This document shows, in pieces, positions 1 through 48,407 of a stretch of DNA of 48,407 nucleotides. This stretch comes from an uncultured Alcaligenaceae bacterium (GTDB lineage: Bacteria > Pseudomonadota > Gammaproteobacteria > Burkholderiales > JACQAP01), in the NCBI GenBank assembly GCA_964396485.1, contig CAYNFN010000413.1, forward strand, positions 1-48,407, written 5' to 3'. The position numbers were made by a program, and so were the translations under genes. The notes beneath the pieces are model-generated. The model saw nothing but the letters and a program-made list of their open reading frames with translations, was not told the DNA's origin and ran no database searches. Positions within the stretch are counted from its first letter, which is position 1, and each line of letters starts with the position of its first letter.

Positions 1-275
1 CGCCAACCACAACGCGGCGTTCGCTCGCTGCCGCACACCGTACTTCTGCATCTGCAATCCTGACGTGCGCCTACCGGCGGACCCGTTTCCCGCATTGATC
101 CAGGCGCTCGCCGATCCGCGAGTGGCGGTCGCCGGCCCGCTTCAGGTGGATTGGGTGCGCAGGGATGCTCATGCTTTCCCGAGCCGATGCTTTCCGCGCG
201 GTAGGCGGGTTCGACGAGGCGTACTTCATGTGGCGCCGTGTTCTTCCGCGACGCGATAGTGGGAGCGCCGGTTGA
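1..275 (+). pseudogene. Window-truncated, decayed paralogue of the GT2 glycosyltransferase encoded at 1257-1994
   Basis: From nt 2 the frame reads ANHNAAFARCRTPYFCICNPDVRLPADPFPALIQALADPRVAVAGPL. This is colinear with residues ~74-120 of the 1257-1994 product (ANHNAAFKRCRTPWFCICNPDIRLPADPFPPLLEALADPRVAVAGPL). About 41 codons present in the intact copy are then missing. After VDWV one extra nucleotide (~160-164) moves the homologous reading (GMLMLSRADAFRAVGGFDEAYF vs GMFMLFRSDAYRAVDGFDEAYF) into another frame. The entry frame stops at 257-259 and the shifted frame at 273-275. Confidence 0.55.
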
Positions 276-374
276 GGAAAGGCCGCTGTACTGCGGACCA
301 GCTCAGCGCCGACAGGATCGCGATGAGCGTTAGCGAGGCACAGAAGGCGAGCGGTTCAAGGACTGGCGCGGGTG

Positions 375-1124
375 CTACGGCCTCGCCACCACCACGCCCG
401 CTCCTGCGCCGAGGAAAGCCTGCTCGAAACGCCGGTCGATGTCGGCAGAGGCGAATCCCGCCTCACGTAGCCGATCGATGATGTCCCGGCCGTAGTCACG
501 ATAGACCAGTACCGATGCTCGCCCGCGTATGCGATCGTCGTGATAGGTCGCGGGCATCAGATGGCGGACCATCCCGCCTTCTAGCGCCGCGCGCTCAACG
601 GTGCGCTCGACATCCGCAAGCGGCACAGTAAAGATGAACGCGCCCCCCGGCCGCAGCACCCGCCGAATTTCGGCAAATCCGCGGCGGTCATTCGGCACAT
701 GTTCGAAGACTTCCGTGGAAGTGACCAGGTCGAACGAGGTGTCCGCATACGTGAGGCTCTGGATGTCCTCGCACTGAACACCGCCGCGGCGGCTCCCGGG
801 GCTCACGTCGTCGAAGTACTCCGAGCAGGTCAGGTCGGGGACCTCGCGCCTGAGGAATTCGAACAACGGCCCTCGCGACGATAGCTCGTAGACGCGGTCG
901 CTCCGGAATCCGGGTCGTACTGATTTCAGCACCGACGTCATAGACAGGGTGATCGCGCTGGCGCCGCAGCGCAGGCAGCGCACCCCGATCGCGTCTTTCG
1001 AGAGTCTCAGCAGTACGCTCGTTCCGCAGAGCGCGCAGGGAAACGGTCGCAGCCCGAGTTCCCGCACCCTCAGAATCGACAGCGCGTATCGGATACGGTG
1101 TACGAAGTCCGCTGTGCGACGCAT
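375..1124 (-). CDS. Class I SAM-dependent methyltransferase with N-terminal Cys4 zinc-ribbon
   Basis: 249-aa ORF. Two CxxC pairs lie near the N-terminus (CALCG ... CLRCG). Methyltransf_11-like core FDLVTSTEVFEHVPNDRRGFAEIRRVLRPGGAFIFTVP. Motif I is degenerate (VYELSSRG). Confidence 0.8.
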   Translation of the reverse strand: MRRTADFVHRIRYALSILRVRELGLRPFPCALCGTSVLLRLSKDAIGVRCLRCGASAITLSMTSVLKSVRPGFRSDRVYELSSRGPLFEFLRREVPDLTCSEYFDDVSPGSRRGGVQCEDIQSLTYADTSFDLVTSTEVFEHVPNDRRGFAEIRRVLRPGGAFIFTVPLADVERTVERAALEGGMVRHLMPATYHDDRIRGRASVLVYRDYGRDIIDRLREAGFASADIDRRFEQAFLGAGAGVVVARP

Positions 1125-1256
1125 AGCCTCTACGCTAGCAATTCTCAGGGTCGACGCAAATAGGCTTCGGCGATACGCGTTGGCATCTCGTCACCTTCGG
1201 CATCGCGGCCACCGCGCCCGCAACCGGCTACGGCTACAATCTGGCCCCGCACTCCC

Positions 1257-1994
1257 ATGACCACCTCGCCGCCCGAGAGAAACATCACGCTCTCGATCGT
1301 CAGCCACCGGCAGAACGTGCTTGTCAACAAGCTCCTCGAGGACGTCAATCGCGTCTGCGCCGACCGGGTCGCGCTCGTGCTGACGCAGAACGTGCCCGAT
1401 CCCCTGCCACTTGCTACGGCAGATGTGCCTTGCCCGGTGGAGGTCGTCGCGAACGAAAGCGTCAAGGGCTTCGGCGCGAACCACAATGCAGCGTTCAAGC
1501 GCTGCCGCACGCCTTGGTTCTGCATCTGCAACCCCGACATCCGCCTGCCCGCAGATCCCTTTCCTCCGCTTCTCGAGGCGCTCGCCGATCCCCGCGTTGC
1601 CGTCGCCGGCCCGCTCGTGCGCGGCCCCGAGGGGCGGGTCGAGGACAGCGTACGGCGCTTTCCGACCTTGGGATCGCTCGCGAAGAAGCTTTTCCTGGAC
1701 CGCCGCGAGCCCGATTACCCGGCCGACCGAGGTCCGCTTGAGGTCGACTGGGTAGCGGGCATGTTCATGCTTTTCCGCAGCGACGCCTACCGCGCGGTGG
1801 ACGGATTCGACGAGGCGTATTTCCTTTACTATGAGGATGTCGATATCTGCCGGCGAGTCCACCGTGCGGGGCGGCGCGTGACCTACGATCCACGAGCAGA
1901 AGTCATCCATCAAGCACGCCGCGCGAGCCGGCGTGATCTCCGACTCACGAGAATTCATCTGAGCAGCATGCTCAGATTCCTGCTGTCTTCCTAG
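1257..1994 (+). CDS. GT2-family glycosyltransferase (rhamnosyltransferase-like)
   Basis: 245-aa ORF with ATG start. N-terminal ITLSIVSH strand, FGANHNAAF, and the GT-A family-2 acidic motif YYEDVDICRRV. First gene of the + block. Confidence 0.85.
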   Translation: MTTSPPERNITLSIVSHRQNVLVNKLLEDVNRVCADRVALVLTQNVPDPLPLATADVPCPVEVVANESVKGFGANHNAAFKRCRTPWFCICNPDIRLPADPFPPLLEALADPRVAVAGPLVRGPEGRVEDSVRRFPTLGSLAKKLFLDRREPDYPADRGPLEVDWVAGMFMLFRSDAYRAVDGFDEAYFLYYEDVDICRRVHRAGRRVTYDPRAEVIHQARRASRRDLRLTRIHLSSMLRFLLSS

Positions 1995-1998
1995 ACGC

Positions 1999-3291
1999 GT
2001 GGCTGCGAACCAGAGCTTTCATCTCGTAACCGCCGTATGGGGCTCCGAGTACACCGACACATACCTTAACATCTCCCTTCCGAGCCTGCTCGCGCCCGGC
2101 AATATCCCGAGCCTGCCGGCGGCTCATTGCACCTACAAGATCTTTTCGCCCGAAGCGGACGCCGAGCGCATTCGTCAGTCGGAGGCATTCAAGGCGCTGG
2201 CCGCCTTGGTCACGGTTGAGTTTCGCCCGCTCAACCGCATTCAAGAAAACCCTTACATCACTTCCTCGAATTGCTACCGCACAGCCACGATCGAAGCGGG
2301 CCAGTCGCGCGCAACCATTCTCTACCTCATCCCCGACATGATCCTAGCGGATGGCAGCCTGCGCGCCGTCAAGCGGTTTCTCGATGAGGGCAAGCGCGCC
2401 GTCATGGTTGCTGGCATGAGGGCCGTGAAAGAAACCTTGGTCCCCGAGGCGCTGGCGCGCTTCCGGACCGGGCACGCGGTGTCGGCGCCGCCCAGGCAGC
2501 TAGTGGAGCTCGCCATGCGCCACCTGCACCCCATCATGCAGCACCACTTCTACGAAAACGAAGGCAGCCGCGGTTTCAACCCGTCCTTCTTCTGCTGGGA
2601 AGTGCCTGGAGAAGGGTATGTCGTGCATTGCGCCCACCTGCACCCGGTTGCAGTGGATTTGCGCGGTCAGCGCGCCACCTTGCACGGCACCATCGACGAC
2701 GATCTCCTGTTCGACCTCGGCCTTAGCGCCGACGAGCTCGCATATGCCGACGACTCGGACGACGTGCTCTGGTTCGAGATTAGCGCAGGCGACCGGAGGA
2801 TTCCCCCGCCCATCGGAAAGCGCCTATGGGAAATCCTGCGCTGGCTGAACGGCGCGACTTATCCCCACCAGCGAGCATACCTCTCCCATGCGCTACAGAT
2901 TCATTGCCGTGGCACCGACAGTGCCGCATGGCGCGCGACGGAAGCGCGCGCCGCCAAGACCATCGCGACCATGCTGGCGGCTTACGAACTGGAGAAAGAG
3001 CGCATTCGCGAGAGTCCCGCGGACTATGCAGCACCGCCAGCAGTACGCATTGGCGACGAGGAGCTTGCCGGCGACCCTGCTGCGGCCATACGCAAGATCA
3101 TGGACGTCGCCGGCGCCGCGGTTGTCGTGGACGCCGTTGCCGAGGCGCTGGAGGTGCGCGCGCGCTCATATCTCGCCCGGGGAACCAGCCGCAGGATCGA
3201 CCGCTCGTTTATCAAGCTCGGTATTGCAATGACGATTGTCGGCGCCGGTAAGGCGTTCCGCGCTTTGCTGAAACGCCTGAAGCGCGGTTGA
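1999..3291 (+). CDS. Uncharacterised putative GT-A-like transferase, paralogue A of a 4-member family
   Basis: 430-aa ORF with a GTG start 4 nt after the preceding stop. Shares HLVTAVWGSEYTDTYLNISLPSLLAPGNIPSL and a DxD-like PDMILADGS motif with the ORFs at 4585(+), 8748(-) and 14704(-). Basic amphipathic C-terminus (KAFRALLKRLKRG). I cannot name a family. Confidence 0.75.
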   Translation: MAANQSFHLVTAVWGSEYTDTYLNISLPSLLAPGNIPSLPAAHCTYKIFSPEADAERIRQSEAFKALAALVTVEFRPLNRIQENPYITSSNCYRTATIEAGQSRATILYLIPDMILADGSLRAVKRFLDEGKRAVMVAGMRAVKETLVPEALARFRTGHAVSAPPRQLVELAMRHLHPIMQHHFYENEGSRGFNPSFFCWEVPGEGYVVHCAHLHPVAVDLRGQRATLHGTIDDDLLFDLGLSADELAYADDSDDVLWFEISAGDRRIPPPIGKRLWEILRWLNGATYPHQRAYLSHALQIHCRGTDSAAWRATEARAAKTIATMLAAYELEKERIRESPADYAAPPAVRIGDEELAGDPAAAIRKIMDVAGAAVVVDAVAEALEVRARSYLARGTSRRIDRSFIKLGIAMTIVGAGKAFRALLKRLKRG

Positions 3292-3316
3292 GCCGGCGCA
3301 GCGCTAGCACACCCGG

Positions 3317-4588
3317 ATGATTCCGGCACAATTCGGTATTCGTTTTCGCGCCAGGATTCATCGTGCGCTGACGGAGGGCCTGCTCGCGACTCTTACGGCG
3401 CTTTCCCGGCCGGTTGTCAAGTCCGTTCTGTGGCTCGCCCTTCTGCCGTTGACCGCTGTGCTGCACGTCGCCGGCTACCGACGCCTCCCTGTCCTAACGG
3501 AACGAATTGGCCATCTCGCCGCAGAGGTGGATTCGTTCCTCAAGGAGCGCGCCCTCGGAGCGTTGCCTCGCCGAAAGTACTTCATCACCGCCCCGGCGCG
3601 CCGAGTCGCCAATGCGTGGCTGTTGCGCTACTGGGCACGCGAAGTCCCTGTCGTATCCCACCCGGTTCCCTGCTTCCTGCTGGACAGCATGTCGCGCTGG
3701 GAGCTGATGCGCAGCAGCGTGCGCGAGTACGTCCTGCGTCTTAACCAGACCGCCGCCGCATACCGGATCGCATCGATGTGGGGAGAGCGCCCGTCCTTGC
3801 TCACACTGACAGACGAGGACAAGGAGTGGGGGGGCGAGGTGTTGCGCGAGCTCGGCGTTCCGCGTGACGGCTGGTTTGTCGCCGTGCACGTGCGCGAGGG
3901 TGGATACTCCACGGCCGATGAAGAAGTCCACCGCCATCGCAACGCTTCCATCGAGGCTGCCCTGCCCGCCATGCGCTGCATCGTCCAGCGAGGCGGCTAC
4001 TGCATCCGTATGGGCGACCCTGGCATGGCGCCGCTTTCAAAGGAGCAGGGCATCGTTGACTACGCGCGCCACGCCGCCAAGTCGGCACGAATGGATATTT
4101 ATCTTTGCGCCAGGACGAGATTTTTCCTGGGCAACTCCTCGGGCCTGGCCTTCGTCAGCGCCGCGTTCGGCGTGCCATCGGCGCTCGCCAACATGACGCC
4201 GTTCTCCACCTTCGGCCTCCTGCCGCGCGACCTGAGTATCCCGAAGCTTCTCTGGAGCGAACGCGAAGCCAGATTCCTGCGTTTCGACGAGGCGCTCGCC
4301 TCCCCCGCGAACAATTACCGCTATGCCGCCTTCTACGAGGCAGCAGGCTTGCGGCCCGTGGAGAACTCGGCTGAAGATATCGCCGCACTTGTCGAGGAGA
4401 TGATGGACGTCATGGAAGGCCGGACGGCCTACAGCCCGCTGGACCGCGCCAGGCAGGACGCATGCCGCGCGCTGCTTCGGCCCGGCCACTATTCGTACGG
4501 GACCTGCGCCCATATCGCCGCCTCCTTCCTCCGCGCGCATAGTGACTTGTTGCCCGGGGAGCCGTCCGCGCTCCGAGCGTCCGCATGA
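3317..4588 (+). CDS. Putative glycosyltransferase (TIGR04372-like by recollection; function uncertain)
   Basis: 423-aa ORF with codon usage like its neighbours. Hydrophobic N-terminus (LLATLTALSRPVVKSVLWLALLPLTAVL), then RIGHLAAEVDSFL. The C-terminal FFLGNSSGLAFVSAAFGVPSALANMTPF resembles GT-B-type donor-binding regions. Its stop overlaps the next start (ATGA at 4585-4588). Confidence 0.55.
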   Translation: MIPAQFGIRFRARIHRALTEGLLATLTALSRPVVKSVLWLALLPLTAVLHVAGYRRLPVLTERIGHLAAEVDSFLKERALGALPRRKYFITAPARRVANAWLLRYWAREVPVVSHPVPCFLLDSMSRWELMRSSVREYVLRLNQTAAAYRIASMWGERPSLLTLTDEDKEWGGEVLRELGVPRDGWFVAVHVREGGYSTADEEVHRHRNASIEAALPAMRCIVQRGGYCIRMGDPGMAPLSKEQGIVDYARHAAKSARMDIYLCARTRFFLGNSSGLAFVSAAFGVPSALANMTPFSTFGLLPRDLSIPKLLWSEREARFLRFDEALASPANNYRYAAFYEAAGLRPVENSAEDIAALVEEMMDVMEGRTAYSPLDRARQDACRALLRPGHYSYGTCAHIAASFLRAHSDLLPGEPSALRASA

Positions 4589-6417
4589 AGCCGCGCGTCA
4601 AGGTCCTTGTGGCGGTATGGGGCGGCTCCTACATAGACGCATTCACACGTCTCGCGCTGCCCTCGCTCCTCGCCCCCGGCAACCTCCCCGCACTGGCTGA
4701 AGCGTGCGAGCTGGACGTCTGCATCCTGACGAGCGAGCAGGACGTACACCTTTTCGAAACCAAGCCCGCCTTCCAGGGGCTGCGCGCTCTCTGCGAGGTC
4801 GAGTTCGTCAGCATCGATGACCTTCTCGGATCGTCGGTCTACGGCATCACGCTGACGCTCGCGTACATGCGCGGCATCGGCACCGCAGGCGAGAACATGG
4901 TCAACGTGCACTACATGTTCTTCAACTCGGACTTCATCCTTGCCGAAGGCTCGCTCAGGTCGCTCCTCCGCCGGATCCTCGACGGCCGAAGGGTCGTGAT
5001 GGCGCCCAGCTTCCGCGCTGTTGCGGAGGACATCGAGCCGCTCCTCGAAGCGAGAGTGGATCCCTTCCGACATACCTTGGCCATTCCGCCGCGCGAGCTC
5101 GTTGGACTGGCGCTTCGGCACGTGCATCCGACGATCGTGGCGAAAACGGTCAATCAAAACGTGTTTCGGTCTTTGTACCAGAACCAGCTCTATTGGCGCG
5201 TGGACAAGGACACGGTTCTGGGCCGCTTCTATCTCATGTTCATGCTGTGCATCCGTCCTGAGCGCATCGTGCGGAGGGCGAACACTTATTGCGATTACGG
5301 GTTCGCACCGGAATTGTGTCCCTCTCTCGAGCCGGTTTTCCTCACCGACTCGGACGAATTCTTCATGCTCGAAACGCAAGCGCGCCGGCACGAATCCGTG
5401 CACATCCGCCTAGGCAGCCATCGGATATCAGATGTAGCGGGGTACGTATCCGAATGGACCACGAGAGAGCATCGGCTCTACGCCAAAGAAAATCTGATCT
5501 TTCATGCTGCAGACGTACCGCCGGATATTGAAGCGTTTGTCACCGAAGCCGGGAAAACCGTGCAGGGAATCGAACAGCAGTTGCCACTTGCCAGACCGCA
5601 CGCATTTCATCCGTACTGGGTCGGTTCGCTTCCTTTGTGGAGGAAGGAGATCGGGCAGCGTGGCGGAGGTGCTAACCCGCCGGAACTGGATCCGGTTGCC
5701 GATATACCCGTCAATCGAAACTTGGTGGGCAGGATATTCGGCCTAGCGCGGAACGTCGCTCGTGGAACGCAGGATGAATTAAAGATATGGCATGCCGGCT
5801 GGCTGGACCAGCGGATGATTGATCAGGTGCTGCATGATGTAAGACCGGACGGTCGTGTCCTGATAGTCGCAGACGAACTGCCCGCCGCGGCGAGGCGGTT
5901 TTCGCAACGAGGAGAGATCGACCGATTGACGCTCCGGCAGACCATTGAAATGGCGAATGGATCCGGAAACCGGGGACACTACGACGATGTGCTCGTGCTC
6001 GTGAGGTCCCAGCAGGTCGGAAGCGATTCCGACAAACTTCCATCTGCGCTTCTATCACTGGTACGGCCCGAGGGATGGCTCCGCTTGGTCGTGCACGACC
6101 CCGGAAGCGAATTCATGCCTATGTCTCTCGCGGAGCCACTCTTGAGCTTGCTGGCCCGAACGTTCGACACTTGCCGAGTCCAGGCGAGCGTCGAGTTCGT
6201 TGACGCTGGATTGCAGCGGCGAATCCGGCTTGGCGTGCGAAGGCTGGGCCAGCTTTACCTGCGCCTGGGATGGGCTTGGGCGCCCGTCCTCGCCCTCGCC
6301 GGATTCGCCCTTCTCATCGGCAACGTGCTGAACCATATCCGCTGGATCATCCGAGGAGACAGGGGCGATCAGCCCGACTACTGCGGCACGATGCTGGTGA
6401 GGGTGCGGAAGCTCTGA
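4585..6417 (+). CDS. Uncharacterised putative GT-A-like transferase, paralogue B, with long C-terminal extension and tail-anchor helix
   Basis: 610-aa ORF. N-terminal VLVAVWGGSYIDAFTRLALPSLLAPGNLPAL and SDFILAEGS motifs match the paralogue family. A ~320-aa extension ends in the hydrophobic helix WAWAPVLALAGFALLIGNVL. Confidence 0.75.
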   Translation: MKPRVKVLVAVWGGSYIDAFTRLALPSLLAPGNLPALAEACELDVCILTSEQDVHLFETKPAFQGLRALCEVEFVSIDDLLGSSVYGITLTLAYMRGIGTAGENMVNVHYMFFNSDFILAEGSLRSLLRRILDGRRVVMAPSFRAVAEDIEPLLEARVDPFRHTLAIPPRELVGLALRHVHPTIVAKTVNQNVFRSLYQNQLYWRVDKDTVLGRFYLMFMLCIRPERIVRRANTYCDYGFAPELCPSLEPVFLTDSDEFFMLETQARRHESVHIRLGSHRISDVAGYVSEWTTREHRLYAKENLIFHAADVPPDIEAFVTEAGKTVQGIEQQLPLARPHAFHPYWVGSLPLWRKEIGQRGGGANPPELDPVADIPVNRNLVGRIFGLARNVARGTQDELKIWHAGWLDQRMIDQVLHDVRPDGRVLIVADELPAAARRFSQRGEIDRLTLRQTIEMANGSGNRGHYDDVLVLVRSQQVGSDSDKLPSALLSLVRPEGWLRLVVHDPGSEFMPMSLAEPLLSLLARTFDTCRVQASVEFVDAGLQRRIRLGVRRLGQLYLRLGWAWAPVLALAGFALLIGNVLNHIRWIIRGDRGDQPDYCGTMLVRVRKL

Positions 6418-6459
6418 CTCGGAAGGGTGAAGGGAAGATTTCTAATAGTCCCCTGCTTA

Positions 6460-6489
6460 CTCGCGAGGCCGTCAACGCTCGCGAGGCCG
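6460..6489. repeat. 12-bp direct repeat CTCGCGAGGCCG x2 (18-bp period) in the 6418-6532 spacer
   Basis: Copies at 6460-6471 and 6478-6489 read directly from the sequence. Each contains the palindrome TCGCGA. Confidence 0.9.
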
Positions 6490-6520
6490 CCGCGCTTGTA
6501 CAATTCCGCGTGAGACTCAA

Positions 6521-6526
6521 AGGAGG
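6521..6526 (+). promoter_or_regulatory. Shine-Dalgarno AGGAGG for the TTG-initiated methyltransferase gene at 6533
   Basis: AGGAGG sits 6 nt upstream of the TTG at 6533. This supports the non-ATG start. Confidence 0.6.
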
Positions 6527-6532
6527 CCGATT

Positions 6533-7330
6533 TTGCAAGTCACTTTTTTTCAACGAGCCAAGAACTCTCTAAAGCGCCGCCTGGGCCTTCCGCGCAAGTA
6601 CGCGCCTCGCGACCCCTTTCTGGTCGATGATTGCCTCGTGCAGAGCATTCCACACCTGTTCGAAGCGCTGCCGGACCAGAGGGAATTGTTCGCCCGCATC
6701 TGGGACGAATATCGAGAGAACCACGGTCGTCCGTGGGATCCCATCCGCATCCTCCAATTCATGTATCTGATGGATATCGCCAACCGGACCGGGCCCGGGG
6801 ACTACATCGAGCTCGGTACGCACCAAGGGTTGATGGCGAAGGTGATCTGGAAGCTGATGGATCCCAAGCGCACCCTCTATTGCCTCGACACCTTCGAGGG
6901 ATTCGTCGAATCGGACCTCAAGGTCGAAGCGACGATCTACCATAGCCGGTGGCAGGTGGGGAACTTCGCGCCGACATCGCCGGAGATGGTCGGCAACTAC
7001 ATCGGCAGCGGCAAGACCCCGCAGAACCTGAAGCTCGTCAAAGGATGGTTCCCGCAAACCTTTGCGGGCCTCGAAGACAAGAAATGGCGCTTCGTTCACA
7101 TCGACTTCGATCTCTACCAGCCGATAAAGAGCGCGATGGAGCTCTGCTGGCCGAATCTGCTCCCTGGAGGAGTCATGGTTATCCATGACTACGGCTGTTT
7201 CGGTTTCCCCGGCGCAAAGAAGGCAGTCGATGAATTCTTTGAGACGGTGGGGTTGACGCCCATTCACATAGGGGACCGGTGGGGAAGCGTGGCGGTGGTC
7301 AAGCCACGAACCCCGTACAAGGCTAGCTAG
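6533..7330 (+). CDS. TylF/MycF/NovP-type (macrocin-O-methyltransferase-like) sugar O-methyltransferase
   Basis: 265-aa ORF. GDYIELGTHQG (SAM motif I), CLDTFEGF, HIDFDLYQP and VIHDYG match the metal-dependent TylF-family pattern. Confidence 0.85.
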   Translation: MQVTFFQRAKNSLKRRLGLPRKYAPRDPFLVDDCLVQSIPHLFEALPDQRELFARIWDEYRENHGRPWDPIRILQFMYLMDIANRTGPGDYIELGTHQGLMAKVIWKLMDPKRTLYCLDTFEGFVESDLKVEATIYHSRWQVGNFAPTSPEMVGNYIGSGKTPQNLKLVKGWFPQTFAGLEDKKWRFVHIDFDLYQPIKSAMELCWPNLLPGGVMVIHDYGCFGFPGAKKAVDEFFETVGLTPIHIGDRWGSVAVVKPRTPYKAS

Positions 7331-8748
7331 TCGTCAGCGGGGACCTGCCCCTTGATCACCCCGGCCAGGTACCGCATGCTGCGCTTGATTCGCTTCCTCG
7401 CGGTCGCGTCCCCGCTGAGCGCCTGCTTCGCGATCCCGAGCACCCGCTCGCGGTTATTCCAGTAGTAGCCGCACAACTGCGGTACCAGAGAGAGCGCGCG
7501 GATCAGCCGTGCTGCCCTTAACCTCCTTGTCGGCAGCGCGCGTCGCGCACTAACCGTGCGCTCATTGCCCGGTGCCTGCCCTCTCGCCGCGGCGCCGATC
7601 ATGCTGCCGACATATTTCTGCAGGATGCGCGCGGCCTTGCTCTCGACGGCGCGCCAGCGCGGCTCATCGATCTCGCCGCCATGCCAGTAGACAGGCCTTG
7701 CGAAAAGGCTTCGCTTCAGGGGATCGAAACTCGGATCGCACAGCGCTTCGTAGAAGCGCAGGCCCTTGAGCCACTCGCCGACGAAGCGCCGCTGGAATTG
7801 CGGATTGGGCGCGAGGGAATAGGCGCGCTCGGCAAGCGGAGCCCAGCTCACGAGCATGACCTCGTCGGAATCCTGAACCACGTACACCTTGCCGCCGAGG
7901 CCGAAATTCCGATGGAGGTAGTCGCCGTCGATCGTCCAATGGTCCATCACCGAGCTGTCGTGCTGCGCGACCGCCTCGTAGTCCACGATCAGGGGAAACC
8001 ATGAAAGGGAATGCATGACGACGCCGTCTTCGCCGGGCACGCGCCACCAGCAGGCGGAGGGAAAGGCCGAAAAATAAGGGGCGTCCCACTCGTAGCTGAG
8101 CGTCTCGCTGTGAAAGCTCCGGATTCCCGCCCAGGCGAGCTGCCTCCCGGTCACGACGAGCGCCCGCCCCTCGTCGCCGAGGCGGGAATCGATCGAGGCG
8201 ACGCCGAGCTGCGCCAGGTGCTCGAAGAGCGGCTCCTCCCCAAATCGAAGGGCGGGCGTGAGCACCAGGTGAACGCCTTCCAGCGCGTGCTTTTGAGCGA
8301 GCGCGATGCTCCCGTCGGAGACGATGAGATCAGGCGTCAGCACGACAGCGTAGGCGCGCTGCTCGAATGCCATCTGCGTCGCAAGCTTGTGGCCGATCCC
8401 CATATGAAGGTGGATGGGCACCCCCTCTGGGGGCAGCGGGATGCGAATAAAAATCGGCTCGACATACTTCTTCAGGAGCGAGACGATTGGATGGGCCTCG
8501 ATTCGCTTCCAGTCCTCGTCCGTGGTCGCGATCAGGAACCGGTTGCCCCGGTTACGCAGGGCGGGGATGTTATTTGGCGAGAGCAGCGCGGGAATGCAGA
8601 ACTGGAGCAGAAAATTCGTGAAATGCTCGCCCCAGACCACAACCGCGAAGTAAATGGGCCGCAAGGCGGCGGCCTTCTCCAGGAAGGCCTCATCGGGCAC
8701 GGGCAGCGGTGGACGGCCCCGCGGGCCGGCCGGTGGCGTCTGTTCCAC
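7327..8748 (-). CDS. Uncharacterised putative GT-A-like transferase, paralogue C
   Basis: 473-aa ORF. IYFAVVVWGEHFTNFLLQFCIPALLSPNNIPAL and PDLIVSDGS motifs. Closest by eye to paralogue D (shared FLI[AS]TT.(E/D)DW, YVEP[IV]FI, GH[KR]LA). Amphipathic basic C-terminus. Confidence 0.75.
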   Translation of the reverse strand: MEQTPPAGPRGRPPLPVPDEAFLEKAAALRPIYFAVVVWGEHFTNFLLQFCIPALLSPNNIPALRNRGNRFLIATTDEDWKRIEAHPIVSLLKKYVEPIFIRIPLPPEGVPIHLHMGIGHKLATQMAFEQRAYAVVLTPDLIVSDGSIALAQKHALEGVHLVLTPALRFGEEPLFEHLAQLGVASIDSRLGDEGRALVVTGRQLAWAGIRSFHSETLSYEWDAPYFSAFPSACWWRVPGEDGVVMHSLSWFPLIVDYEAVAQHDSSVMDHWTIDGDYLHRNFGLGGKVYVVQDSDEVMLVSWAPLAERAYSLAPNPQFQRRFVGEWLKGLRFYEALCDPSFDPLKRSLFARPVYWHGGEIDEPRWRAVESKAARILQKYVGSMIGAAARGQAPGNERTVSARRALPTRRLRAARLIRALSLVPQLCGYYWNNRERVLGIAKQALSGDATARKRIKRSMRYLAGVIKGQVPADD

Positions 8749-8773
8749 GATTCTTCGACCGCGCCGCGGCGGC

Positions 8774-9847
8774 CTAGGTCATGACTTCGGGGCTCTGCTC
8801 GACCAGTCCGCTGGGCGGCGCGGGGTGCCCTCCCAGCAGCCGACCCTTCCAATTGTGCAAGCGCCCGATCGTGTTGTAGTAGGTGAACTCCGGCGAGCGC
8901 CGAATCAGCAGATCGTCGCGCACTTCTTCTTCGAATTCGTGCTGGGCCCAGCCGTTGCATCCAGTGCAGAACGGAACTTTGTCCCACTGGGCCGTCTCGT
9001 GGTAGTAGCGCACCTTCGCGAACTGTTCCCCCTGCCAGACTGCTGCGGCACCCTCCTTGAATACGTTGCCGAGATTGGTCTGCTTGAAACCGTCGAGACA
9101 GCACACGGTCACGGTACCGTCGTTGTGCACCGGCATCGTGTTATAGATCGCCGGGCATGGCCGGCGCACCGACGGCGTATTCATGCCCGGGAAGGTGCCA
9201 TCTTTGAATACCAGGCCCATCCGCACCACATCCACTACCCCCACCCAGCGTTTGACGAAATCGTCTACTTCATGACGATTGTCGTCCTGGATGGTGAACG
9301 ACACGCCTACCCTGGGCTTGTCGGCCTCGCCTCGTGCGCGCAGCAGACGGAATACCGCCGCTTCGATTTTCGCAAGCTTGTCAATGCCTCGGATCTTCCG
9401 TAAGGTCTCCGGCGACACAGCGTCGATGCTGATCATTACCGAATCGACCTCCTGCTCGACAAAATAGCGCGCCAGGTCGTCGCGCAAGGTGAGGCCGTTG
9501 GTATTCATTGCGATCGATATGCCACGCGATTTCATGTCGGCGATGCGCTCACGAAGCTTGGGCGCAAGCAACGGCTCGCCGTACATATTCGGCTGAATCA
9601 GCGGTTTCGCGGCCATAAACTCATCCAGCAACCTGCGCGAGGACTCGAGGTCCATAACGCCCTTTACCGAGTCGATGGCATCTTCGTCTCCCGTCCCCCA
9701 GACCGGGCACATCGGGCAGCGCAGGTTGCATTTGGTCGCGAGGTCGAGCAGCAGCCGCGGGGGGAGATCCGGAACTGGCCTAGGTACCCAGCCATACTTC
9801 GGATCTACCCAATCGGCTTTTGACCAGTCGCGCATTGATACCGTCAT
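8774..9847 (-). CDS. Radical SAM enzyme with SPASM/Twitch-type C-terminal auxiliary-cluster domain
   Basis: 357-aa ORF. CX3CX2C motif in LDLATKCNLRCPMCPVWG. C-terminal C-x12-G-x4-C (CPAIYNTMPVHNDGTVTVCC) and FCTGCNGW. No B12-binding domain is evident. Confidence 0.9.
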   Translation of the reverse strand: MTVSMRDWSKADWVDPKYGWVPRPVPDLPPRLLLDLATKCNLRCPMCPVWGTGDEDAIDSVKGVMDLESSRRLLDEFMAAKPLIQPNMYGEPLLAPKLRERIADMKSRGISIAMNTNGLTLRDDLARYFVEQEVDSVMISIDAVSPETLRKIRGIDKLAKIEAAVFRLLRARGEADKPRVGVSFTIQDDNRHEVDDFVKRWVGVVDVVRMGLVFKDGTFPGMNTPSVRRPCPAIYNTMPVHNDGTVTVCCLDGFKQTNLGNVFKEGAAAVWQGEQFAKVRYYHETAQWDKVPFCTGCNGWAQHEFEEEVRDDLLIRRSPEFTYYNTIGRLHNWKGRLLGGHPAPPSGLVEQSPEVMT

Positions 9848-9882
9848 GGAAGTTGCGTACTCAATATGCAGCTAGAATTATT

Positions 9883-9888
9883 ATTATA
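9883..9888 (-). promoter_or_regulatory. Candidate -10 hexamer (TATAAT) for the radical-SAM / paralogue-C unit
   Basis: Perfect TATAAT on the minus strand 35 nt upstream of the ATG at 9847. It lies inside the only AT-rich stretch of the 9848-9982 divergent spacer. No convincing -35. Confidence 0.35.
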
Positions 9889-9890
9889 CC

Positions 9891-9916
9891 TACCGGTGTC
9901 CACCAACCGTACCGGT
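9891..9916. repeat. Two copies of TACCGGT (palindromic ACCGGT core), 19-bp period
   Basis: TACCGGT at 9891-9897 and 9910-9916. The second is embedded in GTACCGGTA. Located in a divergent promoter spacer. Confidence 0.85.
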
Positions 9917-9982
9917 ATTACCGAATGACCTTATTGGACGGTCCCGCTATTATCCACGTGCCGTGAATAGACTCGCTTAAGG

Positions 9983-11269
9983 GTGCGTATGCGCGACGAG
10001 AACACTTCTGCAATTGAATCTCGCATCGTGGACGAAAAGCTAGCCATTGATGGGGGGCAGCCGGTTCGTAGCCGGCCCATGCCGCCGCGCTTCGCGCTGG
10101 GAGCCGCGGAGATCGGCATGCTCGAGGAGGCAGTCCGGTACTACCGCAACAAGGACGTGGATCCGGGCTATCAAGGCCCCTTTGAGAAACTTTATACGGA
10201 CGAGTTCGTCGCCATGATGGGCGGCGGTTATGCCGACTCCGTCGCCACTGGTACCGCAGCGCTCTACATCGCCATCGCCGCGCTCGACCTGCCCAAGGGC
10301 AGCGAAGTGATCGTATCGCCAATCACGGACCCCGGCACGATCAGTTCGATCATCCTGAACGGACTGCGGCCTCGTCTGGCCGATACCCGCCCCGGCGACT
10401 ACAACATGGGATCCGAGCAGGTCATCGCGCGACTTACGCCGGCGGTGTCAGCCGTGCTAGTGGTCCATGCTGGCGGCCGGTCTACCGACGTCGATCGCAT
10501 CGTCGCCGCGGTGCGTCCGCGAGGCCTCCGTGTGATCGAAGATTGCAGCCAGGCGCACGGCGCACAGATTTTCGGGCGTCCGGTCGGCACTTTCGGGGAC
10601 ATTGCGGCGTTCTCGACCATGTATCGCAAGATACACATGTCCGGAGGATCCGGCGGAATGGTCTATTCGCGCGATCTCGCGATCTTCCGTAACGCTCTCG
10701 CGCACGCTGATCGCGGCAAACCGCGCTGGCAGACCGACTTCGACGACCGGAACCCTGAGACCTTTCTCTTTCCTGCGCTCAATTGGAACAACGACGAACT
10801 TTCTTGCGCGATGGGGCTTGCTTCCCTCCGGCGCCTGAAGGACACGATCGTTCGCCGGCTTGCGTTCGTTTCTGAGCTCGCGTCGCTCATGTCCGAGATG
10901 GACACGATGTTTTCCCTTCTGCCGTGGCGTCCCACGGACTCGCCATTCGTCGTACCGGTTTTCATAGACCCGGCGCGCGCAAAGCGGCCGAAAATCGCCA
11001 TTGCGGAGGCTGTGCTGAAGGAAGGTATCGGCCTCAACCCGCACTATCGATATGTCGTGTCGCAATGGCCATGGGTCAAACCACACCTGGCGGACGATTT
11101 CGACACGCCCGAGGCGGTGAACAGCCGCGACCGGAGCTTCTGCCTGTACGTCAATGAGAACTACACGGAGGAGGAAGCGCTGGACACGGTGGCGACACTC
11201 GTCAAGGTAGACCGGGCCCTTGCGGCAGCTAGGCCGCGACCGATCGTAGTGCCCATTCGATCACTGTGA
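9983..11269 (+). CDS. DegT/DnrJ/EryC1/StrS-family PLP-dependent sugar aminotransferase
   Basis: 428-aa ORF (GTG at 9983; ATG at 9989 preceded by AAGGG is an alternative start). KLAIDGGQPVR, ATGTAALYIAIAAL, EDCSQAHGA, and a candidate PLP-Lys region FSTMYRKIHMSGGSGGMVYS. Confidence 0.85.
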   Translation: MRMRDENTSAIESRIVDEKLAIDGGQPVRSRPMPPRFALGAAEIGMLEEAVRYYRNKDVDPGYQGPFEKLYTDEFVAMMGGGYADSVATGTAALYIAIAALDLPKGSEVIVSPITDPGTISSIILNGLRPRLADTRPGDYNMGSEQVIARLTPAVSAVLVVHAGGRSTDVDRIVAAVRPRGLRVIEDCSQAHGAQIFGRPVGTFGDIAAFSTMYRKIHMSGGSGGMVYSRDLAIFRNALAHADRGKPRWQTDFDDRNPETFLFPALNWNNDELSCAMGLASLRRLKDTIVRRLAFVSELASLMSEMDTMFSLLPWRPTDSPFVVPVFIDPARAKRPKIAIAEAVLKEGIGLNPHYRYVVSQWPWVKPHLADDFDTPEAVNSRDRSFCLYVNENYTEEEALDTVATLVKVDRALAAARPRPIVVPIRSL

Positions 11270-12156
11270 CGCGGCTTTTGGCTCGATCGCCACGCCTCGC
11301 CAGTCGTGTATTAGCCCGGAAAAAGGGCACGCGAGCCAGGCCGCGAGAGCCGGAACGTGAAGCGATCCGGTGCATCCTGAAGAGCTACGCGGTACCCCGC
11401 GATGCGGTGCTCGTCGTGCACAGCGCAATCAGGTGCCTAAGCCGCGAAGGCTACCGCGCTGAAGCCATGATCGAAGCCCTGCTCGAATATCTGGAACACG
11501 GCACCTTGATGATGCCCGCCATGACGTGGCGCACGGTAACGCCGGAGAATCCGGTCTGGGACGAGCTCACCACACCCTCGCATACCGGTATCTTGAGCGA
11601 GATATTCAGGACGCGCTACGCTACCGCACGCAGCCTACATCCGACGCATTCGGTTGCGGGAGTCGGGCCGCTGGCGCAGGCGCTGCTATCAACCCACCAT
11701 TTCGGCAACACGCCGGTCCCCGCAACGAGCCCGTATGGACTGATGCGGGACTATCCAGCCTATATTCTCATGATCGGTGTCGGGCTGGAGAGCTGCACGG
11801 CGATCCACCATCCGGAGGAAGTGATAGCGCCGCATATTTACGTCAAGCTGGCAGAGGACGCGGAAAGATACGAGCTGCGCGACCGAGAAGGACGTCGGAT
11901 CGAGTTTCACCTGCGCAGGCACTCGCGGCTCAACCGGAACTTTCCCAAGTTCGCGCCGCTGCTTGCCGCGAAATCCCGAATCCGGTCGGGAACGGTATCA
12001 AGAGTCCCCTGGACCCTGGTGAAGGCAAGCGATCTGCTGGCAGAGGTTTTCACGCGCCTGATTGAGCAGCCCGACTTCAACCTCTCCAACGACGCCCGTC
12101 GGATCTGGACGGCGGCTGCAAAGAACACAGTCGGCCGCGGCTACGCGAAGGCATAA
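11266..12156 (+). CDS. AAC(3)-fold (aminoglycoside 3-N-acetyltransferase-like) N-acyltransferase, probably acting on an amino sugar
   Basis: 296-aa ORF. GTGA start/stop overlap with the aminotransferase. VLVVHSAIRCLS ... GTLMMPAMTW ... PSHTGILSEIFR ... RSLHPTHSVAGVGP ... CTAIHHPEE is the Antibiotic_NAT pattern. Confidence 0.8.
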   Translation: MTRLLARSPRLASRVLARKKGTRARPREPEREAIRCILKSYAVPRDAVLVVHSAIRCLSREGYRAEAMIEALLEYLEHGTLMMPAMTWRTVTPENPVWDELTTPSHTGILSEIFRTRYATARSLHPTHSVAGVGPLAQALLSTHHFGNTPVPATSPYGLMRDYPAYILMIGVGLESCTAIHHPEEVIAPHIYVKLAEDAERYELRDREGRRIEFHLRRHSRLNRNFPKFAPLLAAKSRIRSGTVSRVPWTLVKASDLLAEVFTRLIEQPDFNLSNDARRIWTAAAKNTVGRGYAKA

Positions 12157-13301
12157 AGAACGGTTTCGATGATTCCGCCGTCGTGCTGGCGTAAGTACAG
12201 GCGATAGTCAGCGCCGAGTTCTCTTACGAGACGGGGGATTTCCCAGAGATCGCTGGGACGGTGGTACAGGGAGATTGCGAGCTTAGGGCACCACGAAGCG
12301 ATTGTTTTTGCGGCCCCTGCCAATGCTTCGCGCTCGGCGCCCTCGATATTCATCTTGATGAAGCTCGCGCGCTCTCCCGCCAGTACTTCATCGAGGCCAA
12401 CCACGGTGATCTTGGATTTCGCAGCCGTGGAAATGACGGCGCCCCTGGAGCCGTCTTCCGTGAACCCCAGCGCGGCCTTGGCGCGATGGAGTCCACAATT
12501 AAAAAGCTCCACTCTGGGCACAGCCTGAAGGTTCAGCGACAATCGCGAAAACGTGCGCGGATCCGGTTCGAATGCCAGAACGCGTTCGTAGCTGCCATTC
12601 ACCCGCTCGACGAACATGCGGACGGAATCGCCGTCGTAGGCTCCGCCATCCACGTACACCTCGTTGTCCCGGAACTGGAGAAGTCCGGAGAAACCGTACA
12701 GGTCCCAATCGATGACGTCGGCAAGCACTGCAGCATCCATTGTTAACCGGTACCCCAAGAGGCGGTCTAGCACCTTTACGGATTGTTCGTCTTGCAGCGT
12801 ACCGGCGAGCTCAAGGTAGCGCGACCGGTTGGCGCATACGTCACCGAGCAGGTCATCATGAAACATATGCGAAGGAAACACGTTGGGGTCCAGCACCTGC
12901 AGCAGCGCGAAGGGCGCGACTTGGAACCCCATGGCTCGCAATGACTCGGTTGCGCCGAGGACCCTGTGAGAGGCGATCACCACGGGAACCGAGCGCTCGA
13001 GCGAGCCAATCGCGTCCGAGGGGACGACCTGATGCTCGCCGACCCTGATGCCGCGCTTGGTCGCGTCGTTGTCGTAGACACCGGCAATGGCAATGCCCTG
13101 CGCGGCGCAGATGGACGCCAGCCTCCTGCCCTCGGCGCCCGCGCCCAGAATCGCGAGGCTGGTTGGAAGACCATGGTGCAGAAAGGCATAACGTTCGCGC
13201 AGCGATGCGCGTAAGTCGCCGGTTGAAATACCGTGCGAGATCCGTTCCAGCCACGGCATCCGCGGTTCTGTCGTCATTCTTATCTTTTGGGGCGGTGTCA
13301 T
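12141..13301 (-). CDS. FkbM-family methyltransferase with N-terminal Rossmann-like domain
   Basis: Trimmed to the ATG at 13301, which forms an ATGA overlap with the upstream stop. N-domain LAILGAGAEGRRLA...IAGVYDND. The C-domain YVDGGAYDGDSV ... VLAFEPDP ... FIKMNIEGAEREAL ... ISLYHRPSDLWEIP is typical of FkbM (TIGR01444-like). Confidence 0.8.
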   Translation of the reverse strand: MTPPQKIRMTTEPRMPWLERISHGISTGDLRASLRERYAFLHHGLPTSLAILGAGAEGRRLASICAAQGIAIAGVYDNDATKRGIRVGEHQVVPSDAIGSLERSVPVVIASHRVLGATESLRAMGFQVAPFALLQVLDPNVFPSHMFHDDLLGDVCANRSRYLELAGTLQDEQSVKVLDRLLGYRLTMDAAVLADVIDWDLYGFSGLLQFRDNEVYVDGGAYDGDSVRMFVERVNGSYERVLAFEPDPRTFSRLSLNLQAVPRVELFNCGLHRAKAALGFTEDGSRGAVISTAAKSKITVVGLDEVLAGERASFIKMNIEGAEREALAGAAKTIASWCPKLAISLYHRPSDLWEIPRLVRELGADYRLYLRQHDGGIIETVLYAFA

Positions 13302-14704
13302 CGTAGGGCTTTGCCTTTGACGTATCGCGTCTCGCTCTCCACCGTTGTCTGCCGAGTTTGAAACGCATGTATTCGTCTCAGCACCTGCTTGACATAGCGT
13401 CTGGGAACCATCCTGACCAGTCGCTCCAGCGTTTCGCGCTTCGCCCGGCCAAGCAACGGACCGATCATCCATCCGAATCCCATGCGCAGGAGATAGGCCT
13501 CGCCGCGGCGATAGGTGGCTCTGAGTTTCGCGATGAGCCTTGCGATGAGTTTCGCAACGAGCTTGCGGTCGCCATATCGGATCTGGAGCATCACTTGGGA
13601 CAGGGCAATGGCGGCATAGTGCCGGAACCGCTCCCCGGCTCCCATCCGTAGGGCGCGCGCGACTACAGAGGCGGACCGCTTAGCGGTGGAGGTCGAGGCC
13701 TCCACCAGCTCATCGCCATGAATGTGTACGGGTATGGTGTAGGCCAACCGCCTGAAATCGTCGACGTCGGGTCCGGTGAGAAATCGCCGGATATCGACTA
13801 GCCGCTGGCTCAAGCCGCCAGGGGTGCGATTGATGCGGCGGTACTGCATCGGGTAGAAGGTGAGCTCCGATTCCGGAGTCAGAGATATGAACAGTGCTTC
13901 GTCCGAATCGCTCGAAAGATAGAGTTGCCGTCGGTCGTTTCCCCGGTAGAAGTTCCTATAGACATACTGACCGTCTATCGTGTCTGTTTCCAGAATGCTG
14001 TCCGAGTAGCCGTGAGTATCAGCAAAATCTGCGAGCAACAACGCCCAGCTTACCGTGTGCACGACCATTGCACTGCCACCCGGGACGCGCCAGTACGACC
14101 AGATGGGGTAGTCGCCGAAGGAAGGCGCCTCGAATTCATATCGGCGGATCTCCGAATGCAGGGATTCGCACGCCAGCCCAGCGAGCAGCCGTGGGTCTAG
14201 CTGCATCGGCTGGTCAGGCCGCAAGAGGTTCAGCCGGCCGAGCGAGCTTACTACCGGCTCCATTGCGTAACGAAGCGCCGCGGCCAGCACGACCTTCTTC
14301 CCGCTGCGCGCCTTGTCGATCACGAAGGCCACCGTCCCGTCCGAGACAAGGAGATCGGGCGCGAAGAAGCCGGCCCAGACCCCGTCCTCGACTGCCCGGC
14401 TCGCGGCTAGGCGATGTCCCTTCGACATGTGCAGGATCGGAAGATCCTCCTTCCCCGGATAGCCGATATCGATGAATACCGGCTCGACGTATTCCCTCAT
14501 GCGCTCGAACAACGGACGTCCTTCGAGCCTGGACCAGTCATCCTGTGTAGTGGAGATGAGAAACTTGCATCCTGGGAGCCCACGCAGCGCGGGCAGATTG
14601 TTCGGCGACAATAGCGAGCTCAGGCATAGCGAATAGAAGTATTCCCTGAAGCGATCACCCCAGAACGTGACCATCAGGTAATACGGACTTGATCTCACGC
14701 GCAA
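13298..14704 (-). CDS. Uncharacterised putative GT-A-like transferase, paralogue D
   Basis: 468-aa ORF. TTG at 14704; GTG at 14698 or ATG at 14674 are possible starts. YYLMVTFWGDRFREYFYSLCLSSLLSPNNLPAL and PDLLVSDGT motifs. Amphipathic repeat-containing C-terminus. Confidence 0.75.
   Translation of the reverse strand: MRVRSSPYYLMVTFWGDRFREYFYSLCLSSLLSPNNLPALRGLPGCKFLISTTQDDWSRLEGRPLFERMREYVEPVFIDIGYPGKEDLPILHMSKGHRLAASRAVEDGVWAGFFAPDLLVSDGTVAFVIDKARSGKKVVLAAALRYAMEPVVSSLGRLNLLRPDQPMQLDPRLLAGLACESLHSEIRRYEFEAPSFGDYPIWSYWRVPGGSAMVVHTVSWALLLADFADTHGYSDSILETDTIDGQYVYRNFYRGNDRRQLYLSSDSDEALFISLTPESELTFYPMQYRRINRTPGGLSQRLVDIRRFLTGPDVDDFRRLAYTIPVHIHGDELVEASTSTAKRSASVVARALRMGAGERFRHYAAIALSQVMLQIRYGDRKLVAKLIARLIAKLRATYRRGEAYLLRMGFGWMIGPLLGRAKRETLERLVRMVPRRYVKQVLRRIHAFQTRQTTVESETRYVKGKALR
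13523..13570. repeat. Imperfect in-frame 12-nt tandem repeat x4 inside paralogue D
   Basis: The units are gagtttcgcgat, gagccttgcgat, gagtttcgcaac and gagcttgcggtc. On the minus strand they encode DRKLVAKLIARLIAKL. Confidence 0.8.
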
Positions 14705-14719
14705 GGCGCCAACACCGAG

Positions 14720-15394
14720 TCAACTCTGCCGCGGACTAACGCACAACGCCCAGAGGTAATGCCCCATGGGCGCGAACCCGGTGTGCAGCACTTCGTCATT
14801 CATCGAGAACAGGAACACGTTCCTGAAGTATTCGCTGCAGAGCGCCCGCAACGTCTTGTGATCCTTGAGATTGACGTGCCCAGTCTTCGAGTGCGGCGAC
14901 GCGTAGACCTCCGCGGTCATGTTCGGCGTCCCGATGATGACGATGCCGTCGGTTTCGATGCTGGCGACCATATGCTCGAGCAGCGCGCGCTCTTCTTCCG
15001 CAAAGATGTGCTCCAGAACGTCTATCAAGTAGATCGCGCTCACACGCTCGTCGAACGGTGCCGACCTAAAATCATGATAGCGGTAGGTGATATTTGGGAA
15101 AGCAGATGCCTGCCGCCCGATGTTGTCCGCAATTGTTTCGGCATCTATGTCGGTACAAACAAGCTTGTCCACCCCCTGCGCCACGATGGGCGCGCCGAAG
15201 CCGTCTCCGCAGCCGATCTCCAAGGCAGACTTGCGGCCTTCGACCATCTTCGAAACGAACTTGTAGCGCGCAGCGTGAAATACCAGATGCTTGGGGTCAT
15301 GAACGTAGCTCTGGGCCGTGGCGGTTCCCAGACGAACGTCATACCTCGGAAGATCACCGTGCAGTTTAAGCCAGAGTTCCTTCGAATCGCGCAT
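14720..15394 (-). CDS. Class I SAM-dependent methyltransferase (paralogue of 18158-18925)
   Basis: 224-aa ORF. ALEIGCGDGFGAPIV (motif I), IYLIDVLEHI. The C-terminal HVNLKDHKTLRALCSEYFRNVFLFSMNDEVLHTGF is colinear with the 18158 gene product. Confidence 0.85.
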   Translation of the reverse strand: MRDSKELWLKLHGDLPRYDVRLGTATAQSYVHDPKHLVFHAARYKFVSKMVEGRKSALEIGCGDGFGAPIVAQGVDKLVCTDIDAETIADNIGRQASAFPNITYRYHDFRSAPFDERVSAIYLIDVLEHIFAEEERALLEHMVASIETDGIVIIGTPNMTAEVYASPHSKTGHVNLKDHKTLRALCSEYFRNVFLFSMNDEVLHTGFAPMGHYLWALCVSPRQS

Positions 15395-15452
15395 GTCCCC
15401 TCAGTATGGAAAAAAGTATAGCAGCCGTGTCCAGGAATGATCTGCAACTACA

Positions 15453-16217
15453 TCATGCGCTTGACTTGGTTTGCGTCAGCTCGTGGTAGGCCGCCAATAC
15501 CTCTTCGACTTCGCCGATCTTCAAGGCCTTTCCCTGGTCCATGAGCACGGCCTTGTTGCACATGATGCGGATGAGAGAGTCGGCATGAGACGCGAGGACC
15601 AGAATGCTCGTCCGCTGTATCAGGGCGTCGATTCTCCTGTTCGCTCTTTCAGCAAAACGTGCATCGCCGGCGCCGAGGCCTTCGTCAAGGAGAAGGATCT
15701 CGGGATCGATGGCGGTCGCGATGGCGAATCCCAGGCGAACCAGCATCCCGCTCGAGTAGGTGCGCACGGGGAGTTCGAGGTATTCGCCCAGCTCGGTAAA
15801 TGCCGCGATATCGCCCACCTTGGCTTCGATCTCGCGGATCGACATGCCGAGGAACAGTCCGCAGGTGAAAATGTTCTCATAGCCGGTGTCGTCAGCCACC
15901 ATGCCGGGGCTCGTATTTAATAGCGGGGAGACGCGGCCTTCCATGATCAGCCGGCCTGCGACTGGCTCGTAGACCCCCGCAAGCACCCGCAGCAGCGTGG
16001 ATTTGCCAGCGCCGTTGTGCCCGATCAAACCTATGCGGTCGCCATGCTCGACGCTGAACGATATGTCGTCCAGGGAGCGCACCGTCACCCTGCGGCTGTG
16101 CTTCTGGTCATGCTTGATCAGCCCGCCTGCCTTTTGCAGCAAATCCCTCTTGAAGCTGCGAATGCTCTCGTAGATCGGAAAGTCGACCGTGACGTTTTCC
16201 AGGCGTATGGATGCCAT
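15453..16217 (-). CDS. wzt: Polysaccharide ABC transporter ATP-binding protein (Wzt/TagH type, no C-terminal carbohydrate-binding domain)
   Basis: 254-aa ORF. Walker A GHNGAGKST, signature YSSGMLVRL, Walker B ILLLDEGL. The protein ends shortly after the NBD. Confidence 0.9.
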   Translation of the reverse strand: MASIRLENVTVDFPIYESIRSFKRDLLQKAGGLIKHDQKHSRRVTVRSLDDISFSVEHGDRIGLIGHNGAGKSTLLRVLAGVYEPVAGRLIMEGRVSPLLNTSPGMVADDTGYENIFTCGLFLGMSIREIEAKVGDIAAFTELGEYLELPVRTYSSGMLVRLGFAIATAIDPEILLLDEGLGAGDARFAERANRRIDALIQRTSILVLASHADSLIRIMCNKAVLMDQGKALKIGEVEEVLAAYHELTQTKSSA

Positions 16218-16221
16218 ATCG

Positions 16222-17019
16222 CTACAACCAGTAGGCTATTCGCCGGCGATATCTGGAAAACATCGCCAGCGTGATTGACCACCCCAACACACCCACGCCT
16301 ATTGCCACGAGCACGCTTGCATTGGGAGGTGATTGGCCCAGGAGCGGACTGCGGATGATCTGAACAAAGTGATAGAACACATTCAGATCAGTGAGCAGGA
16401 ACCCGACTTTCCCCTTGATTTGATCCGCGTTCCAGAAGATCGGGGTGACAAAGAGAACGATCTGCAAAACCGCCGTTACGACGGGCGGAACGTCCCTGAA
16501 CCGCGCACCGAAGATGCCCAGCAGAATCGCCACCCACATTGCATTGACGGCAACCAACATCAGTCCGGGAAGCAGCAGCAAGGTCGACCAGGTCAATGGA
16601 ATGCTCATGAACACCATGACGAGCGCGTAGATCACGATGTTGTGGAAAAAAATGATGATATTTCGCCATACCAGCGAACAAATCAATGTCGTCAGCGGAA
16701 AGCGAAGCGACTTGATAAGCGCCTCCGCAGCGATGAACACGGAAGCCCCCTCGTTGATAAGTGCGGAGATCAGCGTCCATGTCACCATGCCGGAAGTGAG
16801 ATAGGGCAGGAACTGCTTCAACTCGGCATTGAACAGGCGAGCCATGACGACGCTCATCGCGAAGATCACGACGCCGAGGCTCAAAGTTGCCCAGAACGGA
16901 CCGAGGACCGTTCTCCGGTAGCGCCCCTTGACGTCGCTCCAGGCCAAGCGACTCCACATCGGCCAATTAAGTATCCCTTGCCAGATATCCAGGAGGGACA
17001 GCTTGTAGTCAGCGCGCAT
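16222..17019 (-). CDS. wzm: Polysaccharide ABC-2 type transporter permease
   Basis: 265-aa ORF. RRTVLGPFWATLS entry motif and about six hydrophobic segments. Sits 4 nt upstream of wzt. Confidence 0.9.
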   Translation of the reverse strand: MRADYKLSLLDIWQGILNWPMWSRLAWSDVKGRYRRTVLGPFWATLSLGVVIFAMSVVMARLFNAELKQFLPYLTSGMVTWTLISALINEGASVFIAAEALIKSLRFPLTTLICSLVWRNIIIFFHNIVIYALVMVFMSIPLTWSTLLLLPGLMLVAVNAMWVAILLGIFGARFRDVPPVVTAVLQIVLFVTPIFWNADQIKGKVGFLLTDLNVFYHFVQIIRSPLLGQSPPNASVLVAIGVGVLGWSITLAMFSRYRRRIAYWL

Positions 17020-17040
17020 CGGCGAATGCTATCAAGGGCT

Positions 17041-17973
17041 TCAAGTCCCGTGCGCCTGTTTGTCCAGCGAGCTTCCCGAAACACTCCCGTAGCGGTTGGC
17101 CGCGAATTCGGAGCAGACGGCGTCCATGCTCCGGAAAGCCATGCCAAGCGCTGAATAAAGTTTTGCTGGCTGCATGGACACATCAAGCGGACGACTCTCG
17201 TAGAAATCGATGTCGCGCATGCTGCAGGGCGAGACTCGGGGATGAATATCCCTTCTCTCCCTTATCTTCTCAATGAGTAGGTTCAAGAGGTCGAGCCGGC
17301 TTATCGCTTGCGGCCCGCAGACATGGAAGATGCCAGAGAATGAATCTTCCACCATCCGAATCAGAGCGTGCGCCGCGTCGTTCACGTCGGCCGGCGAAAA
17401 GATCAGGTCGCTCGCGCAGCGAATCGTCTCGTTTCGGTCCAGTTGGTCGGCCCACTCATTCAGCAGGTTCCTCGGTTCAGGAGCAGAACTCACGAGCTTC
17501 GACAAGCGGGCGATGACCCAGGGGCCCTTGCTCGCCCGCAAGTGATGCTCTACATCCAGTTTCTGCTTCCCGTAGGTGAGAATCGGTTGCGTCGGGTCGG
17601 ACTCGTTCCTCATACCTTCGGACCCGTCAAAGACAGCGTCGCTCGACGCGAATATTGGCTTTACTCCTGCGTCGATGAGATCGTCGACTACCTTCTCGAT
17701 GCTGGCTACATTAACCAGCGAAGTACCCGCCGGATCGCGCGCGCAGTCGTCGAGCTTGGTAATGCCATACAGCACGAACGCGGCGAGAAAGTCGTGCGCG
17801 CCGCGCAACAACGTGTCACACAAGCGCATGGATGAAGCATCGAAGAAAACTCCGCCGTCGACGGTATGGGATCGGTATGTCGCGACGGCCCGCTTAGGGT
17901 CCAGCAAGGCGCTCACGTGCCGGCCAAGCAGGCCGGAAGCTCCCAAGACAAGAAACCTACCTCGATCAGACAT
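17041..17973 (-). CDS. RmlD-like (dTDP-4-dehydrorhamnose reductase family) SDR
   Basis: 310-aa ORF. FLVLGASGLLG, SSDAVFDG, YGKQKLDVE (YxxxK). First gene of the minus block that contains wzm/wzt. Confidence 0.8.
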   Translation of the reverse strand: MSDRGRFLVLGASGLLGRHVSALLDPKRAVATYRSHTVDGGVFFDASSMRLCDTLLRGAHDFLAAFVLYGITKLDDCARDPAGTSLVNVASIEKVVDDLIDAGVKPIFASSDAVFDGSEGMRNESDPTQPILTYGKQKLDVEHHLRASKGPWVIARLSKLVSSAPEPRNLLNEWADQLDRNETIRCASDLIFSPADVNDAAHALIRMVEDSFSGIFHVCGPQAISRLDLLNLLIEKIRERRDIHPRVSPCSMRDIDFYESRPLDVSMQPAKLYSALGMAFRSMDAVCSEFAANRYGSVSGSSLDKQAHGT

Positions 17974-18005
17974 CCGCTATACGTATTGCTGCGGCTTCCT
18001 AGATG

Positions 18006-18022
18006 CCAACCGAACCGGTTGG
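18006..18022. repeat. 7-bp inverted repeat CCAACCG-AAC-CGGTTGG (contains AACCGGTT)
   Basis: Read directly in the 17974-18157 divergent spacer. Confidence 0.9.
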
Positions 18023-18157
18023 TCGAAGGGCGGGCGGACCATCGCTTGTGCTTCTACGTTACGCCCCGAGCGGAGATAGTATCACGCTAGCCCGAGCACG
18101 GCTCTGGAGGCCGCGGCCTGCGAGGGCCTTTTGTTTTGCAAATTCGAATACCGGATA

Positions 18158-18925
18158 ATGGCGCCTACGGCGATCGAGCGCTGGCCGGGAGACTCGCACA
18201 TCTCGAGAACATCAACGACGGGACGCATTGTGAGCAAGAAGAAATCAGCGAAGGTCGCGAAGGGCGAGAAACAGTACCAGAAGGCGATAGATGGCGTGCT
18301 GAGCCAAGGCGCGGAGCGGCTCGGCCTCATGACGACCTGGGCTTATCGCGACGATCCGAAGCGGCTCGCTTTTACCTTCGCCCGGTACAAGTTCGTCGGC
18401 AAGATGCTCGCTGGCTGCGAGAACGTCCTAGAGGCCGGATGCGGGGACGCCTTCGTGAGCAGGGTGGTGCGCCAGTCCGTCAAGCGCCTGACGGCCGTGG
18501 ATTTCGACCGGCGGTTTGTCGACGATGCGAATTCGCGCCTGAACGAACGCTGGCCGATCGAATGTTTTCAGCACGATCTCCTCGAAGGCCCGGTGCCGGG
18601 GAGCTTCGACGGTATTTACAGCCTGGACGTGCTGGAACACATTCCGAAGAGCAAGGAGCGGCGTTTCCTCGACAACCTTGTTGCTCCACTCACCTCCCAC
18701 GGCGTCCTCATCATCGGCATGCCGTCCCTTCGGTCACAGACCTATGCATCCGTGCAAAGCAAAGTCGGCCACGTTAACTGCAAAGACCAGAACGACCTCA
18801 AGCGCCTAATGCAGGACTACTTCCATTGCGTTTTCATGTTCTCAATGAACGATGAAGTCGTGCACACCGGATTCCACGCGATGTCTCACTATCACCTGGC
18901 GCTTTGTTGCGTAAAGAAATCTTGA
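18158..18925 (+). CDS. Class I SAM-dependent methyltransferase (paralogue of 14720-15394)
   Basis: The ORF-track start is a TTG at 18131 inside a T-tract; I trimmed it to the first ATG at 18158. VLEAGCGDAFVSRVV, IYSLDVLEHI, HVNCKDQNDLKRLMQDYFHCVFMFSMNDEVVHTGF. Confidence 0.8.
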   Translation: MAPTAIERWPGDSHISRTSTTGRIVSKKKSAKVAKGEKQYQKAIDGVLSQGAERLGLMTTWAYRDDPKRLAFTFARYKFVGKMLAGCENVLEAGCGDAFVSRVVRQSVKRLTAVDFDRRFVDDANSRLNERWPIECFQHDLLEGPVPGSFDGIYSLDVLEHIPKSKERRFLDNLVAPLTSHGVLIIGMPSLRSQTYASVQSKVGHVNCKDQNDLKRLMQDYFHCVFMFSMNDEVVHTGFHAMSHYHLALCCVKKS

Positions 18926-21153
18926 AGTTAGGCGGGACACTGACCGCTTTCGGCCAGTCTTTGCCCTTCGTCGGCGAGGTCTCAAGGTCGGCCTCCGCAT
19001 TTTTCGTCGCCGCCTTCCTCTCGTTGTTGCTCGTGAGCTTCCACAACAATTCAAGCTGCCTACTGATCGGCGTAGATGGCGCGCAGTGGGTGACGATGAT
19101 GGACGCGCAGGCTGCGTTCCGCATCCCGTTCGCCCAAGTCGGAGCCGACCCGTTCCAAGGAAGCTTCGATGCCTATTACCCTTCCTTTCGCGAGTACCTG
19201 CTACCGAACTTGCTGTCACTGCCCTTCACCGGCGGGAACGCCAGTGCGCCGATGGCGTACTTCATTTACGCCGCTTTGATGATGTTCTGCACGTACGCGG
19301 TAGGTCGCGCCGCGGGCATGACGCGCGGAGTGGCATTCTTTGGCGGAAGCCTCGTTCCGCTTCTTGCACTGCCGGTGCGGCCCGGTGACGGACCTATCCT
19401 ATATGCGATCTACAGTCTGAATCCCCATTTTGCCCAGGTCGCGTCCCTCGTACTTTTAATCGTCGCAGCGCTGTGGGCGCTGGATGGACGCGGGCGATCG
19501 GCAACGGTCGGTCTCATGCTCGCGCCCGTGGCCTGCCTGTCGCTCGCCTTCCTTTCGCTGGTTCCATACCTCGTACTGATGGTGGTACCGATCGCGTTCT
19601 ACGGCGCCGGCTCGCTGCTTGCTGCTGAGAATTGGCGGGGGAACATTCCCCGCGTACTTGCCGGACTGCTCATGATTGCCGTCCCGGCGGCGCTCGGCAT
19701 GGTGACCTACGCGTACGGACTGAACAGCTACGGCGTCTATGCGTTCTTTCCGCACGAGCTCGAGCTCCGCCCAGGCGGGGTGGAAGGCCTTCACTACGCC
19801 TCGAACATCTACCATGCCGGTTGGGCTGCCAGGATCCTCCTGGGGTTGGGCGTGATCGGCGCGCTCGGCGCCGCTTGCTGCGGCGGACCCAAGCTGCGTC
19901 GGTTCGCCTTGGTTTATCTCGTCTCGACTGCGCTCTTCCATGTCGCTGCCTACACCCTAGTCGTGTACGTCCCGCTTTCTCGCATCGGGCCGGCGCCGCT
20001 TTATTTCGAGCTCATGCTCCAGCCCTTCTCGATGCTGTTCGCGGCGCTCGCGCTCCTCTTCGGCGCAGACACACTGGCAAAATCCGCAAAGTGGCTCTGG
20101 CAAACCAGGCACTCAGGCGATCAAATCCGCATTGCCGGGATCATCGCCAACGCCGCACTTTGCGCAGCGCCCAGCTACCTCCTCGCCGTGAACGCAAGTG
20201 CCGCCGCGCATCAGTGGCCAGTGACCTGCGCGGGCCGCTCATTTTCGCCGATTCGGCCCACGCCCATCACTGACCGACTGAGACATGAGCTTGCAGTCAG
20301 ACATCACGAGCCCTTCCGCGGCCTCGTCGCCACGATTGCCGGGGCAGGCGAGAAGCCTTCCGCTACTTGGATCGATCTTCATTCCTACGACTACTACATG
20401 TGGAAGGCCGTAGGGAACGATCATCGTACGGTCGGCTTGTGGCGCTATGACGTTCCGACGCTATTCCACTATTCGGTCTATATCACCCCTCCCTACTATC
20501 TGCTGCTGACTGAGTTCCTGGCCAGGCCGGAGGACCAGCAGGTGCGCTCGGTGCTGGTCCTCACCCGCCCCGACGTCGGCATGCTGAAGCTCTGGGGCGC
20601 GCGATTCCTGATCACCGACATCGATAAGGGGATCGGCAAGACGGTTCTCGAAATGAAGATTCCCGGCCAGAAGAACTTGCGCCTCGTCGAGTTGGAGGAT
20701 GCAAATCTCGGAAACTATTCGCCTACCGTCGTTCAGTACGTGGAGGACTTCCGCGAAGGCCTCGCGCTGATGCACAGCAGCGGCTTTGATGCTCGGCGCA
20801 CCGTGGTGACCGACAGCCGCTCCAAGGGATCCTACGTGGAGGCGCAGGACGTTCAGCTTTCCTACGAGCCGGACGGCTTTGCGTTGCGGGCCGTGAGCGC
20901 CGGGCGCTCGATGCTTGTCCTTCCCATTCAATACAGCCGCTGCTGGACGATCTCCACGCCGGATCAGGCGAACCTCTTTCGAGCGAACTTGATGCAGCTG
21001 GGCGTGAGCTTCAGTGGAATGCTCGACGCTCGCCTTGTTTTTCGCTATGGTCCTGTCCTCGCCGGCGATTGCCGGGGCGCTGATCTGCGCGATGCGCTTC
21101 GGCTTCGCGTCGGCGAGGCAAGGGACCGCGCACGGCGCGGGGAAAGCAAGTGA
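18904..21153 (+). CDS. Large polytopic membrane protein with C-terminal soluble domain (GT-C-like / YfhO-like architecture; function inferred only)
   Basis: 749-aa ORF. About 10-11 hydrophobic segments in the first ~430 aa (e.g. MAYFIYAALMMFCTYAVG, VGLMLAPVACLSLAFLSLVPYLVLMVVPIAFYG, FALVYLVSTALFHVAAYTLVVYV), then ~320 aa non-hydrophobic. The start is uncertain. A TTG at 18922 would give a TTGA overlap with the preceding stop. Confidence 0.65.
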   Translation: MLRKEILKLGGTLTAFGQSLPFVGEVSRSASAFFVAAFLSLLLVSFHNNSSCLLIGVDGAQWVTMMDAQAAFRIPFAQVGADPFQGSFDAYYPSFREYLLPNLLSLPFTGGNASAPMAYFIYAALMMFCTYAVGRAAGMTRGVAFFGGSLVPLLALPVRPGDGPILYAIYSLNPHFAQVASLVLLIVAALWALDGRGRSATVGLMLAPVACLSLAFLSLVPYLVLMVVPIAFYGAGSLLAAENWRGNIPRVLAGLLMIAVPAALGMVTYAYGLNSYGVYAFFPHELELRPGGVEGLHYASNIYHAGWAARILLGLGVIGALGAACCGGPKLRRFALVYLVSTALFHVAAYTLVVYVPLSRIGPAPLYFELMLQPFSMLFAALALLFGADTLAKSAKWLWQTRHSGDQIRIAGIIANAALCAAPSYLLAVNASAAAHQWPVTCAGRSFSPIRPTPITDRLRHELAVRHHEPFRGLVATIAGAGEKPSATWIDLHSYDYYMWKAVGNDHRTVGLWRYDVPTLFHYSVYITPPYYLLLTEFLARPEDQQVRSVLVLTRPDVGMLKLWGARFLITDIDKGIGKTVLEMKIPGQKNLRLVELEDANLGNYSPTVVQYVEDFREGLALMHSSGFDARRTVVTDSRSKGSYVEAQDVQLSYEPDGFALRAVSAGRSMLVLPIQYSRCWTISTPDQANLFRANLMQLGVSFSGMLDARLVFRYGPVLAGDCRGADLRDALRLRVGEARDRARRGESK

Positions 21154-21219
21154 CTATTTCCCGCAAAGCGCCCGGCCGGCGACGTCAAGGTTAAGTCCAT
21201 AGAGCAGGAGAACCAGGAG

Positions 21220-22149
21220 ATGCCGCATGACCTGCAGCCCGATTGGGTTTCACTCGGCGAGCTGCGATTTACCGAACGAGACTGTCCGGTCTGCAGGTCC
21301 GCGGATGGAAAGCCGCTGTATCGAAAGATGGTCGCCGGCTACAAGATGCATTTCTGGCTGTGCAGATCCTGTGACACGATTTACGCGCGCAACCCCGTAG
21401 CCGAGCCGTCTCTTCCACAGCTTTTCGGATCGAAGGATTTCTTTCAAGGCGGAAATCCGGGCGGCGACAACATCGACTATTTTGACTTCATCGGTGGCGA
21501 GAAATATCTCCGAAAGACCGCGCGAGGACGGATCTCGCGCATCGCCCAGTACAAGCCTTCCGGCAAGATGCTCGAGGTCGCGAGCGCCGCAGGATTCTTT
21601 CTCATTGAGGCCAAGGAAGCGGGCTACGATGTGCAGGGGGTGGAAATCTCGGCGCCGATGGCAAAGTACGCGACCGAACGATGGAAAGTACCGGTGCGCG
21701 GCGCGTCTGTGGAGCGAATTGAGTTGCCAGCGGAGCATTTCGACGTGATCGCTTCCTGGGGAGTGATGACGATACTCCGTGATCCCGTTGGCACCATCCG
21801 GAAATTGCACCGCGCCCTGAAGCCGGGAGGTATCTGGGCCTTCAATACTTACTATCACGACGGTCTGTGGCACAAGCTCACCGGGAAGAAATGGAACATC
21901 CTCGTCGTCCAGGCGAGCCAGGTCTTTTCGAAGAAAGGCCTCATTGAACTGGTCACCAGAGAAGGCTTCCAGTTGCTGAAGCGGCGGCGAGACTGGCCGC
22001 ATTCGGACCTGCTGAAGATCGCCGATCACTTGGGACAGAACATCGGGCAGCGATGGCTGCCCCAGGCAGTCAAATTGGCCGGTTTGAAGGACCTGATCGT
22101 CCGCGTGCCGCTGCCGGACGTCTACGAGTACCTTTGGCGAAAGATCTGA
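21220..22149 (+). CDS. Class I SAM-dependent methyltransferase with N-terminal zinc-ribbon
   Basis: 309-aa ORF. CPVCRS ... CRSCDTIYA, MLEVASAAGFFLIEA (motif I), LKPGGIWAF. GCAGGAG lies 9 nt upstream of the ATG. Confidence 0.85.
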   Translation: MPHDLQPDWVSLGELRFTERDCPVCRSADGKPLYRKMVAGYKMHFWLCRSCDTIYARNPVAEPSLPQLFGSKDFFQGGNPGGDNIDYFDFIGGEKYLRKTARGRISRIAQYKPSGKMLEVASAAGFFLIEAKEAGYDVQGVEISAPMAKYATERWKVPVRGASVERIELPAEHFDVIASWGVMTILRDPVGTIRKLHRALKPGGIWAFNTYYHDGLWHKLTGKKWNILVVQASQVFSKKGLIELVTREGFQLLKRRRDWPHSDLLKIADHLGQNIGQRWLPQAVKLAGLKDLIVRVPLPDVYEYLWRKI

Positions 22150-22199
22150 CCGTACGCCGCGCCACCCGCACCACCGTGCGCAGGGGGACGATCGTCCTG

Positions 22200-22682
22200 A
22201 TGGATGTTCTTCTGGGCGCGAATGTCCGCTACTTCTCGTTCGTTAATCTCTATGGCTGCGAGATCGGCGACGAGACGAAGATCGGCACCTTCGTAGAGGT
22301 CCAGCGCGGGGCGAGCATCGGCAAGCGCTGCAAGATCTCGTCGCATACCTTCATCTGCGAGGGCGTTCACATCGGTGATGACGTGTTCGTCGGCCATGGG
22401 GTCATGTTCATCAACGACCGGGCACCGCGGGCGAGCGTGGACGGCAAGCAGGTCACGAATGAATGGTCGCTGGAGGAAACGTTCGTCGAGAACGGCGCAT
22501 CGATCGGCTCCAATGCGACGATCCTGTGCGGCCTTCGCATCGGCCGCCGTGCCGTCGTCGGCGCCGGCGCGGTGGTCACGCGCGATGTGGCGCCCGGATC
22601 GGTGGTCGCCGGAAACCCGGCGCGGCCGATGAAGAGATCGAGGGGCCGGGCGCGCAAGCAGCGAAGCGGCCGGCGGCGATGA
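22200..22682 (+). CDS. Left-handed beta-helix (hexapeptide-repeat) sugar N-acetyltransferase (WbpD/WlbB/PerB-like)
   Basis: Trimmed to the ATG at 22200. Hexapeptide repeats GCEIGDETKIGTFVEVQRGASIGKRCKISSHTFICEGVHIGDDVFVGHGVMF ... IGRRAVVGAGAVV ... GNPARP. The stop overlaps the next start (ATGA at 22679-22682). Confidence 0.85.
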   Translation: MDVLLGANVRYFSFVNLYGCEIGDETKIGTFVEVQRGASIGKRCKISSHTFICEGVHIGDDVFVGHGVMFINDRAPRASVDGKQVTNEWSLEETFVENGASIGSNATILCGLRIGRRAVVGAGAVVTRDVAPGSVVAGNPARPMKRSRGRARKQRSGRRR

Positions 22683-23779
22683 AAGTTCCTTTCAACGACC
22701 TTTCTCTCCAATGGCGGGAAATCCGCGCCGGCCTGATGCCCGAGCTCGAGACATTGTTCGAGAAGAGCGCGTTCTCCCTCGGTTATGCGGTGGACGCGTT
22801 CGAGCGCGAGTTTGCTTCCTACGCGGGCGTGAGCCAGGCCGTGGGTCTGAATTCCGGGACGTCGGCGCTGCATCTCGCGTTGCTTGCGGCCGGCATAGGG
22901 AAGGGCGACAGCGTCATCGTCCCCGCGCATACCTTCATCGCGACTGCCTGGGGTGTTTTGTACGCCGGTGCCACGCCGCTGCTGTGCGACGTCGACCCGG
23001 AGACCGGGAACATCGACTGCGCCGACGCAAGCCACCGCCTGCGTGCCGACACGCGTGCAGTGATACCGGTACACCTTTACGGACAGCCGGCAGACATGGA
23101 CGCGGTCATGGCCCTCGCGGGCGCGCACGGCCTGACCGTGATCGAGGATGCCTGCCAGGCGCACGGAGCGAAGTTTCGCGGCCGGCCGGTGGGCTCCATC
23201 GGGCTTGCGGGTTGCTTTAGCTTCTACCCGGGAAAGAAACTCGGAGCCGCAGGGGAAGCGGGCGCCATCACGACCAATGACGCGGCACTGGCGCAACGCA
23301 CGAAGTCCCTGCGCAACCATGGCCAGTACGAGCGCTACATCCACGCAGAAATCGGCTACAACTACCGCATGGAAGGCGTTCAGGGCTTGGTTCTCTCGCA
23401 CAAGCTGCGTAGGCTGGAAGCCTGGACGAAGGAGCGCCAGCGCCTAGCGCGGCGCCTACTGGAGGGCCTCGCCGGCTTGCCGCTGGGACTGCCGCATCCG
23501 GTCGTCGGCGACCATGTCTACCACCTGTTCGTCGTACGCACTGCCCGGCGCGACGCACTCCGCGCCCATCTGGAGAAGCATGGCGTCCAGACGGGACTGC
23601 ACTATCCGGTGCCCCTGCACCGCCAACCGTGCCTTCAGTACCTGGAATTTGCCCCCGACGCCTATCCGAATGCCGACCGCTATGCCTCCGAGGGGCTCAG
23701 CCTGCCGATCTATACCGGCATGACCGACGGGCAGGCCGACTGGGTAGTCGAATCCGTGCGCGATTTTTTCGGACGCTAA
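22679..23779 (+). CDS. DegT/DnrJ/EryC1-family sugar aminotransferase
   Basis: Trimmed to the ATG at 22679 (MKVPFNDLSLQW...). NSGTSALHLALLAAGIGKGDSVIVPAHTFIATA, IEDACQAHGA, FSFYPGKKLGAAGEAGAITT. Confidence 0.9.
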   Translation: MKVPFNDLSLQWREIRAGLMPELETLFEKSAFSLGYAVDAFEREFASYAGVSQAVGLNSGTSALHLALLAAGIGKGDSVIVPAHTFIATAWGVLYAGATPLLCDVDPETGNIDCADASHRLRADTRAVIPVHLYGQPADMDAVMALAGAHGLTVIEDACQAHGAKFRGRPVGSIGLAGCFSFYPGKKLGAAGEAGAITTNDAALAQRTKSLRNHGQYERYIHAEIGYNYRMEGVQGLVLSHKLRRLEAWTKERQRLARRLLEGLAGLPLGLPHPVVGDHVYHLFVVRTARRDALRAHLEKHGVQTGLHYPVPLHRQPCLQYLEFAPDAYPNADRYASEGLSLPIYTGMTDGQADWVVESVRDFFGR

Positions 23780-25150
23780 ATGCTTCCGACGCCCCTCGCG
23801 CCTTACGAATACGTATGGCCGCGGCCAGGATCGCTGGCAGCGCCGGCATGGCATCGGCTCGAGGGCACGAGACTGCTCGCGCGCTCACTTCCGGAGTCCG
23901 CCGACGAACTGGCGAGGGACAGCCGCTGGCCCGCGCTTTATCCGTCCCCGATCTGCATTGTGACGACCGCAGACGGCGAGGCGGTGGCGATGGAGCGCGT
24001 TGTCGGTCCTTCCATCGTCAATCGCTTCCCGTACATCATGGCGCTCAGCCTGTGTCTGGAAGACTTGTCGGGCCGCCATTATTCCCGCTCGAAGTTCGTC
24101 GATACGCTCGCAAGCGGCAAGGCGGCGGCGATTCAGTTCCTCGGGCCCGGGGTCGCCCTGGATGCGGTCCTGGGCACGATCGCCCGCCTCCCGGATTCGG
24201 ATGCTCATGCGCGCATCTCCGAAACCGGCCTGCCGACGCGGCGCGCGTTCAGCAATTCGGCGCCGGTTTTCAAGGACGCCTACCTCGTCTACGAAGGCAA
24301 GCTCTTGGCCGGGGAAGCTTCTACCAAGATCGGCAGCCATCGGGTCTTCTTCATACAGATTAATGCGATTCAGTTGCGCGAAGACATCGCCGACGGCCGT
24401 GAAGCGATTCTCTGGCGAAGTCTGCCGGCCTGGCAGGCCCACCATAAACCGGAACACATCGAGGAGGCTCGCGCGGTACGGAAGGCGGAGCTCGATCGGC
24501 TGAAATTCCAGAAGCTGTATACGACGCACTATCGGTTCCCGGCGCCTTCAACTGTCGCGTTCGAGCCTACAACGCGGGCCCATGGCATGGCGATCAGGGA
24601 ACTCCCGCCTGATCCCGCGAGGCAAGTGGAAGTGGACAACGAGCGAGCGCGCTGGCCGTGCTTTTTTCCCTCGTCGGTCGGCGTGATTACGTCGCGGACG
24701 GCAAACGGCCGCAGCGCGGTGATGCCGTGCGGCTCAACGATGGTCGTAAGCCGCCATCCGATGGTCATCGCGCCATGCATTTCCTACAACCCGATCAACG
24801 AGCGCTATGCACCGCGCGCGACGCTGGACGTGATTCGCGAATCAGGCAGGTTCGCCTGCGGCGTGCCGTACATCAGCGATGACATTGTCGAATTCATCAC
24901 CTTCACGGGGAACGTTTCGCTGAATACCGATCCGAACAAGCTCGCTCAATGCGGGCTCGACGCGGCGGTGCTTGGAGCAAATCCGGTCCTGCTCGACCTT
25001 CCCGTCACCTTCGAATGCCGCGTAGTGGGGGAGAAGCTGCTAGGTACCCACGCAATGATCTTCGGGGAGGTCGAGCAGGTGCTGGTCAGGGACGACGTCT
25101 CGGAGCGCAATCCCATGCGCTGGTGTCCCTGGGCGACCCTGTCTGGATAG
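23780..25150 (+). CDS. Tandem flavin-reductase-like (split beta-barrel FMN-binding) domain protein
   Basis: 456-aa ORF whose ATG immediately follows the preceding TAA. Two repeats of the pattern: PSPICIVTTADGEAVAMERVVGPSIVNRFPYIMALSL and PSSVGVITSRTANGRSAVMPCGSTMVVSRHPMVIAPCI ... THAMIFGEVEQVLV. Confidence 0.7.
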   Translation: MLPTPLAPYEYVWPRPGSLAAPAWHRLEGTRLLARSLPESADELARDSRWPALYPSPICIVTTADGEAVAMERVVGPSIVNRFPYIMALSLCLEDLSGRHYSRSKFVDTLASGKAAAIQFLGPGVALDAVLGTIARLPDSDAHARISETGLPTRRAFSNSAPVFKDAYLVYEGKLLAGEASTKIGSHRVFFIQINAIQLREDIADGREAILWRSLPAWQAHHKPEHIEEARAVRKAELDRLKFQKLYTTHYRFPAPSTVAFEPTTRAHGMAIRELPPDPARQVEVDNERARWPCFFPSSVGVITSRTANGRSAVMPCGSTMVVSRHPMVIAPCISYNPINERYAPRATLDVIRESGRFACGVPYISDDIVEFITFTGNVSLNTDPNKLAQCGLDAAVLGANPVLLDLPVTFECRVVGEKLLGTHAMIFGEVEQVLVRDDVSERNPMRWCPWATLSG

Positions 25151-25152
25151 CG

Positions 25153-25917
25153 ATGGCCCGCAGGCTACCCGACATCATTATCGGCGGCGCTCCGCGAAGC
25201 GGCACGACTTACCTGTGCCACGTGCTGGACCGCCACCCTGATGCCTTTGTAGCAAAGCCGTTCATTCCGGAACCCAAGGTCTGCATGACTCCGGCCCCCG
25301 GTGGCCCAGAGGGCTACCGGGTTCGCTATCGCGCGCTCTTTGCCGCCGCGGCTCCTCGCCAGATCCTGGTCGAAAAAACGAGCTACTACCTCGAGAACGA
25401 GGATTCCCTCGAACGCCTGCGCCATGCCGTGCCGGCCTGCAAGTTCGTCTTCATCGTCCGGGAGCCGTTGGCGCGCGCTTGGTCGAACTATCTTTGGTCT
25501 CGCAAGAACGGGATCGAAAAGCTCGAGTTCAAAGAGGCGATCCGGCTCGAAGGGAGCCGCAACAGCCCCCTCCCCCCGGAAAAGGCATACGCGCGCCCCT
25601 TCGACTACCTTGCGCGTGGTCGCTATGGTCTCTTCGCCCGCAGGTATCTCGAAGCTTTCGGTCGTTCGAATGTACTGTTCCTGCTGTACGAGGATATCGC
25701 GCTGCGCCCGGCTGAGCTTTACCAATCACTCCAGGAATTCTGCGGACTCGGACCCAGGCCGCAGTCCATGTCGCAGGTCGGCGTGATTAACCCAACTGAC
25801 GAGCTGGAGATCCCCCTGTCTGCGCACGAGCTGCTCGAGCTGCGGCAGCAGATGCGGCCCTGGGTCGAGGACTTCGTGAAAGCATCCGGTGTCGACGTTC
25901 ATGCATGGGGGTACTGA
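25153..25917 (+). CDS. PAPS-dependent sulfotransferase
   Basis: Trimmed to the ATG at 25153. 5'-PSB loop IIGGAPRSGTTYL and 3'-PB motif FVFIVREPLARAWSNY. Confidence 0.85.
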   Translation: MARRLPDIIIGGAPRSGTTYLCHVLDRHPDAFVAKPFIPEPKVCMTPAPGGPEGYRVRYRALFAAAAPRQILVEKTSYYLENEDSLERLRHAVPACKFVFIVREPLARAWSNYLWSRKNGIEKLEFKEAIRLEGSRNSPLPPEKAYARPFDYLARGRYGLFARRYLEAFGRSNVLFLLYEDIALRPAELYQSLQEFCGLGPRPQSMSQVGVINPTDELEIPLSAHELLELRQQMRPWVEDFVKASGVDVHAWGY

Positions 25918-25929
25918 CGCCTCAGCGCC

Positions 25930-26967
25930 ATGGGCGACCGCGCTCTCATATCCTACAATGCCAATATAGCGTCCATGTCGGCAGGTGATACGCGAAACGG
26001 AACTGCAGATAGGAACCTTCGTCTGACCACGCCAAAGATCATCGTCGTCACCCCTGTCTACAACGAGCAGGAGGCGCTGCCGCGCTATGTCGAAAGGATA
26101 AACAGCGTCCTCATGCAGGATCATGACGCACGCTACGAGGTGCTTTTCGTCGACGATGGCAGCACCGACGCCAGCTGGCACGTCCTGGAGGACTTGTGCC
26201 GTAAGGACGAGAGATTCCGCGCCATCCGGCTGTCGCGGAATTTCGGCGCCCACGTTGCGCTGACGGCCGGCATCGACCACGCCGAGGGCGACGCGGTCGT
26301 GACCCTGGCGTGCGATCTTCAGGACCCGCCGGAAGTGGTTCCTGAATTCGTGGTGCGCTGGAAGCGTGGTGCCCAGGTGGTGTGGGGCGTGCGCCGCAGC
26401 CGCACTGATTCGTGGCTGCGCAGCAGGATCAGCGCACTCTTCACGCTCTTGTTGCGCCGTTTCGCGTTGCCTGCCGGATCCCAGTTCGCGACCGGCAGCT
26501 TCCTTCTGCTCGATCGCGTTGTAGTCGAGTGCTTTCGCAAATTTCGCGAACACAACCGGATCACGTTCGCGCTGGTCGCGTGGTCGGGCTTCGATCAGGA
26601 CTCGGTGTTCTACGACCGCACCGAGCGCGTCGCAGGATCGTCGAGCTGGAACGCTTCCCGGCTATGGAAAGTTGGTTACGACGCGCTCATCGGTTTCTCG
26701 GCGATGCCAGCTCGGCTCATGACCCTCACCGGCGTATTTACTTTTTTCGCAAGCCTGATCGCGACCGTATACTTGGTCGGGAGTTATTTTTTCAGTGACG
26801 TGCTGCCCGGATGGACCGGACTCATGGTCACCATGACCTTCTTCTTCGGCGTGCTGTTCATCATGGTGGGAATGGTCGCGGAATACCTGCACCGGATATT
26901 TGTGGAGTCCACGCAGCGGCCGCTGTACTTCGTCAGCCGGAAGGTCGGCGCCGATATCCGCAAGTAG
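25930..26967 (+). CDS. GT2 polyprenyl-phosphate glycosyltransferase (GtrB/ArnC/DPM1-like)
   Basis: 345-aa ORF. IIVVTPVYNEQEAL, LFVDDGSTD, LACDLQDPPE, and two C-terminal TM helices (LMTLTGVFTFFASLIATVYLVG; LMVTMTFFFGVLFIMVGMVAEY). Confidence 0.85.
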   Translation: MGDRALISYNANIASMSAGDTRNGTADRNLRLTTPKIIVVTPVYNEQEALPRYVERINSVLMQDHDARYEVLFVDDGSTDASWHVLEDLCRKDERFRAIRLSRNFGAHVALTAGIDHAEGDAVVTLACDLQDPPEVVPEFVVRWKRGAQVVWGVRRSRTDSWLRSRISALFTLLLRRFALPAGSQFATGSFLLLDRVVVECFRKFREHNRITFALVAWSGFDQDSVFYDRTERVAGSSSWNASRLWKVGYDALIGFSAMPARLMTLTGVFTFFASLIATVYLVGSYFFSDVLPGWTGLMVTMTFFFGVLFIMVGMVAEYLHRIFVESTQRPLYFVSRKVGADIRK

Positions 26968-26977
26968 GATTTCTATC

Positions 26978-27829
26978 GTGTCTTTAGAGCGTCGAACTAT
27001 TCGAGTGGCGATGGGGCAAATGCTCGTCGAGGGGGGCGAGCCGGAACGCAATCTGTCTCGCGCCGAGCAGATGATCGAGCAAGGCGCCAAAGCCGGTGCG
27101 GATGTCGTATTGCTGCCGGAATGCCTCGACCTAGCCTGGACCCACCCGAGCGCGTTGACCGAAGCCGAGCCCATCCCCGGGCCGCGCAGCGACAGGCTCA
27201 TCGCAGCCGCAACGCGGAACAAGGTGTACTTGTGCGCGGGCTTGACCGAGAAATCGGGCGACCGAGTCTACAACTCGGCAATTTTTTCGACGTCCGACGG
27301 CAAGCTCCTGCTTAAATATCGCAAGATTAATTTGCTGGACGTGGAACAGCCGTTTTACGCCGTAGGGAAGTGCATCTCGGTCGTGGAGACCCCATGGGGA
27401 AACGTGGGAATCAACATCTGTGCGGACAACTACGCGGATTGCCCGGACCTGGGCCACACGCTGGCTCGAATGGGAGCGCAAGTCATCCTGTCGCCGTCGT
27501 CATGGACGGTGGATTATTCCGTGACCGGCGACAACGAGGTATACCGGGATAAGTGGCTCAAGCCCTATCAGACGATCGCTTCGCTCTATAACGTGGTCAT
27601 CGCCAGCGTGACCTCCGTGGGGGTAATCGTGGGGGGACCCTACGAGGGCAAGAAGATGGTCGGCTGCTCCCTGGTGGTAGCGGCAAGCGGCATACTCCAT
27701 CGCGGGAAGTACAACGAGTTCGCCGGCACGTTGAGCGTGGTCGAGTTCGACATCCCCCCCGAGCACGAGACGGGTACCTTGATTGGGGACATGCTCAAGA
27801 AAAAGCGACATGCCTTCAGCTACGGCTAG
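26978..27829 (+). CDS. Carbon-nitrogen hydrolase (nitrilase superfamily) protein
   Basis: GTG at 26978, 10 nt after the preceding stop (ATG at 27011 is an alternative). Candidate E-K-C triad contexts VVLLPECLDL, KYRKINLLD, GINICADNY. Confidence 0.85.
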   Translation: MSLERRTIRVAMGQMLVEGGEPERNLSRAEQMIEQGAKAGADVVLLPECLDLAWTHPSALTEAEPIPGPRSDRLIAAATRNKVYLCAGLTEKSGDRVYNSAIFSTSDGKLLLKYRKINLLDVEQPFYAVGKCISVVETPWGNVGINICADNYADCPDLGHTLARMGAQVILSPSSWTVDYSVTGDNEVYRDKWLKPYQTIASLYNVVIASVTSVGVIVGGPYEGKKMVGCSLVVAASGILHRGKYNEFAGTLSVVEFDIPPEHETGTLIGDMLKKKRHAFSYG

Positions 27830-27845
27830 GCCTTCGGACGAACGC

Positions 27846-29009
27846 ATGGAGGCCGGACGCGGAATGGTCTGCCGCCGCTGCATCGTGGACGAATCGGTGC
27901 CGGGTGCCAATTTCGACGCGAGCGGAATCTGTGCCTACTGCAAGCTCCATGACGAGATGGATGCGTTGTATCCCCTTACCCTCGCGGGCGAAGCTCGCAG
28001 GGCGGAGCTCATCGAGCGCATCAAGAGGAAGGGTGCGGGCCGTGAGTTCGACTGCGTCGTCGGCGTCAGCGGAGGCCGTGACAGCAGCTACCTTCTATAC
28101 CTCACGACCAAGCTCGACCTCAGACCGCTCGCCGTGCATTTCAACGACGGCTTCGGCAATCCTGTGGCCGGCGAGAACATGACGAAGGCGGCTGAGAAGC
28201 TGGGCGTCAGGCTACTGACGATCACTTCTGATTGGCGCGAATCGCGCGACCTAAAGATCGCCTGCCTCAGGGCCTCTGTCCCCAACGCCAACATGTCGAC
28301 GGACCTCGGCCTGGCCGCAGCGCTGTTCGGCGTCGCCGCGCAGCACGATGTGAAATACATTCTGATCGGCCAGTCTTTCCGCACCGAGGGCATAGCGCCC
28401 CTGCCGTGGAATTATCTGGACGGCAAGCATCTCGAGGCGATCCACAGGAGATTTGGTTCGCGCAAGCTGCGGCCGTGGAGGGCCTCCGATCCGGGCTTCC
28501 ACCTGGGGCCGCGCGAATTGTTCTACTACCTGGTCGTTCGCGGGATCCGTTCCGTTCCCCTGCTCTACTACTTCAACTACGTGCGCGCGGACGTGGACAA
28601 GCTGCTCGAGAACGAGCTCGGATGGACGAACACGGGCGCACATTATTTCGACGATTTGTACCAAGCCCTTCTTCACCATCTGCAGCGCGTTAAGTTCAAC
28701 CTCGACCGGCGCAAATTCAACTACAGCGCCCTGGTCCGAAGCAGCCAAATGACGCGCCAGGTTGCGCTCGCGCGGACGAGCGAGGTCTATGCCCTGGAGG
28801 ACCCGAAGGTGATTGACTTGTGTCTGAAACGACTCGGCCTCCCGCGCGAGGAGTTCGAGCAGATCCTGGCGATGCCGCCAAAGTCGTTCCGGGACTATCC
28901 CTCCGGATACGCGACGCTTTCGAAGCTCCGGGGACTGATCTGGCTGATGTCGAAACTCGACCTGGTGCCGCAATCTACCTATCTAAAGTACTTCAAGTAT
29001 GCCTGCTGA
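27846..29009 (+). CDS. N-acetyl sugar amidotransferase (WbpG/PseA/WbuX-type PP-loop ATP-pyrophosphatase)
   Basis: Trimmed to the ATG at 27846 (27864 also possible). N-terminal Cys cluster CRRCIVDES...CAYCKLHD and PP-loop VVGVSGGRDSSYLLY. Confidence 0.85.
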   Translation: MEAGRGMVCRRCIVDESVPGANFDASGICAYCKLHDEMDALYPLTLAGEARRAELIERIKRKGAGREFDCVVGVSGGRDSSYLLYLTTKLDLRPLAVHFNDGFGNPVAGENMTKAAEKLGVRLLTITSDWRESRDLKIACLRASVPNANMSTDLGLAAALFGVAAQHDVKYILIGQSFRTEGIAPLPWNYLDGKHLEAIHRRFGSRKLRPWRASDPGFHLGPRELFYYLVVRGIRSVPLLYYFNYVRADVDKLLENELGWTNTGAHYFDDLYQALLHHLQRVKFNLDRRKFNYSALVRSSQMTRQVALARTSEVYALEDPKVIDLCLKRLGLPREEFEQILAMPPKSFRDYPSGYATLSKLRGLIWLMSKLDLVPQSTYLKYFKYAC

Positions 29010-29916
29010 CCGCTCTAGCCAAGAAGCCGACCACCGCTAGTAGTGCGAAGTGCAGGACATAGGCAGTCGCACACGCCGCAAACGCCGGTGCCGCCTCACC
29101 ACCGGCGATCACCGCAATAGCCGCAAAAGTAGCCTCGCGCACGCCGATTCCCTGAATGGAAATAGGCAGGAAGCGCGAAAATTCCGTGACCACTGCGATC
29201 ATGATGACGATCTCGGGTGTCAGCGCCAGGCCGGCCGCCTCGGTCAGAATGACCACGCATAGGAGCCACGTCAGGACGCCCACTACGGACAGAGCGGAGG
29301 CGACCGACAGGCGGAAGATGGACAAGGCACCGGCAGCGCTCACGGCCTCGGCAAGCCTTTGCAGGATCGGGACGTGAATTCGGCGACGCAGGAACTCGAA
29401 CGGGGCGCCTCGCGCGAGCAGCACCAAGCCGATCGACGCGAGAAGAATCGCCACCATCGCGATGGCCGTCGCCGTGAATAGCGGAATGACGGCCTCACGC
29501 TGGTTGGCCCATGCGTACGCGAGAAGAAAGGCCGCGGCGTAGCCCGCGGTACCCAGCAGGCGTTCGACGACGAGGAGCCCCACGGCGCGCGCCCTGCCTC
29601 CTTCGTAGCGGTCTGCCACCAGCACTCGGTAGGCATCCGCGCCCATGGCGGCCGGCGTCACCAGATTGAAAATCAGTCCGATGAGCGCGTCAATGTAGCC
29701 GGACCGGCTCACCAAACTCTTGGAAGCTATGAGGATGGACCAGCGTGCCGCGAAAATGAGCGTGCTCAAGACCGAAAGCATCGCGATAGCGAGCAATGTG
29801 CCGGCCGAAAACTGGGAGAACGCGCGCCACAGTGCGTCCCAGTCCAGCACGGCGAGCGCGATTCCCAGCGCCGCCACGGTGCCGATCCATCCAACCGCCG
29901 AGCGCCATCGAGCCAT
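28993..29916 (-). CDS. Lysyl-phosphatidylglycerol-synthase-TM-like (UPF0104, flippase-like) integral membrane protein
   Basis: 307-aa ORF, hydrophobic throughout. N-terminal WRSAVGWIGTVAALGIALAVLDWDALWRAF followed by ARWSILI, typical of this family. Last gene of the long minus operon. Confidence 0.75.
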   Translation of the reverse strand: MARWRSAVGWIGTVAALGIALAVLDWDALWRAFSQFSAGTLLAIAMLSVLSTLIFAARWSILIASKSLVSRSGYIDALIGLIFNLVTPAAMGADAYRVLVADRYEGGRARAVGLLVVERLLGTAGYAAAFLLAYAWANQREAVIPLFTATAIAMVAILLASIGLVLLARGAPFEFLRRRIHVPILQRLAEAVSAAGALSIFRLSVASALSVVGVLTWLLCVVILTEAAGLALTPEIVIMIAVVTEFSRFLPISIQGIGVREATFAAIAVIAGGEAAPAFAACATAYVLHFALLAVVGFLARAVSRHT

Positions 29917-29925
29917 GGATCCTTG

Positions 29926-31059
29926 CTAACCAGCGCGCGCGATTTCGTCGAGATTTCGCAGAATGTAAGTGACCTGCTCTTCCTCCAGGCCCGCGTGCAT
30001 CGGTAGTTGGATGCAACGATCGGCGGCGTTTTCCGTATGTCGCAGCGAAGCCCGAATATCGCAGTATGGCGGCTCGCGATGCGATGCCATTACCCCGCGA
30101 CGCGTGGGTACCTTTCGCTCCCACAACGCATTCATCAGCGCATTGCGGGAAATCGGCGAGCCGTCCGGAACACGCGCCTGAAAGCTTTGCCAGTTTGGCT
30201 CGCAGCCCTGTGGCACGTGCGGCGCCTCGAGCAAGGGATGATCGCGCAAGTGCGCGATATATCGGGCAGCCACGGCCTGCCGCCGCCGAAGGATCTCTGG
30301 CAGGCGCGCCAGTTGCGCGTTGCCGATCGCGGCCTGGATGTCGGTCAGACGGAAGTTGTAGCCGACTTCCGGATAGGTTTCGAACTCGATGGGCGGCGCG
30401 CCGTGGCGCTCGTGGTCCGAGCGCGACATCCCTTGGTGGCGCAGGCGCCTCAGCCGGGCCGCAAAGGCTTCGTCCCGGCAGACGATCATGCCGCCCTCGC
30501 CGGTAGAGACGACCTTGCGTGCGTGCAGCGAAAAGCACGAGACGTCGCAGTACGCTCCTGCCGGCCGCCCGTGCAGGCGGCTGCCGAACGAGCAGGCGGC
30601 GTCCTGCAGCAGGCGTATGTCGCGCCCGCGCAGGAGATCCTGGATCCGATGGATGTCGCACGGCATTCCGATCTGATCGACCGCAATGACGGCGCGGGTA
30701 CGGCTCGTAATCTTGCGCGCTACGTCCTCGGGATCGATGTTCCAGGTCCGCGGATCGATGTCGGCGAAGACTGGCGTGGCGCCGACGTGCAGAACCACGT
30801 TCACCGACGCGATGAAGGTGAGCGATGGAACGATGACCTCGTCGCCCGGGCCGATGCCCCAAGCCTTCAGGATGAGGAAACCGCCCGTCGTCCACGAGGA
30901 AACCGCGACCGCGAACGGACTCTCGCACAGCTCCGCGAACCGGCTCTCGAATCGTGCTTGTTGTGCGCCCCCGACGATCCATCCCGAAGCGACCACTTCG
31001 GCGCACGCCTTCTCTTCTTCCTCACCCATGAAAGGCCGGCTGAAGGCAACGGGCTGCAT
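29926..31059 (-). CDS. DegT/WbpE-type sugar aminotransferase
   Basis: 377-aa ORF. GDEVIVPSLTFIASVNVV, LQDAACSFGS, PLP-Lys context FSLHARKVVSTGEGGMIV. Confidence 0.9.
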   Translation of the reverse strand: MQPVAFSRPFMGEEEEKACAEVVASGWIVGGAQQARFESRFAELCESPFAVAVSSWTTGGFLILKAWGIGPGDEVIVPSLTFIASVNVVLHVGATPVFADIDPRTWNIDPEDVARKITSRTRAVIAVDQIGMPCDIHRIQDLLRGRDIRLLQDAACSFGSRLHGRPAGAYCDVSCFSLHARKVVSTGEGGMIVCRDEAFAARLRRLRHQGMSRSDHERHGAPPIEFETYPEVGYNFRLTDIQAAIGNAQLARLPEILRRRQAVAARYIAHLRDHPLLEAPHVPQGCEPNWQSFQARVPDGSPISRNALMNALWERKVPTRRGVMASHREPPYCDIRASLRHTENAADRCIQLPMHAGLEEEQVTYILRNLDEIARAG

Positions 31060-31063
31060 GCGG

Positions 31064-32068
31064 CTACTCAGGCATGCGCCAGTTCACGGTCTCGGCCTCC
31101 AGCAGCCGCGACGGATCGGGATGGCGGCGCCGGAACCATTCGACGTACTGCGCGAGCCCGCGCTCGAAATCGATAGCGGCGACGAACCCGAGCAGCCGGC
31201 GCGCCTGCCGGGTGTCGGCATGCAGCCGATGCACGTCGCCGGGACGCGCTTTGGCAAACTCGGGCCGCAGGCCCGGCTTGCCGCATGCGAGGCATACTGC
31301 CTGCGCCACTTCGGCGATCGTCACCATCCGCCCAAACGCCAGGTTGACGACGCGGCCGACGGCGTCCGGGTGCAGGGCGAGGCGCTTGAGCGCATCGGCG
31401 GTCTCGGTGACATAGGTGAAATCCCGCCCCGCCGTCCCGTCGCCAAAGACTACGGGAGGCACACCGTTCAGCGCGCGGATTACGAAGCGGGGGATCACCT
31501 CCGCGATATCGCCCTGGTCGTGCTCGCGGGGCCCGTACGAGTTGAAGGGCCTGGCCACGACCACCGGCAACCCGTAGGTTCGCAAGTAGGCTTTGGCGTA
31601 GTACTCGCCCGCGAGCTTGGCAGCTCCGTAGACGGTGACCGGCTCGCATAATGTGGTGTCCTCGGGGAGCACCTTGTCGGATGCATTTCCATAGACCTCG
31701 GACGAGGAGCAGTAAAGCATTCGGTCGACCTTCGCTCGCCGCGCCGCTTCCAGTACCTGCAGCGTGCCGGTCGCATTGACCTCGTGATTGCGCAGTGGCT
31801 GGCCCAGCGAGCGGCGCACGCACTCCACGGCGAGGTGATAGACCGTGCTGCAATCCTGCATCGCCTGCGCTACCGCATCCGCGTCGAGGACCGAGCCTTC
31901 CACGATACGCACATCGCCGCGGGCGACCGCCTCGGCAAGGTTGCCGCGATCCCCTGTCGAGAAATCGTCCAGCACCGTCACCGGAATGTCGTCCGCCACC
32001 AGGCTGTCGACCAGGTGGCTGCCGATAAAGCCGGCGCCGCCCGTTACCAGACTGCGCCGCCCTTTCAT
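31064..32068 (-). CDS. Extended-SDR NAD-dependent sugar epimerase/dehydratase
   Basis: Trimmed to the ATG at 32068 (ATGA overlap with the upstream stop). SLVTGGAGFIGSHLV, SSSEVYG, YGAAKLAGE. Confidence 0.9.
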   Translation of the reverse strand: MKGRRSLVTGGAGFIGSHLVDSLVADDIPVTVLDDFSTGDRGNLAEAVARGDVRIVEGSVLDADAVAQAMQDCSTVYHLAVECVRRSLGQPLRNHEVNATGTLQVLEAARRAKVDRMLYCSSSEVYGNASDKVLPEDTTLCEPVTVYGAAKLAGEYYAKAYLRTYGLPVVVARPFNSYGPREHDQGDIAEVIPRFVIRALNGVPPVVFGDGTAGRDFTYVTETADALKRLALHPDAVGRVVNLAFGRMVTIAEVAQAVCLACGKPGLRPEFAKARPGDVHRLHADTRQARRLLGFVAAIDFERGLAQYVEWFRRRHPDPSRLLEAETVNWRMPE

Positions 32069-33087
32069 CGCCCGGAGCGTCCTGCCGCAACGACCTTGGC
32101 AAGGCTTGCATCCAGCGCGGCCTGCGCCGACTCGAGCATCTTCACCACGCGCAATCCCTTGTCGCCTCCCATGATCGGGGCCTCGCGGCCCTTGATCACG
32201 TTGGCGAAGTGCGCGATCGTGCCGGCGAGCGCCTCGCGGCTGGGCACACGGGGCGAGTAGATATCGCCGATCCGGTATTCCGGGATGATGGTGATGCGCT
32301 CGCTTTCCGGCTGAAAGCGGATGCCGCTGTTGTAGATCCGGATCTTTTCCTCCCGGTCGAGGTCGTCCCAGACCGCCATCTGCCGGTCGCCGCCGATGGC
32401 AATACGGCGTACCTTGACCGGAGACATCCAGCTCAGGTTGAAATGCGCGATCATGCCCGAGGCGCAATGCATGGTGACATAGGCGATGTCCGGGAGGTGC
32501 GGATTAACGTGGCAGTAGCCGGTCGCTTCAACGTGAACCGGCTCCACGCCAATGACATGGTCCAAGATTGAGAAATCGTGAGGCGCGAGGTCCCACAGCA
32601 CATTTACGTCCGGCTGGAACAGGCCGAGGTTCACGCGCAGGGAGTCGTAATAGGATATTTTCCCGAGGGCATTGCTGGTGTGGAGCTCCCGCAGCTTCTG
32701 AACCGCCCCCGTGAACAGGAAGGTGTGATCCACCATGAGCGTCACGCCCTGACTCTTGGCCAGGCCGATCAACTCCTCGCATTGCGCGGAGCTCGTGCAC
32801 ATGGGCTTCTCGATCAGCACATGCTTGCCGCGCAGGATCGCCTGCCGGGCGAGCGGGAAGTGCGTCGCCACTGGCGTGGCGATGACGATCGCCAACAGTC
32901 CCGGCCGCTTGAGAAGCTCCTCCGCGTCCTCGAAGGTCTGTGCACCCGGTGCATCGAGCTCGGCGCGGCGCAGCCTTTCCGGATCGCGCTCCGCGATGGC
33001 TTTCACCGCGAAGAGCTTCGAGGCAGCCATGTTGCGCAAGAGGTTGGGCCCCCAGTATCCGTAGCCGATCAGTCCTGTCTCGATCAT
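32065..33087 (-). CDS. Gfo/Idh/MocA oxidoreductase (WbpB-like sugar-nucleotide 3-dehydrogenase type)
   Basis: Trimmed to the ATG at 33087 (MIETGLIGYGYWG). HVLIEKPM motif. Followed by an SDR and a DegT aminotransferase. Confidence 0.85.
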   Translation of the reverse strand: MIETGLIGYGYWGPNLLRNMAASKLFAVKAIAERDPERLRRAELDAPGAQTFEDAEELLKRPGLLAIVIATPVATHFPLARQAILRGKHVLIEKPMCTSSAQCEELIGLAKSQGVTLMVDHTFLFTGAVQKLRELHTSNALGKISYYDSLRVNLGLFQPDVNVLWDLAPHDFSILDHVIGVEPVHVEATGYCHVNPHLPDIAYVTMHCASGMIAHFNLSWMSPVKVRRIAIGGDRQMAVWDDLDREEKIRIYNSGIRFQPESERITIIPEYRIGDIYSPRVPSREALAGTIAHFANVIKGREAPIMGGDKGLRVVKMLESAQAALDASLAKVVAAGRSGR

Positions 33088-33095
33088 GTCTGTCG

Positions 33096-34946
33096 TCACC
33101 CGTCCAGAGAAGCCAGTTTTCGAAGGATATGCTCCACGCATGTGTGTGCGTCGCACTCGGCGGTTTTCAGGTGAACCTCCGCAGCTTCAGGAACCTCATA
33201 GTCGCTATCGATACCCGTAAAATTCTTCAGCTCGCCGCGGCGCGCCTTGGCATAGAGCCCCTTCGGGTCGCGCCGCTCGCACTCCTCTATCGGAGCATCC
33301 ACGAACACTTCGACGAACTCCCTCTCCCCAAAGAGACTGCGTGCCAAGCGCCGTTCGGAGCGGAACGGGGATATGAATGATACGAGCACTATCAGGCCGG
33401 CTTCCGTCATCAGCTTGGCCACTTCGGCAACACGGCGGACGTTCTCTACGCGGTCTGCGTCGGTAAAGCCGAGATCACGATTCAGACCATGGCGCACGTT
33501 GTCGCCATCCAGCATGTACGTGTGCCGCCCGTCGGAAAGTAGACCCTTTTCCAGCAGATTCGCGATGGTGGACTTACCCGACCCCGAGAGGCCGGTAAAC
33601 CAGATACAGAGTGGCGTCTGGTGCTTGACGCTCGCCCGGGACTGCTTGCTGACCGTGACGGCCTGCCACGGAATGTTGGTCGCCCGGCGCAAGGCGAAGT
33701 CGAGCATCCCGGCGCCGAGGGTCTGGAAACTTAGCTTATCGATGATGATAAAGCCGCCCAGCGTGCGGTTGACCGAGTAAGGCTCGAAAGCGACGGGCTG
33801 GCTCAAGCTGAGGTTGACTACCCCGATCTCGTTCAGATGGAGCGTCTTGGAAGCAAGACGCGCACCGGTATTCGTATCTTCGCGGTATTTGATTTCGGTT
33901 ATTGTCGCCGTGACTTCCTTATAGTGAATCTTCAATAGGTAGGGCCGTCCCGGGATCAGCGGCTGGGCGGCCATCCATATCAATCTCGCCTCAAACTGAT
34001 CTGCGACCTGCGGCGGCTCACCCTCCGAAGCAACGACGTCGCCACGGCTCCCATCGACATCGTCCGCAAGCGTGAGCGTTACGGAAGCTGAGCCGTCAGC
34101 GTGTTCCGTGTTTCCTTTCCAGCCAACAATCTCCTTCACGCGGGACGAAACGCCGGAAGGCATGAGCCGTACGCGGTCTCCCTGCCGCACTGTGCCCGCA
34201 GCGATGCGGCCAGCGAAACCGCGAAAATCCATAATCGGGCGATTCACGCACTGCACCGGCATGCGGAATGGAGCCGGGGCTGCTGGATCGGCAATGACGA
34301 CCATATCCAGGTACGACATGAGGCTGGGCCCCTTGTACCAAGGGGTGCGCGCGCTGGGTAGCAGGACATTGTCGCCGTCCAAGGCGCAGACCGGAATCGT
34401 CTGAATCGACAAAAAATTGGATGCAGACGCGAACGCCTGATACTCGTCGGCGATCCGCTCGAATGCGCCGCGGTCGAATCGCACCTGGTCCATCTTGTTC
34501 ACTGCCAATACGATATGGCGTATCCCCATCATCGCAATGATCCGGGTGTGGCGACGGGATTGCGTCAGGACGCCTTTACGCGCGTCGATCAAGATGACCG
34601 CCAGATCCGCGGTGGACGCGCCGGTGGCCATGTTGCGAGTGTATTGCTCATGGCCGGGCGTATCGGCCACGATGAATTTTCGTCTGGGAGAGGCGAAATA
34701 GCGGTATGCGACATCGATGGTATTCCCTTGTTCGCGCTCGGCCTGCAGTCCGTCGACCAATAGGGCAAAGTCGAGGTTGTCTCCCTGGGTCCCGTATTTG
34801 CGGGAATCCGATTCGAGCGCGCGCAACTGGTCGTCAAAGATGCACTTGCTTTCATAGAGTAGCCGGCCGATCAGGGTGGACTTGCCGTCGTCAACGCTTC
34901 CACAAGTGACAAAGCGAAGCGTCTGCTTGGCGGCTTGTGATCGCAA
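33096..34946 (-). CDS. cysNC: Bifunctional sulfate adenylyltransferase subunit 1 / adenylylsulfate kinase (CysN-CysC, NodQ-like)
   Basis: 616-aa ORF with a TTG start. GTPase G1 [28 protein letters not shown]-terminal APS-kinase P-loop [14 protein letters not shown]. Confidence 0.95.
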
Positions 34947-34981
34947 GAGGGCGGCGATGCCGCCGGGGGCGGGGCGGATGC

Positions 34982-35866
34982 TCAGAAGTACCCCTCCTGC
35001 TTCTTCTTTTCCATGGATGCCGATTGATCGGAGTCGATCAAGCGGTCTTGCCGTTCGGAGGAGCGCGCATTGAAGGTCTCGGCAATGATCTCCGCTACGG
35101 TTGTAGCCGAGCTTTCAATGGCGCCGCTGAGCGGATAGCAGCCGAGCGTGCGAAAGCGCACCAGCCGCATCTCCGGGGTTTCACCCTTCGCCATGGCAAA
35201 ACGCTCGTCATCAACCATAATGAGCGTGGACCCGCGCCGCACCACTGGCCGCATCTTTGCAAAATACAGGGACACTATGGAAATCTTCTCAAGATGGATG
35301 TATTGCCAGATGTCGAGCTCCGTCCAGTTCGAAAGGGGGAATACGCGCACGCTCTCCCCCGGCCGGACATGCGTGTTGTAGAGGTTCCAAAGCTCTGGCC
35401 TTTGCGCTTTCGGGTCCCATCGATGGCCGGGGGCCCGAACCGAGAAGATACGTTCCTTGGCGCGAGACTTTTCCTCGTCTCGCCGGGCGCCGCCAAATAC
35501 CACATCGAATCCCCGACTATCGAGCACCTGCCTAAGCGCTTGGGTCTTCATTACATCGGTGTAGTAGCTTGACCCGTGCGTAAACGGATTCACGCCCGCC
35601 TCCAGGCCTTCCCGATTCACGTGCACAAAGAGTTCCATGCCCGATTCCGCGATTGCCCGCGCGCGATGCGCGTACATGTCTCGGAATTTCCATGTGGTGT
35701 CCACGTGCAGGAGCGGGAAGGGCGGGGGGCCCGGGTGGAAAGCCTTTCGCGCCAGATGTAGCATGACGGAGGAGTCCTTGCCGACCGAATAGAGCATTAC
35801 CGGGTTGCGCGCCGATGCGACGGCCTCCCGAATTATCTCGATGGCTTCGGACTCGAGGTCAGTCAT
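34982..35866 (-). CDS. cysD: Sulfate adenylyltransferase subunit 2 (CysD, NodP-like)
   Basis: Trimmed to the ATG at 35866 (ATGA overlap with the NUDIX stop). PAPS-reductase-fold motifs [48 protein letters not shown]. Confidence 0.95.
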
Positions 35867-36354
35867 TGCGCCTGGCCGCCGAGTTGCGGAGTCTCCATTC
35901 GATGCTTGCTGAGATGCAACCATACGGCGAAGCTGTCGTAGGGGGTAACGCGCCGGTTCAGCAGAAGTTCCCGTCCACCGACCGCTTCAAAGGCGGCGCC
36001 TTCATGCAAGGTGAACTTCGCAAAGGCTGCGGCGGAAACCTGCACCTCGTAGTAAATGCGGAACACTCTGCTTCCCCCTAGCTCCGAAAAATCGAAATCG
36101 AAGCGCGTCAGCACTTTCGGCGGCGCCTCGAGCTCGTATTCCAGTTCCTCTTTGAGCTCCCGTGCGAGGGCGGACAAGGGCGGTTCGCTTCCATTTACTG
36201 CGCCGCCGAAGCAGCCCCAATGGTCCGGATAGAAGATGCCAGGAATGTTATCTCGGAGCTGCATGACGTAGCGACCGTCGGCGAGAACCAGAACCGCGGC
36301 TACCGCGTCCGCGCCCCTCAGGGGTGTCTTGGCATCTAGGAGAAGGTGCTGCAA
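35863..36354 (-). CDS. NUDIX hydrolase
   Basis: 163-aa ORF. The Nudix box [25 protein letters not shown] fits Gx5Ex7REUxEE. Confidence 0.85.
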
Positions 36355-36361
36355 GGATGCG

Positions 36362-37282
36362 TCAATGCTGGGCCAGCTTGGAAATGATGGCGTCGACCGT
36401 CAGGCCGTGCGCGCCCAGGAGGTCCTCATGCTTGCCGTAAGTATGCACAAATTCATGCTTGAGCGAGAGCGCCTCGATAGCGCAACGCGCGCCCGATTCC
36501 CATGCGATCGCCTTGACCTGGTCGGCGAGGCCGCCCCGCGGCACCATTTCCTCCAGCACGACGATGCGCTGGAAACGCGCAAGCAGCTTTGAAATCCCCT
36601 CCCGATCGAGCGGCTTGACGGTGTGCGCAGAGGCCACCGCGACCGAGACGCCCTTCGATTCGAGCGCCGCGGCTGCGTCCAGGCCCAGCTTGAGGATGGG
36701 GCCGTATCCGATGACGCAGGCATCGCGCCCTTCGCGCAGCATCCGGATCTTGCCGAAGCGGAACGGCTCGGAAGCAGCGTTGCCGAGTATCGGCTCGCCT
36801 GCCTTGCCGAGTCGCAGATAGACCGGACCTTCGGTCTGGCCGACGCAATACTGCGTTGCCGCCTTCGTCTCCTCGGGGTCGCAGGGGGCGATGACACTCA
36901 TGCCGGGCATCGCCGTGGCAATTGCGACGTCCTCCATGGCGTGGTGCGTGCCTCCCAGGGTCGAATACGTCACCCCGCCGCCGACGCCAACCACGGTGAC
37001 CGGCAAGCCCTGGTAGCAGAGATCGTCGCGCACGAACTCATAGGGCCGGAACAGCGCGAAGGTGGCGATGGTGTACGCGAAAGGCCGCAGTCCGCGCATC
37101 GCCATGCCGGCGCACATGCCGATCATGATCTGCTCGGCGACGCCGGTGTTGATGAAGCGCTTCGGATACTCCTTCCTCAGCTTTTCCATCGAGCCCGCGG
37201 GCGAGATGTCGGCTACCACGACGCACAGGCGCGGATCCTTCTTGGCCTCTTCGTAGAAGACGTTCGCGAAGGTGTTCCTCAC
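36362..37282 (-). CDS. Transketolase, C-terminal (pyrimidine-binding) subunit of a split enzyme
   Basis: 306-aa ORF. FINTGVAEQIMIGMCAGMAMRG, GGTHHAMEDVAI. GTGA overlap with the N-terminal subunit gene. Confidence 0.9.
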   Translation of the reverse strand: MRNTFANVFYEEAKKDPRLCVVVADISPAGSMEKLRKEYPKRFINTGVAEQIMIGMCAGMAMRGLRPFAYTIATFALFRPYEFVRDDLCYQGLPVTVVGVGGGVTYSTLGGTHHAMEDVAIATAMPGMSVIAPCDPEETKAATQYCVGQTEGPVYLRLGKAGEPILGNAASEPFRFGKIRMLREGRDACVIGYGPILKLGLDAAAALESKGVSVAVASAHTVKPLDREGISKLLARFQRIVVLEEMVPRGGLADQVKAIAWESGARCAIEALSLKHEFVHTYGKHEDLLGAHGLTVDAIISKLAQH

Positions 37283-38115
37283 GAGCTGATCTCCTTCAGC
37301 TCGCCGAGCGCCTGCGCGTACTCGTCCTTGTTCGGCGAACGGTAGTGCCAGATGGGCACGTGCTCCATGTACGACACGCCGCGGCCCTTGACGGTCTTGC
37401 CGATCAGCACAAAGGGCTTGCCACCCTTTCTCGCGGCCACCGCCGCATGCACCGCTGCCGCATCATGGCCGCTGACTTCGGCTGTCTCCCAGCCGAAGGC
37501 GCGGAACTTCTCTGCGACGGGGAACACCGCGGGATGGTTCTCGCTTATGCGCTCGAGGCCACCGAAATCGTTGAGGTCGACGAAAAGCAGCAGGTTGTCG
37601 AGCTTGTAGTTGGCCGCCATCTGCACGGCCTCCCAGGTTGAGCCCTCCTGCAGCTCCCCGTCCGAGAGCACGACGTGCACACGGGCATCAGTCTCCTTCA
37701 GGTACTCCGCATAGGCCATGCCGACCGCGATGCCGAGTCCGTGCCCGAGCGAACCGGTGGACGCTTCGATGCCTGGTGTGCCGATATCCGGGTGCGCGCC
37801 CAGCACTCCGGCCGGCGTGCAGTAGCGCTCGATTTCTGCGCTCGGCATGATCCCGAGGTCCTCGAGGATCACGTATTGGGAGACACAGCCGTGGCCCTTG
37901 GACATGACGAAGACGTCGCGGAAGCGCCCGCTGGCGCTCAGCGCCGGGCGCATGAGCGCGTGGTAGATGACGTCGGTCATTTCGAGGCACGAGAACGCCG
38001 GCGCGATATGAAGGGCGCCGACACGTTGCGAGACGTCCAGGATCCGCCTGCGGTATTTCAGGCAGCGCGCCCGCGCCGCGGCGGCGTTGAATGCGACATT
38101 CACGATGCTAGCCAC
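37279..38115 (-). CDS. Transketolase, N-terminal (ThDP/diphosphate-binding) subunit of a split enzyme
   Basis: 278-aa ORF with a GTG start. HIAPAFSCLE, SKGHG, GSLGHGLGIAVGMA, VVLSDGELQEGSTWEA (GDG-type ThDP motif). Confidence 0.9.
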   Translation of the reverse strand: MASIVNVAFNAAAARARCLKYRRRILDVSQRVGALHIAPAFSCLEMTDVIYHALMRPALSASGRFRDVFVMSKGHGCVSQYVILEDLGIMPSAEIERYCTPAGVLGAHPDIGTPGIEASTGSLGHGLGIAVGMAYAEYLKETDARVHVVLSDGELQEGSTWEAVQMAANYKLDNLLLFVDLNDFGGLERISENHPAVFPVAEKFRAFGWETAEVSGHDAAAVHAAVAARKGGKPFVLIGKTVKGRGVSYMEHVPIWHYRSPNKDEYAQALGELKEISS

Positions 38116-39100
38116 GCATCACGTAGTCGGTCGAGACCCCGCGCAGTTGATCGCGGTAGCGCTTGCCCCATTCGACCATCTCGCCCAGCCCTTCCTGCCA
38201 GCCGACCTGCGGCTCCCAGCCGAGATCGCGCTTGATCGCGCCCGAATCGAGCCAGTAGCGCGAATCCTGCCCGAGCCGGTCGGGCGCCATCTCGCAGAGC
38301 TGCTCGAAGGGCATGCCCAGGGCTTCGGCGCACAGTTCCACCACCCTGCGGATGCTGGTGGGCTCCGCGGGGCCTGCGTTATAGATCTTGCCGAGTGCCG
38401 CTTTTTCCGCGACCAGATGGACCGCGCGGCCCAGGTCGCGCGCATGGATGTAGGATTTCTCCGCCCTGCCGCCGCCCTGCAGCGGCAGCTTCTTGCCGGT
38501 CAGGCCGCAAAGAATGGTCTTCGGGATCACGCGATGCAGCAGCTGCCCCGGACAATAGGCATTCGAGGGCCGGATGATGTTCATCGGGAACTTCAGGTAC
38601 TTGTGCACCGACTCGAGGTACATGTCGAACGCGACCTTGGAGGCCGCGTAAGGGCTGGTCGGCTTGATCGGCTCGTCTTCCTTGGTTGCATGGCTCACCG
38701 AGCCGTACATCTCGGACGTGCCGATCTGGATGAAGCGCTCGAGCCAGTTGCGCTTCATAAGCTCCTCGCACAGCTTGGAGAGCGCCATCGAATTGGTCTC
38801 GAAGAAGCGCCAGGAGTGCTTCCAGGACACCGCGCCTTCGCCCTGGGCCGCATAATTGACGATCACCTCGGGCTTCACCCGGTCCATCAGCTCAAGCAGC
38901 AGGTCCATCTCGTAGGTCAGATGATAAGCGTGGTATTCGTAGCCGGGCTGCCGCTCGATACCGAGCGAAAACGGCTCCGGGCGTAGCGGGTTGCGGCCGA
39001 CACCGACCACTCGCTTCGGATTGGCGTGCTTCAGCAGGTAGAAAGCGGTGTGGATCCCAAAGGATCCACCGCCACCGAGAATCATGTAGGTTTTGCTCAT
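38108..39100 (-). CDS. NDP-sugar 4,6-dehydratase-like extended SDR (GMD-type TSExYG active-site context)
   Basis: 330-aa ORF. ILGGGGSFG, IGTSEMYG, YAASKVAFD (YxxxK). Confidence 0.85.
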   Translation of the reverse strand: MSKTYMILGGGGSFGIHTAFYLLKHANPKRVVGVGRNPLRPEPFSLGIERQPGYEYHAYHLTYEMDLLLELMDRVKPEVIVNYAAQGEGAVSWKHSWRFFETNSMALSKLCEELMKRNWLERFIQIGTSEMYGSVSHATKEDEPIKPTSPYAASKVAFDMYLESVHKYLKFPMNIIRPSNAYCPGQLLHRVIPKTILCGLTGKKLPLQGGGRAEKSYIHARDLGRAVHLVAEKAALGKIYNAGPAEPTSIRRVVELCAEALGMPFEQLCEMAPDRLGQDSRYWLDSGAIKRDLGWEPQVGWQEGLGEMVEWGKRYRDQLRGVSTDYVMRG

Positions 39101-39759
39101 CTGTTGATAATTGTCCAGTAGTAGTCGCCAGTGTAGCCCGCCTCCGAGTAAACCTTGAGCCAGCCCTCGGGGTAGTCGTGGAACCGCGCCGTTATAATCC
39201 AGCTCAGCGCGATCTCTCTCTCCTCGGGGGTGCGATAGCTATCCACCTGCACGAACGCCCGTCCCCTGCTCAGGCGTTGAATCTCCCGCATGGCGACAAC
39301 CGCCCCTTCGCGGGTGAGATTGTGAATGGTATTAAGCGAGATCACGCAATCGAAGGACCCGTCTGGAAATGGCAGGCTCTCCGCAGAGCCAAGGTGCAAG
39401 CGCCCGACAACTTCCCGCTCGCAGTGCATCAGCGCGTAGTACGAGATGTCGAGCCCGAACGCCTCCAGCCCCGGGCACTCGAGCATCAGGTCCTTGACGA
39501 GGAATCCCTTGCCGCATCCCACGTCGAGCAGGCGCATGCCCACCTCGAGCCCGAAGTGCCTGATCATGTCGCGCGCGACGGAACGCCAGCGGCCGTCGTA
39601 GCGGTAGCCGCCATAGCCGTACTTGCGGTCGCCGTCCCAGTATTCCTGGCCGAATTCTCTCGAGATCGCGATCAAGGCATCATCTTTCGCCTCGGCGCGC
39701 TTCTCGATATTGCGCTTTGTCTTCGGCAACGAGCCCAGCAGGTCGATTTCCCTACCCAT
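39097..39759 (-). CDS. Class I SAM-dependent methyltransferase
   Basis: 220-aa ORF. LLDVGCGKGFLVKDL, FDCVISLNTIHNL. ATGA overlap downstream and an 8-bp overlap upstream. Confidence 0.85.
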   Translation of the reverse strand: MGREIDLLGSLPKTKRNIEKRAEAKDDALIAISREFGQEYWDGDRKYGYGGYRYDGRWRSVARDMIRHFGLEVGMRLLDVGCGKGFLVKDLMLECPGLEAFGLDISYYALMHCEREVVGRLHLGSAESLPFPDGSFDCVISLNTIHNLTREGAVVAMREIQRLSRGRAFVQVDSYRTPEEREIALSWIITARFHDYPEGWLKVYSEAGYTGDYYWTIINR

Positions 39760-40624
39760 TTCGGGACTTCCTCAATCCATCCTCCAGCGTCGTATAGCGG
39801 AAATCAGGGAACGCACTGCGGCACACGGCAATGTCGAACGGCCGGTAGCCGTTGTGCGGCATCGGACCTGACCGGGCGGTGGTCTTGATGCTTGATTTTC
39901 CGCCTTCCATTTTTACTATCATTGTTGCGATATCCATGAACGAATGCACTTCACCGGTCGCGATGTTGAGCACGCCGGCGCTGCACCGGTAGAGGACCTG
40001 TGCCACGAGCTCAGCCACGTCGTCGATGAACACGTGGTCGCGCCGCTCCTCGCCGTTGCCGAACAACACGATGTCCTCGCCCTTCGCCGCGAGCCGTCGG
40101 AAGCGGTTCGGGCCGTAGCCATTGTGGGGATCGGCGGAACCGTAGAGCAGGCTCGGCCGCAGGATCGCGAGCGGCGCCTTGATCTCGTTCTGGAACAGCA
40201 CCTCGCGCGCAAGATGCATCGCGCCATGCAGGCTGCCGGGGGACGCACAGGAGCGTTCCGTGAGCGGACTGTCGCTGTCCGCATAGACCGCATCGGAGCT
40301 GATGTTCACCACGTGCGCGACGGACGCCTTCGACAGTGCACGCGCCATCGCCCGCGCCATCACCATGTTCTCGACCAGCATATCCGCGTTCTTGACCGGC
40401 GCCTTGGCCGACGCGGTGACTACTGAGTCGGTTTCCCGCAGGAACTTCCCCAAACCGCCGTCTGCATCGCCTGCGAGAAGATCCACTTCCTTGCGGGAAA
40501 CGCGCAATACCGAAACGCCCTCGCGCTCCAGGCGGTTGGCAACCGCGCCGCCGACAAAACCTGCCGCGCCGAGAATCACGACCCGGGGAGGCTTCTGCTC
40601 CCGCGAATTCAGATGCCGCATCAT
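39752..40624 (-). CDS. Atypical extended SDR (Rossmann fold intact, canonical YxxxK apparently replaced by HxxxH)
   Basis: Trimmed to the ATG at 40624 (ATGA overlap). VVILGAAGFVGG, ISSDAVY, then PGSLHGAMHLAREV where P..YG.SK...E is expected. Confidence 0.8.
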   Translation of the reverse strand: MMRHLNSREQKPPRVVILGAAGFVGGAVANRLEREGVSVLRVSRKEVDLLAGDADGGLGKFLRETDSVVTASAKAPVKNADMLVENMVMARAMARALSKASVAHVVNISSDAVYADSDSPLTERSCASPGSLHGAMHLAREVLFQNEIKAPLAILRPSLLYGSADPHNGYGPNRFRRLAAKGEDIVLFGNGEERRDHVFIDDVAELVAQVLYRCSAGVLNIATGEVHSFMDIATMIVKMEGGKSSIKTTARSGPMPHNGYRPFDIAVCRSAFPDFRYTTLEDGLRKSRNG

Positions 40625-41865
40625 GAACGTCCCAGCGTGTGAATGCGCAGGCCCGCAGCCGCGGCCGCTTTTCCATCGAGGACTTTGTACGGATCGAGCA
40701 CAATGCGGCCGCGCATTGCGGCCGCGATCTTGGCCGGTTCGATGCTCCGGTATTCCGGCCACGGCGTGAGGATCATGAGCGCGTCGGCGCCGCGCGCGAC
40801 TTCGAGCGGATCTTTTTCCGTTGAACCCGGCACGACCGGGTCGTGCAGGCGCAGCGCGGTGCCCTGCAACTGCGCGATAGTGGCTAGCGAGGGCGAATTT
40901 TTCACCGAATTGGTGTTTTCCTTGTAGGCGAGGCCCCAGACGGCAACCGTCGCATTCGGGTTGCTGTCGAGCAATGCCTCGCGGATCCTGCGCGCTGCCC
41001 AGTCGCGGCGGTGCCGGCTGTTCGCGACCCAGGCCCTAACCACGCCCGCATCGGTTCCCAGCTCGCCGGCGAGGCGGATCACGGTCTGGAGGTCGCGCTC
41101 CAGGTTCCCGCCCGCGATGCCGAGGCCGGGAGAGAGGTAGGCGTGCGCCCCGATACGCTTGTCGAGTTTGAGCGCTGGCGCAATCTCCGACCAGTCCGCG
41201 TCCATGCGCTCGCAGAGCTCGGCGAGCGTATTGGCAACGCTAACCGAGGCGACCAGGCAGCAATTGATTGCGATCTTGGCGAGCTCCGCGCTTTCGTAGC
41301 GCATCGGCAAGATCGGACAGCCGAACGCCGCCAGAAATTCGCCATAGGCCGCCGGCAGCGGTCTAGCCGGATCGGCGCAGCCGACGACGAACCGCTCCGG
41401 ATGGACGGCCCGCTCCACGGCAATGCCGAAGACGAGCGTCTCGACTTGGTAGTAGAGCCGCGTCGGCGCGAGCCCGATCTTGCGTGTGAAGCCAGGTGGC
41501 ACTTGGCACAGCACTACCAATGTCGAATCTTTTCCAAGAGCCGGAATGACCCGTTCGAGGAGATCTTGCACCCCCGTCAGGTCGCTGCGCCCCTGATCGT
41601 CGGTCGCGACGTCGGTAGAGATGTAGACCACCGCGCAACGGCCAAGATCCGACGCAATGGTCGTGAATGTCGAGAGTCCTTTCTTTGTTCGAAGAATTTC
41701 CTCGAGCCCCGGCTCGGTGACGGTAGGACGTCCTAGCCTCAACCCTTCGATCGCGGCACCGTTGGTGTCGAATCCGACAATCTGAAAACCGCGCTGCATT
41801 GCCGCCGCGGCCGAAATGATGCCGAGGTGCGTCATGCCCGCAAAACCGATGACCGGCCGGCTCAT
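40621..41865 (-). CDS. UDP-glucose/GDP-mannose dehydrogenase-family protein lacking the catalytic cysteine
   Basis: ATG at 41865 with GGAG 5 nt upstream (the ORF-track GTG is at 41871). Rossmann VIGFAGMTHLG. Family C-terminal motif WGLAYKENTNSVKNSPS. The active-site block reads SPGLGIAGGNLERD versus the canonical P.[FL]G.GG.C[LF]PKD, with Asn codon AAC at 41104-41106. Confidence 0.85.
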   Translation of the reverse strand: MSRPVIGFAGMTHLGIISAAAAMQRGFQIVGFDTNGAAIEGLRLGRPTVTEPGLEEILRTKKGLSTFTTIASDLGRCAVVYISTDVATDDQGRSDLTGVQDLLERVIPALGKDSTLVVLCQVPPGFTRKIGLAPTRLYYQVETLVFGIAVERAVHPERFVVGCADPARPLPAAYGEFLAAFGCPILPMRYESAELAKIAINCCLVASVSVANTLAELCERMDADWSEIAPALKLDKRIGAHAYLSPGLGIAGGNLERDLQTVIRLAGELGTDAGVVRAWVANSRHRRDWAARRIREALLDSNPNATVAVWGLAYKENTNSVKNSPSLATIAQLQGTALRLHDPVVPGSTEKDPLEVARGADALMILTPWPEYRSIEPAKIAAAMRGRIVLDPYKVLDGKAAAAAGLRIHTLGRS

Positions 41866-41884
41866 GCGCACTCCAGGAGCGCCC

Positions 41885-42817
41885 TCATGCGTTCGCCATC
41901 GCGACCGCCTTCGTACCGAGCTTACGCAGCGTGCGCTGCAGCCACAGGTCGCGCCCGAGATCGGTCGTCGTCCCAGATGCGCATAGCGACTTGAAATGCG
42001 CGTATTCCAGGGCCCAAGTCGGGTCCGGTTGCTCGAGCGTCACCGGATCCTCATGTGGACGACCGGACGGCAGCACGCGCGTGCGCAAGGTGAAGGTGCT
42101 CGGACCCCATTTGCAAAGCGAACTGATGTGCGCCGAGCCTTTCTCGGCGAAAACATCGCAGGTGAAATGGTTGCGCCACGATAGCAGCGTCATCTCCAGT
42201 TCCAGTTGCGGCCGGCTGCCCCTGGAGCCGAGCACGACATGGTCCGGCGCCTTGTTCTCAAAGCGCCTTGCCGATATCACCGACAGGTCATCATCGATCG
42301 CGTCGAACCAGAAGAGAGCAGTGTCGAGCAGGTGCGAGCCGAGGTCGGGCAAGACGCCCGCGCCAGTATCGCGCCATGCTGAGTCGCGCACGAGTCGCGC
42401 CGTGCCGTTGCCGTAAAACATCCTGCAATGGTAGATCTCGCCCAGCACTCCCGACTGGATCGCTTCGCGCATGCGCACGTAGTGCGGCTCGAAACGGTGG
42501 TTGTAAGCGGTGTAGCAGACCGCATCGTGCTCGCGCGCGATGCGCTCCAGCTGCGCGACATCTGCATCGCGCGCCGTCCAGAGCGGTTTCTCGACCAACG
42601 CGTGCTTGCCGTTCGAAAGCAGGTACTCGAGGACTTCTGCCTTGGGTTCATCCGGCGTGCAGACCAATGCCGCGTCATAGCGTTCCAATGGCACGTCCCC
42701 GAGCGACTTGAAGTCCGCCTCCGGTCGCGCCGGGTCCACGCTGGCGACGAAGTCCTTCCCCGCTGCGGCGCGGCGCTTTGCGCCCTGGACACCCAACCCT
42801 ACGACAATCACCTTCAA
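41885..42817 (-). CDS. Gfo/Idh/MocA-family oxidoreductase
   Basis: 310-aa ORF. TTG start in a TTGA overlap with the upstream stop. MKVIVVGLGVQG, HALVEKPL, LPDLGSHLLD. Confidence 0.85.
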   Translation of the reverse strand: MKVIVVGLGVQGAKRRAAAGKDFVASVDPARPEADFKSLGDVPLERYDAALVCTPDEPKAEVLEYLLSNGKHALVEKPLWTARDADVAQLERIAREHDAVCYTAYNHRFEPHYVRMREAIQSGVLGEIYHCRMFYGNGTARLVRDSAWRDTGAGVLPDLGSHLLDTALFWFDAIDDDLSVISARRFENKAPDHVVLGSRGSRPQLELEMTLLSWRNHFTCDVFAEKGSAHISSLCKWGPSTFTLRTRVLPSGRPHEDPVTLEQPDPTWALEYAHFKSLCASGTTTDLGRDLWLQRTLRKLGTKAVAMANA

Positions 42818-44379
42818 GCTTTGCCGTTCTCGCTGTAGTTCGCCTGCTGCTCAGCCAAGTCGATCTTGCCGCCTACATCCTCCGGCGTAACCGGCACGTT
42901 GCCGTCCACCTCGCATTCGCACGCCGCGGCCACCGAACCGAGTATCGTCGCGATCGCGTCAGACCCGGTGGCAAGCTTGGCGAGCGTTGCGTAAGCAAGA
43001 AGTGCATCGCCCGCTCCCACCGCATCGACCACTCGATCCACGAACGAGTCAATGACGATGAATGACTCAAGCGATTCGTGATTGCCACTGCGGCACGTAA
43101 GCACGCCGCGCTCACCAAGCTTCAGGATCAGAGTCTTGCATTGCGCCGCGTCGTAAAGAGAGGACGCAAGCGGGCGGATTCCGGAGTCCTGGTCGGCGAG
43201 CGCGAACCGCGCCTCGCGCTCGTTCGGCGTGATGAGGTCGAACCCCTTGAATTCGGTGATGTTGCCCCAGCGGCTCGCAACCTGGCTGTCGGCTACCTTG
43301 AACCGCCCTGCCGGAATCGCATCCACCAGCCGCGGGATAGTGCGGCGGTTGAAGACGCCGTGCCGGAAGTCGCTGAACACGACCGCATCCGAGGGCACCT
43401 CACGCACCGCGGCGGCGAGCTTCTCCACGATCTCGTCCGAGATCGAGCGGTTGTCCAGCGTGTCGATTTTGAGCAGACGGTAGCCACCGGCGACGATGGC
43501 GTTCTTGTTGGTCGTCGGGCGGGTCTTGTCGATGATGGCGCGGCAGTCCACGCCACGCTTTTTCAGCCCATCGAGGACGAAGTCCTTGAGACTGTCGTCG
43601 CCCAGCACGGTGGAGAACACCACTTCGGCCCCCGCAGCGCGGAGATGCTCTGCTACCACTGCTGCACCCCCGATGTAATCGTCGCGACGCTCGTAGAGCA
43701 CGCTCATGGTCGGCGTCTTGGTCTGGCCGCCCACCATCGCGGTCTGGGTGTAGCTGTCCACGATCGTGTCGCCGACGACATGAACGCGGTATTGCCCCAT
43801 TTTCTTGAGCGCGGCACGCAGCGAGTCGAAGGTGAGCCCTTCGCTGTCCATGAAGGTGAGCAGCTTCTCGCTCTTGATGGAGGGCGGCGCAAGGTCAATG
43901 AGGCGCGTGGACGAATAGACAATATCGCCCGGGGTGAAGATTATCTCGCCGCCGTAGGCCTTGAGCGCGTCGACCTCTTCCTGAGTCTTGGCGGGCAGAC
44001 CGGCCGCGGTGTACTCGTAGCCCTTGGCGAAGAAATCCGGCTGCAGCAGCACGATGTTCTCGAGCGGAGTCGGATTGCGGTCGATGACCACGTAGTCGAC
44101 CATCTCGAACGCCGCCAGGTTGAGCGCTCGCAGCTGCTGCGGAATGTGGGGACGGTGCTGGCCCTTGCTGATGTGGCGGTCGGCGGTGAGACTGGCGACG
44201 AGAATGTCCGCCTTGGTTTTCGCGTAGAGCAGGTGCCGCACGTGCCCGGGATGCACGACGTCGAACACGCCGTGGCACATGATGACTTTCTTCTGGCGCG
44301 GCCGCGCGCCGAGAATTGGTTTCAGTTCCTCCGGCGTCTTGATCTTGTGCCGGTATTTTTCGGTCAGCGAGGACAGCAA
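42814..44379 (-). CDS. Bifunctional sugar-1-phosphate nucleotidyltransferase (cytidylyltransferase fold, N-terminal) / PfkB sugar kinase (C-terminal): HldE-like but in reversed domain order
   Basis: 521-aa ORF. TTG start with AGGAG 7 nt upstream. N-domain CHGVFDVVHPGHVRHL (HxGH). C-domain HVVGDTIVDSY ... DAVGAGDALLAY (PfkB motif). Confidence 0.9.
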   Translation of the reverse strand: MLSSLTEKYRHKIKTPEELKPILGARPRQKKVIMCHGVFDVVHPGHVRHLLYAKTKADILVASLTADRHISKGQHRPHIPQQLRALNLAAFEMVDYVVIDRNPTPLENIVLLQPDFFAKGYEYTAAGLPAKTQEEVDALKAYGGEIIFTPGDIVYSSTRLIDLAPPSIKSEKLLTFMDSEGLTFDSLRAALKKMGQYRVHVVGDTIVDSYTQTAMVGGQTKTPTMSVLYERRDDYIGGAAVVAEHLRAAGAEVVFSTVLGDDSLKDFVLDGLKKRGVDCRAIIDKTRPTTNKNAIVAGGYRLLKIDTLDNRSISDEIVEKLAAAVREVPSDAVVFSDFRHGVFNRRTIPRLVDAIPAGRFKVADSQVASRWGNITEFKGFDLITPNEREARFALADQDSGIRPLASSLYDAAQCKTLILKLGERGVLTCRSGNHESLESFIVIDSFVDRVVDAVGAGDALLAYATLAKLATGSDAIATILGSVAAACECEVDGNVPVTPEDVGGKIDLAEQQANYSENGKA

Positions 44380-44389
44380 GGTTTAACTC

Positions 44390-45382
44390 CTACCTGAGAT
44401 ACTCGAACCATGTCCTGGTCGCCCGGGCGATCGAATCCGGCTCCCACAGCGGAGCATTCTTCCAGTATGCGATGTCGGCGAGAATCCTCCCCACGCCTTC
44501 CTCGAAGCTCACCTGTGGCGCCCAGCCTAAGTCGGCCTTGATCGGTGCGATGTCCGCCCAGGTGCAATCAGGCTCGCCCGGGCGCTTCGGAATATAGACT
44601 CTCTCGCCGCCGAGCAGCTCGATCAATCGGTTGACCGACTGCGGATTGCCGGCACCCAGGTTCCAGAAGCGCCCCGTGAGCCCGGTTTCGGCTGCCGCGA
44701 GAAAAGCGGTTGCTACATCCGTGCCATATAGGAAGTCGCGCCGCTGGCTGCCATCGCCGACCACTGTGTACGGCTTGCCGGCGAGCTTCTGCCTTAGGAA
44801 TACACCGAACACCGCACCGTAGGCACCCGAGGTGCGCGAACGGGTGCCGTAAGCGTTAAAGATGCGGATCGAATTCACCGGCAATTTGTAGACCCGGTGC
44901 CAATGGAACGCGGCCTGCTCGCCCTGGTACTTGGAGAGCGCGTACGGATACTGCGGCGCGATCGGGTGGTCGGCGCGCGTCGGCACCTCGGCTAGGCCGT
45001 AGCACGACGATGACGCGGCGTAGACGAACTTCTGCACGCCGGCATGCCGCGCGCATTCGAGCACGTGCACGGTGCCGAGTACGTTTGCCGACATGTACTC
45101 GGTGGGCTGCTCGATCGAAGGCACGATGTCGCCGATGCCGGCGAAGTGAAACACGTATTTTGCGCCGCGAAACAGCACGTCGTCGGGGGCGTAGCTGCGG
45201 ATGTCGCGCTCCTCCAGCATGAAATCCGGATTGCGCGCGTGTTGCGTCAGATTCTCGCGCCGGCCGCCAAAGAGATTGTCCATGGCGCGCACCGCATACC
45301 CCCTTTGCAGCAGGAGGTCCACCATGTGGCTGCCGATGAACCCGGCGCCGCCCGTGACGACGGCGATCGGGTGCGAGGTCAT
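44390..45382 (-). CDS. Extended-SDR NAD-dependent sugar epimerase/dehydratase
   Basis: Trimmed to the ATG at 45382 (ATGA overlap). AVVTGGAGFIGSHMV, ASSSCYG, YALSKYQGE. Confidence 0.9.
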   Translation of the reverse strand: MTSHPIAVVTGGAGFIGSHMVDLLLQRGYAVRAMDNLFGGRRENLTQHARNPDFMLEERDIRSYAPDDVLFRGAKYVFHFAGIGDIVPSIEQPTEYMSANVLGTVHVLECARHAGVQKFVYAASSSCYGLAEVPTRADHPIAPQYPYALSKYQGEQAAFHWHRVYKLPVNSIRIFNAYGTRSRTSGAYGAVFGVFLRQKLAGKPYTVVGDGSQRRDFLYGTDVATAFLAAAETGLTGRFWNLGAGNPQSVNRLIELLGGERVYIPKRPGEPDCTWADIAPIKADLGWAPQVSFEEGVGRILADIAYWKNAPLWEPDSIARATRTWFEYLR

Positions 45383-46386
45383 GCCGCCTTGAGTTCCTTC
45401 AGCCGGCGGACGTTGAAGTAGAACGTGTCGTCCATGCTTTTCGGCAACTTGCCCGCCTTGAACGCCCTGCACAGGTCGCGCACGGCGTCCTCAATCTTGT
45501 ACTTGGGCTGAAAACCGATCACGCGCCGGATCTTGTCGGAATTGACGTGGTAGGAGCGAATGTCATCGGTTGGCGTGGTGACGATTGGGATCTCGCCCTT
45601 CTCCGGGAATTCCTCCTGCGCGATGCGCTTGACGATCTGCGCAATCTCCATGATGGAGAGGTTCTGGACGCCAGCGTTGAAGGTCTGGCCAGCAATCTTG
45701 TCGTCAGGAACCTCGAGCAGAAGTTTGTAGAGGTCGCACATGTCCTGGACGTGCAGGTTGGGGCGCTTCTGCGAACCGCCGAACACTGTGATCTTGCCGG
45801 CGTTGATGGCGTGGTTGGTGAGAATATTGACAGAGAGATCGAGGCGTTGGCGCGGCGCGTAGCCGCACAGCGTTGCCGGCCGGATCGTCACGCACACGAA
45901 CTCGGGCGACTGGTGCTTGAACAGGAGCGGCTCGCACATGCCTTTGTACTTGTTGTAGAGCGTGAGCGGCACCAGCGGATGGTCTTCGGTGACGTCGGGC
46001 GACTCCGAAACGCCATAGACCGAGCTGGAGGAGCAATAGATGAAGCGCTTCACGCCGGCCTTCTTCGCCGCAACGACCATCGGCTCGAAGGCGTCCAGGT
46101 TGATCGTGGTCGAGAGCTTCTCGTCCAGCTCGAAGCTCGCGTCGTTCGAGATGCAGGCGAGGTTGATGACCGCCTCGATGCCTTTGAATTCCTCCGCAAG
46201 CTTTTTCGTATCGCGGATATCGGCCTTCACCACCTTCAGATTGGGATTGCTCTTCGGCAGGAAGTGATCGCCGAAGTACATGACGTCCAGAGCGGTGACC
46301 TTGTAGCCCGCCTCGAGAAGCTGCGGCACGAGAAGGCTTCCCACATAGCCGGCGCCGCCGGTGACGAGTACGTTCTTGAATCTCAT
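45379..46386 (-). CDS. Extended-SDR NAD-dependent sugar epimerase
   Basis: 335-aa ORF. VLVTGGAGYVGS, SSSSVYG, YNKYKGMCE. Confidence 0.9.
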   Translation of the reverse strand: MRFKNVLVTGGAGYVGSLLVPQLLEAGYKVTALDVMYFGDHFLPKSNPNLKVVKADIRDTKKLAEEFKGIEAVINLACISNDASFELDEKLSTTINLDAFEPMVVAAKKAGVKRFIYCSSSSVYGVSESPDVTEDHPLVPLTLYNKYKGMCEPLLFKHQSPEFVCVTIRPATLCGYAPRQRLDLSVNILTNHAINAGKITVFGGSQKRPNLHVQDMCDLYKLLLEVPDDKIAGQTFNAGVQNLSIMEIAQIVKRIAQEEFPEKGEIPIVTTPTDDIRSYHVNSDKIRRVIGFQPKYKIEDAVRDLCRAFKAGKLPKSMDDTFYFNVRRLKELKAA

Positions 46387-46387
46387 A

Positions 46388-47122
46388 TCAGGCTGCCGCG
46401 CGGGTGGCGATCGTGTAGCCCGCCGCTTTCGCGTCCTTGTAGAACATTTCCACGGTCTCCAATGAATAAGTGTCGAGGTTCTTGCCGACGAGCGCGAGCT
46501 TCTTGAGGATGTCGTTCGTGGCGGTGATGATGTGGCAACCGATCGCGTCGGCCTGGAAGATGTTGAGCAGCTCCCGCGGGCTCGCCCAGATCAGTTCCGC
46601 CTTGGGTTTCGCGCGCATGATCTTCACGGCTTCGGCCATGAGCGGCACCGGGTCGCGGCCGGTGTCAGCGATGCGCCCTGCGAACACGGAGATGATCGCC
46701 GGAGTGTCCGGCGCCAGGCGCTCTGTAACACGTCGCACCTGGTCGAGTGTGAGGAGCGCGGTGACGTTGAGTTTCACGCCCGCCTTGGAGAGCCGCTCGA
46801 TGAGCGATCCCGAGAACTCACCCTTGGTGTTGGTCACCGGAATCTTGACGCTGACGTTCCTGCCCCAAGACGCGATCTCGAGCGCCTGTTGCTCCATCTG
46901 GCCGAAATCGTCGGCGAACACCTCGAACGACACCGGCCGGTCGGAGATCGCTCGCAGCACTTCGTGCGCGAAAGCCTTGTAATCGGCCACGCCCGCCTTG
47001 CGCATCAAGGTCGGGTTGGTGGTGAAGCCCTTGATCAACGGGTTCGCGGCCATTTCCTTCATGCCCGCGAGATCGGCGCCGTCGGCGAAAAGTTTTACCT
47101 TGAGGGCCTTGAGATCGGCCAT
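46388..47122 (-). CDS. Small (TalC/Fsa-type) transaldolase / fructose-6-phosphate-aldolase-family enzyme
   Basis: 244-aa ORF. FADGADL, GFTTNPTLM, Schiff-base Lys context NVSVKIPVT, SVFAGRIAD. GGGAG lies upstream of the ATG. Confidence 0.9.
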   Translation of the reverse strand: MADLKALKVKLFADGADLAGMKEMAANPLIKGFTTNPTLMRKAGVADYKAFAHEVLRAISDRPVSFEVFADDFGQMEQQALEIASWGRNVSVKIPVTNTKGEFSGSLIERLSKAGVKLNVTALLTLDQVRRVTERLAPDTPAIISVFAGRIADTGRDPVPLMAEAVKIMRAKPKAELIWASPRELLNIFQADAIGCHIITATNDILKKLALVGKNLDTYSLETVEMFYKDAKAAGYTIATRAAA

Positions 47123-47135
47123 TTGAACTCCCTGA

Positions 47136-47678
47136 CTAGAGTTGTCGGACGGACAGCAGGATAAGCTTGACCGCGTCAGGCAGCGATTTTACCGCAACAT
47201 ACGGTTTATCCGGGTATTTTTCCTCGTAATTTCGCTCGACGAAGTAAGCCTTGCAGCCTGCAGCGTGTGCGGCGCCGATGTCGCGCCAACGATCCCCGAC
47301 AAGAAAACTCGCCGCGAGATCGATTCCTTTCTCCGAGGCAGCTTCGAGCAGCATCCCGGGCTTGGGCTTGCGGCAGGCGCAGTTTTCCTCGGCGACGTGA
47401 TAGCAGACCTTGACCGCGTCGATCGCGAGCGAGGCGAGCAATCGCGCGTGCATCGCCTCGACCACCTCTCGGCGCTGCTTGCCGGTCGCGACGTCGGGCT
47501 GATTGGTGACGACCACATTTAGAAAGCCCGCCGCGCGCAACTGCTCGAGCACGTCGGGAACCCCCGGCAGGATTTCGAATTCGGCAAGCGAATCAGGTGG
47601 ATAGGGCTTGCCATCGCGCACCACGGCCCGGTTGATGACGCCGTCGCGGTCGAGAAAGACCGCCCGCCGGCCTACCAC
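47136..47678 (-). CDS. gmhB: HAD-IIIA sugar bisphosphate phosphatase (D,D-heptose 1,7-bisphosphate phosphatase-like)
   Basis: 180-aa ORF with a GTG start overlapping the upstream stop. AVFLDRDGVIN, VVTNQPDVATG, FLVGDRWRD. Confidence 0.85.
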   Translation of the reverse strand: MVGRRAVFLDRDGVINRAVVRDGKPYPPDSLAEFEILPGVPDVLEQLRAAGFLNVVVTNQPDVATGKQRREVVEAMHARLLASLAIDAVKVCYHVAEENCACRKPKPGMLLEAASEKGIDLAASFLVGDRWRDIGAAHAAGCKAYFVERNYEEKYPDKPYVAVKSLPDAVKLILLSVRQL

Positions 47679-48253
47679 TTGGTCGCGGTCTGCTGCAGCG
47701 CCGGGTGCGACACCAGGCAGTGCCAGACGACCGCGTGGAAGGCTTCTGTGTGGGGCGTCACGCGGGACGCGTCCACGGTGGGAACCACGATCACGCAGTC
47801 ACCTACCTGCTTGGTGTAGCCGCCGTCGCGCCCGACCACGCCGAAGACTTTCATGCCGCGGCTCTTGGCTTCCTTGAGGCCAGCGACGATATTGGGGCTG
47901 ACGTTTTTCTCAAGGTTGCCGCCGCCCACCGAAAACACGAACACCGCGTCCTTGTCGTTGCCGCGGCTCGTCTTGAGCCAGGCGGAAAACACCGTGTCCC
48001 AGCCCTCATCGTTGGTGCGGGCAGTGAGCTCGGACACGTTGTCGGTCGGCGCGTAGGCTTCGATGCCACATAGCTTCCGAAAGTCGTTCACCGCGTGCCC
48101 GCAATTTCCGGCGCTGCCGCCGACACCGAGAAAGAACAGCCGCCCGCCGCCCTCGCGCAATGCCGCGAGCTCGCGCGCAAGGCGCTCGATCGCGGCAAGA
48201 TCGATGGTCTGCGCGACTTTGACGACTTCCTGAAAGTAGGTCTGGGTGTGCAT
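47672..48253 (-). CDS. gmhA: SIS-domain sugar-phosphate isomerase (phosphoheptose isomerase-like)
   Basis: Trimmed to the ATG at 48253 (MHTQTYFQEV...). LFFLGVGGSAGNCGHAVNDF, VFSVGGGN. First gene of the long minus operon. Confidence 0.9.
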   Translation of the reverse strand: MHTQTYFQEVVKVAQTIDLAAIERLARELAALREGGGRLFFLGVGGSAGNCGHAVNDFRKLCGIEAYAPTDNVSELTARTNDEGWDTVFSAWLKTSRGNDKDAVFVFSVGGGNLEKNVSPNIVAGLKEAKSRGMKVFGVVGRDGGYTKQVGDCVIVVPTVDASRVTPHTEAFHAVVWHCLVSHPALQQTATKW

Positions 48254-48277
48254 GGAGAAGGGCCGAAAAAGGATCAA

Positions 48278-48306
48278 ATTATAGAATGCCGCCTTCCCCT
48301 TCGTAA
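48278..48306 (-). promoter_or_regulatory. Candidate sigma70-type promoter of the 20-gene minus-strand operon
   Basis: Perfect TATAAT on the minus strand at 48283-48278, 24 nt upstream of the ATG at 48253. TTACGA (3/6 to TTGACA) at 48306-48301 with a 17-bp spacer. On the plus strand TAGAAT (48282-48287) faces the divergent gene. Confidence 0.4.
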
Positions 48307-48311
48307 CCCGG

Positions 48312-48407
48312 ATGGACCCTCTCGTCACCGCGGCCGTGCTCGCCGCCTCTCTCCTGCATGCGTCCTGGCATGCGCTCGTCAAATCGAGCGGCGACCAGGT
48401 GATCGCG
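48312..48407 (+). CDS. 5' end of a divergent gene, possibly an EamA/DMT-type membrane transporter (window-truncated)
   Basis: The ATG at 48312 opens a stop-free frame to the window end: MDPLVTAAVLAASLLHASWHALVKSSGDQVIA. It is hydrophobic, and the LLHASW.ALVK pattern recalls DMT-family N-termini. Too short for a firm call. Confidence 0.35.
   Translation, partial: MDPLVTAAVLAASLLHASWHALVKSSGDQVIA

Follow-up and report, generated by a model that had tools for sequence, protein, structure and literature searches.

Four genes in a polysaccharide locus of an uncultured Alcaligenaceae bacterium, paralogues A to D, likely belong to a GT2-like branch of the GT-A glycosyltransferase superfamily that is large, very divergent and as yet unnamed. 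They lie within the window, the whole 48,407-nucleotide stretch of DNA that we analysed. A first-pass annotation, made from the letters alone, had described them as unnamed GT-A-like proteins and as candidate transferases of an ABC-transporter-dependent glycan. We compared their sequences, conserved motifs, predicted structures and gene neighbourhoods with those of their relatives.

Four paralogues beside a glycan exporter

All four open reading frames are present where they had been placed, on the same strands, as follows.

1999-3291, plus strand: paralogue A, 430 aa, A-type subfamily; GT-A-like core and basic helical C-terminus
4585-6417, plus strand: paralogue B, 610 aa, B-type subfamily; GT-A-like core from aa 1 to ~360
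5800-6204, plus strand: class-I-methyltransferase-like alpha/beta domain in B (aa 406-540), from AF2 and Foldseek
6262-6339, plus strand: one TM-like helix in B (~aa 560-585), from KD hydropathy
7327-8748, minus strand: paralogue C, 473 aa, C-type subfamily; GT-A-like core from aa 30 to ~360 and three basic C-terminal helices
13298-14704, minus strand: paralogue D, 468 aa; nearest paralogue is C

Their paralogy is borne out by pairwise BLASTP comparisons, with the database size set to 1e8, in which E-values of 1e-7 to 1e-66 are far beyond chance. C and D share 36% identity (E 1e-61 to 1e-66), as do A and B (E 1e-25), followed by the A/C pair (1e-17 to 1e-20), the A/D pair (1e-13 to 1e-15) and the pairs of B with C and D (1e-7 to 1e-11). 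A family HMM matches A with an E-value of 1e-83 and D with 8e-126. The family is large, with 4,437 clusters at 50% identity; C has 525 homologues and A has 48, every one of the latter (48/48) annotated as hypothetical.

Sequence searches of Pfam, NCBIfam and the PDB with A to D returned no match, the Pfam GT2 models had no match to them even at E<=1, and our literature search found no paper on the family. The RefSeq member WP_169627136.1 is labelled 'hypothetical', and the member from Pacificispira, a genus with a cultured carrier of the family (Pacificispira spongiicola), is 'hypothetical' or 'uncharacterized' in RefSeq and UniProt. The first-pass annotation could assign the proteins to no named glycosyltransferase family, and we likewise found none that covers them; every source calls them hypothetical.

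The neighbouring genes of the window supply both an exporter and sugar-modifying enzymes.

1257-1994, plus strand: canonical GT2-like gene, directly upstream of A (Pfam Glyco_tranf_2_3, E 3e-11)
3317-4588, plus strand: TIGR04372-family glycosyltransferase, between A and B (NCBIfam, 191 bits versus a cutoff of 45)
8774-13472, mixed strands: cassette between C and D, assigned by Pfam, with the next four genes
8774-9847, minus strand: radical SAM/SPASM (rSAM)
9983-11269, plus strand: DegT aminotransferase
11266-12156, plus strand: AAC(3)-like N-acetyltransferase (NAT)
12141-13472, minus strand: FkbM methyltransferase, as its longest ORF
15453-16217, minus strand: Wzt, 254 aa, nucleotide-binding domain only
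16222-17019, minus strand: Wzm, with Wzt an ABC-2 glycan exporter
25930-26967: GT2 gene

Paralogue A starts 4 nt past the stop of the upstream GT2-like gene, and the TIGR04372-family gene and B overlap where the one stops and the other starts. In its longest form, the FkbM ORF runs into the 3' end of D, and so the true FkbM start is probably further downstream. With Wzm and Wzt at 15453-17019, the window holds the proposed context of an ABC-transporter-dependent glycan. The view that it has few recognisable glycosyltransferases is roughly right but an undercount, as there are three, at 1257-1994, 3317-4588 and 25930-26967.

Three conserved motifs

The two motifs by which the paralogues had been recognised are confined to A to D among the 205 ORFs of at least 80 aa in the window, and a third motif, absent from the first-pass annotation, is more strongly conserved.

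2035-2115, plus strand: N-terminal motif of A, VWGSEYTDTYLNISLPSLLAPGNIPSL, the loop after beta1 plus a helix
4615-4695 (plus), 8557-8637 (minus) and 14585-14665 (minus): its equivalents in B, C and D
8308-8334, minus strand: acidic block of C, PDLIVSDGS, with D140 at the end of beta4, the DxD position
2332-2358 (plus), 4927-4953 (plus) and 14333-14359 (minus): its equivalents in A, B and D
7861-7872, minus strand: third motif of C, D293-S294-D295-E296, a candidate xED-type catalytic base or metal site
2752-2763 (plus), 5347-5358 (plus) and 13898-13909 (minus): its equivalents in A, B and D

The N-terminal motif is found in all four ORFs, though with a spacer of eight residues (4/4) and not the nine originally written into it (0/4); across 84 diverse family members, its Trp, Gly and Asn are 100% conserved. 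The acidic block lies 99-104 residues past the Trp of the W-G motif, close to the 90-100 first given. Its description as DxD-like fits its topological position, the loop after beta4, but not its sequence, which is [N/T/I/A/S/V]-x-D in the 84 members: the first position is never Asp, and only the second Asp (D140 in C numbering) is kept, in 100% of them. The [DE]-G after this invariant Asp has a lower conservation (87% D); aligned with GT2, it falls where the next helix begins.

The third motif, D-S-D-[DE], follows 139-153 residues past the acidic block. Its Ser and second Asp are 100% conserved and its first Asp 95% conserved in the same 84 members, and the DSD is present in 237 of 238 homologues. 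Further downstream, the C-terminal His H356 (C numbering) is 95% conserved. The order of D140, D293-S294-D295 and H356 is that of the GT-A motifs DxD, xED and C-His (PMC7185993); we identified no conserved G-loop glycine in the family.

Predicted fold and putative membrane association

The AF2 models of C (pLDDT 89.6, pTM 0.87) and B (pLDDT 87.0, pTM 0.82) are both confident, and each matches over 100 PDB chains by Foldseek at E<=1e-3 (102 for C, 116 for B), supporting the GT-A-like fold that had been suggested from sequence. The top of C's list consists almost wholly of GT-A glycosyltransferases, mostly GT2, including TarP (1.4e-6), RmlT, BcsA, hyaluronan synthase, WrtF (TM-score by target of 0.46), K4CP, GalNAc-T2 and GlfT2. 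B's list mixes GT-A glycosyltransferases, such as SpsA (rmsd 4.7 A over 161 columns), XXYLT1, COLGALT1 and glycogenin for its core, with SAM-methyltransferases for its C-terminal domain, where the GxGxG SAM loop is absent (aa 406-540). The Foldseek probability is 1.00 for over 100 GT-A chains, but identities are 6-17%, with low TM-scores of 0.2-0.3 by query and no more than 0.47 by target, and consequently the fold assignment is good at the superfamily level only. A GT-A fold is a single Rossmann-like alpha/beta/alpha domain around a central mixed beta-sheet, with a core of 8 strands and 6 helices (PMC7185993), and the secondary-structure order in the model of C, beta-alpha-beta-alpha-beta-alpha-beta-(Asp)-beta, fits it. 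From their predicted GT-A shape, the four genes probably encode the missing polymer-building enzymes.

The C-termini had been called basic amphipathic or hydrophobic. They are basic in all four proteins, with 12-18 Lys and Arg versus 3-5 Asp and Glu in the last 70 residues; the hydrophobic part of the description fits B alone, as KD hydropathy finds no hydrophobic TM-like segment in A, C or D. A to D are probably membrane-peripheral glycosyltransferases.

A divergent relative of GT2

Pfam Glycos_transf_2 is matched by 14 of the 84 diverse members (E 0.002-0.1), while each other Pfam family is matched by one. A single member, P0247, scores above the Pfam GT2 gathering score (26.6 versus 23.3 bits), on the acidic block. 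Weak GT2-profile alignments repeatedly set the 'DcD' of GT2 on the family's 'N-S-D' or 'A-P-D', with the invariant Asp as the second Asp. A purpose-built GT2 HMM aligned weakly to the family (E 0.01-0.3), and hhalign gave nothing significant (probability <1%) with either the GT2s of the window itself or a 14-sequence GT2 alignment. The earlier suggestion of a possible new GT family meets a systematic sub-threshold GT2 signal, by which the proteins are not entirely unrelated to named families; consequently, a divergent GT2-like clade describes them equally well.

The best structural matches to the family are inverting GT2/PF00535 enzymes (SpsA, TarP, RmlT, K4CP, WrtF, BcsA and hyaluronan synthase), and its genes have bona fide GT2 genes as neighbours in polysaccharide loci. 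Several features set it apart from GT2. The beta1 loop is W-G-x-x-[YF], then L-P-S-L-L-x-P-x-N-[IL]-P, where GT2 has 'P-x-Y-N'; a ~60-residue insertion follows the acidic block; and R168, E172, R202, H213, W235 and D-S-D are motifs of its own. A further difference is the first DxD position, which, never being Asp, makes metal dependence uncertain for the family. Degenerate DxDs also occur in some GT2 enzymes, namely G-A-D in WrtF, which is metal-independent, and N-[AS]-G-D in relatives (PMC12595478). The GT8, GT25 and LH3 GT-domain enzymes (XXYLT1, glycogenin and COLGALT1), although among the best structural matches to the B core, are retaining, with a canonical DxD and other C-terminal elements, and have 8-17% identity to B and no profile signal.

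Gene context across relatives

A survey of relatives found the anticipated association with wzm and wzt to be frequent, at about 40% of members, but within 10 kb in only ~35-50% of loci: 15-19 of 44 C-type loci (each at least 12 kb) and 14-16 of 33 B-type loci. The C-type loci carry the cassette genes rSAM (36/44), DegT (31/44), FkbM (31/44) and NAT (26/44). B-type loci are associated with methyltransferases and an RmlD-like reductase, and homologues of the TIGR04372 gene occur in 9 of the 33.

Each locus holds one to four family copies, at least two in 28 of 52 loci. Two family domains are fused in tandem in P0289 and P0247, the latter being among the relatives with coiled coils, and in P0272 a family domain is fused to TPR and GT41 domains. 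The family therein resembles the multi-module glycosyltransferases of ABC-dependent systems, such as Klebsiella/Raoultella WbbB (GT99/GT102/GT103), WbbM (GT111) and GT137, which are Wzm/Wzt-linked and have several GT modules per locus, sometimes tandem-fused and sometimes with coiled coils; such assemblies have been a repeated source of new CAZy families (PMC11231755). We saw no sequence similarity between the family and GT99/GT102/GT103, GT111 or GT137, which are absent from its 50 best PDB matches. The window's Wzt differs from WbbB-type systems in having no carbohydrate-binding domain, and neither a chain terminator nor a coiled-coil ruler was identified in the window.

Proposed mechanism

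As divergent GT2-like glycosyltransferases, A to D would hold the nucleotide-sugar in their N-terminal Rossmann-like half, within a pocket formed by the N-x-P segment together with the W-G-x-x-[YF] loop that follows beta1. Of a degenerate DxD, only the second Asp would remain, as the invariant Asp after beta4 (D140 in C), which, possibly with H356, may bind a divalent cation on the diphosphate. D295 of the D-S-D-[DE] motif is a candidate general base on the acceptor hydroxyl, a route that would make these enzymes inverting, like those of GT2. Through their basic helical C-termini, with the one TM-like helix in B, the enzymes may be anchored to the inner membrane on its cytoplasmic side, where they would elongate or branch a glycan, putatively linked to undecaprenyl diphosphate, prior to its export by Wzm/Wzt. 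The four paralogues may form four different linkages. C-type members would probably transfer, or accept, the sugar that the co-inherited cassette of rSAM, FkbM, N-acetyltransferase and DegT produces, and the partner enzymes of the B-type may be the methyltransferases and RmlD-like reductase.

Alternative readings

A bolder reading, which we hold tentatively and as the less probable one, is that the proteins are a new GT family founding a new CAZy number, with a non-canonical [N/T]-x-D ... D-S-D active site, subfamilies matched to the unusual donors that each co-inherited cassette makes, and a role as main builders of ABC-exported polymers. If so, the C-type donor could, for example, be an amino sugar that is N-acetylated, O-methylated and modified by the radical SAM enzyme, and the family would build surface polymers in uncultured Alphaproteobacteria, Burkholderiales and Nitrospirales of soil and water.

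We consider it unlikely that A to D belong with the polyprenyl-phosphate glycosyltransferases (GtrB/ArnC/DPMS type), whose GT-A domain, followed by membrane helices at the C-terminus, makes Und-P-sugar donors for periplasmic modification of the glycan and does not itself build the polymer. The DPMS-like archaeal mannosyltransferase PcManGT (6yv7, 2e-4) is among C's Foldseek matches, the C-termini are helical and basic, with the TM-like helix in B, and an xED base is absent from GT2-DP enzymes (PMC7185993). However, TarP, RmlT and the polymer synthases all rank far above PcManGT, hydropathy shows no hydrophobic TM segment in A, C or D, and we recognised no GT-C-type partner in the window. The family's invariant acidic motif probably sits where a base would be, and the two to four copies per locus and tandem fusions better fit a multi-linkage assembly.

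It is quite improbable that the proteins are instead other enzymes of nucleotide-diphospho-sugar fold, such as sugar-1-phosphate nucleotidyltransferases or sugar-phosphate or other group transferases, that activate or decorate the locus's unusual sugars. The loci do abound in sugar-modifying enzymes, the canonical DxD is degenerate, and the nucleotidyltransferases RmlA (4b4m, 1.7e-4) and YngB (7b1r, 2.2e-4) are among the Foldseek matches, but these span only ~170-190 columns, the common Rossmann half, and dozens of glycosyltransferases rank higher. All members have the beta1 loop [VF]-W-G-x-x-[YF], and the nucleotidyltransferase phosphate loop G-x-G-T-R-[LM] was not found in them. NTP_transferase Pfam models do not match A to D, such genes being separately encoded in related loci, and the family's only recurrent Pfam signal is GT2.

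Lastly, the lost SAM loop in the methyltransferase-like domain of B, the degenerate DxD and the coiled coils of some relatives (P0247), like those of the chain-length regulators of ABC-dependent systems (PMC11231755), could suggest that some or all paralogues are catalytically inactive GT-A-like scaffolds that organise an assembly complex or set chain length. This is very improbable given eight positions that are 100% conserved over 84 members with ~18% mean column identity and all retained in A to D (4/4). The W-G loop, a His and two Asp are among them, and such a pattern is usual for active sites but not for scaffolds.

Four paralogues share three motifs

The first-pass annotation described four related ORFs, and all four were found on exactly the strands and at exactly the positions it had claimed.

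1999-3291, + strand: A, 430 aa
4585-6417, + strand: B, 610 aa
7327-8748, - strand: C, 473 aa
13298-14704, - strand: D, 468 aa

Pairwise BLASTP comparisons, run at an effective database size of 1e8, show that A-D are true paralogues, in two pairs. C and D are 36% identical (E = 1e-61 to 1e-66), and A matches B at E = 1e-25. Between the pairs, E-values are 1e-17 to 1e-20 for A/C and 1e-13 to 1e-15 for A/D, with the weakest matches for B/C and B/D (1e-7 to 1e-11). Searched with a family HMM, the window yields only these four copies. The two motifs originally proposed are an N-terminal W-G-x-x-[YF] segment with [PS]-[SA]-L-L-[AS]-P-[GN]-N-[IL]-P downstream and an acidic block, [PS]-D-x-[IL]-[LIV]-[AS]-[DE]-G-[ST]. 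Both are confined to A-D among the window's ORFs of 80 aa or more; the other 201 lack them. The spacer of the N-terminal motif is 8 residues long, not 9. A third motif, D-S-D-[DE], had been overlooked; it lies 139-153 residues C-terminal of the acidic block and is better conserved than that block's [DE]-G part. The C-termini, reported as basic or hydrophobic, are indeed strongly basic in all four (12-18 K+R versus 3-5 D+E in the last 70 residues of each), but B alone has a TM-like hydrophobic stretch.

The family is large and unannotated

Searches of A-D against Pfam and NCBIfam models gave no match even at E <= 1, and family profiles of 4 or 76 sequences matched no PDB sequence, upholding the view that no named family can be assigned. 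A word-indexed search returned 525 relatives of C, 257 of B and 48 of A; none carries a precomputed Pfam domain over the family region, and their source names are 'hypothetical' throughout. One member, encoded by the cultured Pacificispira spongiicola, is a 'hypothetical protein' in RefSeq (WP_169627136.1) and an 'Uncharacterized protein' in UniProt. When an exhaustive HMMER search was performed with a balanced 54-sequence family profile, the family comprised 4,437 clusters at 50% identity (E <= 1e-3), with 3,568 at E <= 1e-10 and 2,057 at E <= 1e-30. We found no literature describing the family, and no match to C by tblastn among 72,556 plasmids.

Many members occur as several copies per glycan locus, wholly unannotated. 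Because some 4,400 clusters lack annotation, the glycan loci of abundant environmental bacteria look poor in glycosyltransferases (GTs); those seemingly short of them include surface-polysaccharide loci of Nitrospirales, Xanthobacteraceae, Burkholderiales and others.

Predicted structures adopt a GT-A-like fold

AlphaFold2 models of C (pLDDT 89.6, pTM 0.87) and B (pLDDT 87.0, pTM 0.82) were built with family alignments and compared to the PDB using Foldseek. The C model has 102 matches at E <= 1e-3, and the top of the list consists almost entirely of GT-A glycosyltransferases, including TarP (1.4e-6), RmlT, BcsA, Chlorella-virus hyaluronan synthase, K4CP, GalNAc-T2, GlfT2, GlcAT-P and WrtF (TM-score by target 0.46-0.47). 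The N-terminal core of B matches COLGALT1, XXYLT1, LH3, SpsA (rmsd 4.7 A over 161 columns), glycogenin and K4CP. The models and the structural matches agree with the earlier proposal of a GT-A-like fold and show it as the predicted fold of the family, at the superfamily level only, because sequence identities are just 6-17% and TM-scores are modest. The reading of A-D as other enzymes of the nucleotide-diphospho-sugar fold is less well supported; the nucleotidyltransferases RmlA and YngB are also matched, at lower rank and over the shared Rossmann half only.

A second set of matches to B consists of the class I SAM-methyltransferases BioC, PMT, RebM and TleD, which cover aa 406-540.

5800-6339, + strand: class-I-methyltransferase-like domain, then one TM-like helix, inside B

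Within this domain, 'VLIVADELP' stands where the GxGxG SAM loop is expected, and conservation across the B-type alignment is poor. For both reasons, the domain is probably degenerate, with a structural role.

A weak but systematic link to GT2 and candidate catalytic residues

Using hhalign, the family profile did not significantly match the window's two GT2 proteins or a 14-sequence GT2 alignment, and consequently the family is not placed by sequence methods alone. In individual Pfam scans of 84 diverse members (E < 0.1), PF00535 (Glycos_transf_2) was matched by 14, and each other Pfam family by a single member, mostly through accessory domains (TPR, SPRY) or noise. The sequence bridge to GT2 is faint, and its signal is weak but systematic. 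P0247, a two-domain relative, scores 26.6 bits against a PF00535 gathering score of 23.3, aligning residues 496-548, its acidic block '...YFVFLNADFVFSNGSL...', to GT2 profile positions 75-127. Our own GT2 HMM, constructed from loci of this analysis and used only to see residue correspondence, gave only marginal matches among 409 family sequences (E >= 0.01), and repeatedly set 'lvlmDcDlqdaPe' against 'FVFMNSDFVLADG' in B-type or 'MFLAPDLVLSEG' in C-type members.

In the C model, D140 (C numbering throughout) sits at the end of beta4, followed by a short strand, and the GT-A DxD is located at exactly this post-beta4 position (PMC12595478, the WrtF paper). Based on the GT2 alignments and this placement, the acidic block lies at the DxD position. 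The block had been called DxD-like, which holds for its position, but the second Asp alone survives. None of the 84 members has Asp at the first DxD position, which is N in 49, T in 19 and otherwise I, A, S or V. All 84 keep D140, and 87% have D at the later [DE]. Also near- or fully invariant are W39, G40, N60, P62, R168, E172, R202, H213, W235, D274, D293, S294, D295 and H356. A-D retain all of these residues, the one exception being D274, where B shows a gap in the alignment; the alternative that they are inactive scaffolds is less well supported.

The order of D140, D-S-D (D293-S294-D295) and H356 agrees with the published GT-A core order of DxD, xED and C-His (PMC7185993). Judged by residue order in the sequence, D295 is a candidate catalytic base and H356 may be a metal ligand, for what would be a metal-using, inverting catalysis.

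Proposed role of A-D

The best-supported reading is that A-D are active Leloir GTs belonging to an unnamed GT-A family, GT2-like but divergent. Basic C-terminal helices would hold them to the membrane on its cytoplasmic side. There, we infer, they would build or branch a lipid-linked glycan for export by Wzm/Wzt. Each paralogue may make a different linkage, and subfamilies may be tied to particular sugar-modification cassettes. That A-D are instead Und-P-sugar synthases is less well supported than this reading as Leloir GTs.

We regard A-D and their relatives as a new family or else a deep subfamily of GT2, marked by the non-canonical signature [N/T]-x-D ... D-S-D. The family represents no new kind of biology, since its fold, context and likely chemistry match those found in ordinary Leloir glycosyltransferases. 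Recognizing its members as GT-A enzymes would close an annotation gap, provide a profile to offer Pfam, NCBIfam or CAZy, and name D140, D295, H213 and H356 as candidate catalytic residues. The family is of use in annotation and makes a good subject for enzymology, the C-type cassette above all.

The glycan locus of the window

The window is a glycan-biosynthesis locus, encoding Wzm/Wzt, three DegT aminotransferases, several SDR epimerases or dehydratases, and at least eight methyltransferase genes across its length. Three recognizable GTs are listed here with its other features.

1257-1994: GT2-like GT
3317-4588, + strand: TIGR04372-family GT between A and B; Pfam-silent, 191 bits versus a cutoff of 45
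8774-13472: C-type cassette of rSAM/SPASM, DegT, AAC(3)-like N-acetyltransferase and FkbM, from Pfam and neighbour counts
15453-16217, - strand: Wzt, 254 aa, nucleotide-binding domain without a C-terminal carbohydrate-binding domain
18904-21153, + strand: ORF without Pfam, NCBIfam or PDB match, 749 aa
24949-25917, + strand: sulfotransferase
25930-26967: GT2
27783-29009, + strand: WbuX-like amidotransferase, 408 aa; 199.5 bits versus the WbuX N-acetyl-sugar amidotransferase cutoff of 203.2
31068-32111, - strand: ORF without library match, 347 aa
33096-35923, - strand: CysNC and CysD, for PAPS supply
36362-38115 and 42814-48382, - strand: split transketolase, transaldolase, GmhA-like SIS, GmhB-like HAD and HldE-like kinase/nucleotidyltransferase

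The best NCBIfam match of Wzt is of the galactan-export type, below cutoff. Because Wzt has no carbohydrate-binding domain, a chain-terminating residue probably need not be recognized for export to proceed. The sulfotransferase, CysNC/CysD and the methyltransferases suggest that the exported glycan probably carries sulfate as well as many methyl groups. The transketolase, transaldolase, Gmh- and HldE-like set resembles a pathway to a heptose-nucleotide or a branched sugar.

Subfamilies and their neighbours

Scanning GTDB species genomes with a C-type pattern identified 52 loci, all in MAGs, from Alphaproteobacteria (including Xanthobacteraceae, Hyphomicrobiales, Methyloligellaceae, Stellaceae and Tagaea), Burkholderiales, Nitrospirales and Woeseiaceae. 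Compared through C, the nearest genome relatives are MAGs of Burkholderiales and Betaproteobacteria (54-58% identity). In 28 of the 52 loci, two to four intact family genes lie within 10 kb. A B-type scan of metagenomes added 77 loci. Some relatives are fusions, either of two family domains in tandem (P0289, and P0247 with an added coiled coil) or of the family domain to a methyltransferase (P0241) or to TPR and a GT41 domain (P0272).

Neighbours within 10 kb flanks, in loci of at least 12 kb (C-type, n = 44; B-type, n = 33)
rSAM/SPASM: C-type 36, B-type 4
DegT (9983 type): C-type 31, B-type 14
FkbM: C-type 31, B-type 2
AAC(3)-like N-acetyltransferase: C-type 26, B-type 1
Split transketolase, C half / N half: C-type 29 / 25, B-type 8 / 6
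Class I methyltransferases, 14720 / 18131 types: C-type 8 / 9, B-type 26 / 27
RmlD-like reductase: C-type 6, B-type 22
TylF methyltransferase: C-type 1, B-type 14
TIGR04372 GT: C-type 0, B-type 9
Wzm: C-type 19, B-type 14
Wzt: C-type 15, B-type 16

The genes of 7327-14704 are precisely those of the C-type cassette, an arrangement found again whole in a related MAG (L133) at 76% identity. The cassette probably makes a modified amino sugar not previously described; the subfamily's tight link to it suggests a new modified sugar with a dedicated transferase, of interest for glycobiology and enzyme engineering. The split transketolase (29/44) tracks C-type loci more closely than the Gmh genes (10-11/44). 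Two loci had suggested B-type members as heptosyltransferases, a reading rejected since GmhA, GmhB and HldE occur in just 2-9 of 33 B-type loci. The proposal that the Xanthobacteraceae loci produce bradyrhizose was dropped, as nothing was found in its support. Literature searches on TIGR04372, the C-type cassette and bradyrhizose biosynthesis found none describing these genes.

The longest FkbM ORF (12141-13472, - strand) shares 175 nt with the 3' end of D; its homologue in L133 is 383 aa, and therefore the true start is probably an internal Met.

P. spongiicola has a B-type gene immediately after wzm-wzt, and next to come is a further Pfam-less gene, of 621 aa. Neither 18904-21153 nor 31068-32111 has a PDB sequence match. 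The product of 18904-21153 is a second conserved protein without a family in these glycan loci. Its homologues occur in 9 of 77 family loci, and in the P. spongiicola locus (L053) a Pfam-less 757-aa gene (12718-14991) adjoins a GT2.

Follow-up and report, generated by a model that had tools for sequence, protein, structure and literature searches.

A nitrilase-superfamily hydrolase genetically linked to N-acetyl sugar amidotransferases: a proposed two-subunit ammonia-channelling system in bacterial glycan loci

A carbon-nitrogen hydrolase of the nitrilase superfamily and a PP-loop N-acetyl sugar amidotransferase (NASAT) are encoded side by side in the window, i.e., the whole stretch of 48,407 nucleotides analysed here (Table 1), and the two genes are kept together in at least 10 bacterial lineages. 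Our preferred reading, to which we give a probability of roughly 60%, is that the two proteins are the subunits of one amidotransferase and that a nitrilase-superfamily amidase has taken the place of HisH/HisF2 in it. Acetamidino sugars bring positive charge to bacterial surface glycans and shape serotype as well as phage and immune recognition. That classical NASATs need ammonia and a dedicated partner for its delivery is the accepted view, and the ammonia is thought to pass from the HisH glutaminase through the HisF2 barrel. The ammonia source of acetamidino synthetases has been worked out only in part, and this holds for the classical HisH/HisF2 system as well.

Table 1. The hydrolase-NASAT pair and neighbouring genes in the window.
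Feature	Coordinates	Strand	Evidence and remarks
Hexapeptide-repeat sugar N-acetyltransferase (NeuD/PglB/VioB type)	22200..22682, start approximate	+	PF00132
Second DegT-family aminotransferase	22679..23779	+	PF01041 2.6e-110; same + strand operon as N-acetyltransferase
Family-2 glycosyltransferase (GT2), polyprenyl-phosphate type (ArnC/PgfS-like)	25930..26967	+	PF00535 1.8e-30; directly upstream of hydrolase
Carbon-nitrogen hydrolase (nitrilase superfamily)	26978..27829	+	283 aa, GTG start, PF00795
N-acetyl sugar amidotransferase (NASAT, PP-loop ATP pyrophosphatase)	27846..29009	+	TIGR03573; likelier start ATG 27864, 381 aa
Flippase-like membrane protein (LPG_synthase_TM)	28993..29916	-	PF03706 7.3e-24; convergent, overlaps NASAT stop by 17 nt
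DegT-family sugar aminotransferase (PseC/ArnB-like)	29926..31059	-	PF01041 7e-101
SDR sugar 4,6-dehydratase/epimerase	31064..32110	-	PF01370 5e-60
Gfo/Idh/MocA sugar oxidoreductase	32065..33156	-	PF01408 2e-25

Only 10 nt separate the stop codon of the GT2 gene from the GTG start of the hydrolase gene. The original prediction had named its product a carbon-nitrogen hydrolase, and this identity was confirmed by a match to Pfam CN_hydrolase over residues 9-258 (PF00795, E=1e-30, 107 bits). The sequence contexts proposed for the catalytic triad, LLPE, RKINL and ICAD, are all found in the translation, and alignment A1 with 20 homologues shows that E48, K116, and C148 form an invariant Glu-Lys-Cys triad, with C148 aligned to C146, the proven catalytic cysteine of the amidase 6YPA, a structure of the C146A mutant. 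The AlphaFold model (pLDDT 84) has the alpha-beta-beta-alpha fold of the superfamily. Its top PDB fold matches are Nit2 and the Pyrococcus horikoshii amidase (TM 0.75-0.80), and its nearest structures, all of small-amide amidases that release ammonia, also include formamidase, aliphatic amidase, and the P. horikoshii amidase with bound glutaramide. In addition to the triad, the motifs LVEGGEP, WTHPSA, PSSWTVDY, and VGGPYEGKK are invariant within the clade in the 20-homologue alignment. The homology search returned 2,336 hydrolase homologues at E<=1e-10; homologues from different phyla are 54-79% identical, and the clade motifs were matched in 269 species genomes. Outgroup hydrolases with 42-45% identity are solitary genes in three different contexts, which suggests that the NASAT-linked hydrolase clade is a specialised offshoot, and nothing about the nearest of these outgroup proteins points to an earlier association with a PP-loop enzyme.

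The first ATG of the NASAT gene, at 27846, lies 16 nt beyond the TAG stop codon of the hydrolase gene, which ends at 27829, as originally described. Translation more likely begins at a second ATG, at 27864, which follows a GGAGG by 10 nt and was also chosen in the public gene call P0121; counted from there, the two genes are 34 nt apart. The predicted identity of the product as a WbpG/PseA/WbuX-type amidotransferase held up. The model TIGR03573 ('WbuX, N-acetyl sugar amidotransferase') matches it end to end, with residues 8-341 on profile positions 3-343 of 344 (E=8e-59), at a score of 199.8 bits that narrowly misses the curated cut-off of 203.2, and many homologues with 56-63% identity carry the NCBI name 'N-acetyl sugar amidotransferase'. 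The quoted PP-loop string VVGVSGGRDSSYLLY is present in the translation; the motif SGGxDS occurs as SGGRDS, and its S, G, G, D, and S are invariant in CN-type and classical NASATs. Likewise, the protein contains a tetracysteine motif (CRRC...SGICAYC) in which C3, C6, C23, and C26 are invariant across 20 clade members. This motif, CxxC...[GN]xCxxC, is the Zn site in the LpNASAT structure 8WEX (PMC10607449). The NASAT model (pLDDT 83.8) adopts the LpNASAT fold, with 8WEX as its best PDB match (E=7e-14, TM 0.63-0.64), followed by TtuA as the next family (E=3e-7, TM 0.33); NAD synthetases appear among the fold matches only at E of about 5e-4.

Recurrence of the adjacency outside the window was found in many phyla and in both search directions. 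When species-representative genomes were searched with the hydrolase, 79 of 80 hydrolase-carrying genomes also carried a NASAT (49-64% identical) at that locus, in most cases as the next gene downstream in the same orientation, with gaps of 8-224 nt. Searching metagenome contigs with the NASAT revealed the hydrolase in 68 of the 71 informative contigs, adjacent in 61 of them. The two genes are adjacent and co-oriented in the window, with a gap of 16-34 nt, and most of the 147 linked loci are alike. Lineages carrying the pair include Omnitrophota, Bacteroidota, Planctomycetes, Nitrospinota, Actinomycetota, Acidobacteria, Bdellovibrionota, and Proteobacteria. This degree of linkage is far beyond chance. 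Exceptions are locus L076, which has the hydrolase but no NASAT within 4.7 kb downstream, locus L155, which has a NASAT but no hydrolase within 6-8 kb, and several loci in which the two genes are 1.5-5.5 kb apart.

Thirty-one loci of the Hymenobacter type (30 Hymenobacter genomes and one Cytophagales MAG) contain the bare pair beside valS with no adjoining glycan genes. This shows that the hydrolase-NASAT pair itself is the conserved unit, and a bare two-gene unit in Hymenobacter should make genetics simple. Compared within the same loci, the mean identity of the pair is 64% and 60% versus 37% for the neighbouring GT2. As both proteins are small, soluble, and very conserved, they should suit structural work on ammonia channelling. 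We consider it very improbable that the adjacency is meaningless and merely reflects unrelated genes that travel together when a glycan island is transferred horizontally. Such transfer would fit the identity of about 60% that both genes maintain across distant phyla, which points to lateral spread, and the neighbouring genes co-vary too. However, the linkage in both searches persists as the surrounding genes change, up to the bare Hymenobacter-type pairs, order and strand are mostly kept, and the junctions are short or overlapping.

Mirror-tree analysis gave a correlation of r=0.82 between hydrolase and NASAT (0.62 without Hymenobacter; Mantel p of about 0.001). The correlations with the neighbouring GT2 were 0.51-0.79, and since the signal of the pair was not stronger than this, we dropped it as evidence of interaction; it shows co-inheritance and not co-adaptation. 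A hydrolase search of 1.84 billion representatives revealed no hydrolase-NASAT fusion among the best 150 representatives. The long matches were fusions to S41 peptidase or RsmI, tandem hydrolases, and proteins with unrelated N-termini. One candidate fusion, P0214, is a 436-aa 'NASAT' whose N-terminus corresponds to the hydrolase C-terminus. It was rejected as an assembly artefact in a MAG: in its locus, L173, the hydrolase reading frame is broken twice, once at an A7 run, and a different frame still encodes the complete normal hydrolase ending, KKGYLKNGI-stop. Our literature searches turned up neither a paper nor a curated family in which the hydrolase-NASAT pair is described.

The pair consistently occurs without the classical ammonia-delivery genes nearby. 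That the window contains no hisH/hisF-like gene was part of the original prediction, and it was corroborated by two approaches. Three HisH and two HisF2 queries from classical NASAT loci gave no tblastn match in the window at E<=1e-3, and Pfam and NCBIfam scans detected no class-I glutaminase, HisF-type barrel, or asparagine-synthase domain in the scanned ORFs, which comprised most candidate ORFs of the GC3 screen, mainly those outside about 12157-13297. The same search gave no HisH/HisF2 match in loci L001-L085 (E<=1e-3) or L093-L172 (E<=1e-5). Thus, hisH/hisF2 neighbours occur in none of the 161 CN-type loci (80 from genomes, 80 from metagenomes, and the window itself, with about 10 kb of flank on either side), whereas all seven classical plasmid NASAT loci, which served as positive control, have hisH and hisF2 nearby and lack the hydrolase. 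The two arrangements are therefore mutually exclusive in the loci examined, and the premise that classical amidotransferases sit beside HisH/HisF homologues is true of all seven classical loci. The classical partners are credited with ammonia delivery, and WbpG and HisF2 co-immunoprecipitate (PMC11445079). Both systems share the synthetase family with its PP-loop, Zn tetracysteine motif, and 8WEX fold (WbpG, WbuX, PseA, and LfnA in the classical case, together with HisH2 and AglZ/HisF2), a glycan-locus context with DegT, Gfo/Idh/MocA, and acetyltransferase genes, and presumably the same ammonia-requiring chemistry. They differ in that a single nitrilase-superfamily protein is found here in place of hisH and hisF2. 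Because the pair is kept together and in these loci always occurs without HisH/HisF, the hydrolase very probably feeds ammonia to the NASAT.

In the mechanism that we propose, an amino-deoxy sugar supplied by the neighbouring dehydratase, aminotransferase, and acetyltransferase genes would be adenylated by the NASAT, at the expense of ATP, on the carbonyl oxygen of its N-acetyl group. Ammonia would then displace AMP to yield a positively charged acetamidino group. The nitrilase-superfamily amidase, predicted to be cytoplasmic, would stand in for both HisH and HisF2. It would cleave a small primary amide, most likely glutamine, via a Cys148 thioester and hand the released ammonia to the NASAT within a putative complex of the two proteins, perhaps through a tunnel. 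This would amount to a non-orthologous displacement of HisH/HisF2 and to the design of NAD synthetase remade on a different PP-loop scaffold. If this is true, the pair represents a clean displacement inside an amidotransferase complex and a case in which the NAD-synthetase solution, a nitrilase-fold amidase combined with a PP-loop enzyme, was reached more than once in evolution. HisH/HisF2 would be joined by a second ammonia supplier that is simpler and strictly linked to its own NASAT clade, and a large set of genes labelled just 'carbon-nitrogen hydrolase family protein' would gain a function.

In glutamine-dependent NAD synthetase, a Cys-Glu-Lys amidase produces ammonia for an ATP-adenylating PP-loop enzyme. 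The pair shares with NadE/NADSYN1 this combination of a nitrilase-like amidase and a PP-loop enzyme, but the two parts are fused there, whereas here a stop codon closes the hydrolase ORF and the NASAT ORF lies in another frame; moreover, the synthetase is a NASAT instead of NadE and the hydrolase does not belong to the NadE branch of glutaminases. Against an NAD+ synthase model the hydrolase scores 42.6 bits (cut-off 479), a second such model gives 18 bits (cut-off 473), and NAD synthetase is absent from the top 50 structural matches of the hydrolase model. The NadE-like design put forward in the original prediction thus stands as an analogy of design, but descent of the hydrolase from NadE was rejected on the family scores and the fold ranking. 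Homology is therefore no guide to glutamine specificity, given that the hydrolase shows no particular kinship with the glutaminase domains of NadE.

A closer precedent in architecture is the two-subunit NAD synthetase of Thermus thermophilus (TTC1538-TTC1539), in which the nitrilase-like glutaminase and the PP-loop synthetase are distinct proteins encoded in one operon, and these G- and S-subunits form a tight 1:1 complex that confers glutamine use (PMC3376133). Here too, separate genes for a nitrilase-type and a PP-loop protein lie side by side. The Thermus form differs in its substrate and in its synthetase family, and its complex has been demonstrated whereas that of the hydrolase and the NASAT is inferred. 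On the best reading, the pair resembles NAD synthetase and its Thermus form by analogy and not by orthology.

The best sequence matches of the hydrolase are small-amide amidases, namely mouse Nit2 omega-amidase (2W1V) and the P. horikoshii enzymes (6YPA/1J31/3IVZ), with E=7e-21 to 4e-18, 24-30% identity, TM 0.75-0.80, and an aligned triad. Amidases of the Nit2 and P. horikoshii type free ammonia from C4/C5 monoamides that resemble glutamine. They are stand-alone metabolic or repair enzymes, whereas the hydrolase clade is tied to a PP-loop partner and has its own motifs. These relationships bear on the alternative that we rank first and nevertheless consider unlikely, namely that the hydrolase acts on the sugar as a de-N-acylase or amidine hydrolase, e.g., in an ArnD-like unmasking of an amine on a nucleotide- or undecaprenyl-phosphate-linked sugar, while the NASAT takes free ammonia. 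Some members of the nitrilase superfamily, such as biotinidase, vanins, and Lnt, cleave or transfer secondary amides. However, the closest relatives of the hydrolase in sequence and structure cleave small primary and not secondary amides, and removal of the very acetyl group that the NASAT should activate would be counter-productive. The genomic context speaks on both sides: the pair often lies within an Arn-like cassette (4,6-dehydratase/SDR, DegT, acyltransferase, ArnC-like GT2, and a small membrane protein or LPG_synthase_TM) in which no ArnD-type deacylase was noticed, but the 31 Hymenobacter-type loci have the pair without this cassette, which links the hydrolase to the NASAT and not to the GT2 or the flippase. 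Furthermore, the loss of HisH/HisF2 would stay unexplained.

The NASAT clade is 31-36% identical to classical NASATs and has motifs of its own, HFNDGFGNPVAGENM, a six-residue DPGF insertion, and GAHYYDDLYQ. Together with the score just below the TIGR03573 cut-off, this divergence would be compatible with a two-subunit amidotransferase that makes a different product, e.g., the amide of a uronic acid or another carboxylate, possibly on a non-sugar substrate where the pair stands alone. The Hymenobacter pairs without flanking glycan genes and a nucleotide-sugar dehydrogenase encoded elsewhere in the window are in line with this second-ranked alternative. We nonetheless regard it as improbable, given that the PP-loop, the tetracysteine motif, and the whole fold fit LpNASAT far better than any other PP-loop enzyme, and that the commonest neighbours outside Hymenobacter are makers of N-acetylated amino sugars.

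The similarity of the surrounding genes to the Arn-type undecaprenyl-phosphate aminosugar pathway is one of resemblance and not of membership. The GT2 scores 179 bits against PgfS and 165 bits against ArnC (ArnC cut-off 529), both below cut-off, and the DegT protein encoded next to the flippase-like gene reaches 259 bits against ArnB with a cut-off of 631. GT2 homologues occur in 29 of the 50 loci that are not of the Hymenobacter type, and the DegT cluster in 24 of these 50. Homologues of this DegT protein (40-54% identical) lie upstream of the GT2 and the pair in L094, L103, L111, L116, L006, and L017. An LPG_synthase_TM domain also adjoins the pair in the Omnitrophota locus L002, the Actinomycetota loci L004/L005, and L094. 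We tentatively suggest a broader scenario, which is possible but carries clearly less confidence than the two-subunit reading itself. A nitrilase-superfamily amidase may have independently become the dedicated, channel-coupled ammonia donor of a second PP-loop family, the sugar acetamidino synthetases, with one protein replacing HisH/HisF2; the pair may have spread laterally through at least 10 lineages, making a cationic acetamidino sugar that in many of them would be attached to undecaprenyl phosphate and then flipped, to serve as an aminoarabinose-like, charge-modifying decoration of the envelope.

The other neighbouring genes were likewise assigned by family. The SDR protein scores below cut-off against dTDP-glucose 4,6-dehydratase (182 bits) and LegB (181 bits) and recurs in 21 of 50 loci. 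The Gfo/Idh/MocA oxidoreductase, with a sub-cut-off score of 112.7 bits against the UDP-GlcNAc 3-dehydrogenase model, recurs in 17 of 50. Domain scans found no family match for a 749-aa membrane protein or for a 128-aa membrane ORF between the GT2 and the hydrolase, and the latter was dropped as an ArnE/F-like candidate because it had no Pfam match. A scan for promoters and terminators between 17800 and 30200 gave nothing above shuffled expectation. The hexapeptide-repeat N-acetyltransferase is the likely maker of the N-acetyl group on which the NASAT would act; it scores 81.9 bits against TIGR03570, below cut-off, and recurs in 19 of the 50 loci that are not of the Hymenobacter type. The second DegT-family aminotransferase has a homologue with 57-61% identity in the closest relatives, L093 and L094.

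The carbon-nitrogen hydrolase and the N-acetyl sugar amidotransferase (NASAT) are neighbours in the window, where 27829 is the last base of the hydrolase stop codon and, after the 16 nt originally noted, the first NASAT ATG follows at 27846. A second ATG at 27864, with GGAGG 10 nt upstream, is the start of the public gene call and probably the real NASAT start. The family-2 glycosyltransferase gene (GT2) directly upstream stops 10 nt before the hydrolase start. Because the spacing is so short and the strand is shared, GT2, hydrolase and NASAT look like a single transcription unit.

Features of the window discussed here, with window positions.
Feature	Positions	Strand	Details
Carbon-nitrogen hydrolase	26978-27829	+	GTG start, 283 aa; Pfam PF00795, E=1e-30, almost whole length
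NASAT	27846-29009	+	TIGR03573 'WbuX', E=8e-59, 199.8 bits, end to end
456-aa protein	23780-25150	+	two flavin-reductase-like domains
Sulfotransferase	25150-25917	+	
Bifunctional CysN/CysC	33096-34946	-	960.8 bits
CysD	34982-35923	-	502.4 bits
Radical SAM/SPASM protein	8774-9871	-	
Aminoglycoside 3-N-acetyltransferase-like protein	11233-12156	+	PF02522, 152.8 bits
Long ORFs without Pfam match	1963-3291, 3308-4588, 4546-6417, 18904-21153	+	
Long ORFs without Pfam match	7327-8778, 13298-14719	-	
Right-end transketolase/transaldolase/SIS/PfkB set	36362-38118, 42814-44382, 46388-47188, 47672-48406	-	

All motif strings named in the original prediction were found in the translations. The NASAT carries the SGGRDS PP-loop and a CxxC...CxxC motif, which binds zinc in the Legionella NASAT crystal structure (PMC10607449). 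Its TIGR03573 score falls narrowly below the cut-off of 203.2 bits, and its structural model (pLDDT 83.8) matches Legionella NASAT 8WEX with E=7e-14 and TM 0.63-0.64; TtuA, the family ranked next, reaches only 3e-7. We regard the protein as belonging to a divergent NASAT clade. In the hydrolase, E48, K116 and C148 are invariant across 20 aligned homologues of distantly related phyla, and C148 aligns with the Cys mutated to Ala in 6YPA, a structure of the Pyrococcus horikoshii amidase. The structures closest to its AlphaFold model (pLDDT 84) are several small-amide enzymes (TM 0.7-0.8), among them mouse Nit2 omega-amidase, a P. horikoshii amidase with glutaramide bound, N-carbamoylputrescine amidase, formamidases and aliphatic amidases. 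An NCBIfam scan gave no equivalog near its cut-off for the hydrolase, the best model being archaeal nitrilase (86 bits, cut-off 500), and public labels read only 'carbon-nitrogen hydrolase family protein' or 'predicted amidohydrolase'. We found no paper on the hydrolase-NASAT pair and no curated NCBIfam model for it.

Homologues of both proteins with about 60% identity occur in Hymenobacter, Omnitrophota, Nitrospinota, Actinomycetota and others, and the two homologue lists have contigs in common. We scanned the hydrolase alignment against one genome per species and kept the best 80 of 269 relatives as loci (31 Hymenobacter, 17 Omnitrophota, 18 other Bacteroidota, 3 Planctomycetes, 3 unclassified, 2 Nitrospinota, 2 Bdellovibrionota and 1 each from Actinomycetota, Acidobacteria, Gamma- and Deltaproteobacteria). 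By tblastn, 79 of these 80 loci contain a NASAT that is 49-64% identical to that of the window. It usually follows the hydrolase directly in the same orientation, the aligned ends being 8-224 nt apart; four loci have the opposite gene order, and in a few the genes are separated by 1.5-5.5 kb. In the only locus in which tblastn found no NASAT, L076 (10010-11914) from a Chitinophagales MAG, a 352-aa ORF comes after the hydrolase, and there is no NASAT within 4.7 kb. In the reverse direction, a NASAT-based metagenome scan yielded 80 loci; the hydrolase is present in 68, adjacent in 61 of them, and nine loci are too short upstream to judge. The pairing noted in the window recurs elsewhere, the hydrolase being present in 68 of 71 informative metagenome loci. 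The three informative loci without hydrolase are L132, L155 and L156; L155, a low-GC marine contig, has a NASAT (6028-7167) and no hydrolase within 6-8 kb. In all 31 Hymenobacter-type loci (30 Hymenobacter genomes and one Cytophagales MAG) the bare pair adjoins valS with no adjacent glycan genes, and the conserved unit is therefore the pair and not a larger island. The two genes very likely form a functional unit; that their adjacency is meaningless hitch-hiking is highly improbable.

Searching plasmids by tblastn with the window NASAT gave eight full-length relatives (31-36% identical). All seven that we inspected have hisH and a gene for an 'AglZ/HisF2 family acetamidino modification protein' within 6 kb, and none has the hydrolase. 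The HisH/HisF2 proteins of these loci, used as tblastn queries, matched neither the window nor loci L001-L085 at E<=1e-3, and they had no match in the 80 metagenome loci. With about 10 kb examined on each side, HisH/HisF2 are present in 0/161 loci of the hydrolase type (the window, 80 genome and 80 metagenome loci) vs 7/7 classical loci, which bears out the expected mutual exclusion. Domain scans of most candidate window genes found no class-I glutaminase, HisF barrel or asparagine-synthase domain and, like tblastn, upheld the reading that the window lacks a hisH/hisF-like gene. To our knowledge, every genome has housekeeping hisH and hisF somewhere.

Classically, HisH2/HisF2 are thought to deliver ammonia to WbpG, an idea supported by WbpG-HisF2 co-immunoprecipitation (PMC11445079), and a Sphingomonas transposon screen struck the WbuX, HisF2 and HisH genes of one cluster (PMC11340318). 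The window pair is best described as a NASAT supplied with ammonia by a nitrilase-superfamily amidase in place of HisH/HisF2, and this original interpretation came through every computational test proposed for it that was run. The accompanying comparison with NAD synthetase holds as a likeness, especially to the Thermus thermophilus enzyme, whose nitrilase-like glutaminase and PP-loop NAD synthetase subunits are encoded in one operon and form a tight 1:1 complex able to use glutamine (PMC3376133), a closer precedent than fused NadE. However, the pair does not belong to that family: the hydrolase scores 42.6 bits against the NAD+ synthase model (cut-off 479), and NAD synthetase is absent from the top 50 structural matches of its model.

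In the mechanism we propose, the hydrolase would hydrolyse a small primary amide via a Cys148 thioester to produce ammonia, possibly in complex with the NASAT. The NASAT would adenylate the acetamido oxygen with release of PPi, and ammonia would displace AMP to give the amidine. Glutamine would most likely be the donor, because amidotransferases generally draw their nitrogen from it and the hydrolase's nearest relatives of solved structure bind C5 monoamides. What the analysis shows are the gene identities, the motifs and folds, the linkage and the mutual exclusion, whereas the complex, the transfer of ammonia, the donor, the substrate and the product are inferred. We assign the hydrolase's role as ammonia donor to NASAT a probability of roughly 0.6. 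Alternatively, the sugar itself might be the substrate of the hydrolase, with the enzyme working either as a de-acylase like ArnD or as an amidine hydrolase, which the Arn-like gene context permits. The bare pair in Hymenobacter and the small-amide enzymes among the nearest relatives speak against such an activity, which would also leave the loss of HisH/HisF2 unexplained, and we consider it unlikely.

The neighbouring genes bear on the likely substrate. The 50 loci outside the Hymenobacter-type group contain an ArnC/PgfS-like GT2 (29/50), a DegT aminotransferase (24/50), an SDR 4,6-dehydratase/epimerase (21/50), a hexapeptide acetyltransferase (19/50) and a Gfo/Idh/MocA oxidoreductase (17/50). 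Omnitrophota and several metagenome contigs share the order Gfo - SDR - DegT - GT2 - hydrolase - NASAT, and the window carries the same set divided between two strands. Judged by their families, these neighbours would fit the synthesis of an N-acetylated amino-deoxy sugar, with which an acetamidino product would be compatible. That the clade amidates something other than the N-acetyl group, so that the ammonia-donor role is kept and the product alone differs, seems quite unlikely. At 23 of the 50 loci (e.g. L034, 7396-7782), the ArnC-like GT2 and the hydrolase are separated by a 128-aa hydrophobic membrane ORF without Pfam match, whose product may serve as a small subunit of a flippase; this ORF is absent from the window, which has a flippase-like LPG_synthase_TM gene in its place. 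The presence of this gene and GT2 suggests that the sugar may be loaded on undecaprenyl phosphate and then flipped as in the aminoarabinose pathway, a resemblance only, as the family scores lie far under the equivalog cut-offs.

A sulfotransferase gene shares the operon of the pair and also occurs in the closest relatives, L093 and L094, and PAPS-making CysN/CysC and CysD genes lie in the same island; because of these genes, the window glycan is probably sulfated. The operon also encodes a 456-aa protein, a 46% identical copy of which lies between NASAT and hydrolase in a Gammaproteobacteria MAG (L053, 4799-6175). In 11 loci (e.g. L080, 12011-13639) the NASAT is followed by a 542-aa ORF that by eye has a NodU/CmcH-type carbamoyltransferase look, and in several Omnitrophota the pair has B12-binding radical SAM genes at its flanks; such neighbours suggest additional decoration of the same sugar.

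Pairwise identities of hydrolase and NASAT are correlated (r=0.82; 0.62 without Hymenobacter; Mantel p ~0.001). Since the GT2 next door correlates about equally with the pair, this indicates co-inheritance only. Mean identities are 64% and 60% for the pair vs 37% for the GT2. The closest outgroup hydrolases (42-45% identical), from Cellulomonas, Lederbergia and a JGI contig, occur as lone genes in unrelated contexts, which points to the NASAT-linked clade as a specialised recruitment from stand-alone amidases. No true hydrolase-NASAT fusion was found among the best 150 representatives. P0214, a public 436-aa NASAT protein from an Omnitrophota MAG (L173, 3333-5311), was rejected as one: two hydrolase frame breaks, one at an A7 run, leave the hydrolase C-terminus on it. 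With the frame restored, codons 3-4 of the NASAT overlap the stop codon of the hydrolase, a hint of translational coupling.

The glycan island of the window further includes a radical SAM/SPASM protein and the PF02522 protein, for which a role as sugar N-acetyltransferase is likelier than one in resistance. Six long ORFs (426-749 aa) have coding-type GC3 and no Pfam match; the 749-aa ORF, a candidate membrane protein, recurs at 24-37% identity in L093 and L094, and its product could be the final glycan transferase. At the right end, a split transketolase, a transaldolase, a SIS-domain isomerase and a PfkB-kinase/cytidylyltransferase fusion lie among four SDR genes, a set that resembles a heptose-type nucleotide-sugar pathway equipped with pentose-phosphate enzymes of its own.

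Follow-up and report, generated by a model that had tools for sequence, protein, structure and literature searches.

A conserved operon proposed to build a nucleotide-activated higher-carbon sugar for a bacterial surface polysaccharide

In the biosynthesis of the antibiotic lincomycin, the lincosamine sugar is assembled by a transaldolase (LmbR), which forms octulose 8-phosphate from ribose-5-P, followed by a SIS isomerase (LmbN), a HAD phosphatase (LmbK), a GHMP kinase (LmbP), an NTP_transferase (LmbO), an epimerase (LmbM), a UGDH-like protein (LmbL), a Gfo/Idh/MocA oxidoreductase (LmbZ) and an aminotransferase. Classical heptose loci carry gmhA, hldE or hddA/hddC, and gmhB, and no characterised heptose locus is known to carry a transaldolase, a UGDH-like protein lacking the catalytic Cys, or a Gfo partner. 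A third related system is an 11-gene operon of Bradyrhizobium that is genetically tied to bradyrhizose, the C10 sugar of its O-antigen. Disruption of its "gdh" gene abolishes the O-antigen, although the role of the operon is itself only inferred and a polar effect was not excluded (PMC4743980).

The window analysed here is a stretch of 48,407 nucleotides, positions 1 to 48,407 of contig CAYNFN010000413.1 (assembly GCA_964396485.1), from an uncultured Alcaligenaceae bacterium. An earlier note, made from the sequence alone, described a minus-strand run of sugar-nucleotide genes in this window and proposed a lincosamine-like pathway making a C8, or heavily remodelled C7, deoxy/amino sugar for a polysaccharide. 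The observation was confirmed, since every gene that the note named is present with strong family matches, at most with a different choice of start codon. The interpretation is partly supported: the locus is not a canonical heptose locus and its transaldolase is an integral, conserved part of the pathway, but the aminotransferase is not part of the conserved cassette, the transketolase does not look like a supplier of the pathway, and the kinase and nucleotidyltransferase, as the note itself had said, are not of the Lmb types. All parallels to Lmb enzymes given below are parallels of enzyme class and gene context.

Composition of the 14-gene block

Positions 35863–48253 (minus strand) hold 14 tightly packed genes separated by gaps of -8 to +19 nt, which fits translational coupling. 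The first gene (47672–48253, 193 aa) encodes a SIS-domain ketose-phosphate isomerase of the GmhA/LmbN class (SIS_2, 1.8e-09), which scored 59.5 bits on the gmhA model against a cut-off of 209. Its best PDB matches were phosphoheptose isomerases at 66 bits, with the His and acidic active-site residues aligned. The second gene (47136–47678, 180 aa) overlaps the SIS stop by 7 nt and encodes a HAD-IIIA sugar-bisphosphate phosphatase of the GmhB/LmbK class, above cut-off for TIGR01656 and TIGR01662 but at 120.6 bits against 178 for the GmhB equivalog NF006506. The third gene (46388–47122, 244 aa) encodes a small transaldolase of TIGR02134 type and LmbR class (TAL_FSA, 2e-42; TIGR02134, 362.6 bits against a cut-off of 282). 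All of its catalytic residues, namely the Schiff-base Lys ("VSVKIPVT"), "TTNPTL", the Glu ("SFEV") and the TAL-type Phe ("SVFAGR"), aligned to the T. maritima transaldolase structure 1vpx.

Two extended SDRs follow. SDR1 (45379–46386, 335 aa) is of epimerase type (Epimerase, 4e-37), passes no NCBIfam equivalog, and scored 66 bits against the HldD cut-off of 275. SDR2 (44390–45382, 330 aa) is of epimerase/decarboxylase type (Epimerase, 3e-53). The next gene (42814–44379, 521 aa) encodes a fusion of an N-terminal cytidylyltransferase-like nucleotidyltransferase (CTP_transf_like, residues 35–160) and a C-terminal PfkB sugar kinase (residues 230–493), the reverse of the HldE domain order. The fusion scored 147 bits on the HldE model against a cut-off of 521, and about 98 of the best 150 library representatives were collinear full-length matches at 30–61% identity.

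A Gfo/Idh/MocA oxidoreductase of the LmbZ class (41885–42817, 310 aa; GFO_IDH_MocA_C3 and the N-terminal domain) overlaps the fusion gene by 4 nt. It is followed by a protein of the UDP-glucose/GDP-mannose dehydrogenase family, LmbL class (40621–41865, 414 aa), which contains all three UGDH domains (TIGR03026, 197 bits against 190) but carries Asn in place of the catalytic Cys. The motif "GIAGGNLERD" aligned with "GYGGSCFPKD" of the Sphingomonas elodea UGDH structure 4a7p, the Lys and Asn of "AELAKIAIN" are retained, and the Asn (GGN) is invariant in 127 of 127 homologues.

SDR3 (39752–40624, 290 aa) resembles RmlD and GDP-fucose synthase (RmlD_sub_bind and Epimerase) but lacks the YxxxK catalytic motif, which was absent from all 6 orthologues examined; "SLHGAMHLARE" is conserved instead. 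A class I SAM methyltransferase (39097–39759, 220 aa; Methyltransf_11, 6e-16) precedes an NDP-sugar 4,6-dehydratase-like SDR (38108–39100, 330 aa; GDP_Man_Dehyd, 7e-38), which carries "GTSEMYG" and "YAASK" motifs and scored 171 bits on the dTDP-glucose 4,6-dehydratase model against a cut-off of 365. A split transketolase is encoded by an N-terminal, ThDP-binding subunit (37279–38115, 278 aa; Transketolase_N, 4e-29) and a C-terminal subunit (36362–37282, 306 aa; Transket_pyr and Transketolase_C). The best PDB match of the latter was the C-chain of the Carboxydothermus split transketolase 6yaj (160 bits), and the split transketolase is about 40% identical to that solved enzyme. A NUDIX hydrolase gene (35863–36354, 163 aa; NUDIX, 5e-07), not listed in the earlier note, closes the block.

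Conservation of the block and its three-gene front end

The block was found almost unchanged in many uncultured soil and water bacteria. It recurs in the same order at 55–95% amino-acid identity in five independent metagenomic contigs, henceforth L001, L003, L007, L008 and L009, with the exceptions noted below, and in further metagenomic loci such as L017, L019, L022 and L053. Identities across the syntenic loci were 86–91% for SIS, 68–74% for HAD, 83–91% for SDR1, 81–84% for SDR2 (orthologues of 328–332 aa), 75–79% for Gfo and 84–95% for the 4,6-dehydratase-like SDR. The methyltransferase is 75–89% identical in four of the loci, whereas L008 holds only a partial match (68% over 61% of the protein) with no gene called there. 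The NUDIX gene is present at the end of the cassette in all five loci at 55–61% identity, and is followed by an NTP_transferase in L003 and L009. The split transketolase is present in L003, L007 and L009 but absent in L001 and L008, where L008 carries an E1-alpha/beta ThDP pair instead. The CysD/CysNC genes and the DegT gene of the window are not part of the block.

The SIS-HAD-TAL trio constitutes a module of its own. Among 47 related metagenomic loci with enough flanking sequence, 38 have both SIS and HAD directly upstream of the transaldolase and 5 more have one or both adjacent. The trio precedes either the tailoring set of this window ("type W") or a UGDH-like (Cys->Thr), SDR, Gfo, GHMP kinase and NTP_transferase set ("type L"), the latter in Rhizobium jaguaris, Lawsonia intracellularis and 25 metagenomic loci. 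Type L reproduces every lincosamine sugar enzyme class except the aminotransferase, and its Gfo-GHMP-NT order matches lmbZ-P-O. SIS is 69% identical in R. jaguaris and 59% in Lawsonia, and the transaldolase is 60–68% identical to its cluster-linked relatives. The type L kinase and nucleotidyltransferase are also far below the HddA and HddC cut-offs (168 against 600 and 92 against 300, respectively).

Seven cassette genes have homologues at 32–43% identity in the Bradyrhizobium operon: the nucleotidyltransferase-kinase fusion, SDR1, SIS, the 4,6-dehydratase, both transketolase subunits and the 220-aa methyltransferase. The dehydratase is 32–35% identical over its full length to gdh, the methyltransferase 43% to the 220-aa methyltransferase of the operon, and the N-terminal transketolase subunit 40–43% and SDR1 42–44% to the Bradyrhizobium-type operon. 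The order of the dehydratase and the two transketolase genes is the same. The fusion is 32–33% identical to the fusions in Bradyrhizobium, Azospirillum and Solidesulfovibrio, and SDR1 and SDR2 are 55% and 57% identical, respectively, to Azospirillum oryzae proteins. The A. oryzae variant also ends in a NUDIX gene and has an E1-alpha/beta pair in place of the transketolase.

Proposed pathway and competing readings

The block is best read, with moderate confidence, as one operon dedicated to an NDP-activated, deoxygenated, methylated, C2-extended sugar of eight or more carbons for the surrounding surface-glycan locus, which uses an ABC transporter; a modified heptose is not excluded. In this view, the transaldolase would transfer a C3 dihydroxyacetone unit from fructose-6-P or sedoheptulose-7-P to an aldose phosphate, giving a ketose phosphate longer than the usual precursor, most simply an octulose 8-phosphate from ribose-5-P, as LmbR does. 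The SIS enzyme would isomerise this product to the aldose phosphate, the PfkB half of the fusion would phosphorylate C-1, the HAD-IIIA enzyme would remove the distal phosphate, and the cytidylyltransferase-like half would make the NDP-sugar. SDR1 and SDR2 would then epimerise, the Gfo and Cys-less UGDH-like enzymes would oxidise or dehydrate the exocyclic side chain without forming an acid, and the 4,6-dehydratase-like SDR would make a 4-keto-6-deoxy intermediate. The split transketolase, an optional accessory, would add a two-carbon unit to a carbonyl, SDR3 and the methyltransferase would finish the sugar, and the NUDIX enzyme would hydrolyse an NDP-sugar, either as proofreading or to allow exchange of the nucleotide. 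The enzyme classes, their strict conservation as a block, the invariant loss of the UGDH thiol and the modular front end shared with an Lmb-like gene set are demonstrated by the analysis, while every reaction, together with the substrates, the carbon number, the order of steps and the final product, is inferred from enzyme class and gene context.

The earlier note had assigned the transketolase to the supply of ribose-5-P and sedoheptulose-7-P. In every variant, however, including the Bradyrhizobium operon that lacks a transaldolase, it sits after the 4,6-dehydratase gene and, being optional, it looks like a C2-adding tailoring enzyme rather than a supplier. Two-subunit ThDP enzymes that add C2 branches to 4-keto sugars have precedent in AviB1/B2 and Pau11/12 (PMC4425429).

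A modified heptose pathway remains a possible, though less favoured, alternative. Here the transaldolase, with the transketolase where present, would only boost the sedoheptulose-7-P supply, the SIS, kinase, phosphatase and nucleotidyltransferase would make an NDP-D-glycero-manno-heptose, and the SDRs, dehydratase and methyltransferase would convert it to a 6-deoxy and/or O-methyl heptose, as in the Campylobacter, Yersinia and Burkholderia 6-deoxyheptose routes. The best family matches of SIS, HAD and the fusion are indeed the heptose enzymes, the kinase and nucleotidyltransferase are of the HldE kind used for heptoses, the transketolase resembles 6yaj, and a 4,6-dehydratase with a reductase-like SDR fits 6-deoxyheptose formation. 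The transaldolase scores well inside TIGR02134 and is only modestly closer to its cluster-linked relatives than to plasmid-borne TIGR02134 transaldolases of Staphylococcus, Lactobacillus and Treponema (50–54%), so ordinary sedoheptulose-7-P formation cannot be excluded. The Bradyrhizobium and Azospirillum relatives also show that the core of SIS, fusion and SDR1 can work without a dedicated transaldolase, presumably from sedoheptulose-7-P. Against this reading, SIS, HAD, the fusion and SDR1 all fall far below the curated heptose cut-offs, and the transaldolase-linked SIS proteins (about 60 bits on the gmhA model) are more diverged from GmhA than the SIS of the Bradyrhizobium operon (111 bits). 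Moreover, the transketolase is dispensable and is replaced by an E1-type ThDP pair, which cannot make sedoheptulose-7-P, and the trio co-occurs with the Lmb-like class set of type L.

Two further readings are considered unlikely. In a bradyrhizose-type pathway, a heptose-derived 4-keto-6-deoxy intermediate would receive a C2 unit from the split transketolase at C-4, be cyclised to a carbocycle-fused sugar and be methylated, as is presumed for the Bradyrhizobium O-antigen monomer. The seven shared genes favour this, but their identity is at family rather than orthologue level; gdh itself is 86–98% identical across the Bradyrhizobium and Tardiphaga hits listed. The window also lacks the NTP_transferase, Zn-ADH, APH-like kinase and 205-aa protein of that operon, adds TAL, HAD, SDR2, Gfo, UGDH-like, SDR3 and NUDIX, and two cassette variants have no transketolase. 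The literal reading of the note, an NDP-6-amino-6,8-dideoxy-octose formed by LmbR/N/K analogues, 6,8-dehydration by the UGDH-like/Gfo pair and transamination by the DegT enzyme (29926–31059), rests on the class parallels with LmbR, N, K, M, L and Z and on a DegT gene in the same strand run. The 4,6-dehydratase, methyltransferase and transketolase of the cassette have no Lmb counterpart, and no aminotransferase accompanies the cassette in L001, L003, L007 or L009. In L008 a DegT-type gene lies upstream on the opposite strand, but neither it nor the DegT gene of the window belongs to the conserved block, and an amino sugar of lincosamine type is thus not indicated. The DegT gene of the window lies about 5 kb beyond the cassette, after the CysD/CysNC genes, and is coupled to its own second Gfo gene (Gfo2) and a further SDR (SDR4) with gaps of -4 and +4 nt. 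The ORF at 31068–32111 is a shadow ORF; the real gene there is this SDR, located in the ORF 31064–32467 with a start near 32068.

Gene content and boundaries of the cassette

The minus strand from 48253 down to 35863 carries 14 genes with intergenic distances running from -8 to +19 nt. Pfam and NCBIfam profile searches assigned these genes, in order, as a SIS isomerase, a HAD-IIIA phosphatase, a small transaldolase (TAL), two extended SDRs (SDR1 and SDR2), a 521-aa fusion protein, a Gfo/Idh/MocA oxidoreductase, a UDP-glucose/GDP-mannose-dehydrogenase-family (UGDH-like) protein, an RmlD-like SDR (SDR3), a class I methyltransferase, a 4,6-dehydratase-like SDR carrying ‘GTSEMYG’ and ‘YAASK’ motifs, the two halves of a split transketolase (TKN and TKC) and a NUDIX hydrolase. 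The fusion protein contains a cytidylyltransferase-like (CTP_transf_like) domain at residues 35-160 and a PfkB kinase at residues 230-493, which is the reverse of the domain order in HldE, where the kinase is N-terminal and the adenylyltransferase C-terminal. The gene list of the earlier note was therefore correct, with the NUDIX gene to be added. Fold assignment is not in doubt for these proteins. PDB sequence searches with the UGDH-like, Gfo, TAL, SIS and TKC proteins found no close solved relative.

The transaldolase scored 362.6 bits against the TIGR02134 cut-off of 281.95. It retains the Schiff-base Lys (in ‘VKIP’), the Asp and Glu, and the Phe (in ‘SVFAGR’) that distinguishes transaldolases from fructose-6-P aldolases. 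The UGDH-like protein lacks the catalytic Cys nucleophile of the GGxCxxKD motif found in the dehydrogenases that carry out the four-electron oxidation to the uronic acid. Its ‘GGNLERD’ aligns with ‘GGSCFPKD’ of structure 4a7p, placing Asn at the position of the catalytic Cys, and Asn was present in all 127 of 127 homologues retrieved. A second, canonical nucleotide-sugar dehydrogenase with the catalytic Cys intact (‘GGHC’) sits just upstream of the cassette in three of the syntenic metagenomic contigs described below (L003 237-1520, L007 2317-3606 and L009 2330-3610), and the Cys-less copy is therefore not a decayed duplicate doing the same job. SDR3 (39752-40624) has no YxxxK catalytic motif, and all six orthologues carry a conserved ‘SLHGAMHLARE’ at the expected place, consistent with either an atypical catalytic dyad or a non-redox role.

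Five independent metagenomic contigs carry the same genes in the same order, from SIS to NUDIX, at 55-95% amino-acid identity. These are L001/L002, whose UGDH-like protein is named by NCBI as from a Burkholderiales MAG, L003, L007, L008 and L009. Within the cassette the transketolase is optional. It is present in L003, L007 and L009, while L001 has an 805-aa protein of unknown family between the methyltransferase and the dehydratase and an E1_dh gene further downstream, and L008 has an E1-alpha/E1-beta-type ThDP pair after the NUDIX gene. No intact methyltransferase gene was called in L008 either, where only a partial match remains. The NUDIX gene is followed by an NTP_transferase in L003 (15520-16769) and L009 (15492-16743). 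CysD and CysNC, a second Gfo gene, an SDR at 31064 to about 32068 and the DegT aminotransferase at 29926-31059 are not conserved next to the cassette, and the DegT gene is absent from the conserved block in the five syntenic loci.

The nearest curated families for SIS, HAD and both halves of the fusion are those of the ADP-heptose and GDP-heptose pathways, and the inferred sequence of isomerase, anomeric kinase, phosphatase and nucleotidyltransferase (NT), followed by a 4,6-dehydratase-like SDR, is shared with heptose activation and 6-deoxyheptose tailoring (GDP-manno-heptose 4,6-dehydratase and reductase). Every score was nonetheless far below the curated equivalog cut-off: 59.5 against 209.45 for gmhA, 147.2 against 521 for HldE, 120.6 against 178 for GmhB, and 66.2 against 274.6 for heptose 6-epimerase in the case of SDR1 (3- to 4-fold below for gmhA, HldE and the epimerase). 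A dedicated transaldolase, a Cys-less UGDH-like protein, a Gfo enzyme, a split transketolase and a NUDIX are also present, and these are not known from characterised heptose loci. The cassette is not a canonical heptose locus by these criteria. The reversed fusion is itself a large family for which no characterised member is known, with 1026 library representatives at E <= 1e-30, and about 98 of the best 150 are collinear over the full length at 30-61% identity.

The transaldolase module and related operons

A metagenome scan with a transaldolase alignment found 577 relatives, of which the best 80 were retrieved. Among the 47 loci with at least 1350 nt upstream of the transaldolase, 38 have SIS and HAD directly upstream and 5 more have one or both adjacent; in the window the three genes are likewise adjacent and overlapping. 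The loci fall into two architectures. In type W (22 loci and the window) the SIS-HAD-TAL trio is followed by SDR1-SDR2-fusion-Gfo-UGDH(Asn)-SDR3-methyltransferase-dehydratase. In type L (25 loci) the trio is preceded by SDR-UGDH-like-adh_short-Gfo-GHMP kinase-NTP_transferase.

Type L exists in cultured bacteria, namely Rhizobium jaguaris CCGE525 on pRCCGE525c (L013 6838-14717, where the cluster ends at an IS66 transposase), Rhizobium sp. CB3060, and the pig pathogen Lawsonia intracellularis on plasmid 3 (L015 7712-16063). Relative to the window, the SIS proteins of these clusters are 59-69% identical and the transaldolases 60-68% identical, and the trio as a whole is 55-69% identical between the window and R. 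jaguaris. Their UGDH-like proteins carry Thr instead of Cys (‘GGTLARD’). The GHMP kinase and NT of type L are far from the GDP-heptose equivalogs HddA (168 against 600) and HddC (92 against 300). The SIS proteins linked to a transaldolase scored about 60 bits on the gmhA model, while the SIS of a TAL-less Bradyrhizobium operon scored 111 bits. These facts argue that the trio makes something other than plain heptose phosphate.

The lincosamine (GDP-octose) branch of lincomycin/celesticetin biosynthesis uses LmbR, N, P, K and O, then LmbM, L, Z (CcbZ) and S (PMC12945683, PMC4351081). The cassette shares six enzyme classes with this branch, namely transaldolase, SIS isomerase, HAD phosphatase, SDR epimerase, UGDH-family dehydrogenase and Gfo/Idh/MocA oxidoreductase, and the inferred logic of ketose-P, aldose-P, 1-P and NDP-sugar is also the same; this correspondence is at class level only. 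The genes for the UGDH-like and Gfo proteins are adjacent (19-nt gap) and conserved, and their resemblance to LmbL and LmbZ/CcbZ rests on family assignment alone. The kinase and nucleotidyltransferase of the window are a PfkB and a cytidylyltransferase-like domain fused together instead of the GHMP kinase (LmbP) and NTP_transferase-type guanylyltransferase (LmbO), no aminotransferase (LmbS/CcbS) is conserved with the cassette, and the extra 4,6-dehydratase, methyltransferase, atypical SDR, split transketolase and NUDIX lie in a surface-glycan context rather than in an antibiotic cluster. These Lmb types of kinase and nucleotidyltransferase are found with the same trio in R. jaguaris, Lawsonia and the 25 metagenomic loci. 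Type L contains every sugar-pathway enzyme class of the lincomycin cluster except the aminotransferase (K, L, M, N, Z, P, O and R), and its Gfo-GHMP-NT order matches lmbZ-P-O. A protein search baited with the TIGR02134 transaldolase of Streptomyces sp. 3211 returned no S. lincolnensis or S. caelestis protein, and the context of that Streptomyces gene is not Lmb-like.

A second, sequence-based relative is the 11-gene O-antigen operon conserved in photosynthetic Bradyrhizobium. Disruption of ‘gdh’ (BRAO285v1_100023), a dTDP-glucose-4,6-dehydratase-like gene in this operon, was found to abolish the O-antigen, a polymer of the C10 bicyclic sugar bradyrhizose, and bradyrhizose synthesis has been proposed for the operon (Busset et al. 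2016, PMC4743980). To determine whether the window carries this operon, the published gdh primer was used as a query, and it hit Bradyrhizobium sp. ORS375 (L005) and a MAG contig labelled Nitrosovibrio sp. Nv4 (L006). The latter carries a Bradyrhizobium-type operon and an exact 21-nt match to the ORS285 gdh primer but is overall only about 77% identical in DNA to the Bradyrhizobium loci, so the operon type extends beyond the photosynthetic bradyrhizobia. The gdh protein is 86-98% identical across the Bradyrhizobium and Tardiphaga hits listed, and homologues at 88-95% identity are also named from B. diazoefficiens, B. betae and Tardiphaga.

The complete operon was recovered from a Bradyrhizobium genome whose gdh is 98% identical (L010), with the gene order NT-kinase fusion, NTP_transferase, SDR, SIS, gdh, TKN, TKC, Zn-ADH, a 205-aa protein, an APH-like kinase and a 220-aa methyltransferase. 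Seven of the 11 genes have homologues in the window cassette: the fusion (32%), SDR1 (42%), SIS (36%), the dehydratase (32%), TKN (40%), TKC (41%) and the methyltransferase (43%). The unusual reversed fusion and the dehydratase-TKN-TKC order are shared, and both are O-antigen/glycan loci. The NTP_transferase, Zn-ADH, APH-like kinase and 205-aa protein have no homologue in the cassette, and TAL, HAD, Gfo, UGDH-like, SDR2, SDR3 and NUDIX have no counterpart in the Bradyrhizobium operon. The hypothesis that the window carries the bradyrhizose operon itself was rejected on this basis, as the identity level and differing gene set indicate a paralogous relative and not the same product. In Bradyrhizobium the NTP_transferase lies directly after the NT-kinase fusion (L010 6117-8336), which, together with the NTP_transferase after the NUDIX in type W loci, suggests that the sugar may be re-activated with a second nucleotide.

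Azospirillum oryzae has a further variant comprising an SDR2-like gene (57%), fusion, SIS, an SDR1-like gene (55%), E1-alpha, E1-beta, two DegT genes, a radical SAM gene and a NUDIX. Solidesulfovibrio carbinolicus has the fusion and SIS beside radical SAM genes, with a split transketolase nearby. One hybrid metagenomic locus (L085 1781-7700) has TAL-SIS-HAD followed by a distant NT-kinase fusion (34%), an SDR1-like gene (56%) and a split transketolase, linking the trio to the Bradyrhizobium/Azospirillum-type core. The picture is a modular superfamily of pathways built on SIS plus the reversed NT-kinase fusion plus SDR1, usually with a 4,6-dehydratase-like SDR and a two-subunit ThDP enzyme.

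Inferred product and alternative readings

The operon is real, well delimited and widely conserved, with no characterised member, and these points of gene content and conservation are what the sequence comparisons establish directly; the catalytic steps, the role of each enzyme and the size of the sugar are inferred from enzyme class, active-site residues and gene context. It is very likely that the block is a dedicated NDP-sugar pathway starting from a ketose phosphate handled by SIS, kinase, phosphatase and NT. That the UGDH-like enzyme stops at the carbonyl stage, without forming an acid, follows from the missing thiol. That the backbone exceeds seven carbons rests on indirect evidence, namely the obligatory transaldolase, the divergence from the heptose enzymes, the Lmb-like sister architecture and the link to an operon for a C10 sugar, and is considered only slightly more likely than not. 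The interpretation of the earlier note, a lincosamine-like pathway, was supported in part. The analogy is partly right, at the level of enzyme classes and mainly through the sister architecture, for the front end and the UGDH-like/Gfo pair, but it is wrong for the DegT aminotransferase that the note had included and probably for the transketolase that it had proposed as a supplier of ribose-5-P and sedoheptulose-7-P. The nearest genetically studied relative is the Bradyrhizobium operon.

The transketolase is dispensable, interchangeable with an E1-type ThDP pair, always follows the 4,6-dehydratase, and is present in operons that have no transaldolase. The simplest reading is therefore a tailoring enzyme that would transfer a two-carbon unit to a carbonyl of the nucleotide sugar, by analogy with AviB1/AviB2 and Pau11/Pau12, two-subunit ThDP enzymes that add C2 branches to 4-keto sugars (PMC4425429). 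In L008 and in A. oryzae an E1-alpha/beta-type pair occupies this role, whereas the pair in the window is transketolase-type. This remains an inference, since the protein is about 40% identical to its best solved relative, the split transketolase of Carboxydothermus (6yaj), and a role in pentose-phosphate supply is not excluded. Inspection by eye of the phosphate-binding residues in the 6yaj alignment gave an ambiguous result.

The main rival is a modified heptose with a private sedoheptulose-7-P supply. In its favor, the transaldolase sits firmly in TIGR02134 and is only 6-18 percentage points closer to its cluster-linked relatives than to Staphylococcus or Lactobacillus transaldolases; were the product an ordinary modified heptose, the finding would reduce to a well-delimited but unremarkable glycan operon. 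A caryophyllose/erwiniose-type long acyl branch made by a YerE-like ThDP enzyme (PMC9306805) was also considered and has no support, as no YerE-type enzyme was found by Pfam among the cassette genes. A more far-reaching reading, which is possible but tentative and less likely than not, is that the cassette makes a sugar not yet described: an octose or longer, built by a LmbR/N/K-like front end, activated as an NDP-sugar, 6-deoxygenated, extended by two carbons at a keto group by the split transketolase, methylated, and perhaps cyclised as in bradyrhizose. In this view SIS-HAD-TAL would be a general genomic marker for sugars of eight or more carbons in Gram-negative surface glycans, and the lincosamine sugar pathway of Streptomyces would be one offshoot of a widespread cell-surface pathway with the two tailoring architectures, type W and type L.

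Sugars with more than seven carbons, other than the ulosonic acids, are rare in bacterial glycans, and their biosynthesis is almost unknown outside lincomycin, with the genes for bradyrhizose still only inferred. Searches of the open-access literature for a transaldolase-containing heptose or O-antigen locus, or for octoses in LPS made this way, found nothing relevant. The present comparison defines a strictly conserved 14-gene cassette, a three-gene front-end module and a sister architecture in cultured bacteria, which gives concrete strains and a short list of enzymes bearing on whether Gram-negative bacteria place octose-type sugars on their surface. It also links the lincomycin sugar pathway, heptose activation and the Bradyrhizobium O-antigen operon in one comparative frame.

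The surrounding glycan locus

The rest of the window is a large glycan locus containing Wzm/Wzt ABC transporter genes (15453-17019), at least seven methyltransferases, a radical SAM/SPASM enzyme, three DegT genes, a sulfotransferase with its own PAPS supply and GT2 glycosyltransferases. CysD and a CysN-CysC fusion for PAPS synthesis lie directly after the cassette (33096-35923) and the sulfotransferase lies on the other strand (24949-25917), so the glycan is probably sulfated. The second Gfo gene (Gfo2), the SDR at 31064 to about 32068 (SDR4) and the DegT gene form a separate, tightly coupled trio for an amino sugar (29926-33156, inferred from gene content). The 347-aa ORF at 31068-32111 is Arg/Ala-rich, has no family match, and is a shadow frame of the SDR gene.

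A gene with an LPG_synthase_TM/flippase-like membrane domain recurs near these cassettes (window 28993-29916, L001 18951-19700 and L015 9680-10663), and in Lawsonia it lies immediately after the transaldolase. At 8774-12156, the radical SAM/SPASM enzyme lies next to a DegT aminotransferase and a protein of the aminoglycoside 3-N-acetyltransferase family (Antibiotic_NAT), an unusual combination for a glycan locus. A 456-aa protein (23780-25150) between a DegT gene and the sulfotransferase has a C-terminal flavin-reductase domain (residues 296-446) and an N-terminal 290 residues with no family match. Seven long ORFs of 408-749 aa (within 1999-6417, 7327-8748, 13298-14704, 18904-21153 and 27783-29009) have no Pfam match and are candidates for novel glycosyltransferases, polymerases or chain terminators of the ABC-transporter-dependent pathway.

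Follow-up and report, generated by a model that had tools for sequence, protein, structure and literature searches.

A cysteine-less UDP-glucose-dehydrogenase-family protein paired with a Gfo/Idh/MocA oxidoreductase in a putative octose operon of an uncultured Alcaligenaceae bacterium

Introduction

The pairing of a UDP-glucose dehydrogenase (UGDH)-family protein with a Gfo/Idh/MocA oxidoreductase has presumably one characterised precedent, the LmbL/CcbZ pair of lincosamide biosynthesis. As Wang and colleagues reportedly described in PNAS in 2020, the conversion of GDP-octose includes a 6,8-dehydration which needs both LmbL and CcbZ. The enzyme types of the lincosamide octose pathway comprise the transaldolase LmbR, the isomerase LmbN, the phosphatase LmbK, the kinase LmbP, the guanylyltransferase LmbO, the epimerase LmbM, the dehydrogenase LmbL, the oxidoreductase LmbZ and the aminotransferase LmbS (PMC4351081, Table 2), and GDP-octose is converted to GDP-lincosamide by LmbM, LmbL, CcbZ and CcbS (PMC12945683). 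Canonical nucleotide-sugar 6-dehydrogenases (UGDH, AlgD, WecC, Cap5O and CalS8; TIGR03026) have the same three-domain fold as the dehydrogenase described here, and the ADP-heptose pathway (GmhA/HldE/GmhB/HldD) is made up of the families that also form the front half of the gene cassette around it.

Here, we describe a UGDH-family protein, hereafter UGDHx, which is encoded beside a Gfo/Idh/MocA oxidoreductase in DNA of an uncultured Alcaligenaceae bacterium. The whole stretch of 48,407 nucleotides that was analysed is referred to as the window, and the features of the locus are collected in Table 1.

Results

UGDHx is a genuine UGDH-family member in which the nucleophilic Cys is replaced. Its open reading frame covers 40621-41871 (-) and 416 aa when a GTG at 41871 is included, but the likely start is the ATG at 41865, which has a GGAG 5 nt before it, and the resulting protein of 414 aa is identical to the database protein P0001. 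PF03721, PF00984 and PF03720 were all matched in the Pfam search, and TIGR03026 (nucleotide sugar dehydrogenase) scored 197.3 bits against a cut-off of 189.8. The scores of the equivalog models TuaD (143 vs 700 bits), AglM (110 vs 670), PRK15057 (37 vs 757) and WecC (91.5 vs 750) were below their cut-offs. The AF2 model is confident (pLDDT 96.6), and when it was compared by Foldseek with hUGDH, BceC and UgdG, TM values of 0.87-0.93 were obtained, with 24-26% identity to solved UGDHs in the structural alignments. A preliminary description of this DNA had assigned the protein to the UGDH family and pointed out the hallmark motif WGLAYKENTNSVKNSPS; the domain, model and fold matches bear out the assignment, and the motif is present and was aligned by phmmer with GL(T/A)FKPNTDDMR(D/E)(A/S)PS of solved UGDHs. 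The dinucleotide-binding loop reads GMTHLG (subfamily consensus G(L/M)(S/T)HLG, with an invariant His) compared with the canonical GxGYVG, and NAD binding is plausible.

Table 1 Features of the UGDHx locus, in the order of transcription
Feature	Coordinates	Strand	Evidence
GmhA-like SIS-domain ketose/aldose phosphate isomerase	47672..48382	(-)	PF13580; gmhA 59 bits vs cut-off 209
GmhB-like HAD-IIIA sugar-bisphosphate phosphatase	47136..47678	(-)	HAD Pfam families; GmhB models 95-120 bits, below cut-offs
Transaldolase, TIGR02134 type	46388..47122	(-)	PF00923; TIGR02134 362.6 bits vs cut-off 281.95
SDR1, extended SDR epimerase/dehydratase	45379..46386	(-)	PF01370; 49/49 full-flank loci
SDR2, extended SDR epimerase/dehydratase	44390..45382	(-)	PF01370, PF16363
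HldE-like nucleotidyltransferase (N-terminal) + PfkB kinase (C-terminal), domain order reversed	42814..44379	(-)	PF01467, PF00294
Gfo/Idh/MocA oxidoreductase (Gfo), 310 aa	41885..42817	(-)	PF01408, PF22725, PF02894; conserved motifs; adjacency
UGDHx, Cys-less UGDH-family dehydrogenase	40621..41865	(-)	Three Pfam domains, TIGR03026, AF2 model
Asn254 codon AAC, catalytic-Cys column	41104..41106	(-)	Read from sequence; alignments to PDB UGDHs
SDR3, RmlD/GDP-fucose-synthase-like reductase/epimerase	39752..40624	(-)	PF01370, PF04321
Class I SAM methyltransferase	39097..39759	(-)	PF08241 and related families; 49/49 full-flank loci
RmlB-like NDP-sugar 4,6-dehydratase-type SDR	38108..39100	(-)	TIGR01181 171 bits, below cut-off 365
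Split transketolase	36362..38115	(-)	N-terminal subunit 37279-38115 (PF00456); C-terminal 36362-37282 (PF02779, PF02780)

The Asn that had been placed at the Cys position in the preliminary description was recovered both in sequence and in profile alignments to solved UGDHs. GGNLERD of UGDHx aligned by phmmer on GGSCFPKD of 4a7p, 3vtf and 3gg2, and the same Asn-on-Cys column was given by a 60-sequence subfamily profile against 3gg2, 4a7p and 2y0c-e; the AAC codon is, as had been noted, at the given place, being read on the minus strand as 41106-41104. GLGIAGGNLERD was present in all eight close homologues that were read (65-100% identity). Among the 150 best 50%-cluster representatives, which are 33-64% identical to UGDHx, the column holds Asn in 129, His in 16 and another residue in 5, and Cys in none. 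Since the homologues and all 150 representatives are without Cys, the loss, as judged by these alignments, is not a matter of chance or of a base-call error, the latter of which had already been considered unlikely. Relatives of UGDHx are encoded in at least 562 reference genomes. No Cys is invariant anywhere in the subfamily alignment, and the AINCC cysteines, among which a catalytic residue might have been sought, are conserved in only 13% and 6%. The best conserved Cys is C183 (81%), which was counted against the Cys-independent octose reading.

With the canonical 6-dehydrogenases, UGDHx has in common the central-helix Lys and Asn, the xxKD Asp, DxRIG and the NDP-binding FK.NT. K197, N201 and D258, which correspond to Lys204, Asn208 and Asp264 of S. 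pyogenes, are conserved in 121, 120 and 124 of 124 subfamily members, respectively, R257 and E142 likewise vary little or not at all, and the YK.NT.S.KNSP block, which binds the NDP, is very strongly conserved in members down to 33% identity. Thus, in the Cys-replaced family member described earlier, the remaining catalytic residues are kept. In contrast, several positions differ from the canonical enzymes: the Cys is Asn or His, the Pro-Lys preceding the Asp of the active-site block is Glu-Arg, the second NPEFLREG Glu is Phe, the water-positioning Thr is an invariant Gln, and GxGYVG is GxxHLG. H13 and Q121 are new invariant residues of the subfamily. Because K197, N201, R257, D258 and E142 are kept and H13 and Q121 have become invariant, the pattern argues for an active, retuned enzyme, not a decayed one.

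The Gfo/Idh/MocA gene had been described as lying upstream with a gap of 13-19 nt, and the gap is indeed 19 nt to the ATG start of UGDHx or 13 nt to the GTG; its own TTG start overlaps the stop codon of the gene upstream (TTGA). When 76 genome loci were checked for adjacency, Gfo was present in 75 and directly upstream of the dehydrogenase in 66. It is retained beside dehydrogenases, His variants included, of only 32-36% identity (tblastn; 33-38% by phmmer), and P0160 is a natural Gfo-UGDHx fusion protein. The suggested two-gene pairing is obligate, and Gfo is a true partner of UGDHx, not a chance neighbour. The GxGxxG (N-terminal Rossmann), EKP and D-x3-H (catalytic pair) motifs of the Gfo/Idh/MocA family are found in the protein, and GLGVQG, VEKPL and DLGSH are each kept in at least 70%, mostly at least 95%, of the 76 orthologues. 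In its shortened Rossmann domain, the match to the Pfam profile begins at position 50, and its best NCBIfam matches reach about 35-44 bits against cut-offs of 330-650.

The pair is part of a conserved cassette with the gene order GmhA-like, GmhB-like, transaldolase, two SDRs, HldE-like, Gfo, UGDHx, SDR, methyltransferase, RmlB-like SDR and split transketolase, in which the transaldolase, SIS, HAD, kinase/nucleotidyltransferase and SDR genes keep a fixed order across dozens of genomes. Counted over the 49 loci with full flanks, SDR2 is present in all, the HldE-like fusion in 48, SDR3 in 47, the transaldolase in 45, an RmlB-like SDR of at least 40% identity in 33, and a transketolase after the RmlB-like gene in 32. 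Overlaps of start and stop codons recur along the operon. For example, the UGDHx stop codon and the ATG of SDR3 (40624) overlap in ATGA, and the probable start of SDR2 is the ATG at 45382, which overlaps the SDR1 stop codon. Homologues of SDR2 have 332 aa, and its matches to Heptose_epim, LegB and GalE are all below cut-off. Homologues of the GmhA-like protein have 193 aa, and by this comparison its true start is probably internal. In the HldE-like protein, residues 26-162 are covered by rfaE_dom_II and residues 191-502 by rfaE_dom_I, and neither match reaches its equivalog cut-off. Compared with the ADP-heptose pathway, all matches are well under the equivalog cut-offs, the domain order of HldE is reversed, and the operon has, like the octose pathway, a dedicated transaldolase in addition. 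The heptose or octose substrate that had been guessed for UGDHx fits this operon, as transaldolase, GmhA-like, GmhB-like and HldE-like enzymes are all conserved in the cassette. The window also contains three DegT aminotransferase genes (29926-31059, 22463-23779 and 9983-11269), none of which is in the conserved core, and a weakly similar DegT gene lies downstream of the transketolase in some loci.

A second clade with GLWHLG, SSQMPVG and GGPFAGGTLARD, in which the Cys is replaced by Thr, is about 34% identical to UGDHx, with examples in Rhizobium jaguaris pRCCGE525c and a Smithellaceae MAG. Its cassette consists of SDR, UGDH-like, adh_short, Gfo, GHMP kinase, NTP_transferase, SIS, HAD and transaldolase genes. 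Like UGDHx, the clade has the His and Gln signatures, is without the Cys and is accompanied by Gfo, SIS, HAD and transaldolase. It differs by Thr in place of Asn, by an extra adh_short SDR between dehydrogenase and Gfo, and by a GHMP kinase and NTP_transferase, the families of LmbP and LmbO, in place of the HldE-like fusion. This cassette is even more Lmb-like than the Asn-type operon, and the Cys seems from the sequences to have been lost independently.

Discussion

We propose, by analogy and with a probability of roughly 55%, that UGDHx and Gfo form an NAD-dependent module in which C6 oxidation of an NDP-octose is coupled via Gfo to a 6,8-dehydration; in this proposal we infer the octose as substrate, C6 as the oxidised position, the dehydration itself and how the two proteins divide the work. 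The transaldolase is a candidate supplier of an octulose phosphate, which the GmhA-like isomerase would convert to the aldose, and an NDP-octose, probably ADP-linked, would then be formed by the two domains of the HldE-like fusion (PfkB kinase and nucleotidyltransferase) together with the GmhB-like phosphatase. This sugar nucleotide may sit in UGDHx as UDP-glucose does in UGDH, with C6 towards NAD+. As C6 of an octose is a secondary carbinol, Lys197, Asn201 and Asp258 would take one hydride and leave a 6-ketone. Because a ketone cannot be oxidised further via a thiohemiacetal, the nucleophilic Cys would be dispensable and could be replaced by Asn, or by His or Thr in the sister clades. The 6-ketone would acidify C7-H so that the 8-OH is lost, and the Gfo partner would give the hydride back, making the net reaction a redox-neutral 6,8-dehydration to a keto-8-deoxy-octose. 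This product may be elaborated by the SDR, the methyltransferase, the RmlB-like enzyme and the transketolase that are encoded downstream, and the final sugar would be destined for a polysaccharide exported by the ABC transporter. The NDP-hexose 4,6-dehydratases RmlB and Gmd, in which oxidation takes place beside a carbon adjacent to the one with the leaving OH, and elimination and hydride return also lead to a redox-neutral keto-deoxy sugar, are a mechanistic analogue only, since they use a single SDR with tightly bound NAD+, whereas two unrelated folds would act here, two carbons further along the chain. The transaldolase could instead merely feed sedoheptulose 7-phosphate; the substrate would then be a heptose, whose C6 oxidation would allow no beta-elimination of the terminal OH, which counts against a 6,8-dehydration.

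In LmbL, a UGDH-family 'C8 dehydrogenase', and LmbZ/CcbZ, a Gfo/Idh/MocA protein, the same two families are paired as here, and the lincomycin/celesticetin pathway and this operon also have transaldolase, SIS, HAD, kinase, nucleotidyltransferase and SDR in common, a match by enzyme type. The likeness rests on protein families and enzyme types and not on direct sequence alignment; the 80 loci listed for UGDHx relatives did not include Streptomyces lincolnensis, and no named LmbL was among the matches listed in a second homologue search. There are also clear differences. LmbL/LmbZ come from an actinomycete antibiotic cluster, whereas the present module is found in Gram-negative polysaccharide/O-antigen-type clusters with an ABC-2 transporter, glycosyltransferases and a sulfotransferase. 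Activation is by a GHMP kinase and an NTP_transferase (LmbP/LmbO) in the former and by a reversed HldE-like fusion here, which counts against a close analogy. The methyltransferase, RmlB-like SDR and split transketolase downstream set this operon further apart. The lincosamide pathway has the aminotransferase LmbS, and because the conserved cassette is without an aminotransferase, a lincosamine-like 6-amino sugar is not the expected product.

Other readings of the pair have to be weighed against the octose dehydration. The evidence for a two-electron dehydrogenase with a reductase partner would equally suit a redox epimerase or keto-sugar generator without dehydration, in which the carbinol at C6 (or C7) of an NDP-heptose or NDP-octose is turned into a ketone by UGDHx, and this ketone is either reduced by Gfo from the other face or handed to another enzyme. 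The transaldolase may only raise the supply of sedoheptulose 7-phosphate, and the SIS, HAD and NTK proteins can be recognised as resembling GmhA, GmhB and HldE, respectively. However, a different substrate is suggested by how far these matches fall short of the equivalog cut-offs, the independent Thr-type cassette has a transaldolase just as most full-flank loci do, and three to four SDR epimerases/reductases are already on hand for such steps, so that we regard this reading as possible but rather unlikely. Much less credible is a Cys-independent route by which UGDHx would still oxidise a primary alcohol all the way to the uronic acid in a four-electron reaction, the aldehyde being attacked by water. 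The fold and the Lys, Asn and Asp residues are kept and relatives are annotated in databases as UDP-glucose 6-dehydrogenase, but in mutagenesis work the second oxidation was reportedly blocked in Cys mutants of S. pyogenes and human UGDH. The Cys is kept in 0 of 150 representatives, the replacements of the water-positioning Thr, the NPEFLREG Glu and Pro-Lys also stand against it, and the cassette holds nothing typical of uronic-acid use.

The lost nucleophile, the altered glycine-rich loop (GxGYVG to G(L/M)(S/T)HLG), the obligate pairing and the existence of a fusion might also point to UGDHx as a dead pseudoenzyme with only a scaffolding or regulatory role for Gfo. Drift at catalytic and NDP-binding sites is usual in dead enzymes, whereas GG[NH][LI]ERD, K197, N201, D258, E142 and YK.NT.S.KNSP are very strongly conserved down to 33% identity, and we consider such a role improbable. 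In the P. aeruginosa B-band pathway, the UGDH-family gene wbpA adjoins the Gfo/Idh/MocA gene wbpB in the O-antigen cluster, the same arrangement as here, and DegT aminotransferases are present in the window. A module of this type, with a UDP-GlcNAc 6-dehydrogenase and a UDP-GlcNAcA 3-dehydrogenase leading to 2,3-diamino uronic acids, is nevertheless scarcely conceivable for our locus: WbpA-type enzymes need the catalytic Cys that is missing in UGDHx, Gfo scores 34.7 bits against the 450-bit cut-off of the archaeal UDP-GlcNAc 3-dehydrogenase model, and the genes conserved around the pair are of the heptose/octose-building kind and do not include WbpD/E/I.

In conclusion, the Cys-less UGDH variant is real and widespread. 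As is reported for LmbL/LmbZ of lincomycin biosynthesis, the UGDHx/Gfo pair probably makes a keto or deoxy sugar and not a sugar acid, and the operon seems to serve the synthesis of an eight-carbon sugar that goes into a cell-surface polysaccharide.

Loss of the catalytic Cys in a conserved dehydrogenase subfamily

The loss of the catalytic Cys in the UGDH-family dehydrogenase of the cassette (UGDHx), which the preliminary description had read from the sequence, is a correct and robust observation. The family assignment also holds, since the N-terminal, central and C-terminal UGDH/GMD domains were all matched (Pfam), the broad subfamily model TIGR03026 was just exceeded (197.3 bits, cut-off 189.8; NCBIfam), and the predicted fold agreed. 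The score was far under the cut-off of every UDP-glucose or UDP-ManNAc dehydrogenase equivalog model (NCBIfam). Among PDB sequences, 30 UGDH-family chains were matched (phmmer, best E = 5.7e-36). Structure prediction, which had been suggested earlier, gave a very confident AlphaFold2 model with the UGDH fold (pLDDT 96.6, pTM 0.92; input, a 60-sequence alignment), with TM scores of 0.87-0.93 at 24-26% identity against the human, Burkholderia and Sphingomonas UGDHs, and it places Asn254 at the N-terminal end of helix 253-269. Translation more likely begins at the ATG at 41865, which is preceded by GGAG at a distance of 5 nt; the resulting 414-aa product is identical to the database protein P0001, for which the window is the longest contig.

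In phmmer alignments to 4a7p, 3vtf and 3gg2, the query segment GLGIAGGNLERD was paired with G(P/L/C)GYGGSCFPKD, and a profile from 60 diverse relatives aligned in the same way with 3gg2, 4a7p and 2y0c-e (E down to 5e-79). The catalytic-Cys column of the family is thus filled by Asn254 in UGDHx, and its codon, AAC at 41106-41104, agrees with the preliminary description. The segment GLGIAGGNLERD was present in all eight close homologues inspected (65-100% identity). When 1.84 billion cluster representatives were searched in full with HMMER, 13,094 matched with E < 1e-3. Among the best 150 of these, which span 33-64% identity with E up to 5e-68, the column residue was Asn in 129, His in 16, another residue in 5 and Cys in none. 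A sequencing error or pseudogene was ruled out because the motif was kept in every relative examined, which bears out the earlier view that a base-call error was unlikely.

The rest of the active site appears, from its conservation pattern, to have been retuned and not decayed. In 124 full-length representatives, the residues that correspond to the catalytic Lys, Asn and Asp of UGDH (K197, N201 and D258) vary little or not at all, and E142, E194 and R257 are likewise conserved. Compared with the canonical enzymes, the dinucleotide loop is shifted from GxGYVG to G(L/M)(S/T)HLG, in which His13 is invariant, K-S-T is replaced by L-S-Q, whose Gln121 is invariant too, and the P-K preceding the Asp becomes E-R. 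No Cys is invariant among these representatives (C183 81%, C77 80%, C218 62%), and the two cysteines of AINCC, which the preliminary description had named as possible occupants of the catalytic position, are conserved in only 13% and 6%; an alternative Cys nucleophile was thus rejected. Canonical UGDHs have no Cys at the C183 column, and C183 stands just ahead of strand 185-189 of the model.

Coordinates of the cassette, of other features of the window and of the Thr-type cassettes
Feature	Position	Strand	Remark
GmhA-like SIS isomerase	47672-48382	-	First in transcription order
GmhB-like HAD phosphatase	47136-47678	-	
Transaldolase	46388-47122	-	TIGR02134, 362 bits, over cut-off
Extended SDR (SDR1)	45379-46386	-	
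Extended SDR (SDR2)	44390-45382	-	
HldE domain-II-like nucleotidyltransferase + HldE domain-I-like PfkB kinase	42814-44379	-	Fusion, reversed order
Gfo/Idh/MocA protein	41885-42817	-	310 aa, directly upstream of UGDHx
UGDHx ORF	40621-41871	-	416 aa from GTG
C183 (AFGCPIL)	41317-41319	-	Subfamily-specific Cys
Asn254 codon AAC	41106-41104	-	Read from sequence
RmlD-like SDR (SDR3)	39752-40624	-	Downstream of UGDHx
SAM methyltransferase	39097-39759	-	
RmlB-like SDR	38108-39100	-	
Split transketolase, N + C subunits	36362-38115	-	Last of cassette, after RmlB-like SDR
CysD-like gene	34982-35923	-	PAPS supply
CysN/APS-kinase fusion	33096-34946	-	PAPS supply
Second complete Gfo/Idh/MocA gene	32065-33156		
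Sulfotransferase	24949-25917	+	
ABC-2 exporter pair	15453-17019		
Aminoglycoside-3-N-acetyltransferase-like protein	11266-12156		
Radical SAM/SPASM protein	8774-9847		
Three DegT-family enzymes	9983-11269, 22463-23779, 29926-31059		
Large ORFs without Pfam match	1999-6417, 7327-8748, 13298-14704, 18904-21153, 31068-32111		
Thr-type cassette, Rhizobium jaguaris pRCCGE525c	7019-14898 of L100 (NZ_CP032695.1 971642-988877)		
Thr-type cassette, Smithellaceae MAG	8045-15690 of L102		Order identical to R. jaguaris

A conserved Gfo/Idh/MocA partner and operon

The Gfo/Idh/MocA gene upstream of UGDHx is separated from it by 19 nt to the ATG or 13 nt to the GTG, and the ORF coordinates confirm the 13-19 nt gap read earlier. 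The position of Gfo was compared in 76 genome loci that extend at least 1 kb upstream of the dehydrogenase. In 66 of them a Gfo orthologue immediately precedes the dehydrogenase on the same strand; in a further 8 it is no more than about 1 kb away, in one it is elsewhere in the locus, and in one it was undetected. In relatives, the Gfo stop codon and the dehydrogenase start codon overlap by 4 nt, and the triad of nucleotidyltransferase/kinase, Gfo and dehydrogenase is kept beside members of 32-36% (tblastn) or 33-38% (phmmer) identity, including a His variant. The database protein P0160 (719 aa; 1434-3593 of locus L085) is a natural fusion of an N-terminal Gfo and a C-terminal Cys-less dehydrogenase. 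This fusion and the adjacency in 66 of the 76 loci substantiate the proposed partnership. Across 76 orthologues, the Gfo partner retains its GxGxxG loop, EKP motif and D-x3-H pair, and so looks catalytically competent.

The order of the cassette genes is nearly unchanged in dozens of genomes. In 49 full-flank loci, SDR1, SDR2, Gfo and the methyltransferase were each present in all 49, the nucleotidyltransferase/kinase in 48, SDR3 in 47 and the transaldolase in 45; the RmlB-like gene and the transketolase were found in about two thirds. Overlaps of 4 nt join UGDHx to SDR3 (ATGA, 40621-40624), SDR1 to SDR2 (ATGA, 45379-45382) and the nucleotidyltransferase-kinase to Gfo (TTGA, 42814-42817), all on the minus strand, which suggests translational coupling. 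A 19-nt spacer with its own GGAG was present at the Gfo/UGDHx junction only. The nucleotidyltransferase-first, PfkB-second fusion scored 147 bits against an HldE equivalog cut-off of 521. Since the split transketolase follows the RmlB-like SDR both in the window and in roughly two thirds of the related loci, it may extend or branch a keto-sugar intermediate by two carbons in a ThDP-dependent step.

Outside the cassette, the window is a polysaccharide cluster with dense glycan tailoring (375-29916), including glycosyltransferases and TylF and FkbM methyltransferases. The PAPS-supply module and the sulfotransferase imply that its polysaccharide is sulfated.

Distribution and a second Cys-less clade

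With one genome searched per GTDB species, relatives of the Asn/His-type UGDHx are encoded in at least 562 reference genomes, a count that leaves out the Thr clade described below. The best 80 of these cover Alpha-, Beta- and Gammaproteobacteria, Nitrospirota, Acidobacteriota and others, with the cultured carriers Labrys okinawensis DSM 18385, Labrys miyagiensis NBRC 101365, Azospirillum griseum, Azospirillum sp. TSO22-1 and Rhodopseudomonas sp. B29 (L054); Streptomyces lincolnensis is absent from these best 80. A Bradyrhizobium MAG (L036) carries the cassette too, and many metagenomic clusters hold relatives. The high-GC cluster representatives looked up bore names from Acidimicrobiales and Gemmatimonas only. 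No Asn-clade member was found in the plasmid collection (tblastn), and a Kitasatospora plasmid match was rejected as a Cys-less relative because it is a canonical Cys-containing UGDH. Phage-like settings were also seen. In L089 (1-16429), a His-variant dehydrogenase with SDR, nucleotidyltransferase/kinase, Gfo, methyltransferase and RmlB-like SDR genes is surrounded by phage-like genes, which include a DNA methylase, GcrA, an 808-aa protein and many small ORFs, and relatives are encoded on eight IMG/VR viral contigs (L091-L098). In L093-L097 the match is limited to dehydrogenase residues 1-270, directly after the nucleotidyltransferase/kinase in L094-L096, and neither a Gfo gene nor the GG[NH]xERD motif was detected in L093-L097.

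The plasmid search (tblastn) also matched a protein of R. jaguaris pRCCGE525c at 34% identity, which has Thr in place of the Cys (GGPFAGGTLARD) and carries the signatures GLWHLG and SSQMPVG. The Thr column and both signatures were kept in all 120 best homologues of this protein; among the matches listed, its homologues were close proteobacterial relatives only, with none named as LmbL or CcbL, the dehydrogenases of the lincomycin and celesticetin pathways. The gene order of the Thr-type cassette is SDR, UGDH-like, adh_short, Gfo, GHMP kinase, NTP_transferase, SIS, HAD and transaldolase. The database protein P0250 (722 aa), a natural fusion of an adh_short SDR and a Cys-less dehydrogenase, mirrors the adh_short neighbour of this cassette. 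From these neighbours in R. jaguaris and the Smithellaceae MAG, there are two distinct Cys-less clades with different sugar-activation systems, each tied to Gfo and a transaldolase/isomerase/phosphatase trio, and the Thr clade is independent support.

Proposed reaction and alternatives

We propose, with a probability of roughly 0.55, that UGDHx and Gfo together would carry out a two-electron oxidation, a 6,8-dehydration and a hydride return, giving a keto-8-deoxy product. The front half of the cassette follows the logic of nucleotide-heptose synthesis with a dedicated transaldolase. In UGDH, the exocyclic C6 of the sugar faces the nicotinamide. In an octose, this C6 would be a secondary alcohol, which one hydride transfer would convert to a ketone, leaving no aldehyde for Cys to capture, which would account for loss of the Cys alongside retention of Lys, Asn and Asp. 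The 6-ketone would acidify C7-H and permit loss of the 8-OH, and return of the hydride by the Gfo enzyme would make the overall conversion redox-neutral.

The interpretation in the preliminary description is the best-supported reading. In the main alternative, which we consider improbable, the pair would go no further than making or inverting a keto group, possibly with a heptose as substrate, and no dehydration would take place. The automatic labels of UGDHx relatives ('UDP-glucose 6-dehydrogenase' or 'nucleotide sugar dehydrogenase') predict a uronic acid, a product that is almost certainly beyond UGDHx, and its formation by a Cys-independent route is unlikely. It is also unlikely that UGDHx is a dead scaffold protein, which the missing Cys might suggest and with which the near-invariant Lys, Asn and Asp would sit poorly, or that the pair represents a WbpA/WbpB-type module, since enzymes of the WbpA type need the catalytic Cys.

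To the best of our knowledge, a two-enzyme dehydration of the LmbL/CcbZ type is known from a single antibiotic pathway. The conversion of GDP-octose reportedly includes a 6,8-dehydration that needs LmbL and CcbZ together (Wang et al., PNAS 2020). The lincosamide octose set comprises a transaldolase (LmbR), a C8 isomerase (LmbN), a C8 phosphatase (LmbK), a kinase (LmbP), a guanylyltransferase (LmbO), an epimerase (LmbM), a UGDH-like dehydrogenase (LmbL), an oxidoreductase (LmbZ) and an aminotransferase (LmbS) (PMC4351081). The step from GDP-octose to GDP-lincosamide is carried out by LmbM, LmbL, CcbZ and CcbS (PMC12945683). This pathway shares with the window cassette the logic of heptose-type synthesis with a dedicated transaldolase, whereas its enzyme families are nearer to the Thr-type cassette, whose kinase and nucleotidyltransferase families are those of LmbP and LmbO. 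In contrast to LmbL/LmbZ, the setting here is a Gram-negative surface polysaccharide with HldE-type activation and with transketolase and methyltransferase tailoring. LmbL-clade membership of UGDHx is probable from family and context, and LmbL/LmbZ would be a known, little-known precedent. From this correspondence, the pair would be a known enzyme kind in a new biological setting and not a new principle. The literature on 8-dehydration, octoses and LmbL/CcbL offered nothing further of use.

Tentatively, the 11-13-gene cassette may be an unrecognised Gram-negative O-antigen route to a higher-carbon sugar with a C8 core, possibly transketolase-extended or branched, and methylated, in which the Cys-less pair performs the omega-deoxygenation. 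Unusual sugars occur in relatives of the carriers, and the product could be a C4-branched 3-O-methylated caryophyllose-like sugar as in Rhodopseudomonas palustris, or bradyrhizose as in photosynthetic Bradyrhizobium (PMC9912281, PMC4743980). In Bradyrhizobium ORS285, an 11-gene sugar-modification operon around 'gdh' is required for the bradyrhizose O-antigen (PMC4743980). As to a possible link between this operon and the cassette, the peptides DAFLPYK and DMSLRTYF, derived from the published gdh primers, had no convincing match to any cassette gene, and the primer-derived gdh patterns found nothing in two metagenome scans.

If the proposal is true, the Asn, His and Thr Cys-less clades would be a new functional class in the UGDH family, large, systematically mis-annotated as UDP-glucose 6-dehydrogenase and with one characterised relative. 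The signature GxxHLG, SQxP and GG[N/H/T][L/I]xRD, combined with an adjacent Gfo gene, would re-label a large group of genes as parts of higher-carbon deoxy-sugar pathways for cell-surface polysaccharides, and would provide a handle on such sugars. The product sugar could be identified in the cultured Labrys, Azospirillum and Rhodopseudomonas strains, and the reach of two-enzyme dehydration would be widened to Proteobacteria, Nitrospirota and Acidobacteriota that are widespread in soil and water.
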